Shown: positions 1-64,000 of the stretch, piece after piece
How the letters are laid out: every line of letters starts with the position of its first letter
How positions within the stretch are numbered: position 1 is the stretch's first letter
The notes under the pieces: model-generated
Told to the model about the DNA's origin: nothing
Seen by the model: only the letters and a program-made list of their open reading frames with translations
Databases searched by the model: none
Translations under genes and position numbers: made by a program
Assembly (NCBI GenBank): GCA_010093605.1
Contig: MU004184.1
Coordinates: 1,002,801 to 1,066,800 of the forward strand
DNA: 64,000 nucleotides
Source: Lophium mytilinum
Lineage: Eukaryota
Direction: 5' to 3'

Positions 1-609
1 GCATCGCGGCTGAGAAGACAAGCGTTGAGGGCAAGGACGCTGAGGAGGTTCGCAAGAATCTCTTCGATCCTACCACGTAAGCAGACTTGACCCCATCATA
101 TGAGTCTCTGCTAACAAGGTCCCAGAGTCGAGGAGTGGACTTCCATCTACGCGACCAATGTGGTCGGGCCTTACCTAATGACTACTGCCTTTCTCCCACT
201 GCTCCAGAAATCGACCGACCTCCACAAAGGGTACTCTGGCTGTGTCATCAACATCACGAGCATATCCGGCCTCGTCCGCATCTCGCAGGGCCATTTCTCC
301 TACAACGCGAGCAAGGGCGCTGAGATACACCTCAACAAGATGCTCGCTACCGAAATCGCAAAGGCTGGTCTCAAGATTCGCATTAACAGCATCGCACCTG
401 GCGTGTTCCCAAGCGAGATGACAACGCAGGAGAGCAAGGACAACCAGAAGAGCGAGATGCCAAAGGAGCATAAAGGAATGCTGCCTTCCCAGCGACCAGG
501 CAACGATCGAGACATGGCTGCTGCTATCCTCTTCGCTGCTAGCTGCCAATACCTCAATGGGCAGACTATTCCTGTTGACGGCGGCTATTTGATCCAGGTG
601 GGACAGTAA
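1..609 (+). CDS. Short-chain dehydrogenase/reductase, 5'-truncated by the window edge
   Basis: YNASK catalytic motif, INITSISG, RINSIAPG and IPVDGG SDR motifs; intron 77..125 (GTAAGC...CTAAC...CAG). Confidence 0.9.
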
Positions 610-1719
610 GCGGAGTCGGTCAGTTGCCAATGTGGAGCCGAAGGTTGAACAATTCATTGGTCAGCTACCAACGTGGGGCCCGTAGCTTGAATAACGTTAT
701 TCCTCTCAAACGGGGGTACTAGGGACAAAAGCTATGTATGGCGCACTGGGCCTGTAGATTCACAGAATGAACAGTATTCTGCCTGAATTGAAACTTGTTT
801 ACATTGTATGCTTATGGCTAGTGCACCGTTTGTTTCTCGTTCCCCAATTTTGAGTGTACGGGCATATGTTGAAGCAGCCACGTGATGTTGTTGTCTAATT
901 AAGATGAAAGTATAGCCGACCCCCCTCGGCAGCTTTAGTTTCTCTCTAGAGTCCTTCGAATCCTTCCATAGGCAAAAGCAAATCCATGAAACAGCGTCGA
1001 CTGATCCCTCGGATTGGTCGTTCGAGAAGGTCCATAACTCGCGCCCTCTTCTAACCTTACGATGGTTTGCAGGCTTCTACGCTTTCGCAACGTGCAGTTT
1101 TTCGACAGTTCGAGCCCCAATAGTTCATATTATTGTACACGAGTAAGGGAAGTAGAGTTTTCTCGTGAACTCAATCTGGCCTGCTAACCCCAGCACATCC
1201 CCCTCACTCCGCCCCTGATGCACTTTTAGCGTACCAGCGATTCGGGATCGACCGTCCCGTGCTGACGGATGTTGGAAAAGGTTCCCCGCGTCCTTTAGGC
1301 CTCTCTACGGTGACTACACTACGCAGTCTTGTCAGTCAATTTGAGCATAGACAGAGGTGTAGATAAGCCATGCATTGAATTCTGCATTGGAGATATCCAA
1401 GACGCAGGCGCGGGCTGTACAGGATCGACTTCGTTCTTGGCACTCGGTTTCAGTCAGCGCATGGGCGTCATATCGACCTGGTCTCGGCCTTCCTGTGGCG
1501 CAAGACGGCAACACTTGCACCTCAGCTCAGGACGACGAAACCCTCCTTTGTTTTTAACTCCAGCACGCCCAAGGCACCAATCGTCACCGCAAGTCTCTGG
1601 CCAAGGATCCCAAGCTCTTCTACGAAGCAGATTTCGTTTCTTCAGTTTTCAGCTTCGCAAATGCACTTTGATCGACCGGGAGTGGCCCTCTGAACGCCCT
1701 TGTCCATGTTGCCACTCTC

Positions 1720-4700
1720 ATGGGATTGCCGATGCGTGGACAGTCCATGGCCTCCATGGAGACTCCCGACGATCTTCAGTTGCTTACAGCATTCTTCGAT
1801 CATGATGAAAGACCTACAGTGGTTGTCACTCGATCTCTCGAGCAAGCCGGCGGCGCCGTTTGTCCTTCAATTGCGTACTACAACGAAGCTTTCCGTGGCC
1901 ATTTCAGTATTGCCTCCTCCGAGGGAATCAACACTACAGCCTTGGAGTCCGGATTCAGAGAACTGGCCACCAACCCAGCTACATGGGCCTCTATCAAAGA
2001 AGGCGTAACTAGCGAGATTTTGTTCGACGGTAACGCATGGACAAGGCGTATCATAGGCCAACGATGGGGAATCATCTGCCTCAAATGCACTTCGAACCAC
2101 CATGCTGTCCATAGTGGTACCGAAGAAACTGGATTTGCACGGCCTCTCAAGCGACGTCGTCTCTCATCGAACAGCCATGTCGTTCCTCCAACATCTCATC
2201 GCCACCTCCCAGAACCGGATTATCTACCGTCACCTGAGTCTACCTCAGGGTCATCGGATGCACCAGCGCCCGTCTCGTTAGACTGGACACGTCGTTTGCA
2301 CGATGGTCTATCCGACTACATCCAGATGTTCCAGAAGCGTGACTGGTCAAAAACCTGCCTAGGACCCATCACAACATGGAGTCATGCACTGAGATCCAAC
2401 ATTTTCGTGATTATGAACAGTCCAGAGCAAAGAGTCTTGCTGTGGGGACCAGACCTCGCCCTCATTTACAACGACGCAGTCTGCCACGGCATGGGCAAAA
2501 AGCATCCTTCTGCCTTGGGCCTACCGGGTTCCGTCGGTTTTGCCGAAGGGTGGCGTCCTCTTCATCGCAACATCAAAGAAGTCTTGCAAACTGGTAGGGT
2601 AAAGCAGGTCATCGATCACTATGTGCCGATGGGAAGGAGTGGCCTCTCGCCAGAAGAAACGTACTTTTCGTATACGCTTCTCCCGCTAATAGATGAAAAC
2701 GGCAACGCGACAGGGGTACTCAAAGAACTCACAGAAACAACACGACGCGTCATCACGGAAAGACGACAAGCTACGATCAAGAAGGCTGAACAAATGGCTG
2801 CCGCTCGAAACATCGCCGAGTTCTGGAACAACGTCCGGAATATACTGGAGTCCAATGCGCAGGATTTTCCACTCGCTCTTCTCTATTCCTTCGCCGGAAA
2901 AACTATGCTAGTAGATGACAGTAGCCGTAACAGAATTTCGAGGTATTGCAGCTTGGAAGGTGCTGTAGGCATCACGACAGATCATGACCTAGCAAGCTCA
3001 CGAATAGAATTACGCAAAGAAGGTTCTGGCCTCGAGCCACACTTTGAGAAGGCACTTTCGACCGGAAGCCCGCTTCTCCTACGTAAGAGTGATGGCTCGT
3101 TTCCGGAATCACTGGCTATTAGGATCCCTGATCGAGGTCTTGGCGGAACTTGTGCCTCTGCTTTGGTCTATCCAATTCGCCGTTTAGATGGCACGGGCGC
3201 CATTGGATTCCTCCTGCTTGGGCTAAATCCTCAAAGACCGTTCGACGATGATTACAGTGTCTTCATTAATACGGTCATCGATCATCTTGTTCGGGCAGCG
3301 GCCTCAATCATCGTTCCGGAGGAGCAGAAAACTCTCCTTCGTCGGACTGAGATAGCAGAGAGCAATGAGCGGACCTTCACAAAGTTAGCTGAAATAGCTC
3401 CTATCGGTATAGCGCAGTTCACACCGCAATGCATATGCATCTGGAGGAACGATGCATATGACTACTTGAGCGGAATGAATGGGCATTCTATGTCGGAGGC
3501 CTACGACGGATGGGATGCGCCAATACACCCAGATGACCGACCGAGGAGTTATGCTGTCTTCCAAACGTTGCTGGAAAAGCCTCATTCAATCACCCTAGAG
3601 CTTCGCGTTCGTCGGCAAGAAGCCGATGGAAATGGCCTAGGTCAGTGGCGCTGGCTCTTATGGCACGGCTCCTCAGAGGCAGATGCGCACGGGAATCTTG
3701 AGGTTATAACCAGCTTTCTTACTGATATTTCAGATCAAAAGCAGGTGGCGAAATTGCAGACGCAGAGGCTTGAGGATTTGCTGGAGACGAAGAGGCAGAG
3801 CGAGAACTTTATTGACATGGTAAGCGCCATATTGCTTGTAGGCAGTTTTATTAGTAGTGCTAATCATCAATAGACGTGTCATGAGATGCGTAATCCTCTA
3901 TCAGCAATGATACAGTCCGCAGACGGTATCATTTCAGCTTTCGAGCTTTCCAATACATCGACCCCGACTTCCACACAGAGCGCAGTCATAGACGCCGCAC
4001 AAACAATCATCCTCTGTGCTCAACATCAGAAAAGGATTGTTGACGATATCTTGACTCTATCCAAGCTGGATTCCAACTTGCTCTTGATATGCCCTGACAA
4101 CGTTCAGCCTATCGTTCTAGTTGAAAACATCATTCAGATGTACCGAGCAGACCTCCGCGGTGTAGATGTCACAGCTTCGCTCTCGATCGATCAATCCTTC
4201 AAGAATCTTGCTGTAGGCAAGGTTCTGCTGGATCCCGCCCGTTTGTCGCAAGTGTTGATTAACCTGCTCACCAACGCCATCAAGTTTACGTCTACTGCGA
4301 CGGAGCGAAAGATTACAATCATCATTGGAGCGTCTCTTACACAACCAACTTCTGGACCGACCGACGTTTCGTATATTCCGAGAGTAGCTCATCGACTGTG
4401 CTCAGATCCTGAAGGAGGCGAGTGGGGGACCGGGGATGAGGTCTTCCTACAGGTAGGCTCAAACCCCAGACGACTTGTCACTATGTGTGTCCCAATACTA
4501 ACTCATCCTTCAGTTCGACGTCGTTGACACTGGCCGAGGGCTGTCCCCAGAAGAGATGAAACTCCTCTTCCTCCGCTTCTCCCAAGCCTCACCAAAAACC
4601 TACGCCCAATATGGAGGGTCCGGACTCGGCCTCTTCATCTCCAGAGAGCTCACCGAGCTTCAAGGAGGACAGATAGGCGTGCACTCCGTCGCAGGCCAAG

Positions 4701-5365
4701 GAAGCACCTTTACCTTCTACATCAAGGCTCGGCGATACGTCCCGCCAACCCTTGCACTACTCAAATTCTCCGACTCGCTCAGGAACTCAGAGCTTGCTTC
4801 CCGCGACAATTTACCAGCTACTCCCCCAATTCTATCAGCGCTGAATAGCCGGAGTGGCTCTGTGCTGTTCAATGTCCTTCTTGTTGAAGACAATGTGATC
4901 AATCAGAAGGTGCTTGCGCAATATCTGATACGCGAGGGATGTAAAGTCCATGTCGCGAATCATGGAGTGGAGGCGTTGGATTTCTTAGCACGAACAACCT
5001 ATACCAGATCATCCTCGGATCAGGCTTCCCAAGACTCGCCGCCATTACCCCTCGATATCATTCTGATGGATCTCGAAATGCCCTACATGGATGGCCTGAC
5101 ATGTGTCAGCCGGATCCGCGAATTGCAACGCGATGGTACCATAAACTCCCATATCCCAGTTATTGCGATCACTGCGAACGCGAGGAAGGAGCAGATTGCT
5201 AATGCGTTGGATCATGGTATGGTGAGTAGCCCACCCCTCACTGCTCTTGCAATATGTCTTCATAATTCTAACATGTCCCAGGACGACGTCGTCACGAAGC
5301 CATTCCGTATACCAGAGTTGATACCGAAGATCGCGGACCTAGTGCAAAGAATTAATGCATCCTGA
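1720..5365 (+). CDS. Hybrid sensor histidine kinase (PAS/GAF-like input, HisKA, HATPase, receiver)
   Basis: Introns 3820..3873, 4453..4513 and 5222..5281 join three ORFs. H-box FIDM/TCHEMRNPL, N-box NLLTNAIKF, G-boxes DTGRG and GGSGLGL, receiver LLVEDN...ILMDLEMP...TKP, PAS motif IHPDD. Confidence 0.93.
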
Positions 5366-5845
5366 GTAATTGGTAGGATAGCCGAATCAGCGACCATATG
5401 AGCGGGCATACTAGCGTATTATCTTTCTTGTCACTGTTGCCTATCAGCACGTGTGATGTTCACTATATATATACCCCAATCCAAACCCTGCAAAAACAAG
5501 TTGCCATGGCCATTGATTAAATGCGTCTCCAATTCTTCCGCACTCATTACACCCGACTCCGTGCAAAAGGAGGGGATTTGAGTGCCTCTCGCGAAGCATG
5601 TGGATGTCAGTTCAGGAGCGAAGACTAACGAAATACCCGTCCAGGATTCCGACGATCAATAAGAGCCAGGCGCTATCCTCTAAAGCAAACTCTGGTTGCA
5701 AGAGCCAAACTCCCACCTCCTTTCGCTGGTATGCGGCCTTAACACCACCCCGCCTCACGGATTAGCATCACACTGCCGGCGAATCATTGCCTGTACTCCG
5801 TTTTTGGCGTCCAACGCAAGAGTATAGTCGGATACCCAGCATTGC

Positions 5846-8290
5846 TCATAGCTCGGTGATAAGCCTGGCCCCCAAGCTATCAACACTAGAATGATACCGT
5901 GTTATATCCGAGAACATAACACAGACCGGGCTTTCTCTTAGCAAATGAGAAGGATCGTCGCAATGCTTTTTCTTGTCGAAGCATTCCTGACATATATCAA
6001 ACTGTCCACCCTCGCAAATAGCACAATTATAGGTGATCGAGGTGATTTGTGCGCCACAAATATCACAGGATACAGATCTGACCCGGCATTTCTGGAAAAC
6101 GTTGACGTCCATTGACGGTGGGGACGAGCCGCTTTGTACGCCTTGTATACCTGGGCTCATGTCGAAACGCGCAGAAGGGAATCTAGATAGAAGCTCCACT
6201 GCACGAGGCCGAGCGTATGGACTCTCGGCGCAGCAATCTTCTACGATGAGACGAAAGTACTCTGGTATCTTCTCTGAGAGACGTGGTAATGTAGCATAGT
6301 GAGAATAAATCCCGACCTGACATAGTCGCAAATTTGTATAGAGGGTCTGCTTTAGACTCTGGGCGCTTCGATCAGTTGCCCAACTTTCAACGAGGACCCA
6401 TAGTAATTGGCCCAACTGATATATATCGAATTCCTTGGTTATAAGCGGTCTTTTCGTGCATTCCGAGTCCAGATGAGACAACTTGGCGTAGGTCTGGAAC
6501 TCTGGGGGATAGAAAGGGAGCGCTACAGCCCTGAAATCAAGAGTATTATTGAATCGGTAGAGATGAAGTTGTCCGAGAGCGTCCACCAGGATGGGCGGTC
6601 GCAGCATCCAAAGCGTACCGACCACGAAGTGGCGCCCTGCGGTGTGCACAGAGCTGATCCGATGGATGAGCTGCCACGCTAGATTTTCGATTTGGGACCA
6701 GTTCCAAGACTGTGATAGCCTGCTTGCGTAGTCAAGTAAGAATTCGCACTCTGTTTCGGGTAATTTTACCAGGTAGCTTTGCAAGTCGTGCTGGTCATCG
6801 TCCATAGCCAGACCGAGAAGACGTACAATTCCCGGTTCATTCCGCAGACAGTGGAGGATTTCGATGTTATAGCAAAATTCTGCGGTTGGAGGTTGCTGAT
6901 GTGACCTCACTTCTTCGACAAGTTGCCCCTCGAAGATTGACATGAAATGGTGTGAAATTTCGAGCGGGGCTAACTGAATCACTTGTCCTGTGGAGACTTT
7001 ACGGCAACCTAAATGATGCAATGAAGACAAAATTGCTTCTTTGGAACACTCTGTTGGGACGTGAATTTCCTTAAGACCTGGACGGACCAGTGCGGATTGC
7101 TCCATTCTTGGCACGACTGTGCCCTCAGGGCTCTCGTTCGATAGCCAGAAGCGGAGATGACTGTTTTCAGTGATCTTTGGCATGTGCCTCGCGAAACCTT
7201 GCTGCATAACCTCTAGCAATGACGTTGGTACGCCAAAGGCTTTCATATGGGTTTGCAGGAACCCATATTTAGGGTCGCTGTGAAGGGCCGTAACCGTCCA
7301 GTATTTGGAGTCTGAAGGTATTTCGAGTGATATGTCAAGATGTATCCACTGTCGGGGTGATTTTTGGAAGAGCATTCGGTAGTAGTTGGTCCGCGAAAAC
7401 CTTGAGCTTGTTTCCTCAAAAAGGGCGGTGATGATTACTTTCGGTAATATGGATTTGCTATATATCTCCGGATAATCGTTCGGAAAATGCTCGAGAGGTG
7501 TTGTTTGCCGACCAAGCTCAAAGAGTTTGTCTTTATGCTGCTTAATCTCGCTTTCTGACATGTCTGTGGTATTTGAAAAGGGGACTTTAGAAACACATTT
7601 GGTGACCGATGCGCTCACGGTGTCAATCTGAGATGGCCTCATGTTGTCCGATGATTGGTAATCCTGCATCCACACTTCATCCACGCGGCGTAGAATGCCT
7701 AGCATGGCGCGAGTCTGAGCGAAAATATCCAGAAGCGTGGCATCCGACCTGACGCTCGTTTCGCTATGCTGGATCAGTTTGCAAGCATTACATAACCGTT
7801 GGAACCGAGTCCTTACAGCGTTTCCATGCTAACTGCCGCAAGAACTCTCTGTTTGGATTCTCGAAGCCTTGATTGCAGCACTTCGACTTTCTTCTTATGT
7901 ATAAGCCACGACACTGGTCGTACGTTCCCATTATCGGATCGGAGGAGCTTATCCTGGATAACGGCTTTGAGCTCCCCGATGGTCTGTCGTGACGTGCACA
8001 AGGCGGACTGGAGGTGTGGGCTGAAGCGATTGGGGTTACGGTATTTGATGGCCTCCAAAAATTCAGTCAGCTCTGCGAGATCCGTCTGTTGACGCGGTTA
8101 GTGTGTATAGCTAACATGACAATTATATTGGCATTATCCGCGGTGCGAATACCAATCATCGCCCTGGACTTACTTGTACATCTTTCAGCTCATTTTGTGC
8201 CTTGTAAATGGTTCGAGCGAGTGACAGAACCGGCTCGAGGGTTTGCGCGATAGTGATGATGCTCGCGATTGCTCCCAAAACTTCTGCCAT
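5846..8290 (-). CDS. HeLo-like N-terminal domain + pseudokinase + C-terminal ZZ zinc finger protein (~767 aa)
   Basis: Exons 8290..8174, 8085..7817 and 7763..5846 splice in frame with canonical GT-AG sites. The N-terminus MAEVLGAIASIITIAQ...SWLIHKKKVEVLQSRLRESK is typical of fungal STAND N-terminal helical domains. Kinase-fold motifs GIVRLLG, YPPE, DIYQLG and P..RP are present but no HRD/DFG. ZZ: CDIC...CAIC...FDICQEC...H..H. Confidence 0.75.
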
Positions 8291-9732
8291 GATAACCGCA
8301 GCACGTCAGGTTGACTTGTGAGCATCTTGTATCAATACGAGATGAACACACCATGACGGATGTGAACGAGTAGTCATTCTGGACATTCCGGGACTCGAAT
8401 ATAAGGTTGCAGGCTGTGGCTGGTGCCTAAACTTTCGCCAATTACCTGCAGATTTTCAAGTTGCCTTCTTGCTTGCCTGCCTCACCATGACTTAAACCAA
8501 TTGGCGTTTTCTGGCCCCCTCCATCCCCTCCCGATAATGTACTGCGATTAGTAATCAGTACTCTAGGTATGTACGTCGTGCATATCACATACCCACATGC
8601 ACATCAGCACTCATTTTCGGCCCTGTCAACATTGATGACAGGTCTCCCATCCAACTCAAATCAGTGTGGCCTAGTTAGGTTGTGGCCTGCGCCGCTTTCT
8701 GCCTTTTCTTTGCCCTTCTCGACGCGTGGACAGCGGCTTCTACGACCAGAGACCGATCCCGATGTCGTAGCTCTGACGTCCTCAGCATGGCGGTGATACA
8801 TACAAACACCAGCCTACATATAGCTGATCTCGGGCCTTGATCGAAATGGTACGATGCACGAGGGCTGAATTTTGTGAGCAGTCATCGTTTCAACATGCAG
8901 ATTTTTGCGGTCCAGGAACAATCGAGGACGACGCGCTCACGTTCTCACTTCCGCCTATCTGCCCACAATCAGTAAGTTGAGAGTTGCCGGTTAGAACATG
9001 AGTCGGTTGTTTCGTGACTCTTGGAGGTTGTGGGTTCAGTCTTGTCATGGTTGAACAGGGTATAGTTAGTGGGGAGGCCCGGCGATTTGTTCACGTGATT
9101 ATGGATGCGTGAGTCAGGAGAGGATAGTAGTAAGTATCTGAATAGATTGGAGCGTCCAGATAGGTCCTTTGCGTTATTCGCTTGCCAAAGATAACCAGAG
9201 GTCAGAAAATCTCAGTATCATCACGTGATCTTAAGGGTGAACCAGCTGTGACCCTACAATCCGGAAAAGATAGCATTCACAATGTGATGCGGACCTCCCC
9301 GGGCATTATGCACTAGAAATATAAAGGCCCTGATGTCGGACAGTGCGCAATCGTTGAAGAATCAGAACTTGGTAGGCACTGTTTACGGTCTCTTTAGGCA
9401 ACGAGAGACTTTCGAGCAACGTATGAAGTTTTTTTGCCACATATGAGACCAGCGATAACTACTCGTGGTTTGCTCGGAACGAGTATGCTTTTAGGCATTT
9501 GTCTCATATGAGGATGAGGAGCGGTGGAAACGAGGATGTTCAAATCAAGACCGTCAGTCTCGTCACTGAGAAGCTTGCAGCTTTGCCTTTGGAAGACGGC
9601 ATAAAAGATGATTAATCTGTTACAAACCAAGCCCAAATTCCTCCATAGCAATTTACCAAAGGGCTCCGCGACTTCGTTAACCGACGGAAAGCCTGGATGA
9701 CGGTAAGGCGGATCAACAGCAACTAACACCTT

Positions 9733-10390
9733 TCACCCTGTGAACTCCGTGAACCACTTCTTCTGGGTCCCATTCCAGAAAGCAACCCAAGGCTTGTTCG
9801 CCTGGGCGCCGTCCTTGTAGTAATACACTTTGATGGAATCCGAGTTCACGCTCAAGAATGCGGTAATCGGGCTATGTTTCTTGACAGTGACGCCGAGGTC
9901 AGTGCCGAGCTGACCGACTTTCCAGTTCTCTGAGCCTTCCTTCTGAAGCTCCTGCAAGGTGCTGTTTGTATCGATGTAGTACAAGCGAGACTGTTATTGG
10001 GTTTAGCAGTTAGGTCGGTAGGCGCAAAGACGTGACAAAGAACCTACCCTCGTGAAGGAGTTCAATAGTGGGAATGAAATAGCTGCTATGTCCCTGGTAA
10101 GAGACTTCACGTTTTGGTCGTTGAGCGTCAGGAGATCGTCTCGGTAGGCTGCTCGGCCCGCAGTCGCTAACGGTTCTGAGTCCGTTTTGGCAGCGTTTTG
10201 AAGAGTTTTGAGGAAGCCGTGTTCATCGGTATAGAAGACCGTGCTTTTGCCATCCACAATGCATCCTGATATGACAGCCGACCGCGGATCCGTAGGCTGG
10301 AACACGTGTTAGTTTAACGAGCATAGCAACTTAGAGTGCTTTTGCCTTTGGAGCATTACTATTTGACGAGGTGGGGGTGGGGTCTGGCAT
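9733..10390 (-). CDS. Small fucose-lectin-like beta-propeller protein (about 3 blades); 5' end uncertain
   Basis: Intron 10047..9991 joins two ORFs in frame. Repeated motifs STVFYTDEHG / SRLYYIDTNSTLQEL..W.VG / SPITA...IKVYYY..W resemble fungal fucose-specific lectin blades. The splice donor of the first exon is not clean. Confidence 0.55.
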
Positions 10391-12500
10391 AGTGCTGGCA
10401 GGTTTGCTTGATGGAGTAGTGATTTGCTAGTGGAGATACGTTTTTGGCTGGCAGAAGGATGTGCTGAGCTGCGAGAGGACGAAGACTTTATACCTCAGAC
10501 AGAGAAAGATGCTCAACTTGGTAGCACAGATAGGGTTTTTGGTCGGTAGCGAGTTGAAACGAGCTAAGTAGAGCCGGCAGCGAAGTTTGATAGAAAGACT
10601 CTCTGTGGCGGAGGTGCTAGCACGATGCGTGCAGCCAAGATGTTAGAAAAAGGAACTCTTCCATTGAAGTGTACCATGCGACGGTCCAGATTGCAAAGCG
10701 AGCGCCAGTCTAAACAATAAGGCTTACTGCATAGAAAACATAACAGGGTTAGTGTAGCCTTATACATCAACATGGTTGGCTGAACGTAAAGGTGTATGCT
10801 GCATTGTCATGCAAGAAGGATGCTATGGGGTCGTATTCTGAAGCAGCCTGTGGCCACGGGTCACACTCCGTCAATGTTTCTTTCTTTAACAAAATGGCAA
10901 TAACTTAGTTGCGGGGCTGACAGTTATGCGTGCTAAAGGCAAAGCAATGAGCGTGTAAGATCCGATCCTCCTTTTGCTCAACTTTGCTCATCTCTATGTG
11001 CAACGGCCGCGTTGAATATAAGACTGAAGATGGTACGTGCGTATGGGATTCTGTGATCTGGGTTAGTCCCATGGACTTTCCACATGGGACATCCACTAGG
11101 CCCTTCTGCATGGGTTTCCCGTAAGGTCGATCCAGAAGCTTAGACGGCCCGTTTAGGTTGTGGTGGAATAAGCGAGATCTTGTTCAGCCTGGTCTGGAAT
11201 CAAGTTGAGCACGTTTCAGCTGAATGTGGCTGGCTGAGAAGTTCTGCAGCTGAACTGCGGTGGTGTGCAACGGGCGGGTGGTAGGTGCGGGGGTGGCTGA
11301 AATGGTCGTCCAGCTGAAACGTCTTTGAAGTTGTGAATAGCAGAGCTATGGTATATTGAATAGGATGCTGGCCATAAAGTGATACTCGCTTTGACTTGTA
11401 TGTCCTGAGAACTTTAAGATCCATGATGGCAAAGCCATTGATGTCTAATTCGATACAGCAATTGAAGTTGGAGCTGAGCGAGAGGTACATATCACCTTCA
11501 TGCATGATACAGTAGTTGCATGTCGCCAAGTCTACCCAAAATGGCGGAATCTTAGTCTGCCAACCCGCCCGGCGGACAGATTGAGGATTGGACGGATTGG
11601 CACTTACACTATTCTTAGTTACAACAGGTATGAACTTACTAATGCTTGGCACGTTAAGGTTGATCATTTAGTCATCTTTTCCGCTTTATTGCATTGGCGG
11701 CCTCTAGAATACCTAAGCATATCAGGGCGCATCTTAGTAGGACTAAAGTCATCTAGTCTGGGGTGGCGATGCGGGGTAATAGGAAGCGGAGCGGCAGCAT
11801 CTAGTTTTGGATGTATGCACTTCGGAATCGATTCCATAGAGACTATCAGTGTCAGCTGTACGTACACATTGGTCGAAGTGCTTCTGTGAAGCTCCCTTGG
11901 GTTGAGTTGAGGTTGACTTTGGCTCAGTTGAGATATATCGTTTGGATGTGGGAGGGAAGTGAATAATGAAACCGGACGTGCGATCTAAGTATGCACTCGC
12001 GGTCGGGGTGCGGTGCAATGTACAGTCTATTCTTGGTGACACGGGATCATGCAAGACGAGTTGATGTTGGGATTGGGTGCCATGATTACGAATAAGCGTT
12101 AGTATCTCTTGTCCTTTTTGCGTTAGCATACCGAGAGCAAAGGGGATGAGAAAGTGGCACAAGAGAAAGTGCATCTTACAGCTATATGTCTCTATTCAAT
12201 TGCATTTCCATGGTTCAAGTCACTGTCTACTAAAGTCTCACATTCACCAAGTTCTCAAAGACTTAATCATTCTGTAAAGATAGGTTTTCGTTACCTATGA
12301 GATTGGAGGTACCATTGCAAGATATTCGTTCAGATGCGCCAAAGGTGGTTCAAGAAACTTAGGTAGATCGTTATCGTCACCAGAAGGAAAGGTAAGTGCC
12401 GTATTTTACGCACTCCCGAGAAAGCTGTCACATCTATCCCCCTCCGTCAAGTAGATTCGTTAGCGTCCCCATGCGTTTGGCCAGGTAGGGATCAGAGCAC

Positions 12501-14384
12501 CTACGACTCTTGAGAGACGCTGGATTGGCTTGATGTGGAGGATGGCCGGCTCATGTACCGGAGCTCTTGCAGCTCCTTCCTCAGCTTCGCGTTCTCGGCC
12601 TCGACTTCATTGATCTTCTTCTCGCGGGCGGCGATCTTCTTCTTAGCCTCTCTGCTCGCCGCGGTCAGAGGATGGTTTGACTTATCCTTCAGTTCAGCGA
12701 GCTCAGCAAGGTGTTGTTCGCGTTCAGCATGCAACTCGTCGATATGATCGTTCAGCTCGGTGCAGTCGCGATCGCGCTCTTCAGTCTTGCTCTGCAGTTC
12801 AGTGATAAGCTTGTCGACTTGCTCTTGGAGCTGCTCGACCAGGGAGTCATCCGAGTTCTTTGCATTCGCAAGCTCTTCTGTAAGGGTAACTTTTTCTGCG
12901 TTGAGAGCTTCGAATTCCACACCTGAAGCAATCTGTTCTTCGAGGGCGGTCTCGAGATCATTCTCTACTTTCTTAAGCTTGGAAGACTCTTCAGCGAGTC
13001 CAGCTTCCAGATCGGAGATCCTAGCCTCCTTCACCGCAAGCTCATTCACGAGCTGGCCGTGCGCTTTAGCAAGCTTAGTCGCATTACCCTTGAAAGCCTC
13101 GTCTTTATCGCGCATTTCCTGGATGAGCTTCTCGCGCTTCTCAGTCTCGATCGCAAGCTCTGCTTCTTTGTCGTGTACGGTCTGCTTAAGACCGGCGACA
13201 TCAGTTGCGAGCTCTGTAACTTGCACTGCCATATCCTCCTCTGTCTTTGTCTTCTGCTTGATCGTGATGGCCTTCTCTAGGAGCTCAGTTTCTTGCTTCT
13301 CGAGCGTCTTGTTTAGCTTCGAGAACTCGGCCGCTTGAGCCTTAGCTGTCTCAGCGCGTTGAGCCTTGGACTCGCTATCGAGCTCCTTCCGAAGCTTCTC
13401 TTTCTGCCAATCGATGTTAACCTGAGTGGTGCTGACCCAACGGGCCTGCGACTCAATCACAGCATCCTTGGCTTCGAGATCGTGGCGCATCTTCTCGAGC
13501 TGGGCTTCCACAGTCCGTAAGCGCTTGTTCTCAGCGCGCAGCGTCCCAATCATCTCATGCAGCAGCTGCAGCTCCTTATTCTCTTTGCGGAGGTCATCGC
13601 GCTCCTCTTCAACAAGCTCAAGCTGCTCGATCCTCAGATGCAGCTGAGCCATCTGCTGACCCGTCTTCTTCCCATCCGTCTCGTACGCATTCTCCTGCTC
13701 CTCAAGTTGCCTGCACGCCGCGTCGATCTTCTCCTCAAGGGCCCAATTCTCGTCTTTCAACTGCTGAACTGTCTGCTCAAGCTCCGTATTCGCGTTCTCG
13801 TACAGCTTTACCTTGCTGGTAGCTTCATCGGCTACCACTCGAATTTCCGCCACAAAGCCTTCGAGAACCTCATTCGTGTGGTAGAGGTTCACGATCTCCG
13901 CATTTGACTTCTTGAGATCCTTCATTGCGTCTTCGCCGATCTCTTCGATGAACTCATTTAGAGTGCGAACCGTTTCCTCCAGCTCGGCCTTTTGGGCGTC
14001 CTTGGGAGGTACGCGCTTTTTCCGGGTTGCTAGGAAGCGGGAGAGCCATGATGTCTTCGCCGCCCCGGTGGCTGTGCTAGTAGCCGTAGTTCCTGAGAGG
14101 AGGCTACCAGCGGGCGTGTTTGGAAGTGTCTGGGGGGAGGGCGCAGTCATGACGGTAATGTCCGAATCATTTGATGTTGTGTCGATCGATTCGGGCTTGG
14201 TGTCGGCAAGATTGGCCTGCTCATTTGTAGAGCTCGTGGCGGACGTTGTGTCTTTAGGGTCTTGAGCGTTCGTAATGTTGACCTCTCCATCGATCAGAGT
14301 GGCTTTCTTGCCCGAGTTACGGAGGACCATATGGGTAAGAACGGGGTTGAAGGGTGCACCCCCTTGAGTAGTTTGAGCTAGCAT
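12501..14384 (-). CDS. Long coiled-coil protein of unknown function
   Basis: Intronless ORF of ~627 aa with an S/T-rich N-terminus followed by E/K/L-rich heptad repeats; TATA-like TATATAGA upstream near 14560 on the minus strand. Confidence 0.75.
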   Translation of the reverse strand: MLAQTTQGGAPFNPVLTHMVLRNSGKKATLIDGEVNITNAQDPKDTTSATSSTNEQANLADTKPESIDTTSNDSDITVMTAPSPQTLPNTPAGSLLSGTTATSTATGAAKTSWLSRFLATRKKRVPPKDAQKAELEETVRTLNEFIEEIGEDAMKDLKKSNAEIVNLYHTNEVLEGFVAEIRVVADEATSKVKLYENANTELEQTVQQLKDENWALEEKIDAACRQLEEQENAYETDGKKTGQQMAQLHLRIEQLELVEEERDDLRKENKELQLLHEMIGTLRAENKRLRTVEAQLEKMRHDLEAKDAVIESQARWVSTTQVNIDWQKEKLRKELDSESKAQRAETAKAQAAEFSKLNKTLEKQETELLEKAITIKQKTKTEEDMAVQVTELATDVAGLKQTVHDKEAELAIETEKREKLIQEMRDKDEAFKGNATKLAKAHGQLVNELAVKEARISDLEAGLAEESSKLKKVENDLETALEEQIASGVEFEALNAEKVTLTEELANAKNSDDSLVEQLQEQVDKLITELQSKTEERDRDCTELNDHIDELHAEREQHLAELAELKDKSNHPLTAASREAKKKIAAREKKINEVEAENAKLRKELQELRYMSRPSSTSSQSSVSQES

Positions 14385-16616
14385 GTTCCTATCCAAGCTA
14401 GAGCTACTTTGCGGACTCAAGTCTGAAATGTTTGGAGGGAAAAAACTGCTACGAGCTGTCTTCTTGAAACTGTGAGTAAGGGTGTAGGTGGCAGATTCAA
14501 GAGAGCAAGAGAAGGCTTCTTGTAGTGTATCGACATGTATCAGCGGAGCCAGGCTCTATATACTTCCATAAGGTGCACAGAGGACAATGTGTAGAATCTG
14601 GCATTGTGCATGAAAAAGTCTGGAGGCTGAAAGAAAACTTCATTGTACGATGGCACAATGTTTCGGCGGCACGATAGATGTGCTTTGGAGATGATGGCGA
14701 ACATAGTGCTAGCTAGAAGACGATGGAATAGACTAGAGGTAAGGATCGTTAAGATTGATCGTGTGGGAGGACGGCGCTGAATGGGCCATGAAAGAAAACG
14801 AGAGGAAGAAAGCGGCCAACATGCAAGATGGAAGAAGCTGGTAGTGGATAGCATCAGACTAGCAGAGAACTAATTAGACCTTCGGCGCAGGGATGGCCTC
14901 CTTGGTGTTTTCAATATGCTCCATTGAAGGCTCGTCTAACAGCTTGAGAATTTCGCGTGTGATAATATCTTTCTCTCCCCAGCATTCAAAGATTGGTCAT
15001 GATGTCAACAACGGTCTTGCACAATGGGGCATCTTTAGCAAGGGGGCATTTTGCGAAAAGTGATACTGGTGACACACGGTATCAAGGAAAAAAAGCGCAG
15101 ATTGGGTTTTTTATGACGTGGAGACTTGTCGTTGAATATGATCTGCTCGATCCGGGATCAGAAGCTTTACCCACGACCATAATAGAAAGTATTCTGCGAT
15201 AAAATGAATCACATTGGTTGAATCTCAAAATAAGACGGCTAGGAGGGAAGAGTGACGCGGGAGATATGGAAGCGATATCGTACGCAATGACTAATGAGCA
15301 ATGCCCGAGATGGCGAGTATCGTTCTTAGGATCGCTTTCCCTGGAGTTCATCTGCCACCTTACCATCGGCGGGGATTCCATTGAAGAGATATCTACAATG
15401 TCGATGCGAAGAACCTATGGGCAAGGTGTTGAGCGAAAGAAGTCGGGGAGGGTTCTAATTGTAACGTCCGGACGAGAATTGTGCCGCTAACGGGGAGTCG
15501 TCTGCGGACCGACATGATGAGCTTCGTTTTCAAGCTAGCGTTTCCGATGAAGAGCCATATAGAGGCCTTGGATTTGAAAATGTATGTAGAAAGTCATCGC
15601 GATTCGAGGAGGGCCGCTGTTGAGTTGATTAACGCGTTTGGCTTGGCTGGGTCTGATTCTGTTGGAGAGCTTTTACGAAGTAAAAAGCCGATCCGACGAA
15701 CGCTCCTGACGAGAAAAGCAGAAGTCGGCCTTAGCAAGCGAATGACCCTGAGGAAACCCGCCCTTATATGATGAAAATGGTGTTCAGCTTAAATCACTTG
15801 CTTGCAAGTAGCGAGAGAATAGCTCTAGAGTAACAAATAAGAAAAGGCAATGCGCAGCTCGACTGCTGCCTATGAAAGGTCCTTCGCTGTCTACTGGTCT
15901 CAGTCTGCTAGAAATTGAGCGCCGCAGAAGACACGAAGTCGCCATCTTGATGGAAGATGCAGGTGTAGGTTGGAAAGGCGGTGAAGAGTGCAGGTGGGAA
16001 TGGGAGCTGGAGGTTTGTGGCTGTCTATGTGGCTTGTGGCTGCGTGCGCTAAGCCCGATTTGCCACTATCCATAAATTAACCTCCACGTATCTAAGGAAG
16101 ACACCATACGCTTCCGAACCCTCAAAGGTTCAGGCAAACTTGCATAACTACACCACAGTTGTAGGCCATTGGTCTCACTAAAAGGCTTTTCAGAATCTCC
16201 TTTTTAAGAATCTCAGGAGCGAGGCTGCCTACTGCGCCCTCTCAGCCCTTCCACCGGTGGGAAAGGGCTTCTGGAACCTGACTCACTCCCAAGACACCGG
16301 TCAGACCAAAGCTTCCTTGGAAGTCTATTTAGTAGAGTAAGACCATACATTTCGTACACCAGGTTTCCTGTCCACTTCTTCTCCACTACGCCGCCAGCAC
16401 TATCCCCACGTGTTCAGCCTTGCGGAACACGTACCCAACACTCGTTCAGTTCGCTGGTAGCAGAGCGCGCCTCCGCTCTATCTCACCAAGTATGAACGTT
16501 CCATTACTTATGTTGTATCGCAATTGGAAAGCTCTGAGAGTGTACTACGATTGGGGTGTCTAAATACTATGAAGCAGCTTACTTACCTTGAAGCTAGAAT
16601 CCTTCCGCCCCAAGCC

Positions 16617-18512
16617 ATGGCGCACCCCTCCCTCCACCAACGGCTCCTTCGGGATATCACCGAGCTCCAAAAGGAGCCATACACGCATTTCTCCACCCAC
16701 ATCAACGACAAGGACCTTACCAAGTTCTGCCTGATCCTGAAGCCTGACGGATTTCGCGCGCTCCACCTCACGGTCGAGATCCCGCCGAACTATCCACTGA
16801 TCGCCCCAAGAGTCTCCATGCAGTCTTCAGTCGTGCACCCAAATGTCTTCCATGACTACATCTGCGCGTCCATTTTGAACACTGAAGAGGGATGGACGCC
16901 GGCGTACACGCTGAAGGCCATTTGCATCCAGCTTCTGAGCTTCTTCTCTGGAGGAGCTATCGAGCAGGATTATGGCGGAAAAGTCGACTTAAGGGACTAT
17001 CAGGCCCAAGCGGACTACAACATGCGGCGCTGGGGTGTTGAAAATAAGTCCACGAAACACAAATGCGAAGAGTGCGGATTCGGAAAGCCACGTCCTGTCG
17101 AAACGAGCGTCGCCGACCAGCTAGCTAGCCTTACTCTATACAATGGAGGTCCAGGGGCCAACGTACCTCACGGCAGAGCAAAGAAGACCCTAAATCTTCT
17201 TCTAAAGTTGCCGGCTGAGCTGCTCTTGCTAGTCGTGGACACTTTGGACACAAAGGATCTTCTTCAGTTAGCCAAAGCTTTTCCGGAGGTCAAAGAAGCC
17301 CTTGAATCCAGCGACTGTATCCGTCTCCGGGAATTGCAATGCTTCACCCTCAAGAAGAGCTTCACAGACGCGAAGCTCGGCGTCGGCGTTGCAATCTTGC
17401 ACCAAGGAAAGGAAGGAACGTTCGCATCCGAGTTCGAGTTACTCAGCCGAGAGGCTTTCGAAAAGCACAAGATCCGCAAATCCATCCACGGCGTGGCTTT
17501 CGACCATTGGTTACCTCTGCCAATCCACCGTAAACATTGGATCGCAGCGAAGCCGGACGTCAACGCTACCCTTGAGATGCTTTCCCGCAAGGCGACTTTG
17601 AGCAAAGTCTTCCCGGAGTACGTGCTGTATCACTTCATGAACAACATTGTTGTTCAATTTAGCCAGGATACGGAGTCGGTCAGCAGGAAGAGCACTTTGA
17701 ACCACGCCTCAGAGAAAGCCGTCGAGGCTTACTTCGCCCTCTTCCACTTGCTGCTCTGCCTCGCGACCGAAAATCAGCAAATTGTTCGGGACGCAAACCG
17801 AATGATCGACGGATTTTTGGGAGGCGCTACGTCGAAGGACAAGTTTCCCAATCTCGGCCTCCTTCTGGTCGCTGCCCTGATTTCCGACAAAGGCCTTACG
17901 AAGGAGCTCAGTTTCGCCGTCATCAGGGAAGCCGTCTTGCGCAACGTCGTCTGGATGCTAGATAGGAAAGGAGCTGGACTGGCAGAGCTGGCCTACGTGG
18001 AGCCTGAATCGAGCTCGAATTACCGTCTAGATAAGACTTTCGAAGCCTCCACGACGTCCTACCGCCTCTTGATGTTCCTCAATCTCTTCTACAGGACAGC
18101 TCGCAAGTCTGACAAGCTAGAGGACCTTCGTGAGACAATGTTCGACAACCACGGCGCGCCTCCGCCCGGGACTGCGGAACGAATGGCGAAACAGATCCGG
18201 GAAATCCGCGAAGTGAAGAACTTCCCTACCTTCTTGACAAACATGGGCTTGGCCGCCCCCGCGAAAGAGGCCTTTGTGGGGTTTTTGAAGCGGACTATCG
18301 CGGATAGTGTTACGGCTGGCTATTCTTCTGAGCCCCTCACACAGTCCCAGTTATATGCGATGAGATGTCGAGTTGAGCCCGGTGTCGGATTAGCTGCGGG
18401 TGTCGCGCCAAGCGTGGGTGCGCCGTCTTCGTTGACTATGATGACTGTTTCTTTCTTTCCTGGACGCCAGAAGTCGAATGCTCCTAGGAACGGGCAGCGG
18501 TGGAGGCGTTGA
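16617..18512 (+). CDS. Ubiquitin-conjugating (E2/UBC) domain fused to an F-box-like motif and an uncharacterised helical C-terminal domain
   Basis: RLLRDITEL...YPLIAPRV...HPNV...ICASIL...WTPAYTL (E2 core with catalytic Cys); LLKLPAELLLLVVDTLDTKDLLQLA (F-box-like). Confidence 0.85.
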   Translation: MAHPSLHQRLLRDITELQKEPYTHFSTHINDKDLTKFCLILKPDGFRALHLTVEIPPNYPLIAPRVSMQSSVVHPNVFHDYICASILNTEEGWTPAYTLKAICIQLLSFFSGGAIEQDYGGKVDLRDYQAQADYNMRRWGVENKSTKHKCEECGFGKPRPVETSVADQLASLTLYNGGPGANVPHGRAKKTLNLLLKLPAELLLLVVDTLDTKDLLQLAKAFPEVKEALESSDCIRLRELQCFTLKKSFTDAKLGVGVAILHQGKEGTFASEFELLSREAFEKHKIRKSIHGVAFDHWLPLPIHRKHWIAAKPDVNATLEMLSRKATLSKVFPEYVLYHFMNNIVVQFSQDTESVSRKSTLNHASEKAVEAYFALFHLLLCLATENQQIVRDANRMIDGFLGGATSKDKFPNLGLLLVAALISDKGLTKELSFAVIREAVLRNVVWMLDRKGAGLAELAYVEPESSSNYRLDKTFEASTTSYRLLMFLNLFYRTARKSDKLEDLRETMFDNHGAPPPGTAERMAKQIREIREVKNFPTFLTNMGLAAPAKEAFVGFLKRTIADSVTAGYSSEPLTQSQLYAMRCRVEPGVGLAAGVAPSVGAPSSLTMMTVSFFPGRQKSNAPRNGQRWRR

Positions 18513-19280
18513 ATGTGGAAGCATGCTGTCTTTGGGAGAAAATCGATGTGGTTTCTGGCACGTGAAGGTTATGTTTCCTTTCATATTATTCTGGGGTACC
18601 TTTCTGATGCTATGAGGCTCTTGGGTAAGCATCCTAGGCTGAAAGCCTCATGGATCTGGATCTTCTCTAATTTTTCATTGAACTTCAGCGATCAGCTTGC
18701 TGTAGTGGAGGACCCTTTAGGTAGCGGTTAGTACACACAAAATGAAGGTTTCTCTACCTAATCCATGAGAGTCCTGATGTGTTACCTGATGCAGGAGTGA
18801 AAAGTCTGACACGTAGATACGTGATCGGTTCGAACCCAATATGACTGGGCAAAGGCAATAACGCGAAAAATGTGCATCTCCGGTCAACACGACGACGCCT
18901 TGCATACAATGTTTGCAACCGCTTGCTCTTATACAAAGGGCGCTTTGGTATGGCATCCGTATATGCAACATAGCTCGGGCTACTGCTAGAATTAGAACCA
19001 GAAGGCAGAAATTTGAGGCTGGCGATGCGAAGAGTTGGAGGACTTCACGCCTTCTTAATACTACGACAAGTGGCCCCCACACGCTAGACCCGATTTATCC
19101 ACACCGTGCCCGTTTACACTGAGCCCTGTCTCCCTCACCCTCTTCGCCAAGAATCAGCCCCCACGACAAGGCTGCATATTTTGACTTTCAGCAATTGCAT
19201 CACCATCATGTCTTCTCCTCTCTTATCAATGGGGCTTTCACTCTCGTGTTCTTCATTGACGCTGTACCTTATTCTACTCC

Positions 19281-22200
19281 ATGGATCCGGTCACTGCCCT
19301 GGGGCTGCTCAGTAGCGTCGCGCAACTTGCCGAAACGTCTTTCAAGATCATCAAGCTACTGGACACGATTAGAGAAGGAGGCAAGTCTCGTCGAAAACTT
19401 TGTGACGAGATCACATTACTATGGATGACGCTACGGAATCTCGAGACCCAGTTCGGACCTCTCTCAGCTGATCAGGATGGGGACTGGATGAAGCCCATCG
19501 ATTCCCTCGCTGATCACAACGGCGTATTTGATCAGCTTCGTACAGCCCTAGACGATGTTTGGGAAAAATTGACAACAAGTGACACGAAACGAGCAAAGAT
19601 GATGCAGACACTCAGATGGCCACTTGACCAGGGCTATGTCGATCGCATTGTCGGAAAAATTGAGCGTCTCAAGACGTTGGTCATTATGGTCATGGGACAA
19701 ACTAGCATTGCGCTGGCCCAAGACATGCGAGGTGATGTGTCTTATGTCACGGAGACCGTCGAGGATGGTAAGTTTAAGAGGATCGTCGACTGGCTCTCGC
19801 CTTGCAACTTTGTACAGAGACAAGAGACCATCACAGCTGCCCCTGGGACAGGCGGCTGGTTCTTCACGAGCGAGCAATTCAAATCCTGGGAGTCAGGAGA
19901 CGACCGCTGGCTGTGGTGCTATGGCATCCCGGGGGCTGGCAAAACATTTCTCGCCTCGACTGCTGCGAACGAGCTACGAAGGCTCCACGAGATCGAAGAC
20001 GACATACTTGTCCTCATCGCATTCTGCAGTTTCGACTCTTCCGATTCTCAGTCAACTGACCATCTTGTTACGGCTCTTCTCAAGCAAATCGTACAATGTC
20101 GCTTGGCACTTCCTGAAAATCTGGAAGTCTTATATAAGAAGCACCACCCACATGGAACAAGGCCTAAACTGCCGGAATTTTGCGATATACTAGGCGCGGC
20201 GATATCCCAAAGTCCGAGGACGTATATCATTATAGATGCGCTTGACGAACTGGCTGATGAATCGAAGCGAGTCACCTTACTTGAGACTATCTACGCTTTG
20301 AAAGGGGACCCTAAAGTAATGATAACCTCAAGAAAGATGGAGAGCATCGCGAATCGTTTCGGATATCCTCTAGCTGACATCTACTGCGACGGCTGCGGCA
20401 CGAAGCGACTTGAGACCTACAACCATTGTGAAGATTGTGTTGATTACGACCTCTGCGATGATTGTCGGCAAAGCGGAGAGATAGGTGGCCACGTCTTTGT
20501 GAGACGATACAGCAGCATCAAAATGCGAATTGCAGCTCAGCCTGAAGACATCAGAACTTACGTAAACAGACGAATCGAAGTAGAAGAAGACCTTCGCCAG
20601 ATGGTGGAGCGGCGGCCTGAGTTGCGAGTTCAGATACTCGATACGATCTTAAAGAATGCCCAAGACATGTATGAAGGCTCGCTTTCTTTGTTGAGCAACA
20701 GCCCGCTAATATTACATCAAGGTTTCTGCTCGCAAGATTCCATATGGACGCACTAGCAGAATGCCTGACCGAGTGGGAAGTTGAAAACGCACTCAATACT
20801 CTGCCTAAAGGAATCAACGGCACCTACGACCAAGCTATGGCTCGAATCAGCAAGCAAAGCCCAAATCGGCAACGAGCTGTGAAGAGGCTTCTTCTGTGGG
20901 TTTCATATGCAGAACGACCTCTCACTGCAAAAGGCATCGAGCATGCCACAGCAGTCCACCGCGGCGTCCGCGAAATTCATTCGGGGCACGTTCTCAGCGC
21001 GAAGACTCTTACCTCGCTGAGTGCCGGGCTTGTTATCATCGACGAGAATGAAATGGTACGTCTAACGCATAAGACTGCAGAGGATTACTTCCTTCACAAA
21101 CGGGTCTCACTCTTTCCCAACGGAGATATCGAGATCGCAGAATGCTGTCTTGCTTACCTCCAACTCGCCGCATTTGAAAATGGTCCCTGCACAGCACCAG
21201 ACGAGTCGGTCGCTTTTGAAGCGCGCCTGAGAAAATATCCGTTTCTGGGTTATGCCGCTGGCAATTGGGGACACCATGCCCGGCGGTGTAAATCGAGTAT
21301 GGACATCATCGCACCGCAAGCACTTATGTTTCTTCGCAGTAAGCAGCTCCTAGAAGCTTCCGTTCAAGCTCTGTGGTACACCGACACCATCTCACTCGAC
21401 AGTTGGGATGTTTCCGGTGGCGTCGACGCTCTACATATTGCCTCTTGGTTTGGACTACACGAAATAGTAGAGGCACTTCTAGATGAGGGCGCTGATCCCA
21501 ACTCCCGCGATTCTCGGAACACAACACCGCTGACATATGCCTGCTTGAAAGGTCATCTCGACGTAACAAATACTCTTCTCGATGCCGGCGCCCACGCGAA
21601 TCTCGTCGATGACCGAGGCTCTACCCCGTTGCATTGCAGCGTGAAGAACCGTTACGTGGACCTTACGCGTAGGCTCATCCGAGAGAAGGATGTGGCGATC
21701 AACGCAACTTATACCTCCTGGAATAACTTCACTGCACTCATCCTTGCGTGTCGGGATGGGGACACCGATCTCGTGAGGGCTCTTCTCTCGCGGTCCGATG
21801 TAGATGTGAACCTCGCCTCCCATACTGCGCATTGGAATCCTCTCATTATAGCCGCCTACAATGATAATAAGGAATGCATTGAAATCTTACTACAGCATCC
21901 CAAGATTGAAAAAGACTACACAGACGCCGGGGGGCGAACGGCCCTTCACTGTGCCGCTAAGACTGGACACATTAAGAGTATGCAGGCATTACTTCAGGGC
22001 GGCGTAAACCCGAACATCAAAGACGCTATGGGCGGGCCACCGATTCATCGAGCTGTAGACGAGAACGAGCTTGCTGCGGTCGACTTCGTGCTCCAACACA
22101 AGGCGAACTGTAACTACACCGACAACTGGGGAAGGAACATCCTCCACGCTGCCGCCCTCACGGCTCGCACTCAGATTCTTCGACTCTTGCTAGTGACTTG

Positions 22201-23152
22201 CAAGGACTTGAATGTCAACGCTCAAGGAAATGATGGGGAAACGCCCTTACATGATGCAGTTCGCGGTGATCACTACTGGACGGCAAAGACCCTACTCGAA
22301 TTTGGTGCGCGCACTGATGTCCTGAATAAGAGTGGTCGAACGCCGGTTCGCGCTGCTCAAGATGCCGGCAATACACGACTCCTCGAGGCATTGAAAGAAG
22401 CTCGCGACAAGGAAATCGCACTGGACGACCAGATTATCGCTCAACTCATCCAAAAGGCAGACACGTTCGCGATAAAGACCGAACAACCGCTTACCTTGGC
22501 CGTCCAGAAGAATGACCTCGAAATACTACGAGAACGTATCGCTCGAGCCAAGATCGACGAGCTCAATGCTTATAGCCCGGATTCAAAGCATACGCCACTC
22601 CACATTGCATGCGTATATCGCGACGTAGAAGTCGTAAAGTTATTGCTGGAGGCAGGGGCCTTTGTGGATCCTATCGATACTTGGGGGCAAACACCATTGT
22701 GCATGGGATGCGCTGGAGGGAACTTAGATATCGTCCAGCAGCTCGTTAAGTATGGTGCGGACGTCAACAACTCTTCCTATACTCCTTGGGAAATTGCTCT
22801 GACAAACGACCCGAAAGCTGCTGTGTTTCTGCTCGCACAACCGCAAACCAAAATCGACAGGGCTAGCGATTTGATCGCTAAGGGTCTGGGCTGGGCTGCT
22901 GCTCTGGGCAATCTAGAAGCTTGCAAGAGGTTGGTTAAGGCTGGAGCACCGATTCAGCTAAAGAGTACCAATGGGATGACGCCGATTCAGGTCGCGAAGA
23001 ATTATGGTCATAAAGAGGTGGAGCAGTTTTTGTTTGAGGCGGCGGCAACGCAGAAAGCGTTGTCGAGCCCCGGAGTAACGCCTCTTGCTTCTCCCAAAGA
23101 TGAGATAAATATTGGTGACAGGGAGGGTGGCGTTGGACACCCACCTGGGTGA
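19281..23152 (+). CDS. Fungal NLR: HeLo-like N-terminus, NACHT with inserted ZZ finger, winged helix, many ankyrin repeats
   Basis: MDPVTALGLLSSVAQL N-terminus; Walker A GIPGAGKT, Walker B IIIDALDE, ITSR; intron 20669..20721 restores the MFLLARFHMD motif; more than 12 TPLH-type ankyrin repeats. Confidence 0.93.
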
Positions 23153-23910
23153 TAACCGACCTCCATGAAGGGCTCAGGGATTTATGGAGTTGGTCAAGGC
23201 GACATAGACTTGAATCAGGACTATGATGGCTGAAGTGGGCTTTTGGAAGGTCTTGAGCTTGTTCTTGCAATTCGCAAAGGCCCTTTGATTAGTGGCCACA
23301 TCTATCATGCCTCGAAGCAAGTAGGATTATGATAGGTTCAAGCATGTATTCAATACTAGAACATGAATGCGTACATACTCAACTCACTTGAGTTTTGGAT
23401 TCTTACATATATAGACATACACACATATGCCGGTGTTCCTCTTAAGACGTCGTCAAAGCGGCGTACGAATTCGAATAGGTGTAAACTGACCGACTGGTAC
23501 ACATTACTGATCTTTTTGAAAGATTGTTCAAGCATGCTACTTGTAGCTAGAAAAATGAAGCTATGACAACTCATCAAGCTGTAACGTGAGAGCGTGTCAT
23601 CGCGGAGCAAGGGTGATGACGCGATGAAGGGGAGAACCCGAGGGCTAGTTACGAAGTAGCCGAGTATTTACCTTCATCAAGCCTTCAACAACCTTGCCTA
23701 AATCTACCTTCAACACTTCAATACATGCTTCCTTAGGCTACAAAATCCATGCAACGAATCTGCATCTCTAGGCTACCAATTTGCATGCAACGGGCTCCAC
23801 CCAGCCTCCCTCCCAGCCTCCTCACCCACAGCTTCACGATCCACCCCACTAAACCCCTCCCCCACATCCCCGCCAACCTCAACACCAACACCCCCCGATA
23901 CCTCACCACC

Positions 23911-24790
23911 ATGTCCGCCAAAATCACCAAAACCTCCGATCTCCCCCCGTCAGAAGCGAAATGGATCTCCTTCCAAAAGATTGACTGGGTGGACCAAGCC
24001 GGCAAAGCGCGCGTGTGGGTAAGTAAGGTCGTAGTACACATTACCAGAGTCATTTGGTTTCAGCTTTCCCAAAATGCCACTCAAAGAGGGTGTTTAATCA
24101 TGACTTGAGTCGCGTTTCCATACCCATGCGACTCGTGTTCCACGACCTTCCGTGTCAGAACACCTAGCAGGCTGTTCTTTGAGAAGCTTCATCTGATCAA
24201 AACACAACTCGAGTGGCGCTTTGCGAGGCTGAACACCAGAGGACATGCAGCTATCCCAATTGCACTTTTATATAAACCTTAGCATATATGCTGACACCTC
24301 AAAGGAAGTCGCCTCCCGCAAAACCCGCGGTAGCTCCGGCATCGATGCCGTCGCCATCGCCGCCATCCTCCGCTCCCCCACCGCCCCACCCTCCACAATC
24401 ATAATCCTGCAATTCCGCCCCCCAGCCGCCGGCATCTGCGTCGAGCTCCCCGCCGGGCTGATCGACGCAAAGGAAACACCGGAGCAGGCGGCGGTTAGGG
24501 AGCTACGCGAGGAGACGGGGTATGAGGGCAAGGTGGTGGGGATGAGCCCGACGATTGTGAGCGACCCGGGGATGACGACGGCGAATATGCAGTTTGCGAC
24601 TGTCGAGGTGGATTTGAAGGAGGGGGAGCAGCCGGAGCAGCAGTTGGATGAGGGGGAGTTTATTGAGAGGGTTGTTGTGCCGATTCATGAGCTGTATGCG
24701 AGGCTGCTGAAGTATTCGGAGGAGGGGAAGACGGTGGATGCGAGGTTGTGGCATTGGGCTGCGGGGATTGAGTTTGCAAAGTCGTTATGA
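23911..24790 (+). CDS. Nudix hydrolase, ADP-ribose pyrophosphatase (YSA1/NUDT5-like)
   Basis: Exon 1 ...DQAGKARVW joins EVASRKTRG across intron 24019..24304; QFRPP motif and Nudix box ELPAGLIDAKETPEQAAVRELREETGY; SDPG and VDARL motifs. Confidence 0.92.
24049..24244 (+). ncRNA. Candidate intronic structured RNA (long basal stem plus multi-way junction with 2-3 hairpins), family unknown
   Basis: Nested complementary segments: 24053-58/24235-40, 24059-66/24226-33, 24076-82/24211-17, 24090-95/24200-05, 24107-15/24126-34, 24135-40/24158-63, 24141-44/24151-54. Several G-U pairs form only on the sense strand. Confidence 0.6.
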
Positions 24791-25289
24791 GAGGAGTAGG
24801 GAGAGCGGGGGGAGGAGGGTGGGGGGGGGAGGAAATGAGAGGAGAGACGACATGACCCATCAGCCTTAAATTAGCTGATGCTGTTGTAGACCGGCGATGG
24901 GCATTATTGTGCTGGGCATCTCCGTAACCAGCCGGATCGGACTGCATACTTCGACTGTCGATGTCGACAGGAGTAAGCAGTCCGATCAGATAGGTATTAG
25001 AAGCATATTTCAACAAGGTGCTTTCCTTCTCAACATTCTTGATTTTCATTAATCTTTTTCGATCTGTCCCAGTTTGTGAGAGGGTACTGAAGGACCACAA
25101 CCAGTGGTAAATAGGCCGGCTGTCAGCGTATGAATTGTTTCTGATTCAAGCTCCCGGGGACTTTACTTTCTATCAGAAACTTTCAGAATATATTACAGTA
25201 CCTCTAACTGTGGTAAGCAAGCGTGCCCAATTTTTCTCGAGGCGCTATTTACGAAGATGTTCCCAAATCACAAATGAGTGCACATTCGT

Positions 25290-26645
25290 CTTGTCACTAC
25301 TTGGAGTGGCCTCTTTCCCTTTCAAAGCCCTAACCATGATGTAAAGATTCATACCGTAGATCTCACGCTACCCTTTTGACGTGTTGCTTATCTCGTAGTC
25401 GAGCTACTCCTAACAGTGGTAACGAGCGAGCAAAAGTTGAATTCATATACTGCTATACTCACATCATCAGTCACAGTATCTTCCTATAAGTCTGTGCACA
25501 TTCATTCACTACTGCTTAAAGTGGTCCCGCTTGCTTTCAGATTCCCAGACACGATGTAAAGAATGATGCTGTGGATATTAGGCAGGCTCTTGACTTACTA
25601 CTTACTGCGCAGCTGGGCTACTCTTAAGGGCGGTAACGATCGAGTAAGAGTTAAATTGAAGGACTGCCATACCTACATCACATCATCGGACATACTACCG
25701 GCGTCATTTCTGTAGGAAGTGACGATGACGGGGTGCATGAATGCACCCTCTGTTAGTTGTTGGAGCATTTTGCCTGGCTCGCGTTGGCCGATTTGTTTGC
25801 GAACGATGGAGCTCGTGATATCTGCGAGCTTTGGGAGAAAAAAATCTCTTGCCAGGCTTCAAAGCGGCCTTTGTAGGCTTTTGAGACGAGACTTGAAGGC
25901 TAGGCGCGGAACTTGGAACCGCGTTCTTCCTCCACGAGAGCTGGGTCGTCGAGGTGAGCGACTTGGTGGCTCGAAGGGGCGAAAAGGAGTATCTGGACTC
26001 TCTTCCTATGCACTTACTACCACTGCTCGAGGTGCTCCTGTTCGCTTGAAACCCTCTAAACACAATGTCAAGATCAATAATATGCATATAAGCCCGCCTT
26101 TTAACGTGATAGCTATATCACGACTAGGGTGCTCCAGCAGCAATATCAAGCATGCAAGAGGTGAGCTTAAGAACTGCTATATCTGCGTACCTATACTGAT
26201 GGCTTAGTACATGCCTTACACCACGTCTCTACGCATTCCTTCACCACTGCTTGAGGTGGCCCGGTTCGCTTTTAAGAATTCCAAACACGACGTTAGGTTT
26301 AACGCAGTAGACATCAAGTTATGTTCTGTTTGGCCGGCTACCTAAAAGCAGAGGGACCCTAACAGTGGCGTCTAGTTTCTAAGGACAGAACACAGGCAGT
26401 ATGATACCTATTTCCTGGATTGCGTCGTCTAGAACTTAGGGTCTTACCAAAGGTCTATCTACACACATACGCCAACGCTTGAGGTGGCTCCATTCACTTT
26501 GAAAAATCGAAAACTCGATGTAAAGATTGATGCCGTGGAGATTGGATTGCTTCTTGACTGGTCAGTGACCTCGTAAGTAAGGTACTCCTAACATCAGTGT
26601 CACGCAAGCAAGAGTTGAACTTAAGGACTGCTATATTGTGTATTC
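25290..26645. repeat. Diverged ~215-230-bp tandem repeat array (at least 5 recognisable copies)
   Basis: Shared motifs in the same order, CTGCTT.A.GTGG ... CACGATGTAAAGATT ... CTCCTAACAG ... GGACTGCTATA, with anchors at 25338, 25553, 26064, 26289 and 26517. Confidence 0.75.
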
Positions 26646-26684
26646 AGGCCAATGGCTTGCTACTGTACCCAGGCTGACGGCCAA

Positions 26685-27960
26685 CTACTTTAACCACAAG
26701 TAACGACCCGGCTGACTATTGCCACGCTTCTTCAAGCACACCTCGACCGAATGCCACCCCTCAATCCTATAATTACACATCTTCCAGTCCCTCTTCCTAC
26801 TCGCCACCTGGTGCCCCTTCCCATACGTCCAGTGCCGCAAAGACATCATGTTCCCACCCTCCTCCTTCTTCTCAAACACGAACTTCTCCTCTTTCTCCCA
26901 CATCGCCCGAAACGCCGCAGGCTCTCTCACACACCACGCACGCAACGTACTCTCAATCAGATCCTCCGGGCTCCGGTACTCCCACCCCTTACCCTGGAAC
27001 TTACCACCTTCCACCCTGAGCGTGTCGGTTTCTCCACTCACAAAGTAGTCGGCGTACGGATTCATCAGCACGACAGCGTAGCTCGGCTCGACCCTTTTGT
27101 CCTTTACAATTGGGATCCATGTGAGCTTTTAGGACTTAATGAGGTGCAACACACACGGCCCGTAGCTCTTCAACGCGACGTCGCGCGCCTCCCTGCACAC
27201 GGCGAGCAGAGCTGGCGGCGCGCAGGACCCGTCAGCTCGGGGGTGCAGGTCGTCGGTGAGGTTCAGACGACGGGGGATGTGGGCTGCGAAGGTCCAGATC
27301 ATAAGCCGGAGCTCTGCTGGGAGTTTGTCGAACTGAGGGAATGGGGATCCTGGGGGAGATCGCGACGCGTGTTTGTGCAGCATGTTTGGAGCATGCAGGG
27401 GCTCTGTGCTGAGTGCGCTAATCATCGATGGTGGTGCGGCGGAGGCTTGGCTGCTGGATGGGGTCGAGAGATTCTTGTTTCTCTTCTGCTTCGGGCTAGG
27501 TAGGGTCATGGCCGTCGAGCTCGGTAAGATGGTAAAATGTGGACGAGTGTCGGTGCCTGTGCCAGTGTGAATGTGGGCCATGTCGTTGAAAGGGTTGCTG
27601 CTGGGGTTGTCGGTTGGACTGCTCGGAGCATCTTGAGACGCGAAAGGGTCGCCGTGACGGGCCTTACAGTAAATTCGAGAGCTGAGGCGTCCTTCGCCAT
27701 GCTGGCGGAGGCGTCCTCCACCATGGTGGAAGGTTGTGGCTGGAAGAGGAGGATGTGAATTGTTTGGGCATGGACAGGTGAAACGGCGGTGTTGTGTTTC
27801 ACGTTGTCGAGGTCTGTGATGGACGTTGGAATATGATTGGACTCTGAAGCTGCGCCGCCTCTTGTGGCGGTGCTCTCGCCAAGACTCAACCTCTGGTAGG
27901 TGTAGGTATAGCTCGGCGGTTTAGTCTTTTAATTCGCCGAGGGCGTGACGGCAGGCTGGG
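26685..27960 (-). pseudogene. Disrupted 2EXR-domain gene
   Basis: 2EXR signature FPQFDKLPAELRLMIW...PPALLAVCREAR; in-frame TAA at 27131..27129, after which the same frame continues into ORF 27071..26685; a second TAA at 27931..27929 and a frame change near 27506-27581. Confidence 0.65.
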
Positions 27961-29117
27961 AGGATTTGTATCTACCTGACTCGTGCGGAATTGTTTGCCG
28001 GCAACAGCGCCTGTCGTTCAGCAACCGGGTTGTAACCTGAGAGCAAGGCCGCCATCCTCGTCAGCCCGTACGCGAGAGATTGAAAACGTGCGGTTCGGAA
28101 CTCGACGAACTCGAGGCTTGTCTGCTAGTGTCATGGACAACGACGTTCTACGAAGCATGGAGATAGGAAGGGTGGAGTGAGTGGATACCGACTTGTACAT
28201 CTGCCGCACGATTCTCCCGTTTGATCCGGGAGATGGTCTCATGGATACGTGTCAGTAACAAAGGTAAGACCCTCACATCTGGGAGGAAGATCTTCCTGAT
28301 CGTCAGTCCGATTCTTTTGCGCAATGGATGAACACTAATTCTCTACTTGCGGCGGCAGAGTTTTCCGTGCTTATTCTCCAGAACAGTGGCGTTCCCCTCT
28401 TCAATGGGTAGCTCCAACGGCCGGAAAACTCCAGGAATTGCTAGCTAGGTCTCCCTTGCCGTCTGCTACTACAAGCTCACTTATGACATGGATGTCAGGG
28501 AACCTGCCGTTTGTGCTCGCGGGCCCGAGGGTACCTGGATAGCGTCTCCAAGCTTGCGCCACCACGTCCCCAGGGCCGGTCGTCGGGAGCAGCGGGACGA
28601 GGGGCACTTGAAGCCGACCAGTGGGGTTCCCCGAGCTCGATAGCGTCCCTCGCGAAACATGCCTGATGCCACACAGCAACAGGGTCGGTGAGCAAGTGAT
28701 TTCCGCCTGTTCCTGAAGGCCTCACGCTATCGTTTCCGGGGCATTGGGTTGCTCCATGAACTCGGTATAGTGAGCGAGCCGCATCACAGAGCAGTTCATC
28801 TCACTGACACAGCGCCCCTGCTCCGAAAGGCACCCTTATGCACTGGGTTGCGCCGCAGTCGATAATCCTCCTCCGCCGCTATGGAATCCACGAGCCCGCG
28901 ACTCGCCGCTCAATACTCATTCCGGCTGTCGTCTGGAAAGGTCCAGAGGTCTGTGTGGCTCTGCATCTGCCGCTAGTAGGGCCGGATTTGCGGGCGTTGG
29001 CTGTACCGGCCCTTCAATTTATACCTCGTGGCTGCCACGATGAAATCCTGTCTTAGCTACTACTAACAAACTCTCCTTCCTTAAAGTTTGTTTTTCGAAC
29101 TTGGTACCCTAGTCATC

Positions 29118-30897
29118 ATGTTGGCGAATCTTTGGGATGTGATTGTGGTGGGCGGTGGCCTCGCGGGGAGCGTCATCTCAAACAGGTTGTATCAGAATGA
29201 TACGTCACTCAAAATTCTCTTGATTGAGGCGGGCGAGGACGTGTCGACGAACACTATCATTCCGTATGCGGACAACCAGTCGCTCCTCGTGCCGTCGCCG
29301 TGGAGCTGGAATGATACTACGGTCCCGCAGACGTCGATGGACAACAGGGTGATCCCCAACCCAGCCGGGAAGGGTCTTGGTGGAGGCACCATCATCAACT
29401 CATGTAAGTCATGCTATCTACTTTTCAAGTAGCACACACTAACATTCTATCAGGTGGATGGATCCGTGGTAACGAAAATGACTTTGACTTGTGGGCCAGT
29501 ACTGTCGGCGACTCGAAATGGAGCTACAATGGCCAACTGCCTTACTTCCGCAAGATGGAACACACATACAACGCCTCCGCAAACCCAGTACAACACGGCT
29601 TCGTCGGACCCATGTGGTTCGCTTCTGTATCTTCAACTGGCCGCAACTACCCTCTCCGCGATACTATCAAGTCTGCCTGGGGCGAAGCAGGTCTGCTACC
29701 TCCCGCAGATGGAGACGCCAACGACGGCACACCTATCGGACTGGGAGAGCTCAACGAGAACCGCAAGAACGGTCTTCGCGAACTCGCTTCCTCCGCCTAC
29801 CCCCTCGGCGGTGTCACTGTCCTTACCAACACTCTCGTGGCTAAGATTCTGATCTCTAAAGTGGCCGGATCTCTCACAGCTACAGGCGTGAAGCTTGCGA
29901 ATGGAACCACGTTCAGCGCAACAAGACAGGTCGTCCTGTCTGCTGGCGCCTACCGCACACCTCAACTCCTCATGCTCTCCGGCGTCGGTCCCACTGCTCA
30001 GCTGAAGAAGTTCGGCATTACCCAGCTCGTCAATGCGCCAGCTGTTGGCACTGGGCTCGCTGATCATATGCTCCTGTCGCTGTACTGGAAGCTTCGTCCT
30101 GACGTCGCCGCGGAAGGTGTTGCTCTCGGAAGCTCGAACCCTCTCTTCACGCAACCTCAGTTCGGAGATGGTGTGCCGGCTGACTGGGTCGCGACTGAAT
30201 CTCTACCCAGAGCTGCCCTGATAGCCGCCATCACTAAAGATGAGGGCAAGGCGCCGTCTTCTTCCCACCCGCTGTTGAAGACCACGCGCTCCTTCATGGA
30301 GACTTTGGTTATCTATGCTGCCGGCAGCGCTGCGGATCCGGTTATCGCATACAACGGCTCCCATATCACCACCACCTTGGTTGGTCTGCTGCCGACTGCG
30401 AGGGGTACAGTCACGCTTGCGTCGACGAACCCAGCTGATCATCCGATTATCGATCCTCAGTACTTCAGCACCGAAGTCGATAAGCTGAACTTCCGTCACG
30501 GGATCCAGAGAGTTGCGCAGATGTTCCTTGGGACACCGACTGGTAACGCCACTATCGAAGGAGAGACACCTGCGGATGGATTCGCACCGATCACTCTTTC
30601 ATCCTCGGATGACTACCTAGAGGCAAGGGCCAGACATAGTTCCGGGTAAGCTGGGCTCTTTTCAATCTGCAAACTTGAGTGATGATATTAACGAATTGCA
30701 GGAACACATACCACCCTATGGGTACCGCCGCCATGGGCAAAGTCGTCGACAAGAACCTCAATGTCATCGGCGTCAAGAACTTCAAGATCGCAGACACCAG
30801 CGTGTTTCCGGTGGTCATCACTGCGCATTTGCAGCAGGCGACGTATGCGATGGCCGAGCAGGCTGCTATGATTATTGCGGCGGCGTGTAATTACTAA
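29118..30897 (+). CDS. GMC (AA3-type) FAD oxidoreductase
   Basis: VIVVGGGLAG, GKGLGGGTIIN, SAGAYRTPQLLMLSGVG, catalytic YHPMGT and a second His; introns 29404..29453 and 30646..30701. Confidence 0.93.
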
Positions 30898-31449
30898 AGA
30901 GCCTTATGTGATGAGGAAGATGTGGAAATGCATTGGAGAAAAACTCTTGAAAAGCGTAGACTGGCTGGAGGGTGTATCTCGCCCTCTTTAAAGGCCTTAA
31001 TATGGTGCCACCGTGTATATAAGCCTATGCCGCATATTTCAATCATGTCTCCTGAATTTTGACCCCTTCTTGAAGAATCCGCCCACCGGAAACTTGATTT
31101 GTTGATAGTGCTCGCGAACATCACATGCGTGTTTCACCATTCCATGGTTCGGACCTACAAAGGTCTTGTCCTCCACATCCTTGAACATGCATTGCAGTTG
31201 CACCGAGAGAGTTTGTTGGCTTGCCGAGTGCAGCTGAAGAGACTTCGTGCCTGCAGTGCCGATCTGCGGAGGACGGGATCTTTCTTTGTGAAGTTGATGT
31301 ATTCACGATGAATAATGGAATACTAAATGATAGTGCTGCCTATCATTGCCTCATCCATCTCGTTGATTTTTGTCGGCGATGTGGTCATAATCTTCGCCAG
31401 TCTAATGACTTCGGCGGCGCGAGTTGGCTCCCAGATTTCGGCACGGCGG

Positions 31450-31651
31450 ATTTGTCGTATTCAAAACAGAGTACATTCCTTGGCGTTTTTCTCCGTGCAC
31501 CCCCCCTAATTTTGTAAGCGCGCGCCTGGGATTATTAGATAGGTTATATATTAATTTTTAACTACTTTTTAATATACCTATATTAGCTATTAGTAAGGCC
31601 TCTTATATATATATTAAAGCTTATATACTAATAATTTCTAGTATTCTAGTA
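31450..31651 (+). repeat. Left terminal inverted repeat
   Basis: ATTTGTCGTATTCAAAAC...GCGCGCGCCTGGGATTATTAGATAGG...CTAGTA is the reverse complement of 36503..36705 apart from a few transitions and one small indel. Confidence 0.93.
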
Positions 31652-33698
31652 CTACTATAATATTCTTAATATAGTGTAACCTTTAATAATAATACCTAAC
31701 GCTCTAGAGACCTACTAGTAGCTAGAGAAGATAGAGAAAGAGAAGAAAGAGAAGAAGTAGGTACTTTTATAGAATTATTTAAAGTTACGCTAGAGAATAT
31801 ATAAACTACTACCTAAAGAGAAAGGTATATATACTCTAATAATAGCTAAGCTACTATTAAAGCTACTATAAGACTAGGTATAGATCTTTTAGCTAAGGTA
31901 GTAAAAGAGAGAAAGAATAGACTATAGTGCAAGGCTTAGATAGCTAAGAAGGCTACGCGTAAGGCTATAGTAATAGATAGGCAGCGCGCGGTATAAAAGA
32001 AGGCAGCGTAATAGTAAGAAAAGATAGCGCAATAGTAAGAGAAGATAGTATAGTAGTAAGAAAAAGTAGTATAGAATAAAGAGATCTAGAATAGTTATAA
32101 CTCTATACTAGTAGTACTACTATTATTACTACTAGATAGAGATAGAGATCTACCTTTTATATTCTCTTCTACTTTTTTTACTCTAGCGCGCTATAAGCGC
32201 GTAGTATTAATATTACTACTATTATCTACTAGTTCTCTAGACTATAATATTAACCTATCTTTCTAGCTATTTATTAATAAGAAGAAGGCGGGTAGTAAGA
32301 TAGTAGATATAAAGATATAGCTTAGCCTCTCTAGTAATAATATTAAGCTAGAACTTAATAAGCTAGTTATAAAGGCGCAGGCTAATAGTAACTACTAGAA
32401 GTATACTATTACTTTTTATACTACTATAATATATACTTTAAATAGTAAAGGCAGTATATAAATATATAATATAGATAACTTCTTTATATTCTCTTTTAAT
32501 AGATTATTTATAGCTCTTAATATAAAGTAGGCAGTCTTCTAGAAAAGTACTATAGCGCTTCTATTTAAATATAAAGTTATATCTAATCTATCTAGAAAGT
32601 TAATTACGCCTAAGTTTTTACCGGCTATAGCTATATCTAAGAGTTATAGCGGGAAGCTACTATAGTAGTATAAGGCTATAATAAGTAGAATTACTAATAT
32701 AAGAGACTATAATATAGACCTAATATAGTATTAAAAGTGCACTAATAAAGAGTATAGTAACTTTAATAGCTACTACTTTTTTAATAGCGGCAAGTACTTT
32801 ATTATACTTACTAAGTAGTAGAAGGTATAAACTAATACTATAGCGCGCGGTAAGGCTACTATATTAGTGCCTCTAATTAAATTATTAAAGGAGCTTTAAA
32901 TAAACAGGCCTATAGGTTTAAAATATTATTAGCTAGTAAAAATAATAAGAGTATAGCAGGCGGTAAGTACTATAGATAATATTAAGGTAATAATAAAGTA
33001 GACTATAAAGCTTAGTAGCATATAATAGATAATAGCTATAGCTAAGAGGTTTTTAAGTATATAGTAGCCTCTATTATAGCCTTAGTTATAGCCTTAATAG
33101 TAGTAGTATAGCTACTATTCTTTTTCTTCTCTACTACTCTATTATCTACTAAATCTATATATTTCTATTAGGTTTCTAGTATTTCTATATATGCTAGTAT
33201 CTATATCTATACTTCTTCTTTCTCTACTACTACTACTACCGCCCTTAACTTAGGCCCCGGCCGCCGCAGAACCTTACTAACTAAAAAGCTTAAGCCCGGT
33301 ATATTCTAAGAAGAAGAATATAGATATACTAGAGGCGTTCTTTTATTAGAAAGTTAATAGTATATAGAACGCTAGTTTATACTAGCGCTAGTAGTAGGCG
33401 GCCTAGATAGTAATAAATTAGGCTTAGAATATAGATTTTCTCTATTAGATAATAAATAGAAGCTTAAAGGCGTATTATAAGGCTATATAGCTAGAAATAT
33501 TAGATAGAATAGCTATAAAGTTTACTAAGAAGCTATATAGATTTAAGTAGCTATACTAGAAGAATAAAGCGGCGTTTAATCTTACTCTACTAGGTAATAG
33601 AGGGTAGAGCGTATAGTAATAGATATATACTATCTATCTAATATATACTATCTATAATATATATACTATCTATTAATTAAAGGGTATTTATAGTTTAA

Positions 33699-33960
33699 GG
33701 CTTAAGTATTAGTGCTAGTAAAATATAAAAATATATCTTAATATCTTGCGGCTTAAGTATTAGTAGTAAGAATTCTATTCTAATATTTTATAGCTTAAGT
33801 ATTAGTAGTAAGAATCTTATTTTAATATTTTAAGGCTTAAGTATTAGCGCAGGGGAAATTTGCCCTACGCTAATACTTAAGCCTTAAAATAGAATCCTTA
33901 CTACTAATACTTAAGCTATAAAATATTAAAATAAGATCTATACTACTAATACTTAAGTCT
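33699..33960. repeat. Head-to-head arrays of a GCTTAAGTATTAG repeat forming a large palindrome centred near 33858
   Basis: Four copies on the + strand (33699-33850) face three inverted copies (33863-33960); the inner arms 33826..33854 and 33863..33890 are near-perfect complements; further copies at 35221-35280. Confidence 0.85.
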
Positions 33961-36502
33961 TAAGTTAAATACTATATAGAGTATATATAAAATAGAAAGG
34001 CTATATAGAGATAGAATTTATTACTTTATTATATCTTAGTAAATATAAGTCTAAATTATATAAATAGATAGCTAAATTACGCATTTAGACGCGTATATTT
34101 ATATCCGCGTGCTAAATATATAGAAATATTAATTAGTAGTAATAAACTTTTAAAGTTATAGTTATAGTTTCTAAGTATATAGTTAAATAGACTTAATTCT
34201 CTACTTTTTTCTTCTAGCATAACTAGCCCTAGGCTTTAGAGCCTACTTAAATACTACTATATCTCCCGCAGTATTAATCTAAGTATAGCGCTTACTTCTA
34301 ACCCTATATATACTATATTTACTACCTAGATTATTATTAGTATAGAAATTAATATTATACTAATAATAGCCTCTAGTAGGTATATTCTAGGCGCACTCTA
34401 GATATATACTATAGGCTAGGCCTATCTAATTCTAGCTATATTAGCTATTAATAAGCTCTATATAGGCGAGCTTAGCGCAGTAGAAGTGCTCTTAGAGGGC
34501 TATAGTAATAGTAGAGAAGCTAAGGGCGGTAGTAAGGTTATTAGTATACTAAGAGGGAGTTAGCAGGCCTAGAATAATAGTAATAGTAAGGGGAGAGAGT
34601 AGATAGTAAGTGCAGCGCTTTCTATATAAATAGGTTAGCTAGATTTTTAAGCTACTATACTAGAAATTATATATAGTAGAGAGGGATTAGTTCTCTTTTC
34701 TTTTTTCTTATTCTTATTCTTCTTCTAATTAGGTATATTATAGATATCTCTACTAATAGTAAGAGTAGAAAGAAGATATATAGGCCTACTACGCACTATA
34801 TAAAGCCTTTAAGGGCTAGAATTCTCTAGGCTCTTACTAGAGAAAGCTTCTAGCGCCTTATCTTTAGCTTAAACGCCTATTATCTTCTTCTTAGTAAGAA
34901 GCGGCCTAGCTACTACTACCTATATTACTAGAGAATCTAGGTAAACTCTAAGAAGCCTAAAGGGGTACATAGTAAGAGGTAAAGAGAAGAAGGGCTCTAT
35001 AAGAATATTATTAATTAGGCTATTAATAGAGCTCTAATTACTAGTATTATTAGCTATAGTATTATTAGCTATAGTATTATAAAGGTAGTAATTAATAGTA
35101 TATAGAGTCTAAAGAAAAAAGAGAGTTAAAAAAGAGGTAAGAATATATAGAAAAATAAATAATAGCTATTAAGCTTTACTATATAACTTTACCCTATACT
35201 AATATATAAGCTATAGATTATCCGCTAGCGCTAATACTTAAGCCTTAGATTATCTACTAGCGCTAATACTTAAGCTTTAGCCTAGAGAGTATATAAAAAA
35301 TAGTAAGGCTATATATAGAGTATATATTAAATAGAAAGGCTATATATAGTATATACTTAGGTTTTAATCTACTTCTCTATCTACTTCTTTTTAATTTAAG
35401 TATTAGTATTACCTCTCTTATATATATCTAGCTTAGCCTAAATTCTATCTATCTCTTCTCTTATATAATATACTTCTCTAGCTATATAATAGAACTACTT
35501 TTAAGTAAAGTAATTATACTAGCTCTACTTAATAGTAGCTCTTAGAAAGTTACTAAAGTTATAATAGGCTAGGCGCAGGTAATAGTAACGCCTACGGATC
35601 TATATCTTTAGTATAGTAAAGGTTAACTCTATAGAGTTAAAATCTAGTAAGTATAGTAGTAGAAAATATACTAGATATTCTTACGCCTAGATTATATATA
35701 TAAGAGCTTTCTTAGTATATATTTTAATATTATCTAGAATAATAACCTTTAAGTGGCCCTTAAACTTACCTTCTATAGCTAGTAGAAAAGTAGTAATAAT
35801 CTAGCTTTAAAACTTCTTAGTATTAAAGTAGCCCTCTTATATAGCTATATATAGTAGCTACTTTACTATATTTATTACTATATATATACTCTATATATTT
35901 CTATAATTTATAGGCCCCTAGTAGTGCATAGAACTTCTAATAGATGCGTATATATAATAGCGCTAGCTAGTCTTCTTATTAAATATAAACTTATTAAGAA
36001 AGATAAGATCTTTTAGCTTATAGTAACTAGTAAGCTTTAAGTACTTTAACCTTAACTTCTTACTTATATAGTTTAACTAGCGCTAGACCTACTTTTTACT
36101 CTATTTATTTCTCTTTATTATATATAATATAGTTAGCTATAAAGCTTTAATACTACGCTTAAGATTAAGCTATATTTAAATCTTATTTTAATTATGCTAG
36201 CTATCTTCTAGAAGCTATTAGAGCACCGCCTTTTTATCTACTATAGTAAGCCTTTTTAGCTATTCTATCTTAATTTATAGAGGCCTTATAGGCGCGCTAT
36301 AGAGAATTATATATTTTTCTATATTATATACTATCTTCTAGTAGATATAAATAACTTTAGTAATCTATTTAAAGTACTTATTAAGCTAGAGAAGCTATAT
36401 AATATCTAGGCGCTGTAAGGCTAATATTAGGGTTTAATTCTAGAGTTAGGTTTACGCGCTAGTAGAGAGGAGGATTTAACTATAGATTAAGTTATTAACT
36501 TA

Positions 36503-36705
36503 TACTAGAAATACTAAAAATTATTAGTATATAAGCTCTAATATATATATAAAAGGCTTTACTAATAGCTAATATAGGTATATTAAAAAGTAGTTAAAAA
36601 TTAATATATAACCTATCTAATAATCCCAGGCGCGCGCTTATAAAATTAGGGGGGGTGCATGGAGAAAAACGCCAAGGAATGTACTCCGTTTTGAATACGA
36701 CAAAT
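36503..36705 (-). repeat. Right terminal inverted repeat
   Basis: Reverse complement of 31450..31651. Confidence 0.93.
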
Positions 36706-38609
36706 AGCCCGCACCTCTTCTCCCATCCCGTTACACCGTTCCCTTTGGTGGCGCACCTCGGGTACGCGACCTCGGGACTCGACCTTCCAGCGCCTGGGGA
36801 CCTAGTTCTCACGCCGTTAAATCGGGGGTGGCGGGATGGCGTGGAGAAAGACGGGACCCTGCGGAGTTGATGGAAATTTGAGCGTGCTCTAGGAATGCAC
36901 CGCTGTGCCGTCAAACTGTGGAATCGTACGCTAGCAGCCCAAGGACGTAATTCATCCGCTGTTCGCAACTGTTCCTGTATCGACTAGATGGCCTGATGAG
37001 ATATCGGTTTGAAGCAGTACCTGGATCGGCCCTGTGATTCAATATCTGCATGCAGGTTCCTGGATGCGTATCGAAAGCTTAAAGCATCGGCTAGAGCTCA
37101 TATCAGTCTTGGAATATACCTACCGGAAAGCTTCGGAGGGTAAATTCAGCTTCTCGCCTTTCTTTGCCGACAAAGGCTGGAAAGACACCGGACACCAATC
37201 GGACACGCCACATGCGCTCGCTGCGGTACATAGACGGACCCACGGGTCGCTTGAAGGCTCCCGTGGCGGCTCGTGTGCCGTTCCTAGCTCGAATCCTGAC
37301 CTCCACCGGGCCAACTGGCTCAACTCCACTTGCCCTGTCCTCCTCCGCGACCTGCGCTCGATCCCAGATCCATCCCGACTCTCGCTACGGCTATAGTGCT
37401 TTCGGTGTCGTCTCCGAGCCTGCGGGGGGGTGAAACTCCCCTTCTAGTGCCAGAAGTTGCGATTCAGGTGTCCCAGCCTGCACCTTGCAGCGTCTTTGCC
37501 AGGAAGCCCTGCCTGAGCGCTTCACCATCCCGACCATCCGTTCAGGATACCGCTATCTCCACGACTTGGAGAGTATCAACACTGACAAGGCGCTGTTGCA
37601 AGCACCCAAAGCCCTTACGCCACGAGGGACCTCGAATTCTGTATCTGACGAAACCCGATCTGACAGTAGGTGGCCCAAGCGAATGCAAAGAGGTAAGCGT
37701 CTAGCGTTTTGAGGGGAGTGTAAATCTTGCACACCTTAGGCAAGCAGCCGCAGTGATGTGCAACATGTCGTTATAATATGTGGGCGGATTGACGATCGAT
37801 CATCATGGTCATCTGTCTGTGTCCTATACAACTACGATCTCGGGATCGCCGCCTTGGAAAATGGTCCTTCACGAATCACCTTCAGGCATGTACATGCAAA
37901 TAGACTCCCTCATCTTGTCCATTGTCGCAGCGGTTAACATATCATACCACCTCAAGCCCCCCTACGGACTAGGAGCAGGACTCCAACCCCACCTGTGCAG
38001 TAGTGCAGCGTCCTTCGCTCGCCTGAGCAGGAAGGTCACCTTTGATTTCCGAGCCGCAGGCGTGCCCTGAACAAGCCCGCTAGCCGTCTCTGCGACGACT
38101 TAGCTTGCGCTGCCGTAGGTTTAGGGGTCCGGGGGCCTTCCGGCACCGGCCATAGAGCCGGTCCCAAAGAAGCGAGCGCCTCACCGAGAGATGCACCGAA
38201 GAGCCTGTGGAGCGGATGGCGGCACGGCGGGAGGTCGAGCGAACTCTAGCTCATATGCACTTTTCTCCAAGGTAAGCAAAGAGTGAGGGAGCGAGTGAGC
38301 GAATGAAGCATTCGGTACATGGGCACATACCCTCGGGAAGTTCCCCCAGCAATGTCCCAAACGGCGTCAGTCAGAGCCACGCATCGACTCAAGCGCGAGC
38401 CCCCTCCCTTGTTAATACTCGCCACCGGAGTATGAGTACGAGAAAGGAACCCTGTCTGCGACTCGTTGATCCCTTACTGCTTGTGACAGGGCTTATCATG
38501 TCTGGGTCTCCCGCACTGTGGATCACTGAATGCTTCTCTTTGATCTCCTAAAAGCTTCGTTTTTGTGAAAACACTCACTTCACGTTCTTTGCACGCGTAT
38601 TCCTCCACA

Positions 38610-40097
38610 ATGAATTGGGAGCATAGGCAGACTGTTGAGCAGTTCCCCGGTCCGATTATACCGGTATCAGCTGGCGGTGTTTCGGTCATCACCACTGATT
38701 CGATAATGCTGGTTTTGACGACCGTATGGGTGGGTTTCCGTCTGTACGCTCGGAAAATGAAAAGGATGAGTTTGCCATTGGAGGACTATTTCCTACTTGT
38801 AGCATTGGTACAGTCAACCTTATCGCCTTTCTCAAACCGACCGGTCTCTAACGTATGATTAGGTCTTGTTCTACATAATGGTCATTATCAGCTTCATGAG
38901 TAAGTCCCCTGACATATCTATGGAGAACAGTGTGCCTAACAGGGCTCTAGTGGTGTATATGGGTGGAATGGGACATCATCTTGCTTTATTAAATGCTTCT
39001 ACGATACAGAACCTGCTGAAGGTATTGAAACTGGCTTCCGCACTTCCCGTATAAGGCTAACGTCAAAGTAGTTCTCACTGGCTTCCCAGGTCCTCTATGC
39101 CGTCTCCCTAGGCTTAGTAAAGTGCAGCATCTGCCTAATGTTGGCGAGGATTTTCTTTGTGCGTCCCTTCGTAATTGCTGCGAGGGTAGCTATGGGATTC
39201 GCTGCAGCTTGGGGTAAGTTCCAGCTACGCCCGTTCAGACATCCGGTAGCTAATCATTCGCAGGTCTAATGACATTCCTGTAATTATGCAACCCACAAGA
39301 ACTACAGGACGGCGTCATTTGCTAACTCCAGTAGAATCGGCATCCTAATTTGCCAACCCATCCAGATGAACTGGGACCCCACTGTCAAGGGCGGGAAATG
39401 CGGGAATCAAAACGCCGCCTTCACCTCAGTTGGAATCGTCGACCTCCTTACCGACTTTTTCATACTCCTCCTACCCATGCCAATGGTCGTGAAACTCCAG
39501 ATCCCGCGCGCGAATAAAATCGGGCTGGTCTGCATCTTCTGCACTGGAGGACTGTACGTTGCTTCCTCTTCCCCTTACTCGTCTACCCCTATCCTCCTTT
39601 CAAGTTGCAAAAATACTGACGTATGATGGGGTATTAGGACTATGGCTATAGGCATCGTCCGCGTGGTAGCCGTGACCACTGTCAATTTCAAGGACTTCTC
39701 CTTCGCCGCAAAAGATGCGCATATCTATTCTGTTGTCGAAGTGGCCATCGCCATCATTGTGTCCTGCTCGCCAACCCTACGGCCCCTATTCGACAAGATC
39801 TTCAGCACCCTCTCGAATCTGTCCAGCGGGACCAAGAGCAATGTCGGGAACCAGTACCTCTCGAACCGCACAGGGCGGAGCACGACGGCGGATGGGTTTA
39901 TGCAGATGGGAGATGAGGTTGCGTTGAAAAGCATGGACGGGCGGTCTAGGGACGGCCGTGTGGAAACGAGAATCACAGCTAGCGGCACTAGCTCAGAGGA
40001 GTACTTGGGGGAGGAAAACGCCATCAAGGGCAACACCGACAATCCGCCCATCAACCCAAGGAGCATTTATGTGAAGACGACGGTGGATCACCAATAA
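38610..40097 (+). CDS. Pth11-like / rhodopsin-domain integral membrane protein (multi-exon)
   Basis: RLYAR...EDY, CQPI..NWD...GGKC, DFFILLLPMP..KLQ...KI, EVAIAIIVSCSPTLRP motifs; several short introns. Confidence 0.88.
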
Positions 40098-40276
40098 CCC
40101 TTTTCTTACAGCTTTTACGCGGCGTCGCTGCATGCATACTTTTCTCGCTCTCTTTCTTTCGATGAAGCGCCATTTTGAGATTATAGTACGATACCCCTGA
40201 AATATAGATCCATTAACTTGCACACCTCATTTTCTTTTCACTGTCGCCATCCTCACTTCACTGGTTCAGTTCGAGT

Positions 40277-42183
40277 TCAAGCCCCTACAACGTTCTCATC
40301 ACCCCGATTGTGCAACGCCGTCGCTACCTTGCCCGTCATGCGGTCCTCCACATTCGGCAAGAACAAACTAGCAGTCACCGCAATGCCCGTGAAAGCGATC
40401 GTGGTCAAGAACACCGTCCGGTACGCATCCGCATTCGCGACTTTATACGCCCTCGACCCGGCCGCCAGGATCTGCGGCGTGAGCCCCTCCACCTTGTCGA
40501 ACGAGCCTGTCGTGAAGCCTGCGAGAAAGGTAGCGATGCTGGAGCTGGGCAGACCTGCACCGGTAATGGCCGGGATAACCTTTTCAGGGATTGTTGTCGC
40601 GAGGCGGTTGCTGAGAATGACGCTGTAGACTGTCGCAGAGATGGAGCTGATGAGGAACCGGATGGATCCTGCCACACCACCCGCAGTCCCGATTTCTTGC
40701 TGGTTGTTGATTGATATCGTGGTCAGTGTAATCGCAATCGACTCGCTCCACCCGATGAAGAAGACGCCCAGGGTGGAAAGCGCACACGCTCTCGCTCGAG
40801 TATCAGGCGTACAGGTCGCGACACCTATCATCCCCACACATATTAGCCACACCCTTATAAAGATGAAGCCAAAGTCTGACTGAATGGTAGTACTCACAAG
40901 CAAACAAGATCCCACCAATAGCGAACGAAGCAGTACACTGCCACCTGACCTTCCCAATCGCCTTCGCGCTGAACCCGGACACGATCTCACCAAGAATGAT
41001 CCCGAGTCCGACAAGCGACGACAGCATGCCGCCGTACATCTGGTTCCCGTCCGCATACAACACCGTCACCATGCTCGGCCACACAATCGCAAACGCGTAG
41101 TACAACCCAGCACCAAGCCCAGACGTCACAACTGCCGCGATCCACCGCCCGTTCTTGAAGAGATGCATCGGCACCAGTGGCTCCTCGAGCTTCGCGAAAG
41201 TCTCCCAGAGAATAAACGCAACCAACGCTACCACCCCGATTACAATTGTGGCGATCACGTGCGCGGATTTCCACGCGTAGACACTGCCGCCCCAGTTCAG
41301 GCCTAGGAGCAGGATGAGCAGGCCGCCGGAGTAGACGACGCAGCCGATGTAGTCGAATTTCTTGGCGTAGGCCGTTTTGGAGCTGTTGCGGTGCTTCATG
41401 TGGAAGGTAGGCGGGTGGTAGAAGAGGATGAAGCAGAGCATCGAGCAGGCGTTGACGGCGATGAGGATGTAGTAGAGCCCGCGCCAGCCGGATTTGGTGT
41501 GTAGGATGAGCGCGTTGCCGATGGCGGGGGCGAAGCCGGAGCCGGGGATGGTGAAGATGTACTGGGTAGGGGTTAGGGGGAGTAATGGGAGTAATGGGAG
41601 AGGGTAACAATGTAAGAAGACAAGAGAAAACAGCAGGAACGAACTGGCTTACCATAGCCGCATTTCCAATAAACCGATACTTCATCGGCACCAGCTCGCC
41701 CATGATGTAGTAATACGATAACTGCGTCGCAGCACCCAGTCCGATCAAGGTCCCACCCCCAATCAACGCTCCCACACTCTTCGCAGTCGCGCATACGATA
41801 CTCCCAATGAGTCCGAAGGCTGCACCGCCAATAAAGACATAGCGGCGACCGAAGATGTCCGTTACACGGCCGATTATGGTGAGGGAGACTGCGATCATGA
41901 GGGTGTACACAAGCGCAACCCACACGATATTGGGATCCGGTCCCACATCCGCGTTTATGAGGCCGAGAATTGGAGCTGCGTAGCCGAAGCCTGCGACACC
42001 GGCGAGGAGGCCCAGGCCGATGGCGAGCATAGATCCTAAGAAGAAGGAGGATCTGAAGTAGCCCGGTGGCATTTCATCGTCGAGAAGGCCGAGGTGATCG
42101 GTGTTAGTGATGTCTGTCTTCTCGGGGTGGGCCGAGAGGTTGTCGGCCATTTCGATATTGTGCTTCTCAGCTTCGATTGCCAT
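40277..42183 (-). CDS. MFS efflux transporter of the Tri12 (trichothecene efflux pump)-like family
   Basis: GRVTDIFGRRY motif A, GELVPMKYR, FYHPP.F...H, EPLVPMHLF; introns 41652..41562 and one near 40900-40825. Confidence 0.9.
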
Positions 42184-43275
42184 GGTTTTGGTGACCCCGC
42201 AGAAGAGGATGTGATTTTGGTGTAGTTTGATATAGGATTTGAAGATACTGGAACTAAAAGGCTAATAGGCCAGCCCTAGTTTACGCAAGCAATTTATGAC
42301 TTAGAAACGACACTAGGAGGTAGCAGACAGGAGAAATGGGTTGAGATAGAGATACCGAGAGAAAGGAAACGCCGGTCAAAGGTAGGGATGCTACTAAACT
42401 TATACCAAGAACCTGGCTACTGATTCATTAAATCATCTGATTCGTGTCCGGAGCCTGCTGCCGATCAACCGCGACCTTCTTACCCCAGAATATGCTCAAT
42501 GCTAGTGCGAAATGTCGCTGTCCACTATTGCGGGGGCTAAGGATCGGTCATGAGGCCAAGGGAGTTAAGCATTGCCTAACATGACACTAAGAGACCCGGA
42601 AAAGCGAACCTGGGACTGTGTCTTATGCAGGTATGGATCTAGAGTTGTGATTCGTGCCGATCTGGTCGTCTGAAGCATTAAGCTGGGCTCGTTGGCCAGG
42701 TGGTGCTGTCCTTGAGTCAAGGATGAAGGGAAATACATGTGAATTGAGTATGGCGGGTTTTCACTGAGCTCTTCCATAGACTACCCCAATTCACGAGTAA
42801 CCATACTTCAAAAACTCAAAGCCACACATCACCCATATAGCCTTACCTTTCTGCACTATTTATTGTTGTCTTCAGCGTAGCTAGTAAAAGCGGAAGAAGT
42901 GATGATAGCTCTGGGAAATCATTTCCCCGCTCCGTTCCCGGAAGACATTTCGCGGTTTGCGGAGACCCCATTCTCCACTTTCCCCAGACAAAAGCTCGCT
43001 CCAATCACACCCACGCAGACATCAGCATTTCCTTCGCTTGGAACGCTAATGACTCAGTACCCGCTGGCCGGAAAGCCTCGACCGCGCGGGTGTCATGCTC
43101 CTGAGATCCAGACCCCACCGCGGGGCACCGCGTATACGGCAATTCTATAGCTTTGAAGACGTCCGACTTGAATAATTTATATAGAGTCTCTTATTACAGA
43201 GATATCGCTCTGACTCGAGATACAAATTCGTACCTCTCAACAGTCACTTTTCTCATTCCCGAGATCTACTGAAGC

Positions 43276-45127
43276 ATGGGCGTGCTCTCACCAGATGTTG
43301 GGCCTTTGAGCTCGACGGTGTACCACTCTGTAAAGTGGACAGCTATTGGGTCGTTTGGAGCTGTACGTGTGTTGTCCTAAGTAGATGAGATAATATACTA
43401 ATGTTCGAATCAGCTCATTCTATACACAATATGGCGGTGTATCTACAATGTATACTTTCACCCGCTTGCCCGTTTCCCTGGTCCTCTCATCTGCAAGATC
43501 TCTCCGGTAAGTTGCCCAAAACACGGTCTTCTTGGTGGAAATGACTGGTGCTGATCGCGAAACTCGCTAGCTATATCCCATTCTTGGCTTGCATAAGGGA
43601 CGTTGGCCGTTTATTGTCAAAAAGCTTCATGATCAATATGGTCAGTTACAAACTCGAAGATAGTTGCTTGGTGTCTGACGTTTCCAGGTCCTATCCTTCG
43701 AACGATGCCATCTGAGCTCGTGTTCATTGATCCCCAAGCTTGGAAAGACATCTACGGCCACCGACAAGGCCACCCTCAATTCCATAAGGTACGTTGACTC
43801 GGAAGGACTACCAAAATTCAAACGCTGAGACTCTTCAACAGGATCCCATCCACGTCGGCTCGGTTCAGGAGATCAAAGGCGCATCCACCTTGACCATGGC
43901 CGGCGACGACGAGCACGCCCGCCAACGCCGTGCCCTCTCTCATGCCTTCTCGCAGAAAGCACTCCTGGAACAGGAGTCCATTATTCGCAGCTACGTCGAT
44001 CTTTTCATCGAACGGCTCACGCCCTATGCCGCTTCCGGTGAGAAACTAGACATGTGCAACTGGTATAACTGGACGACATTTGACATCATCGGAGACATGG
44101 CATTTGGCGAGCCTTTCGGATGTTTGCGTGACGGGAAAGAGCATTCATGGGTCGGCCTTATCACTGAGACCATCAAGGCTGGCGCTTTTGAGCAGAGCAC
44201 GCGGAGGATGTTCGCGACAGGAAGTATCTGGCAGAAGGCGTGTAAGATATTTATCCCGAAGCATCTAAAGGAGAAGCGATTCCTACATCTCAAACTCAGC
44301 ATGGAGAAGGTCCAGAAGTGAGCCACTCACCTCATCTACTTACATTGGAGTCCAATTGATACTAACCAACCTCCAGACGCCTCGATCAAGGCCTCCGCCG
44401 CGAACATCGCGACTTCCTCTACTATATCCTACGCCAAAACGAAAAGGGCTCTGTCAGCGAAGCCGAGATCATGCTCAATAGCGCCCTATTCATCGTCGCC
44501 GGCTCCGAAACCACCGCTTCTTTCCTTGCTGGCATGACTATGTGGCTTATGCGCACTCCCCACACTTACAAGCGTCTAACTGAGGAGATCCGCACTACCT
44601 TCCCTAAAGTCACGGACATCAACTTCCTAGATCTCCAAGCGATGCCGTACATGCAGGCTTGCATCGAAGAAGGCCTCCGTATCTTCCCCTCTATCCCCAC
44701 TGGCCTCACGCGCACTGTACCAAAGAGCGGTGATACCATTGCAGGAGAGTGGATCGCGGGCGGAACGACCGTTTCCGTGCACTCCTGGGCGGCGACACAC
44801 TCGGAGCGCAACTGGGTGCGACCCGAGGAGTATATCCCGGAGAGGTGGCTGACCGGAGAGAACGAGGCCTTCGACAAGGACTTGAAGGAGGCAAGCCAGC
44901 CGTTCTCGCTGGGACCGAGGGGATGTATCGGACGGCATCTGAGCTACATGGAACTGAGATTGATCTTGGCGAGCTTGTTGTGGCATTTCGATATCGAGAG
45001 GGCGGATATCGGTACGCCGGGCGCATTCGATATTTGGGATCCGTCGGATCAATTGCAGCATGTGAAGGCGTTCAATACGTGGGATAAGCCTCCACTTTGG
45101 TGTAAGTTGACGCCGGTGAAGAGATAG
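43276..45127 (+). CDS. Cytochrome P450 (CYP60/CYP65-like, multi-exon)
   Basis: FHPLARFPGP, AWKDIYGH, AGSETTA, EGLR, PERW, heme motif FSLGPRGCIG. Confidence 0.93.
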
Positions 45128-45639
45128 GGGGTGGATGGGAGGGAGGGAGAGGTTGAAGAGAGTCCGAACTTAATTTCGCAGCTCGACCAGGGGCACCTGA
45201 TGACAATATGCCTCGATGCGAACCCTGTTTCTATTTTGTCTGAATATCAAACGTATTCAATATATGAAAACACGTGAGAAACAACGTCAAATGCCAAATC
45301 TCAATTCCAAGTTTCGTGATGAGTCGATTTCCATGTTCTCGTGGGCCACGCCTTGACCTCCTATCGACCACTTCCCTCCCCATACGACTCATCACGTCGA
45401 ACAAAGCCGAAACTACAGACGTCACGAGTGAGAGGTTTAATGACTTCAAAAGGCTTCCATAGCTTGAAACTTCGAGAAATTACTCATTCCATCACCCCGA
45501 CCTTGATTCGAACACTACACGCCCCTGAAGGCTCATCACGGCAGATAAACGCGAATGTGCAACAGTCATGCGCGAGGAAAGTAAATCATCGCCATAGAAT
45601 TATGGGTCTTGTACTCCCTTAAGTAATTGCCTTGGCTTT

Positions 45640-45790
45640 CTATTGAGCACTACACGCCCCTATACGCCCCTGAAGACTCAGTACCGCAAATAAGTGCGAA
45701 ACTACAGGATGTCTAAGCTAATATAGAGAGTCATCGAATGGTCAAAGCGTAGGGGTCGTGGAGTATATAAAGATAGGTTTGAAAAGGAGA
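45640..45790 (+). promoter_or_regulatory. Shared promoter block with TATA box upstream of small Cys-rich gene A
   Basis: CTACAC.CCC.T.AAGACTCAG ... CAAAGCGTAGG.GGTCG.G.AG.ATATAAAGA.GGTTT is also present at 47121..47245, and partly at 63006..62967 on the minus strand. Confidence 0.65.
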
Positions 45791-46082
45791 ACTTCTCCTT
45801 CATCTACCTACAATCATCAATACGACTAGAATTCAAGCTCCACCTTTCATCAAACGATCTCGAAACTACTGCTGCAATCACAGTCGAAGCTACCGCTATC
45901 AATACCTCTCAACCCTTTTTCTCACTCACGAACAATCAGACACTTCTGCAACTCAAGACCAAGTGTCCACCAAACGGCTTTGAACCTAGCCCTACCAACA
46001 TCTCTCCAACCTGCCACATTCCATATCCCTCAAACATACCACTACCGATACATCCCTCACACTCTCTCACTCATCCTTCATC

Positions 46083-46490
46083 ATGGAAAAACTGGTAGAC
46101 GAGGTGTTCAAAAATCGCGATAAATGCACCCGTATAATCACATCATACGTATGCGGGTGCAAGCCGGTCGTGAGCTTAGTCCGCTGTCAGATGTACCTCA
46201 ACTGGCGTGACGGTATTGATGAAGATAGGGCCTCGTTCCTGCATATTAGTACCTGCGGGGACGACGTGAGCATATGGCGAGAAGCTGAGGAGCGGAGGGA
46301 TGGGTCGGAGGACTACCCACCTGATACTTGCGCGCATCCACTCCCTTGCCCTTGCAATGGCATGACGCCGGGTAGCAATTGTGAGGGCTCTGCGAAGAGA
46401 TTTCAGGAGAGTGCGAATAAAGAGACGGGGGATATCAAGGAGCAGAAACAAAGGGAGAAGGCAGAGAAAGAGGCAGCGGCGAGGAAGTAG
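46083..46490 (+). CDS. Small non-secreted Cys-rich protein A (probable Zn-binding)
   Basis: Intronless 135-aa ORF downstream of a TATA box; Cys spacing aligns with the 62265..62741 protein. Confidence 0.7.
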   Translation: MEKLVDEVFKNRDKCTRIITSYVCGCKPVVSLVRCQMYLNWRDGIDEDRASFLHISTCGDDVSIWREAEERRDGSEDYPPDTCAHPLPCPCNGMTPGSNCEGSAKRFQESANKETGDIKEQKQREKAEKEAAARK

Positions 46491-47120
46491 GGAAAGAAGT
46501 CTGGTGGTAGTTATGGGGCTAGTAGAGCTGTTGCTGCAGCTTAGATGAATGGGTAGACGGAGGAGGGTGCCCTCCGGATCCTGTACTTGTCTTTCCTTAT
46601 CTGGTTCTGTGTTTTCATCTCCTTGCTAGATGTCTCTATTATGTTTTCAATTAGCGTTCCATGATACCACATCCCCATTCCCCTACACCTACACCTACCT
46701 CTTTCCTTGAATTAGTCCTCAATACTCTGGGAGTACATACATCATAGGTTCATCTTCTTCTTGAAATATAGACTATATTCCAGGCACCTAAATTTGGCGA
46801 ACATCTGTGCCGAAGTGAACAATGGTAATCTTGCTATGACGATAGAGAACATTATAAGCCATACCAGCAATCAGGGTGATAAGCTATCGTGCCAGGGAGT
46901 AGTGGTGAGGGCTACGGCAGGCACGTGTTACTTTGCATACAATATAGCCTTACCTTCCTCCGGACCTCTCTCTCTCTCTCAACATTGTCATTATCCAATA
47001 CATCACATACACGGACCACAGCTACTTGTTTCGTGACACATCGCCATTTTTTTAAAGGCCTCACGCTCCTTCAAGACTCCGAAAGATTGCTCATAGCCAT
47101 CGGCTCGACTGTACATATGA

Positions 47121-47245
47121 CACTACACACCCTTAAAGACTCAGCACTGCTAACAATCGTTAAATTGTAAGACTTATGACTTTACGACGAGACTCATCGC
47201 TATGCCAAAGCGTAGGAGGTCGGGAAGCATATAAAGAAGGGTTTC
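47121..47245 (+). promoter_or_regulatory. Second copy of the shared promoter block upstream of small Cys-rich gene B
   Basis: Colinear similarity to 45649..45780, including CAAAGCGTAGG and ATATAAAG. Confidence 0.65.
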
Positions 47246-47478
47246 AGAAGGATAGAGCTTCTTCATAAACAACCCGAATCCACAAGCAAGACCTAGTCCA
47301 TAATCAGTCAAATATCCAGACACAGAATCTTCCCATACCGCCCACGATCAACTCTCTTGTCGCTTTCAAGTTAGCCAGAAGATCCATCAACCCCTCAGAC
47401 CTCGATAGTAATCACGAACGACGGTCCTCACCTCCAGACTGCTAGAAGTGCCCCCCGCATCAAGGCTCCCAGTTCATT

Positions 47479-47874
47479 ATGTCCCGTTCAACCGGCGTCA
47501 CGACACCAGTCTGCGCAGAAAAGCGTTTCGTCGGCACATGTCGCCATCCGATAGACTGGGTTCCAGAAAAGACGGAAAAGTTTACATACTGCATGTTACG
47601 CGGCTTCGACCCAGAAGCGCCGCCGCGCTGCGACTGTCCACCGAACCAAATCGTAATAGTAGAACATCCCTCGAAGGAGAAATGCGTACACTGCGGATCT
47701 CTCGAGCTTGCTTTGGAGAACATAAAACGGAGATACGGAGCGACAGGCCTAGAGACGGAGAAGAAGATACAGGAGGCGTACTGGAGGCATGATGCCGCGA
47801 CGAAGGAGTTGAAAAAGATGATGATGGAGATGGAGGCGGAGAGTGCGGCTAGTACAGCTGGTCAGGGGAGTTAG
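47479..47874 (+). CDS. Small non-secreted Cys/His-rich protein B (Cx8CxH...C...CxC...CxxC, helical tail)
   Basis: 131-aa ORF with Zn-ligand-like spacing, downstream of the shared promoter block. Confidence 0.65.
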   Translation: MSRSTGVTTPVCAEKRFVGTCRHPIDWVPEKTEKFTYCMLRGFDPEAPPRCDCPPNQIVIVEHPSKEKCVHCGSLELALENIKRRYGATGLETEKKIQEAYWRHDAATKELKKMMMEMEAESAASTAGQGS

Positions 47875-48473
47875 AGGAAGGGTGATACGGCTGAGATATT
47901 ATGTTCTTGTTTCTTTCCCTGTCCCCTTTCCTGGTGTCTTCTTTCCCGAGATACCCAAATGTACTTCTGCGTGTTTCTTATTAGCATTCTAATATTCCAA
48001 ATCTCCCTTTGTAGGTTGTCTCTTTCGTTCTCATCATTTACTTCCCGGTATCCTTTTGGATGCCTGCAACCAGCCCCACTTTCTTTCCCTTCATTCTAAG
48101 TTTTGGACGCTCACACGGAGCTAATCCGAGGACCTTATTGCGGGTGTTATGCGTGTAAGGACGGATATAGAATGTACAGTTTCATACCACCATCTCATCG
48201 TCCAAGTATAAGCCACCTTCCCGCATGAAATCAATAAGTAATGTCGAAATCCCCAACCGCGAACCCCCGACTTGATGCCAGTGAAGAGATAGAGATTGGT
48301 GTGATGGAAGAGAGGTTGTAGAGAATAGATCGCGGAGTATGGTATGGCCGGAAGACAAGAACACAATTTCTTTTTTCCGACGTGAGTGGCATAAAGTAGA
48401 GAAGATCAGATGTGGAAAATAAAGACCTCCTTGAATTGCAATGACTCTTTTGTAGGCTGAGAGACTCTCTCGC

Positions 48474-49814
48474 TCATAGCTTCGCCGGCTGCCCCAAAAC
48501 CCTCAAATCATTCCGACTTAGCTCCCCGAGACTCCTCTTCCCCATATTTCCCAGCATGTTATCCGTATCTGCGGCGATACACCTCAGCACATGCTTCACC
48601 CCTTCCTCCCCATCTATAGCCAACCCATACATGAACGGCCGTCCCACCATGACCGCCTTCGCTCCTAGTGCGATCGCCTTGAGTACATCACTCCCAGTCC
48701 GTATCCCACTATCGAACAGCACCGTAATCCCCGACCTCTTCACGGTCTCGTCCGCAGCAATCTCCGCAAGGGCATCCAGAGACGCAATCGCGCCATCTAG
48801 CTGCCGTCCGCCATGGTTGGAAACGACGATGCCGTCCATACCATACTCAACCGCCTTTTGCGCATCCCCAACGGTCTGAATACCCTTCAACACGATCGGC
48901 CCATCCCAGTACTTCTTCAAGATCTCGAGATGCTTCCACTCGCGATAGGTCCCGGAGTTGAGAATACTCATCCACGCCTGCGCTTTTTTCATCGTCGCCG
49001 CATTCGCCACAACCTTCGCGGCTCCAGAAATAGACCCAGGTCGCCGAATCGTCTCCAACGCCTCCCCCAGCCGCGTCGTGAACCCCTTCTCCGTCCTCTC
49101 CCTTGCCAACTGCTCCTCGTAGCGTGCGTTGAACACAGGGTCTGAAAGCCCGACCTGGCACCCCTGGCCATATATAAACGGCAAATAACTCGCATCCAGA
49201 TCCTCAGGGCGCCAAGCAAGGGTAAAAGTATCCAGCGTCACCACGAGCACTTTATAGCTCTCTGCTTTCGCGCGGTTCAGTAGGCTCACAGTGATCTCTT
49301 CGGCTTGCGGCTTCGGCCAGTAGAGCTGGAACCACCGGTCCCCATTCCCATTCGCGGCCGCCACCTGCTCAATCGACCGCGTCGCCGCGCTCGACAACAC
49401 CATCGGGATCTTCAACGCCTTGCAGGCGCGCGCGGTGGCTTCTTCCGCGTAGGGATGCATGATCTCTTGCACGCCTACCGGCCCTACGATCAGGGGTCCG
49501 GGGTACGTTATTCCGAAGAGCTCGACGGAAAGGTCGCGGCGCGTCGCGTTGACGAGCATAGACGGGCGAAGACGGTACCGTTTGAACGCGTCGGTGTTTT
49601 CGCGGTGCGTGTCTCCGCTTGAAGCGGCGCCGTAAACGTATTTGAAATTTGGAGCTGGTAGAATCGCTCGTGCGCGGGCTTCCCATTCTGATGGTTTTGT
49701 GGAGATGGAGGGGGCGCGGAGAGCAGAGTAGATGGTGCGTTGGTATTGTGTTGGCGCAATGGCGGATGGGGTGGTGTAAGGTTGGTTGGCTGATGATGGC
49801 TTTGAGGGAGACAT
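48474..49814 (-). CDS. FMN-dependent alpha-hydroxy acid oxidase/dehydrogenase (lactate 2-monooxygenase-like)
   Basis: WFQLYW, VLKGI, SNHGGRQLD, DSGIRTGSD, GRP motifs; intronless 446 aa. Confidence 0.93.
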   Translation of the reverse strand: MSPSKPSSANQPYTTPSAIAPTQYQRTIYSALRAPSISTKPSEWEARARAILPAPNFKYVYGAASSGDTHRENTDAFKRYRLRPSMLVNATRRDLSVELFGITYPGPLIVGPVGVQEIMHPYAEEATARACKALKIPMVLSSAATRSIEQVAAANGNGDRWFQLYWPKPQAEEITVSLLNRAKAESYKVLVVTLDTFTLAWRPEDLDASYLPFIYGQGCQVGLSDPVFNARYEEQLARERTEKGFTTRLGEALETIRRPGSISGAAKVVANAATMKKAQAWMSILNSGTYREWKHLEILKKYWDGPIVLKGIQTVGDAQKAVEYGMDGIVVSNHGGRQLDGAIASLDALAEIAADETVKRSGITVLFDSGIRTGSDVLKAIALGAKAVMVGRPFMYGLAIDGEEGVKHVLRCIAADTDNMLGNMGKRSLGELSRNDLRVLGQPAKL

Positions 49815-50392
49815 TGAGATGCTTGAAAGCTGTTAGAGATGGAATTCAGGGATGAGGACGTGATAAGTATGATCAGAAGAGACTTCAAAAAGAAAAAATC
49901 TCCTTGGCGGATTTTTGAATGAGAGAAGACGCTAGGCTTTGACACGATATGATAACTAGAACGAAAAGCAAACTCTCGAGGGAGAATTGATGTTCATTGA
50001 AGGAGTTGAAGTAGAATTTAAGATCAATGGAAATCCCGAGGCCCATCCCTAACAGGCAAAGCGTAAAATGGTCTATGCGGGGTTAGACCCCCTGTGAATG
50101 TTCGAAGCACCCGACTCAACCGAGCCAACCGATACATGTTCAGCGGTTCTAATTCACTGTTCTGTAAACCTCTTCTTATTTTCTTAGCTAGCAACGTTCT
50201 AAAGTAGTAAAAGCAAGCTAGTTGAGACATTATAGATCGCTACTCTAACTCCGTATTACGTCCGCCCTATGTCATTTCTAAGCATAGTCTCTGATCTACA
50301 TAAAGTCAAATTATATTTCTATCGTCTCAAAACCGTCAATCTCAACACCTCCATTCAAATGAACAAAACTCTCATCCTTCCTTAAATTCAAT

Positions 50393-51346
50393 ATGCTCGC
50401 CCTCACCTCCGCAACCGGCAAACTCGGCTCCGCCGTCATCTCCTCCCTCCTCTCCTCCTTCACCACCATCATCCCTCCCTCCCAACTGGTAATCTGCACA
50501 TCCTCCGATCCCTCCTCCGCCCAATTCGCCCCCCTCACCGCAAAAGGCGCCACGATCCGCCCCATGACCTACGACTCCCCCTCGAGCATGGAATCCGCCT
50601 TCGCGGGCTGCACCGCCCTCTTCCTCGTCTCCTCCCCACGGATCTCAATGGACTTCAACAACGCGCCCCCAGGTCAGGGCCGCGAAGCCCACCACATCGC
50701 CGCCATCGACGCGGCCCGCAAAGCCGGTGTAAAGCACATTTACTACTCGAGCCTTGCGTTTGCTTTCCACCCCAACACAGCCATGGATAAGAGCTTGGCG
50801 GGCGTCATGACCGCCCACCTTCGCACTGAAGCGTACCTCGCTTCTTCAACTGATATCAGCTATACGGTCATCCGCGAGGGGCTGTATAGCGAGTCGTGGC
50901 CGCTCTACCTCGGGTACTACGAACCGAAGCACGATGAGAGATCTGAGATTATTGTGGCTGGAGACGGTAAGATTAGTTGGACGGCTATAGCAGATATGGC
51001 GTTCTGCACCGCTGCAATCCTGTCGGCGCCGCGCGAGGAGTGGGCGGGGAAGATGTGCTACCTGTCGCAGCGGAGGGCGCTGACGCTGGAAGAGGTAGCG
51101 GGAGTGGTGGGGGAGGTGAAGGGGAAGAAGATAGGGGTGAAGGTGGTGGGGAGAGAAGAGTATGAGCGGTATTATGTTGAAGAGCGGGGAAGGGAGGTGG
51201 ATGCGGTGAGGTGGTGGAGTAGTACGTATGCGGCGTTGAAGGATGGGGAGTGTGCGGTTGAGCAGCCGTTGTTGGAGGATATGTTGAGGGAGGCGGGGAG
51301 GGTCCCGAAGGGGGTGGAGGAGACAATTAGAGAGATGCTTGCTTGA
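50393..51346 (+). CDS. NmrA-like atypical SDR / NAD(P)H-binding oxidoreductase
   Basis: TSATGKLG Rossmann motif, AIDAARKAGVKHIYYSS, H..TE..L motif. Confidence 0.88.
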   Translation: MLALTSATGKLGSAVISSLLSSFTTIIPPSQLVICTSSDPSSAQFAPLTAKGATIRPMTYDSPSSMESAFAGCTALFLVSSPRISMDFNNAPPGQGREAHHIAAIDAARKAGVKHIYYSSLAFAFHPNTAMDKSLAGVMTAHLRTEAYLASSTDISYTVIREGLYSESWPLYLGYYEPKHDERSEIIVAGDGKISWTAIADMAFCTAAILSAPREEWAGKMCYLSQRRALTLEEVAGVVGEVKGKKIGVKVVGREEYERYYVEERGREVDAVRWWSSTYAALKDGECAVEQPLLEDMLREAGRVPKGVEETIREMLA

Positions 51347-51476
51347 TCGTGGTTTAGAAAGGCTAGTTTTTTACATGTCGGTGTTTGATGGTTGAGGTGG
51401 TGGGAGTGTATGCACTGTATAATAGTATATATTTTTGATCTTTGTTATTTGTTCTGGAGGTTGATGCTATCGCCTT

Positions 51477-53322
51477 CTACATCTTTTTCCACTCATTGGC
51501 ATTCTCCCACGCATAGGCAACCTTCAGAATCGTTTCTTCTGCCCACCACTTGCCGACAATCTGCATGCCAACAGGCAGTTTCGTCCCCGAGCCTTTGAGA
51601 GGCCCTTCCTGTATTTCCAGCATTCCAATGGGTAATGTGAGTGCGGGATGGCCGGTCTGATTGAATTGACATGCTTTTACGCGCGTTAGCCGACATAGAG
51701 CACCACAACGGAGAATCTGATAACTCACTGTTGCTTACCAAGCCAACCTGCTTGGCAATCTGCTGGAGCGGAGTTGCATCAGGCTCACAGTGGCTTGTCG
51801 CAATATAGGGAAGAGTAGGCGTAATCAAGACATCATAGTCCCGCAACGCGATATCGTATGCATCTCGGAGCTTGCGAGACAGATTCGTCGACTTCGATGT
51901 CAAATTCGGGAAGTTCTTACGCGCATATTCACCGTTCAGGTAGATATTCTTGGTTCTTTGGCACACGTTAGCGCGTCAAGACCTTGGGGTGCTGCAGGCG
52001 AGGAGGGATGTCTTACGATACATAAGCTTCGTCAAAGTTTTCTTGCTTCATATCGTTGAATTTTGCATTGAGTTCCACCATTTGATGCCCTCGCCTGCCA
52101 AAAGGACCAACGGTTTTATTCAAGAAGCCAGCGTATTTGCTGACGCCGGTCCAGATCGCGGGTCCTATGTTGTGCATTGGAACGCTGACTTCTTCTACTT
52201 GAGCACCTAAGCTCTTGAAAGACGCCGCGGCGCGCTCGAACGTAGCTTTGACGCGTGGGTCGAGGACCGCCATTGTCAGGGACTCCGAGATTATGCCAAT
52301 CCGTATTTTGGTAATATCCACCGAAGTAGCTAGCTTCTCCAGGTCTGTTCCATACTTCGGTATTAAAGCAGGGTTCGGTGCCGCAAAGCCACGATCATCG
52401 ATATTGTCGTTGCCAGATATTGCCTGCAGTAGAAATGCGTTCTCAAGCACCGTACGCGTCATAGGTCCCAGGTGGTCATTTGTCGGCTCATTGCTGCCAC
52501 AGCCAGTGTATGGTATCAACCCGAATGTTGGTTTGAAGCCTACAAGACCGCAATTGCAAGCCGGTATCCTCACGCTGCCTCCCTGGTCTGCTCCAATACC
52601 CATATCGGCTTCGCCTAGTGCAACCAGCACCCCGCATCCACTCGAGCTTCCACCACTGCTGTATCCATGGGCAAAGGGGTTCTGGACGGGCCCGGTAGCC
52701 GCTGAGTGGGAGGTAGCGCTGTGGCAGAGATTCTCGCAAACGGCTTTTCCGGTGATCTGACCGCCGGCTTCGAGGACGCGGGTTACGACAGTGGCATCGG
52801 TGCTCTACAAGACCCAATGTTAGAGAACGTACAGCTAGAAGAAATCCTAACAGCTTACTGGGACGTAATCTTTGACGAAGTTGGTCCCCATCAGCATAGG
52901 AACATCTTTGACTCCAATGTTGTCCTTTAAAACCACTGTCTTCCCTTTCCACAGCTCAGGTGGGCTTGTTGCAGTCCGCTGCGACGGCTTCTTGTCCTGT
53001 ATGTCCACTTTCCATGCCCAGGCCCCATGTTTGTTCTCTTCAGGTTTAGGGAAGTGTACGTTCTCTCGTGGAAATCGCTCGCGGTCCACGGAGGGCTCAT
53101 AATCTGGATGGATCGTTAGTGCTCGGAGAGCTACCACGACGCGTCCTTCTTACCAGGCATCTCCATCAACTCCACCGCCGAGTCATGGAACACTGCAAGC
53201 AGCTTCCTATAGTCTTCCTTCTCCTCATCCTTGATTGTGACACTTAAGGCAGCCAGAGTCTCGTTCAATACATCGTGGGTAACAGGATTGCCTTGCCTGG
53301 CGATCAAGGAATGTACAGACAT
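51477..53322 (-). CDS. Amidase-signature family enzyme (multi-exon)
   Basis: Ser-cisSer-Lys triad motifs VLKDN, GGSSSG and GADQGGSVRIP; GFKPTFG; LPVGMQIVG. Confidence 0.92.
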
Positions 53323-53674
53323 GTTTGAAGCTGAATGACTCCATACTGGGAGTCCCCCAGGATACGAGGTCCTCCATCTGGGAGAGTGGGCGACTGTTGC
53401 CGTAGTTCGCTGACAATTGGGATGTGGAGAGAGCTCGTCGGTCAAGAGTTGCCGATGACGGGAGCTTCGAAATCGGAAGGCTGCTCCCGATCTTATCCCC
53501 TCCACTCCTCATCACTCATACCCCACAATTGCAGGCAGTCCCTGAACCCCTGCGATCTGTTGAAGTGATGGTCATCGGTATTAGTCTAGTTAACATGCAT
53601 AGAGCAGAATACAGGTAGAGTAAGGATACTTTTCCATCTCCCAGTCTGCAGGTTAATCTCTCAATATCCCTATC

Positions 53675-54816
53675 ATGGTCCATACCGAAGAATCTCTGCA
53701 GTTGCCTCGTGATTTCGAAGGTCAACTCTTTCGTTGGAACTATCAATTGCATCGCTAATTGAAGATAGGCTTCGGAGAAGGATCTCACGATTGCAAATGG
53801 CCCAATGGCGCGCGCATCGCGATTTCCTTCATTCTGAACTATGAGGAAGGCGGCGAGCGGAACATTGCCGATGGCGATGAGTACTCAGAGCCTTATTTAT
53901 GGGAGAAAGGCACATCTGGAGGCATCAAAACCGGCGCGCGTTATCTCAATGCGGAACAAGATTTTGAAGTAGGACTGACGCTCTATCATTCGAAATGGCA
54001 CTGACTCGGGCTGCAGTACGGGAGCCGAATTGGCTGCTGGAGAATTATGAGGCTTTTCAAGGAGCTTGGGTGGCAAATCACAATCTATGCCATAGCGCAG
54101 GCAATGGAAAGGAATCCTAAATTCGCCAAAGCATGCATACGGGAGGGACATGAAATTGCAGCACACGGTATATCAATCGTCTTCCCATCATTGTTATACT
54201 CAAGCTTATTTAGTGCTATTTAGGCCTGCGCTGGCTCGAGTTCTGGGACTACAGCCTCGAAGACGACAAGAAATACATCAAAGACACATGCCTCGCGCTC
54301 AAAGCCGCGACTGGAGAGATGCCTGTAGGATTCTACTTCGGACGCGGCACCCCTCAAACCCACGCACTCGCCCCAATCGTCTTCAAAGAGATGGATACAC
54401 CTCTCCTCTACTCCTCTGAATGCTATAACGACGATGTGCCATACTGGATCGATCTACCGTGGGAAGCAGAGCTGCCAGAAGCCCAGCGCGAGGGCATGCT
54501 ACTTGTGCCGTACAACTACGACTGCAATGACGGGAAGTTTCACATGGCTCCAGGTTTCATGACTTCCGCTGGGCAAACGTACGAGAGCTACTTGAAGAGC
54601 ACTTTTGATATGCTATATCGCGAGGGCGGGAAGATGATGAATGTGCCGATGCACTCTCGCATCTTAGGAAAGCCGGGGAGGGCGGAGGCGCTGCGGAACT
54701 TTTTGAAGTATGTATCGGAGAAGGAAGGGGTCTGGGTGACTACAAGGCGAGACATTGCGAAGCACTACAGGGCGACATTCCCGTACAAACCTGGTAGTCG
54801 GGCTGGTGGTGCATGA
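53675..54816 (+). CDS. Polysaccharide-deacetylase-fold hydrolase of the PuuE-like (metal-independent allantoinase) subfamily
   Basis: Spliced PRDFEG...WPNGARIAISFILNYEEGGE, EYGSR, HEIAAHG-LRW (Glu-His-Trp pattern), PMHSRILGKPGR. Confidence 0.85.
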
Positions 54817-55439
54817 TCCAGATCTCACGAAAACGATGAATACACGCCCAGGCCTGGGCAAGAGGTGCTAATTCGACCAATAACACAAATAACACGTACC
54901 AAAAGTCTAAAGTTCACCTTGGGATACACGTCAAATGCTCTCATAGCCATCGGTAACTTTTATACCTAGTGCCTGGCATGTCAACGCTAGCTTATCGACA
55001 CTATCAGGGCTGACGGGACCAAACACCATACGCCACTAGCCGGCCGCTGAGCTACCCTGTCGATCGCCGGTTCCCACATGTTTCCCGGGGTGCTACCGCG
55101 CCTATTATGACTGCACTCACGCTGCCAGAGATAAGCCATCTGCCGACTTTCACGACTCGGTCGTTTCCCGTCGGAAGCACGTATGCTGTCCCGATGTCTT
55201 CTCACGCATTGTATGGACAGCGAGCACGATTGTGTGACGCGGGACCCTGACTATGATACCGATGCCCCAGCGTGGGAGGTCCAGGCCTGCTAGCCACAGG
55301 ATTGAAACACCTAAACCATCCGCTTGGGACGGAGAGGTGGGAGGATGATCTCTATATATTCGTTGTGGGGCTCCGCTACTTCCCAACCTCAACTCTCCAT
55401 TCTCAAGTCAAATTTGGTTCTAAGCCATTGGTATTCAAG

Positions 55440-57289
55440 ATGGCCGACGAGAAAAACGCAATCCACTCTGCGGCACCTAGCTCCCCCACTCACTCCAAGG
55501 AGTATGCCATTGGCGACACTGAGGCTGTGGTGTTTGATGATGATGATGAGCATGAGGTCTTCAAGAAGAATACGGATGGTGTGAACTTCAGGACTGTGGG
55601 ATGGGTGAGGGCGAGTGTGATCTTTTTGAAGAGTGGGTTGGGATCTGACCTTCGTCCCGAATTCAAAAGCTGATATCGTAATACAGTCATCTTCGCAACT
55701 GGTGTCCTGGGTATCCCCTCCGCTATGTATTCGCTGGGTACGACATCCCCCCCAACTTCGACGCTTGAGAAGATCTAGAACTGATGTTGTGGAACAGGTG
55801 CTGTGGGTGGTGCGCTAAGCGTAATTGGATGGGGAGCGCTGAATACATGTTAGCATTACCTATGACTCCGAACTTTCTACTAGATCTCAGGACTGACATA
55901 CGAATCCAGACACGGCCGTGGTCCAAGGCGACTTTCGCAACAATCACCCAGGCTGCCATAGCATCGCCGATATGGCGAAAGTGCTTGGGGGAACGGCACT
56001 CAAAGAAGTAACTGGGGCTCTATTCATCATTGCGTAAGTCCTTCAAACCTCCAAGCACATCGCCTCCATGATGCGTACAGATCCTGATCAGTTTTTCAGC
56101 TACGTCCTCTGCACTGGCTCCGGCATCTTAGGTGTCTCTATCGGCCTCAACGCTCTCTCAACCCACGCCGCCTGCTCCGTCTGGTGGTCCTTCCTAGCCA
56201 CAGTTGTAGTCATGGCCGCCGCCTCCGTACGGACATTCCACAAAGTCGCCTGGTTAACATGGGCTGGCTTCGCCTCGATCTTCACCGCTGTATTCATTGT
56301 TGTGTAAGTTGTTCCCCCAACGTTTCCCTCTCCCATTCCACCACCACCCCCCCTATCGCCCGCCCCTAAAGCTCTCTCCTAACCCACACCCCCAGCATCG
56401 GCGTCACAACCCGCGACCGCCCCGCCTCCGCCCCCCAATCCGGCCCCTACGACTTCGGCTACCACGTCATCGCCTACCCAACCTTCGCGGCCGGCATGAC
56501 GGCCTCCGCGACCATCTTCGTCTCTTCCGCGGGCACCTCCGCCTTCCTCCCCGTGATTTCTGAAATGCGCCAACCGAAAGACTACCGCAAAGCCCTCTTC
56601 GCCTGCATGGGAATCGTTCAAGCCGCATACCTCTCCTTCTCGCTCGTCGTCTACAAATGGTGCGGCAAATGGGTCTCGAACCCCTCCCTCGGCTCCGCCG
56701 GCCCCGTGATCAAGAAAGTCGCCTACGGCATCGGCCTCGTCGGCCTCATCGTCAGCGCATGCCTATACCTCCACGTCGCTGCGAAATACATGTTCGTGCG
56801 CATCCTCCGCAATAGTAAGCACCTGCAAGCCAACACGGTCGTGCATTGGTCCGTGTGGCTGGGCTGCACCCTCGGGCTCGCGTCGCTCGCGTTTATCTTG
56901 GCTGAGGCGATCCCGATTTTCAGCTATTTGCTGGCGTTGACGGGGAGTATTTGCTTTGCGCCGCTGGCGATTATGCTGCCGGGGTGGTTGTGGATTCACG
57001 ATCATGGGAGCTGGAGGAGGGGGGGAGTGGCGAAGATGGTGGTGTATTATTTGCATTTTTTGATGATTGCGATTGGTGCGTTTTTGTGTGTGGGTGGGAC
57101 GTATGGGACGGTGTTGGCGATCAAGGCGGCGTATGCTAATGGGACGGTTGGTGAGTGTTCCCGTATTCCCCTCAATCTCTTTCTTTCTTTTCTAGGGGAA
57201 ACTTCCTTGGTTTTAGGGCTGAAGATGCTAACGTTCATACAGGCACCGCGTTCGCTTGCGCGGATAACTCGAACTCGGTTGCGCACTAG
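55440..57289 (+). CDS. Amino acid permease (Aa_trans/Mtr-like family, multi-exon)
   Basis: VNFRTVGW, FLPVISEMRQPKDY, ILAEAIPIFS and C-terminal FACADNS motifs; many hydrophobic segments. Confidence 0.9.
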
Positions 57290-57350
57290 AATCTCCTGGA
57301 TCGCAGCGTCTAGATTATATAGAAACGACACCTAGAGTAATAGACCACGC

Positions 57351-59313
57351 TTAACGCGTGCTTCCGCACAGCTCCCGGCTACGATTCGCACGTGCTTCGT
57401 CGACCCATTCCTCGTTAACCCCGATGTGCAACCCCATCGCCATCCCGCTCGCTTGGTGCCACAGCAGATGACAGTGCAGCATCCATATCCCCGGGTTATC
57501 CGCCAGGAACCTAATCACCACGTAACCCCGCCTAGGTATAAAAACCGTGTCTTTCTTCACCGGGTTCACGAGATTCACTACCCCACCCGGTGGCTCGCTC
57601 CTGTCGAACGGGTTGTAGCTTCCGTAGCTCATAGTGGTGTCGAGGTCCGCGGCGTAGGTTGAGAGCACCCAGAAGTCGTGACCGTGGAGGTGGAAGGGGT
57701 GGCCGCCGTCGTCGAGGTTGTTGATGACAAGGTCGATGGTTTGAGGGTGTTCAGGAGTGGAGGGGAGGAAGGGGACGAATTGGTTGGAGTCCCATTGGGA
57801 GCGAGGGAGGGAGAGGAGGGGAAAAGGTGGGCTGGATTGGGGTTTGTGGCTTGTGTGGTTCATGAAGCCGTGGGGGATGTTGGAGAGGCGGGATAATTTG
57901 AGGGTGGTGGTGTAGACGACGAGAGTATGGTCGCCGGTGAGTGGTAGGGCGGTGGGTAGGTGGGTGGATTTTAGAAGTTGGATATCGATAGTGGGTTTTA
58001 CGCGTTGGGAAGGGCGATTTGCTGTTTCCGTTTGGGAGTCTGTGGAGATGATGACTGGGTAGATGTGGGTTGCGGCAAGTGCGAGATTGGGATATCTGAA
58101 GCTGTCGTCGTCTAGGGCGATCTCTAGGGTGTATTGCTGCTTATTGGTCGGTCGCCACGACATGAGAATGTCTAATCGCTCTCCAGGATGCAGAACACCG
58201 ACTCCGCGAGCAGGACCTTGGACGTCGATTGGATGGCCACCATCGACAGTGATCGGTGTCAGAGAAGCTCCGGATAAGCGTAGACTGATGCCCGCGAGGG
58301 ATCCTGTGTTGATGACTCGATAGCGATACCGCTTTGAAGTATTCGTGCTGATGAATGGAGAATGCTCGGGGAAAATTGATATGCAGTCGACGGGCCGGGC
58401 AGGGACAGCGAGTGAGCAATTATACGCGCCGAGGCCATTGATGAGGAGGGAGTCTGGGACAGGCTCCATGCCATAAGACCCTGAAGGCGTTAGCTCAAAG
58501 CTGGTACTTGTATCCAATACACTTACCCGCTCGCATGTACCACTTGAGCACGTCCTCAGCAGGACGATGATACCAATCACCAATCATAAGCACACGGTCC
58601 TCATCGTATGAATGAGTAACAGTGGTTTCTATATCTACCGGCTCATGCACAATCAAAGCTCCATAAAGCCCATCTGCTCGTTGAACTTGCTCATGAGCAT
58701 GATACCAGAATGTGCCATGCTGGCCAGAGATTGGGATAGTGTACGTGAACGTCGATCCAGGAGGAATCGGGCACTGGGTCATTCCAATGGCACCATCGTA
58801 TTCAGCATGATTTCGCATGTGCAGCCCATGCCAATGGATAGACAGCCCTTCATCTTCTAACGCGTTCTCGACATGAATGATGAAAGTATCGCCGGATCGC
58901 GATTCTAGCGTTGGCCCAGGGAATAGTCCATTGATGAGATATACTTTCTTGGCCACGCCGTCAGGCCGTCTTATTTCAGAGGTCACTGTCCAGTTATGAT
59001 ACTTTATCTTCGGAGATCGTGATTGATGGGCCTGGGGATTCAAGACTAGGTCCAGTGGTCGTCGATGCTCGAGAGATGTCTCAATTGCTCCTAGGACCGG
59101 AGCCTGTGGATAACTTGGTCCATAATTGAGATAGGTAACAAGCACTGCCAAGATGAAGAACAGTGCAATGATACTCCGAGTGAAAAATGCCTTGTAGGAT
59201 GTACCACCTTCACGATGCTGATGAGAGGACGTCGAGGAGCCAGCGCTGGGGAGGACTTCAGAACCGAGCGCAGGATGGCTCCGTCTTCGCATCTCCATTC
59301 CTCCGCCCTCCAT
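57351..59313 (-). CDS. Multicopper oxidase with N-terminal transmembrane anchor
   Basis: All four Cu motifs: HWHG, WYHAH, HPFHLHG, HCHLLWHQASGM; one intron near 58525..58481. Confidence 0.93.
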
Positions 59314-59694
59314 CCATGGGGTCTCATTGACTTCTCATATGAGGAGCCAAATACAAGGAGCGTGGCCGTCTTTGTGCGATTAGGGCGTCATTGTGTGGTG
59401 AAGCAACTCCGCCACGGGGAAATACGCCTCGTCTTATTGGCCGCGTCACCTAGTTCCATCGACGTGCATCCATATCGAACCATGGCATCAGCACTCTTCC
59501 AGGCCTCTTTCGCCTCGACCCTTTAGGATGGTGCTGCCACACAAACTCCAACACGTTTAGCAAAGCAAACCTCCCACTCGCAGCGCTGTCACGCAGCTTC
59601 CGCACGCTGCCGACCTTGTGCGACCTCGACGTCGTCCCAACCGTGTCACGACGCAACAGCATGCACAGCGTGAATTAACTGTGGTAGAGCTACG

Positions 59695-61775
59695 ATGGAG
59701 TCCACTTCTACCTCTTCTTTCGCGCGCTGGCGACGGCGTTTGCTTGTCGCAGCTTCTTCGATCATTATCTTCATTCTCGTAGTCCTAATGTTGCCGCAAG
59801 TCCACAACGCCCCGCCTCCGGCTTTCAATATCGGGCATCCATCCCTCCCGCTCACTGGATCATTGAAAGATGTGAATCATGTGGTCTTGTTTATGCAAGA
59901 GAATCGTGCTTTCGATCATGTAAGTGAGATTTTCTTGCTTCCATGAAGTGATATGTCACGTGATCTTGATAGAGCTAACATCATATCAGTACTTTGGCTC
60001 AATGGCTGGCATACGGGGTTACTCTGATCCCAATGTTCAAGTCAATGCCGATCGTCCCGTGTGGTACCAAGGTGTTGATACCTCGCTCTCGGATGACACA
60101 GATCACCTGCTTCCATGGTATTTGAACCATCTCGGCGGCAGCTGGCCTGAAGCTTCTCAGTGTATGGTTGCTGGAGAAAATGGATGGCATGGTAAAATAC
60201 GTTATATCCAGGGACCCGCCCATTGCTTATTCCTTCCTAGAAAACCAAGGTGCCCTGAATGGAGGCCTCAACAATCTCTGGGCTCTCAACAACACTCCAT
60301 GGAGTTGGGGCCATTTCAAGCGGGACGAGCTTCCAGTCCATTTTGGCATTGCAGAGGGATGGACGGTCGCCGATATGTACCAGGAATCCGTAATAGCAAT
60401 GACGAATCCCAACCGCGTCTCCTGGGTAAGCGGCTCCATCAACGCCCCAGGCTCTCCTCAAACTCTGGACCAAGGCGGCGTCACTATCGACAATAACGAA
60501 ACACCCGGCTGCGAAGGCGACCACCTAAATTGTTACCCCCTAAAATGGAAAACAGTCCCAGAATACTACCAAGACGCCGGCGTCTCCTGGCAAGTCTACC
60601 AAGACCGCAATAACTTCGACGACAACCCCTTCGCCTGGTTCTGGCAGTACCAAACTGCACTCCCTTGGCAGCCCCTTTCCACTCGCGGCGTCTCTTTCCT
60701 CCATTCCCTTGATGCTTTCTACGCTGATGCTCTGGCTGGCACACTACCCCAAGTCTCGTATATTATCGGTCCCGAACAACTAAGTGAGCACCCGCCCTAC
60801 CAACCCAAAGACGGCGCCTGGCTCCAGAAAAAAGTCGTCGATGCCGTCACCAAAGGCGCCAGCTACAACGACACCGTCCTCATAATTTCCTACGACGAGA
60901 CCGGCGGCTGGGGTGATCACGTGACGCCCTACCACTCCCCGGAAAACACACAGGGCGAATGGATGAAAGACCCCTACGGCAACCTCGGCGACGTCTACAC
61001 CGGCCCCGGCTTTCGCGTACCGTTCTACATCGTCTCCCCCTGGACTCGCGGCGGTCACGTCTTCACCGAGCACGCAGATCACATCTCGCAGATCAAATTC
61101 GTGGAGAAGTGGCTAGAGACGAAGGGATTCAACGTAACCTCCGACCAGGTCCCACCGTGGCGCAGAGAGCACATGTCAGACCTACTTAACGCCTTCGACT
61201 TCTCGCACCCTGATTTCTCGCTGCCTGAGATACCGGAGGCAGACACCCCGAGTAAGGACTTCTGGGGTCGGTACGACGGCTACGCGAAATGTGAAGCTAA
61301 GTTCCCCGAAAACCGGCCGCCGGTGCCGTATGGCCGGCAATCAGAAAAGGGCTCGCTGGTCTCCGAGGAAGGGTTCAAGAAAGTCCGCGGCCAGCTTACC
61401 GAGGGGCGGTATCTCGTCTTCGAAGCCTTTGGGTGGGCGGTAACGAACAAAGACGGCCGAGTGGGTGTGTCGCGGGCGTCGGCTAGGCATGAGAAGAAGG
61501 CGCAGCGGTGGGTTGTGCATCAGGACGCGCCCGCGTCGGATGTTTTCACGGTGAGTAGTGCTGCGGATGGGCTGTTTATTGGGGAAGGGTTAGAGTTGGT
61601 GGAGGGAGAGAGGGAGGCGCAGAAGCTGAGGTTCACGAATCTGGGGAACGGGCTTGGGTATGCTATCTGGACTAGCGATGGAAATCCGATCAGCCTTACT
61701 AAGGACGGGAGGATAGGGTTTGATGGGAAGGGTGGGTTCGGGTTTGCTGTGTTCAGTGTTACGTATCGGGAATGA
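59695..61775 (+). CDS. Phosphoesterase-family (bacterial-type non-specific) phospholipase C with N-terminal TM anchor and ricin-B-like C-terminus
   Basis: FMQENRAFDH/YFG, TNPNR, SEHPP, YDETGGWGDHV, GPGFRVP motifs; introns near 59920..59989 and 60192..60240. Confidence 0.92.
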
Positions 61776-62264
61776 TTGGGTTGATGTAGGTAAGGGTTTG
61801 TTCGCCTTTTTCTATACCCTCTCGTGGCTTGGGTACTTCTGGCGATCTGGCGCAGTCGGAGGGAATGGAGATCGGCACCGTAGTGTTGTGGATGTTTTCC
61901 GTGCGAAGTTCTCTTCGTTCCTTCGTCACATTTTGAGAATTGCGGTGGTGGGGGGTGGGTATAGTCTATTCAAGCAATCCATTGCCATCGCTGCGGACTA
62001 GCCGTGATGTGTGTTGGCGTAATTCTCCGCTTGACGCTCCATGGAAGCTAGGGTAATCTAACATACAAGGAAAGGAAGAAGGATATGGTACAGGTATTCG
62101 TAAGAAATCGGGGAAAGGGTAAGGAGGGATGAAAAGAACAAAGACAGGGAAGAGTTAGGGTATCATGGAACGCCGGACAGAAGAATAAGGAGATATATGG
62201 GGACATCCGTGGGTTTAAAGAAATAAGGGGACGAAGAAACAGGGTAAGGATGAACGCATGAGAC

Positions 62265-62741
62265 CTAGGTCTCGGGCATGTTGAAATATGTTTTCACAAC
62301 CCCCGCAGCCTTCGCCCGACGAACAGTCTCCGTTTGAGCCCACTGATATTCCTTGAGTTCTCTAGTGAGTTTTTTACACCCCCGCTCTTCAAGAGGAACG
62401 CCAGGGTTCAATTTGTCAGTACATCCACACAACTTTCCCTTATCTTTTCCAGCGCATCCATGTTTCTGTATACCGCGCGAGGTCTCCTCCATATCAAGAT
62501 TCAATGTTTCGAAGTCCTCGAGGTCGTCGCCGCATTCGTGTTCTTCGTTACTGCCGCGAGCCCAAGCTGTCCATTTCTTGCAGCGCCACACATGGTTTAC
62601 CTGGACGCAATTACATTTGAAATGTATTTCATAGATCATGCATCTGTCGTCATATCGCTCCACCATGTAATGAGGGACGCATAAGTTGTCTACCTCTAAC
62701 ACCTTGAAAGGTATGGGTGCAGGTGCGGTTGGTGGAGACAT
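62265..62741 (-). CDS. Small non-secreted Cys-rich protein C, paralogue of protein A
   Basis: DRCx8CNCx7RCx5WxxG...HECGDD aligns with DKCx8CGCx7RCx5WxxG...STCGDD in 46083..46490; the TATA block at ~62980 puts the start at 62741. Confidence 0.7.
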   Translation of the reverse strand: MSPPTAPAPIPFKVLEVDNLCVPHYMVERYDDRCMIYEIHFKCNCVQVNHVWRCKKWTAWARGSNEEHECGDDLEDFETLNLDMEETSRGIQKHGCAGKDKGKLCGCTDKLNPGVPLEERGCKKLTRELKEYQWAQTETVRRAKAAGVVKTYFNMPET

Positions 62742-63975
62742 TGGATCTGCATTTTCAGTGAGATAAAGCTGTGATTCTCGTGAATAGTTTTGTTTCTTAC
62801 AGGCGTTGGAGATGCTAGTTCTATGGTGTCGGTTGCAACTGTTGCCTTCGTAGAAGTAGGGAGCTGCGGGTGCGGTTGAGTTTGAGTTCGTCGGTAAAAA
62901 TTTGGGTTCTCGTTGCCGTATTGTCGAGGATGGTAGACTGATAAGGAGGTTATTTCTACTATCGGAGCCTATCCTTATATACCCCATGGCCCTGTAGTAT
63001 GCTTTGGCCTCCATATGAGCTACATCATTGCTCGTGATCATCAGTTTCATCTTTGTTCCCTGTGATCAGTCCTCCAAAACGTGAACTGGTCGATGGGAGG
63101 CTGAGGCGAGGGTATCAACCAGCTTTTCAGCGTCAAAGAGTATTGTAAGATGCCAGCTCTCAGATTGGTAGATTAGAGTGTTGTCTAGTTCTATCCCGGT
63201 TTCATGACGGGTCACAGTACCCACTCAGAGGAAATGCGAAATGGTTGCTGGGAGGTCAAAGCGCGAATGATGACCGACCTTTAGAGTCCCGAAACACAAC
63301 TAAAGTATGTGACTCTTTGCAACAGTTTGACGTCTTCCCCCGTGATCTTGACAGAGACAATTTCGTTCGCTACGCTAAGTGCTGAATGGCGGAAGTGTTC
63401 AGTTGGAGGTCGGGGCGCGGATTTTGAGCGATTAAAAATAACCGAAACGCGTTGCGGGATTGCAATTTGCTTGCTATCCATGAATCGCACCCTTCTGATA
63501 GCCTCACTGAGGGACAGAGTGGTCGTATCGAGGCAGTGGTGGTTCAATGCTTCGTGGTTGGGCTGCGGGGCTGGAGTATGACACCCCCGATGACTCGAAA
63601 TATGGTAGAATCATCGGATATTGGGGCATTGGTCGGGTTTTAAATTGCCCACCGGTCAATCTTAGAGTTCTGATCATCATAAGGACCGCTTGTTAGGGGT
63701 TTTCAAATTGAAACCGTCATAGTCGTAGGCACAGCCAACGGAGACGTGAAGGTACGATATCAGAGCTTGTAGAATAGGGTATTTATCTATGGGCCAAGGA
63801 ACAAAACCCATTGGTCTGATACAAAGTAAGGAAATATAAGGAAATCTAAGATGAAAACCCATTTGGGCCAGCCAGTACCATCCAACCCGCCGCACTCCCT
63901 CTCGGTATAAGAAGTTTAAAAGACAGTGCAAGATAAGCACAGTAACCAAAGCCGAACCATAGAAGCCAGATATCC

Positions 63976-64000
63976 AAAAAAAAAAAAAAAAAAAAAAAAA
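63976..64000 (+). repeat. Poly(A) run at the window end
   Basis: 25 consecutive A residues running off the window. Confidence 0.9.

Follow-up and report, generated by a model that had tools for sequence, protein, structure and literature searches.

Killing by a helical bundle that a pseudokinase holds in check, as in necroptosis, is established in animals and plants. The known fungal executioners of the HeLo/HELL type are either switched by amyloid templating or built into NLRs. Here we consider a fungal locus that raises the question of whether such a bundle can also be placed, in a single chain, ahead of a dead kinase and a ZZ finger. The locus lies on the minus strand of a 64-kb stretch of DNA, referred to as the window, and an earlier note had described it as MLKL-like.

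Gene structure and expression

The spliced model is a three-exon, minus-strand gene running from 8290 to 5846, with a coding total of 2304 nt and a product of 767 aa. Its parts are as follows.

8174..8290, minus strand: exon 1, 39 codons (residues 1-39), with the start ATG at 8290 and the hydrophobic helix 1 (residues 4-22)
8086..8173, minus strand: intron 1, 88 nt, GTAAGT...CTAAC...CAG, skipped exactly in the X3 contig
7817..8085, minus strand: exon 2, residues 40-128 and two bases of codon 129, encoding the remainder of the HeLo-like bundle
7764..7816, minus strand: intron 2, 53 nt, GTAAGG...CTGAT...TAG, skipped exactly in the X3 contig
5846..7763, minus strand: exon 3, including the stop codon (5846-5848)

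The locus is an expressed, spliced gene. One contig from run X3 (8936 nt, 0 mismatches) joins 8174 to 8085 and 7817 to 7763, omitting precisely the two introns, and the skipped segments end in CT..AC on the plus strand, which is GT..AG on the minus strand. Run X3 is RNA by a guessed label ('RNA?') and is not on record as such; we take the contig to be cDNA-derived because of its spliced joints. The DNA run X1, by comparison, is collinear with the window. The earlier note had predicted that two upstream exons are spliced onto the kinase exon to yield 767 aa, and had proposed checking this with RNA reads; the joints of the X3 contig bear the prediction out at both introns. A further contig, from X4 and about 95% identical, carries a 1-nt insertion at 8147, inside intron 1. 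An insertion of this kind would be intolerable in an exon, and it thus supports the intron. In the same contig the sole indel within a coding exon is 9 nt long, and the 1-nt indels lie in intron 1 or in noncoding sequence. We dropped an alternative intron 2 (GTTAGC donor, 65 nt, 763 aa, in frame), as the X3 contig uses the 53-nt intron and no contig supports the alternative joint.

The N-terminal domain

The N-terminal ~135 aa are homologous to the HeLo-like (PF17111-type) domains of relatives and can be aligned from residue 1 with the N-termini of at least 22 family members. The spliced model can be aligned over its full length with P0013, a protein annotated by NCBI, the N-domain being matched over residues 1-197 against 1-194 (E 2.8e-12), and window residues 1-133 are 35.5% identical to residues 1-138 of P0028 over 138 columns (E 1e-21). 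An HMM built from 11 family N-termini, from which the window protein was excluded, matches the window N-terminus at E 1.5e-32. Together with the P0013 alignment, this upholds the earlier assignment of a helical N-terminal domain of the HeLo-like type. The Pfam family itself, formerly Helo_like_N and currently named PigL_N, has a threshold of 27.2 bits, which is passed by P0013 (28.3 bits), P0092 (28.1) and P0156 (35.6), while four further relatives score below it. The exon 1 and exon 2 peptides of the window, each scanned alone against Pfam, gave no match at E<=1, and the assignment of the window N-domain to PF17111 is transitive, via these positive relatives. In passages of two papers, HeLo-like domains of PF17111 are treated as relatives of the MLKL four-helix bundle (4HB) (PMC9815663, PMC12881547).

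We modelled the fold of the domain on the relative that is 35.5% identical, P0028, rather than on the window protein. The predicted structure of P0028 residues 1-180 is a helical bundle of five helices (pLDDT 89.4). When this model was searched with Foldseek, the top row was the MLKL executioner domain 6zz1_B at E 0.11, and nothing was returned at E<=0.001. By VIA, the model scored Z 12.3 to the Rx coiled-coil, 10.7 to AtMLKL3 and 11.0-11.2 to mouse and human MLKL (for mouse MLKL 4btf_A, Z 11.2 and rmsd 2.1 over 99 residues), values of 11-12 lying below the ~13 that helical bundles can reach through their common arrangement. Unrelated bundles, such as IncA and dynactin, reach VIA scores as high. 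The predicted bundle is similar to MLKL and to plant CC domains, but this similarity is not exclusive to them. Pfam MLKL_N (PF22215) reaches 11 bits in P0013, against a cut-off of 27, and the same 180 residues of P0028 used as a homologue-search query returned P0028 itself as the sole sequence.

The most hydrophobic 19-mer of the entire window protein is residues 4-22 (Kyte-Doolittle mean 1.68). This placement is shared: in the window protein and in all 13 of the 13 N-domain-bearing members checked, the 19-mer of highest hydrophobicity begins within residues 1-7. A predicted complex between the N-domain (P0028 1-180) and the body (240-799) scored 0.00 and was run without controls, so that it speaks neither for nor against binding.

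The C-terminal body

The remainder of the protein is encoded by exon 3 and is divided as follows.

7499..7763, minus strand: start of exon 3, residues 129-217, with the end of the long fourth helix, a linker helix (~135-165) and a low-confidence stretch
7058..7498, minus strand: middle domain, residues ~218-364, ~150 aa, conserved, with three long beta strands and helices
6158..7042, minus strand: pseudokinase domain, residues ~370-664, supported by Foldseek, VIA and motif columns
5945..6076, minus strand: ZZ-type zinc finger (PF00569), residues ~692-735, with a full set of Cys/His zinc ligands
5846..5944, minus strand: C-terminal tail, residues 736-767, family consensus Y.SSV...G.R, followed by the stop codon

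In a structure model of exon 3, a helix spans exon-3 residues 6-36 and pLDDT falls below 50 for residues 36-84, the stretch after the linker helix being probably disordered on this prediction. The middle domain that follows is modelled at pLDDT 84-95 and holds a large share of the columns that are invariant in the family (E91, P98, Y101, P107, E116, N126, Y128, W139, S152 and W155 in exon-3 numbering). It has no Pfam family and no solved relative in a sequence-profile search, and an ESM Atlas search with exon-3 residues 85-240 gave no usable match. In structure searches with the 638-aa exon-3 model, the matches listed were filled by kinases, over a model range of ~240-550 that lies outside this domain. 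A conserved domain of ~150 aa ahead of the kinase had been missed in the earlier note.

The kinase fold itself is confirmed by structure. Foldseek returned at least 500 kinase chains at E<=0.001 with target-normalised TM-scores of 0.6-0.72, and VIA gave Z 16.4-18.7 to kinases over 232-265 aligned residues; Pfam Pkinase reaches 14.7 bits in the window protein, under its threshold of 31.7. The beta3 Lys position is occupied by R415 (LVEEVR), HRD is replaced by V510-G511-T512 (VVGTLW) with T512 in the place of the Asp, and DFG by R532-F533-N534 (YRF) with R532 in the place of the Asp. The C-lobe motifs are kept, namely YPPE (APE-like), DIYQLG and ARP, and so are the aF Asp575 and Arg647. Both the losses and the retained motifs are thus as the earlier note had read them from the window. 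The survey of homologues that it had suggested shows the same pattern across the family: an Asp stands in the HRD column in 0 of 159 sequences and in the DFG column in 5 of 159, whereas retention is high for the APE Glu (149 sequences), the aF Asp (151) and the aH-I Arg (143). Judging from these columns, the family as a whole has lost its catalytic residues. The best solved relative by sequence profile is the pseudokinase of rat MLKL (6vbz_A, E 6.6e-6, C-lobe only), and human MLKL is Foldseek rank 2; in structural comparisons MLKL ranks level with many TK/TKL kinases, and FES, PTK7 and the TYK2 pseudokinase score equal or higher by VIA.

The ZZ finger that the earlier note had recognized passes Pfam PF00569 (22.6 bits, cut-off 21.4) with its ligands complete. 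The ligand columns hold C or H in 130-138 of the 159 sequences, the remainder being mostly gaps from truncated proteins. Its best solved relative is the ZZ finger of p62/sequestosome-1 (E 0.009); HERC2, PRT1 and the ZZ protein P35G2.11c of S. pombe are also among the best. Going by their titles, the solved ZZ entries listed are N-terminal peptide complexes or fusions. In the C-D-x-C and D-x-D-x-C motifs, the acidic positions are filled by D in 92, 96 and 122 of the 159 sequences; in the window protein the first of the two acidic positions of D-x-D is taken by Gln716. The tail after the finger is also conserved in the family and is predicted to form beta strands (pLDDT ~95).

Family distribution and exchange of the N-terminal module

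The family is large in filamentous ascomycetes. An initial homologue search gave 13 members, and an exhaustive profile search of the library then gave 328 clusters at E<=1e-30, the hits in the library numbering 2052 in all; a homologue search of alignment A3 found 12 proteins, none of them newly full-length. Named members, all with the same body, come from three ascomycete classes (Dothideomycetes, Sordariomycetes and Leotiomycetes) and are annotated only as hypothetical, 'ZZ-type' or 'protein kinase domain-containing'. Most of the relatives in databases are called as ORFs only and miss the N-terminus, and relatives annotated in NCBI genomes carry the same N-domain within one protein. Among metagenome contigs, alignment A2 gave 44 pattern matches and zero relatives, and within the 64-kb window tblastn returned the gene alone and no paralogues. 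By Pfam, NACHT, NB-ARC and the repeats typical of NLRs are absent from the window protein and from 55 long family members.

The N-terminal module varies. Of the 159 family sequences, the 122 with N-termini of at least 30 aa were searched with the N-domain HMM, which matched 27 (11 of these being its own seeds); among the 40 sequences with at least 150 aa ahead of the body, 16 had no match. In P0067 and P0142, a HET domain (PF06985, 42.2 and 48.0 bits against a threshold of 22.5) takes the place of the HeLo-like domain in front of the same body, HET and body forming a single gene call in each. By analogy, this exchange follows the combinatorial logic of fungal death-effector receptors, which argues that the body may regulate death effectors. 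A SesA domain was considered as a distinct N-terminal type and rejected: P0140 scores 19.3 bits against 26.3, and its N-terminus is typical of the HeLo-like group. Neither the size of the family nor its HET-carrying members had been picked up in the earlier note.

The direct neighbours of the gene encode a hybrid histidine kinase and a coiled-coil protein, and no partner gene was found adjoining the locus. The closest NLR-like gene lies 11 kb off and is separated from the locus by two others. At 29-45 kb of the window there are genes for a P450, an MFS/TRI12-type pump and a GMC oxidoreductase, and a scan of 18 of the 22 long ORFs listed turned up no PKS, NRPS or terpene synthase.

Comparison with MLKL and other known systems

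Animal MLKL and plant AtMLKL1-3 likewise carry, in a single chain, an N-terminal bundle and then a C-terminal pseudokinase without catalytic residues. In MLKL, a two-helix brace joins the bundle directly to the pseudokinase. In the position of the brace, the window protein has instead a helix, ~50 residues of pLDDT <50 and the conserved ~150-aa alpha/beta domain; its N-domain is of the fungal PF17111 type, and a ZZ finger and conserved tail come after its pseudokinase. The description of the locus as MLKL-like therefore stands in that bundle, dead kinase and ZZ finger lie on one spliced transcript, but not as a plain fusion of bundle and pseudokinase, as the linker and the ~150-aa domain come between. 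At the level of design, we regard the comparison with MLKL as fair. We know of no RIPK3-type activator for the HeLo-like/pseudokinase/ZZ protein, and none was seen near the locus.

The bundles of HET-S, HELLP and HELLF belong to the same superfamily and, as here, are N-terminal with a hydrophobic first helix; according to a 2025 review, they have been found experimentally to target membranes and to be toxic (PMC12881547). These are short proteins activated through a C-terminal amyloid motif that a neighbouring NLR templates, whereas the C-terminal part here is a folded body of ~550 aa with a tail that is itself predicted to be folded. The fungal 'all-in-one' NLRs, with HeLo-like, SesA or HET effectors, likewise place a swappable N-terminal death effector before a large regulatory body. 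Unlike them, the window protein has no NACHT/NB-ARC and no WD40, TPR or ANK repeats, its body being pseudokinase and ZZ. The ZZ fingers of p62/SQSTM1, HERC2, PRT1 and Nbr1-like proteins are the closest solved ZZ sequences, but the similarity is weak (E ~0.01).

The earlier note had presented this architecture as new. One sentence of the 2025 review already mentions that some HELL domains occur on kinase or pseudokinase proteins (PMC12881547), and the claim of novelty falls to that extent. Within the full-text literature covered, which excludes subscription journals, we found no account of a HeLo-like, pseudokinase and ZZ family beyond that remark.

Proposed function and alternative readings

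We favour, with a probability of roughly 0.6, a model in which this is a single-chain protein built like MLKL, its bundle being a membrane-targeting death effector restrained by the C-terminal body. The analogies behind it are MLKL and, among fungal HeLo/HELL proteins, HET-S and HELLP. The middle domain, pseudokinase and ZZ finger would keep the bundle inactive and serve as receiver or sensor, until a trigger leads to oligomerisation, exposure of helix 1 and permeabilisation of the membrane. Candidate triggers would be binding of a ligand, perhaps the free N-terminus of a protein, to the ZZ finger, or else modification of the pseudokinase. We think it unlikely that the body goes further and constitutes a new, non-NLR sensor of fungal innate immunity. 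In such a sensor, the ZZ finger would read free N-termini, the pseudokinase would oligomerise and the swappable death module, a HeLo-like pore former or HET, would execute; the N-termini in question might be N-degrons, or else, for example, neo-N-termini produced by a protease of pathogen, mycoviral or endogenous origin.

The same parts could also make up a non-lethal adaptor or scaffold, a reading that we hold to be possible but doubtful. The ZZ finger and pseudokinase would then form a platform for cargo or signals like the autophagy receptors p62 and Nbr1, and the bundle would only tether the protein or contact others. Pseudokinases often act as scaffolds, similar helical bundles are found in many non-lethal proteins, some family members seemingly have no recognizable effector domain, and the closest solved ZZ fingers are those of p62/sequestosome-1, HERC2, PRT1 and S. 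pombe P35G2.11c, all of which would fit. It is hard, however, to square a housekeeping role with the occurrence of the same body behind a HET death domain in two members, and Pfam finds no PB1, LIR or UBA-type domain in the window protein. The consistent position of the most hydrophobic segment in helix 1 (13 of 13 members checked) also argues against a mere tether, as does homology of the N-domain to PF17111 domains, which PMC12881547 and PMC9815663 treat as death effectors.

Two further readings concern the locus as a whole. The present name of PF17111, 'PigL_N', comes from a protein of a pigment cluster, and with the P450, pump and oxidoreductase elsewhere in the window (29-45 kb) it might point to an accessory protein of secondary metabolism whose N-domain handles pigments or metabolites rather than cell death. 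We consider this very improbable: those genes are more than 20 kb off with unrelated genes between, the immediate neighbours are the histidine kinase and the coiled-coil protein, the 18 of 22 listed long ORFs that were scanned include no PKS, NRPS or terpene synthase, and the same body recurs across three ascomycete classes. That the gene is decaying or mis-modelled, with upstream exons unrelated to the long ORF or as a pseudogene, has hardly any probability left. The loss of the kinase catalytic residues and the many database relatives called without an N-terminus might have pointed that way, but the exact joining of three exons in the X3 contig contradicts it, as do 767 codons of open reading frame and NCBI-annotated relatives with the same N-domain in one protein. 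In the X4 contig, too, the coding exons carry just the 9-nt indel, with 1-nt indels in intron 1 and outside the coding sequence, and structural kinase residues and zinc ligands are kept in 130-151 of 159 sequences.

Significance

The locus is an example of a third fungal design next to amyloid-templated switches and NLRs, with the bundle placed ahead of a pseudokinase and a ZZ finger. With 328 clusters in the library searched, this design is widespread. Through its ZZ finger, the protein offers a concrete starting point for asking what a fungal system of this kind senses, which the 2025 review names among the major open questions (PMC12881547). Should the body prove to be a sensor in its own right, the family would parallel the 'all-in-one' NLRs, with a pseudokinase as its basis, and amount to a fungal MLKL that carries its own sensor.

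A spliced three-exon gene encodes the window protein

The sequence and the six-frame list of open reading frames contain three minus-strand open frames at the locus, with two introns bearing fungal consensus signals:

ATG at 8290, minus strand: short open frame (sequence and ORF list)
7813..8097, minus strand: upstream open frame (six-frame ORF list)
5846..7828, minus strand: 660-codon open frame (six-frame ORF list)
8173..8086, minus strand: intron 1, 88 nt, GTAAGT...CTAAC...CAG
7816..7764, minus strand: intron 2, 53 nt, GTAAGG...CTGAT...TAG

The spliced coding sequence is 2304 nt long and specifies 767 aa, the length that the earlier note had proposed. A single contig of 8936 nt from X3, a public sequencing run, covers 5700..8450 with 0 mismatches and lacks exactly 7764-7816 and 8086-8173; on the plus strand the skipped segments are bounded by CT..AC, equivalent to GT..AG in the orientation of the gene. 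The 'RNA' label of X3 is a guess, and we read the contig as cDNA-derived because two canonical introns have been precisely removed from it. The splicing asserted in the earlier note is thus borne out at both introns. X1, a DNA run from which the window may derive, is collinear with it. An alternative intron 2 (GTTAGC donor, 65 nt), which keeps the frame and gives 763 aa, was ruled out, as the X3 contig uses the 53-nt intron 7764-7816. In X4, another public run, a contig of ~95% identity carries a 9-nt insertion in exon 3 and 1-nt insertions in intron 1 and upstream of the ATG, a distribution of indels that fits the exon map.

The surroundings of the locus include the following genes:

1672-5365, plus strand: hybrid histidine kinase (PAS, HATPase_c, response-regulator receiver), convergent with the locus
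12501-14555: coiled-coil protein, a neighbour of the locus
19260-23152, plus strand: fungal NLR-like gene with an NPHP3_N NACHT-type P-loop (119 bits), a winged helix and many ankyrin repeats

The X3 splicing contig also runs over the histidine kinase gene. Since it is long enough to span this convergent neighbour, it is uninformative on transcript ends; the two transcripts probably have overlapping 3' ends or were merged in assembly. The NLR-like gene lies ~11 kb from the locus, with two unrelated genes between, and its first ~195 residues match no domain at E<=1e-5. No paralogue of the locus was found in the 64-kb window. Genes for a GMC oxidoreductase, an MFS/TRI12-type efflux pump and a cytochrome P450 at 29408-45127 possibly form a small metabolic cluster unrelated to the locus.

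The N-terminal domain is HeLo-like by homology

Scanned alone, the exon 1 and exon 2 peptides each gave no Pfam match. The spliced protein aligns end to end with an NCBI-annotated relative, P0013, scoring 31.4 bits over the N-domain (E 2.8e-12), 80.9 bits over the body and 32.7 bits over the ZZ region. P0013 and two further relatives, P0092 and P0156, lie above the Pfam threshold for PF17111 (previously Helo_like_N, currently PigL_N). A hidden Markov model seeded with 11 family N-termini, the window's excluded, was searched against the 122 N-termini of at least 30 aa from 159 sequences. It found the window N-terminus at E 1.5e-32 and matched 27 of the 122, 11 of which were its own seeds; where 150 aa or more precede the body, it matched 24 of 40 sequences. 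Residues 1-133 of the window protein share 35.5% identity with residues 1-138 of the relative P0028. By sequence homology, transitive through PF17111-positive relatives, the window N-domain is placed in the HeLo-like superfamily, in support of the earlier note's reading. The link between PF17111 and MLKL is established in passages of PMC9815663.

For structural comparison we used residues 1-180 of P0028, folded with 21 relatives; the model (pLDDT 89.4) has five helices, at 2-29, 32-58, 65-90, 97-144 and 150-178. Foldseek returned no PDB match at E<=0.001; its first row was the human MLKL executioner domain 6zz1_B (E 0.11), followed by more MLKL entries and the potato Rx coiled-coil. A structural aligner gave Z of 12.3 for IncA, 12.3 for Rx-CC, 11.2 for mouse MLKL (rmsd 2.1, 99 residues), 11.0 for the human MLKL N-domain, 10.7 for AtMLKL3 and 9.7 for the NRG1.1 CC-R, values that unrelated bundles also reach, Z below about 13 being potentially generic for helical bundles. 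The predicted fold is therefore compatible with, and enriched for, the MLKL/CC/HeLo superfamily, without a unique assignment. The most hydrophobic 19-residue stretch of the window protein spans residues 4-22 (mean Kyte-Doolittle 1.68), and the corresponding stretch begins at residues 1-7 in 13/13 N-domain-bearing relatives checked. In reviews, PMC12881547 among them, an N-terminal stretch of just this kind is described as the key to the function of HeLo/HELL domains.

The kinase fold is conserved and catalysis is lost

On the exon-3 peptide, Pfam protein-kinase matches were weak and confined to the C-lobe (14.7 bits against a cut-off of 31.7). The exon-3 model (638 aa, 109-row alignment; pLDDT 81.9, pTM 0.82) matched at least 500 kinase chains at E<=0.001 in Foldseek, with the human MLKL pseudokinase at rank 2 (E 7.8e-9) alongside Csk, BTK, Abl and FGFR. 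Over model residues of about 250-535, an exhaustive aligner gave Z of 18.7 for FES, 18.4 for the PTK7 pseudokinase, 18.2 for the TYK2 and JAK2 pseudokinases, 17.9 for rat MLKL and 17.5 for RIPK1, scores too close to rank. Among solved structures, the sequence profile placed the rat MLKL pseudokinase 6vbz_A first (E 6.6e-6, C-lobe only), ahead of TTK, MLK4 and human MLKL. As the earlier note had proposed for the homologues, we surveyed the catalytic columns in the window protein and 158 relatives, drawn from 13 word-index relatives and the best 150 of an exhaustive profile search.

Residue counts in kinase columns (159 sequences)
HRD Asp: D 0; T 57; S 30
DFG Asp: D 5; R 62
beta3 Lys: R 69; K 59
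aC Glu: E 12; Q 68
APE Glu: E 149
aF Asp: D 151
aH-I Arg: R 143

By these counts, the family's kinase is consistently dead and keeps its fold. The window protein shows all three losses described in the earlier note, with R415 at the beta3 position. Those of the HRD and DFG aspartates hold across the family, but many relatives have Lys at beta3, so that this one loss does not characterise the family.

A Cys-x(3-5)-Cys-x(5-10)-Cys-x3-His-x(1-3)-Pro insert, possibly an extra metal site, occurs in the kinase C-lobe of 60/159 family sequences (residues 622-642 of P0013, 624-644 of P0028). It was found neither in the window, where the matching place is about 6290-6350 (minus strand), nor in eight close relatives, P0001-P0007 and P0009.

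The body also contains a middle domain and a ZZ finger

Residues ~218-364 (window 7058-7498, minus strand) form a middle domain, absent from the earlier note, with a large share of invariant columns in the close-family alignment. Its model (pLDDT 84-95) has three long beta strands and helices, and neither Pfam nor the Atlas returned a match for it, while a profile search among solved structures found no relative.

The ZZ finger (PF00569) scored 22.6 bits on the exon-3 peptide against the Pfam cut-off of 21.4. Its closest solved counterparts are those of p62/sequestosome-1 (E 0.009), HERC2, PRT1 and S. pombe P35G2.11c, entries whose titles describe them as complexed with, or fused to, N-terminal peptides or degrons; PMC6098011 describes complexes of the p62 ZZ and N-degrons. 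The zinc ligands are nearly invariant across the family. The acidic residues of C-D-x-C and D-x-D-x-C, which we take to touch the N-terminus of the peptide in p62, are Asp in 92, 96 and 122 of 159 sequences, and in the window protein the first D-x-D position is Gln716. The conserved C-terminal tail is folded in the predicted model, so its appearance is not that of an amyloid signalling motif.

The family is large and exchanges its N-terminal effector

A word-indexed protein search returned 13 relatives, almost all of them called from ORFs only and lacking the N-terminus. The exhaustive profile search found 2052 cluster representatives at E<=0.001, of which 868 also pass E<=1e-10 and 328 pass E<=1e-30, showing that the small family is an artefact of the word index. 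Ten looked-up members, together with P0013 and P0028, include sequences from Ophiobolus, Paraphoma, Bogoriella, Hypoxylon, Xylaria, Xylariaceae and Hyaloscypha, and their names go no further than hypothetical, 'ZZ-type domain-containing' or 'protein kinase domain-containing'. Many shorter entries begin just past the position of the window's intron 2 and are probably truncated gene calls.

Among 55 members whose body is preceded by 120 aa or more, Pfam (E<=0.01) matched Pkinase in 26, ZZ_ADA2 in 18, ZZ in 13, PF17111 in 7, HET in 2 and SesA in 1. The HET members, P0067 (965 aa, 42.2 bits) and P0142 (957 aa, 48.0 bits; cut-off 22.5), each carry the full body after the HET domain in one gene call. 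SesA was rejected as a separate N-terminal type, its match being below threshold and on a typical HeLo-like N-terminus.

An MLKL-like design

The product of this spliced gene runs from a HeLo-like bundle through a linker, a conserved domain and a pseudokinase to a ZZ finger and a tail, and across its family catalysis is lost throughout, the fold is retained and the effector is swapped between HeLo-like and HET. The MLKL-like architecture claimed in the earlier note stands as a likeness of design, bundle plus pseudokinase, but the brace that joins the bundle directly to the pseudokinase in MLKL, one defining feature of membership, is absent. In an MLKL-like mechanism, the helical bundle would be the executioner, the body would restrain it and receive the signal, and activation would expose helix 1; we put the probability of this reading as a whole at roughly 0.6. 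By analogy with fungal NLRs, of which the window protein is not one, the body may regulate death effectors, and the strongest internal argument is the exchange of a pore-type effector for HET. The presence of the ZZ finger suggests a peptide ligand as the trigger.

We consider it unlikely that the protein is instead an adaptor or scaffold that does not kill. A function in secondary metabolism is very improbable, and we give almost no credence to an artefact. The core idea of the MLKL-like reading, in which we infer the function, is already familiar to specialists: a sentence in PMC12881547, a review of 2025, remarks that HELL domains in some cases occur on kinase or pseudokinase proteins. Full-text literature searches turned up no account of the ZZ finger or middle domain, nor of how large the family is or of its HET variants. 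What was observed at the locus is sound, and the family is large.
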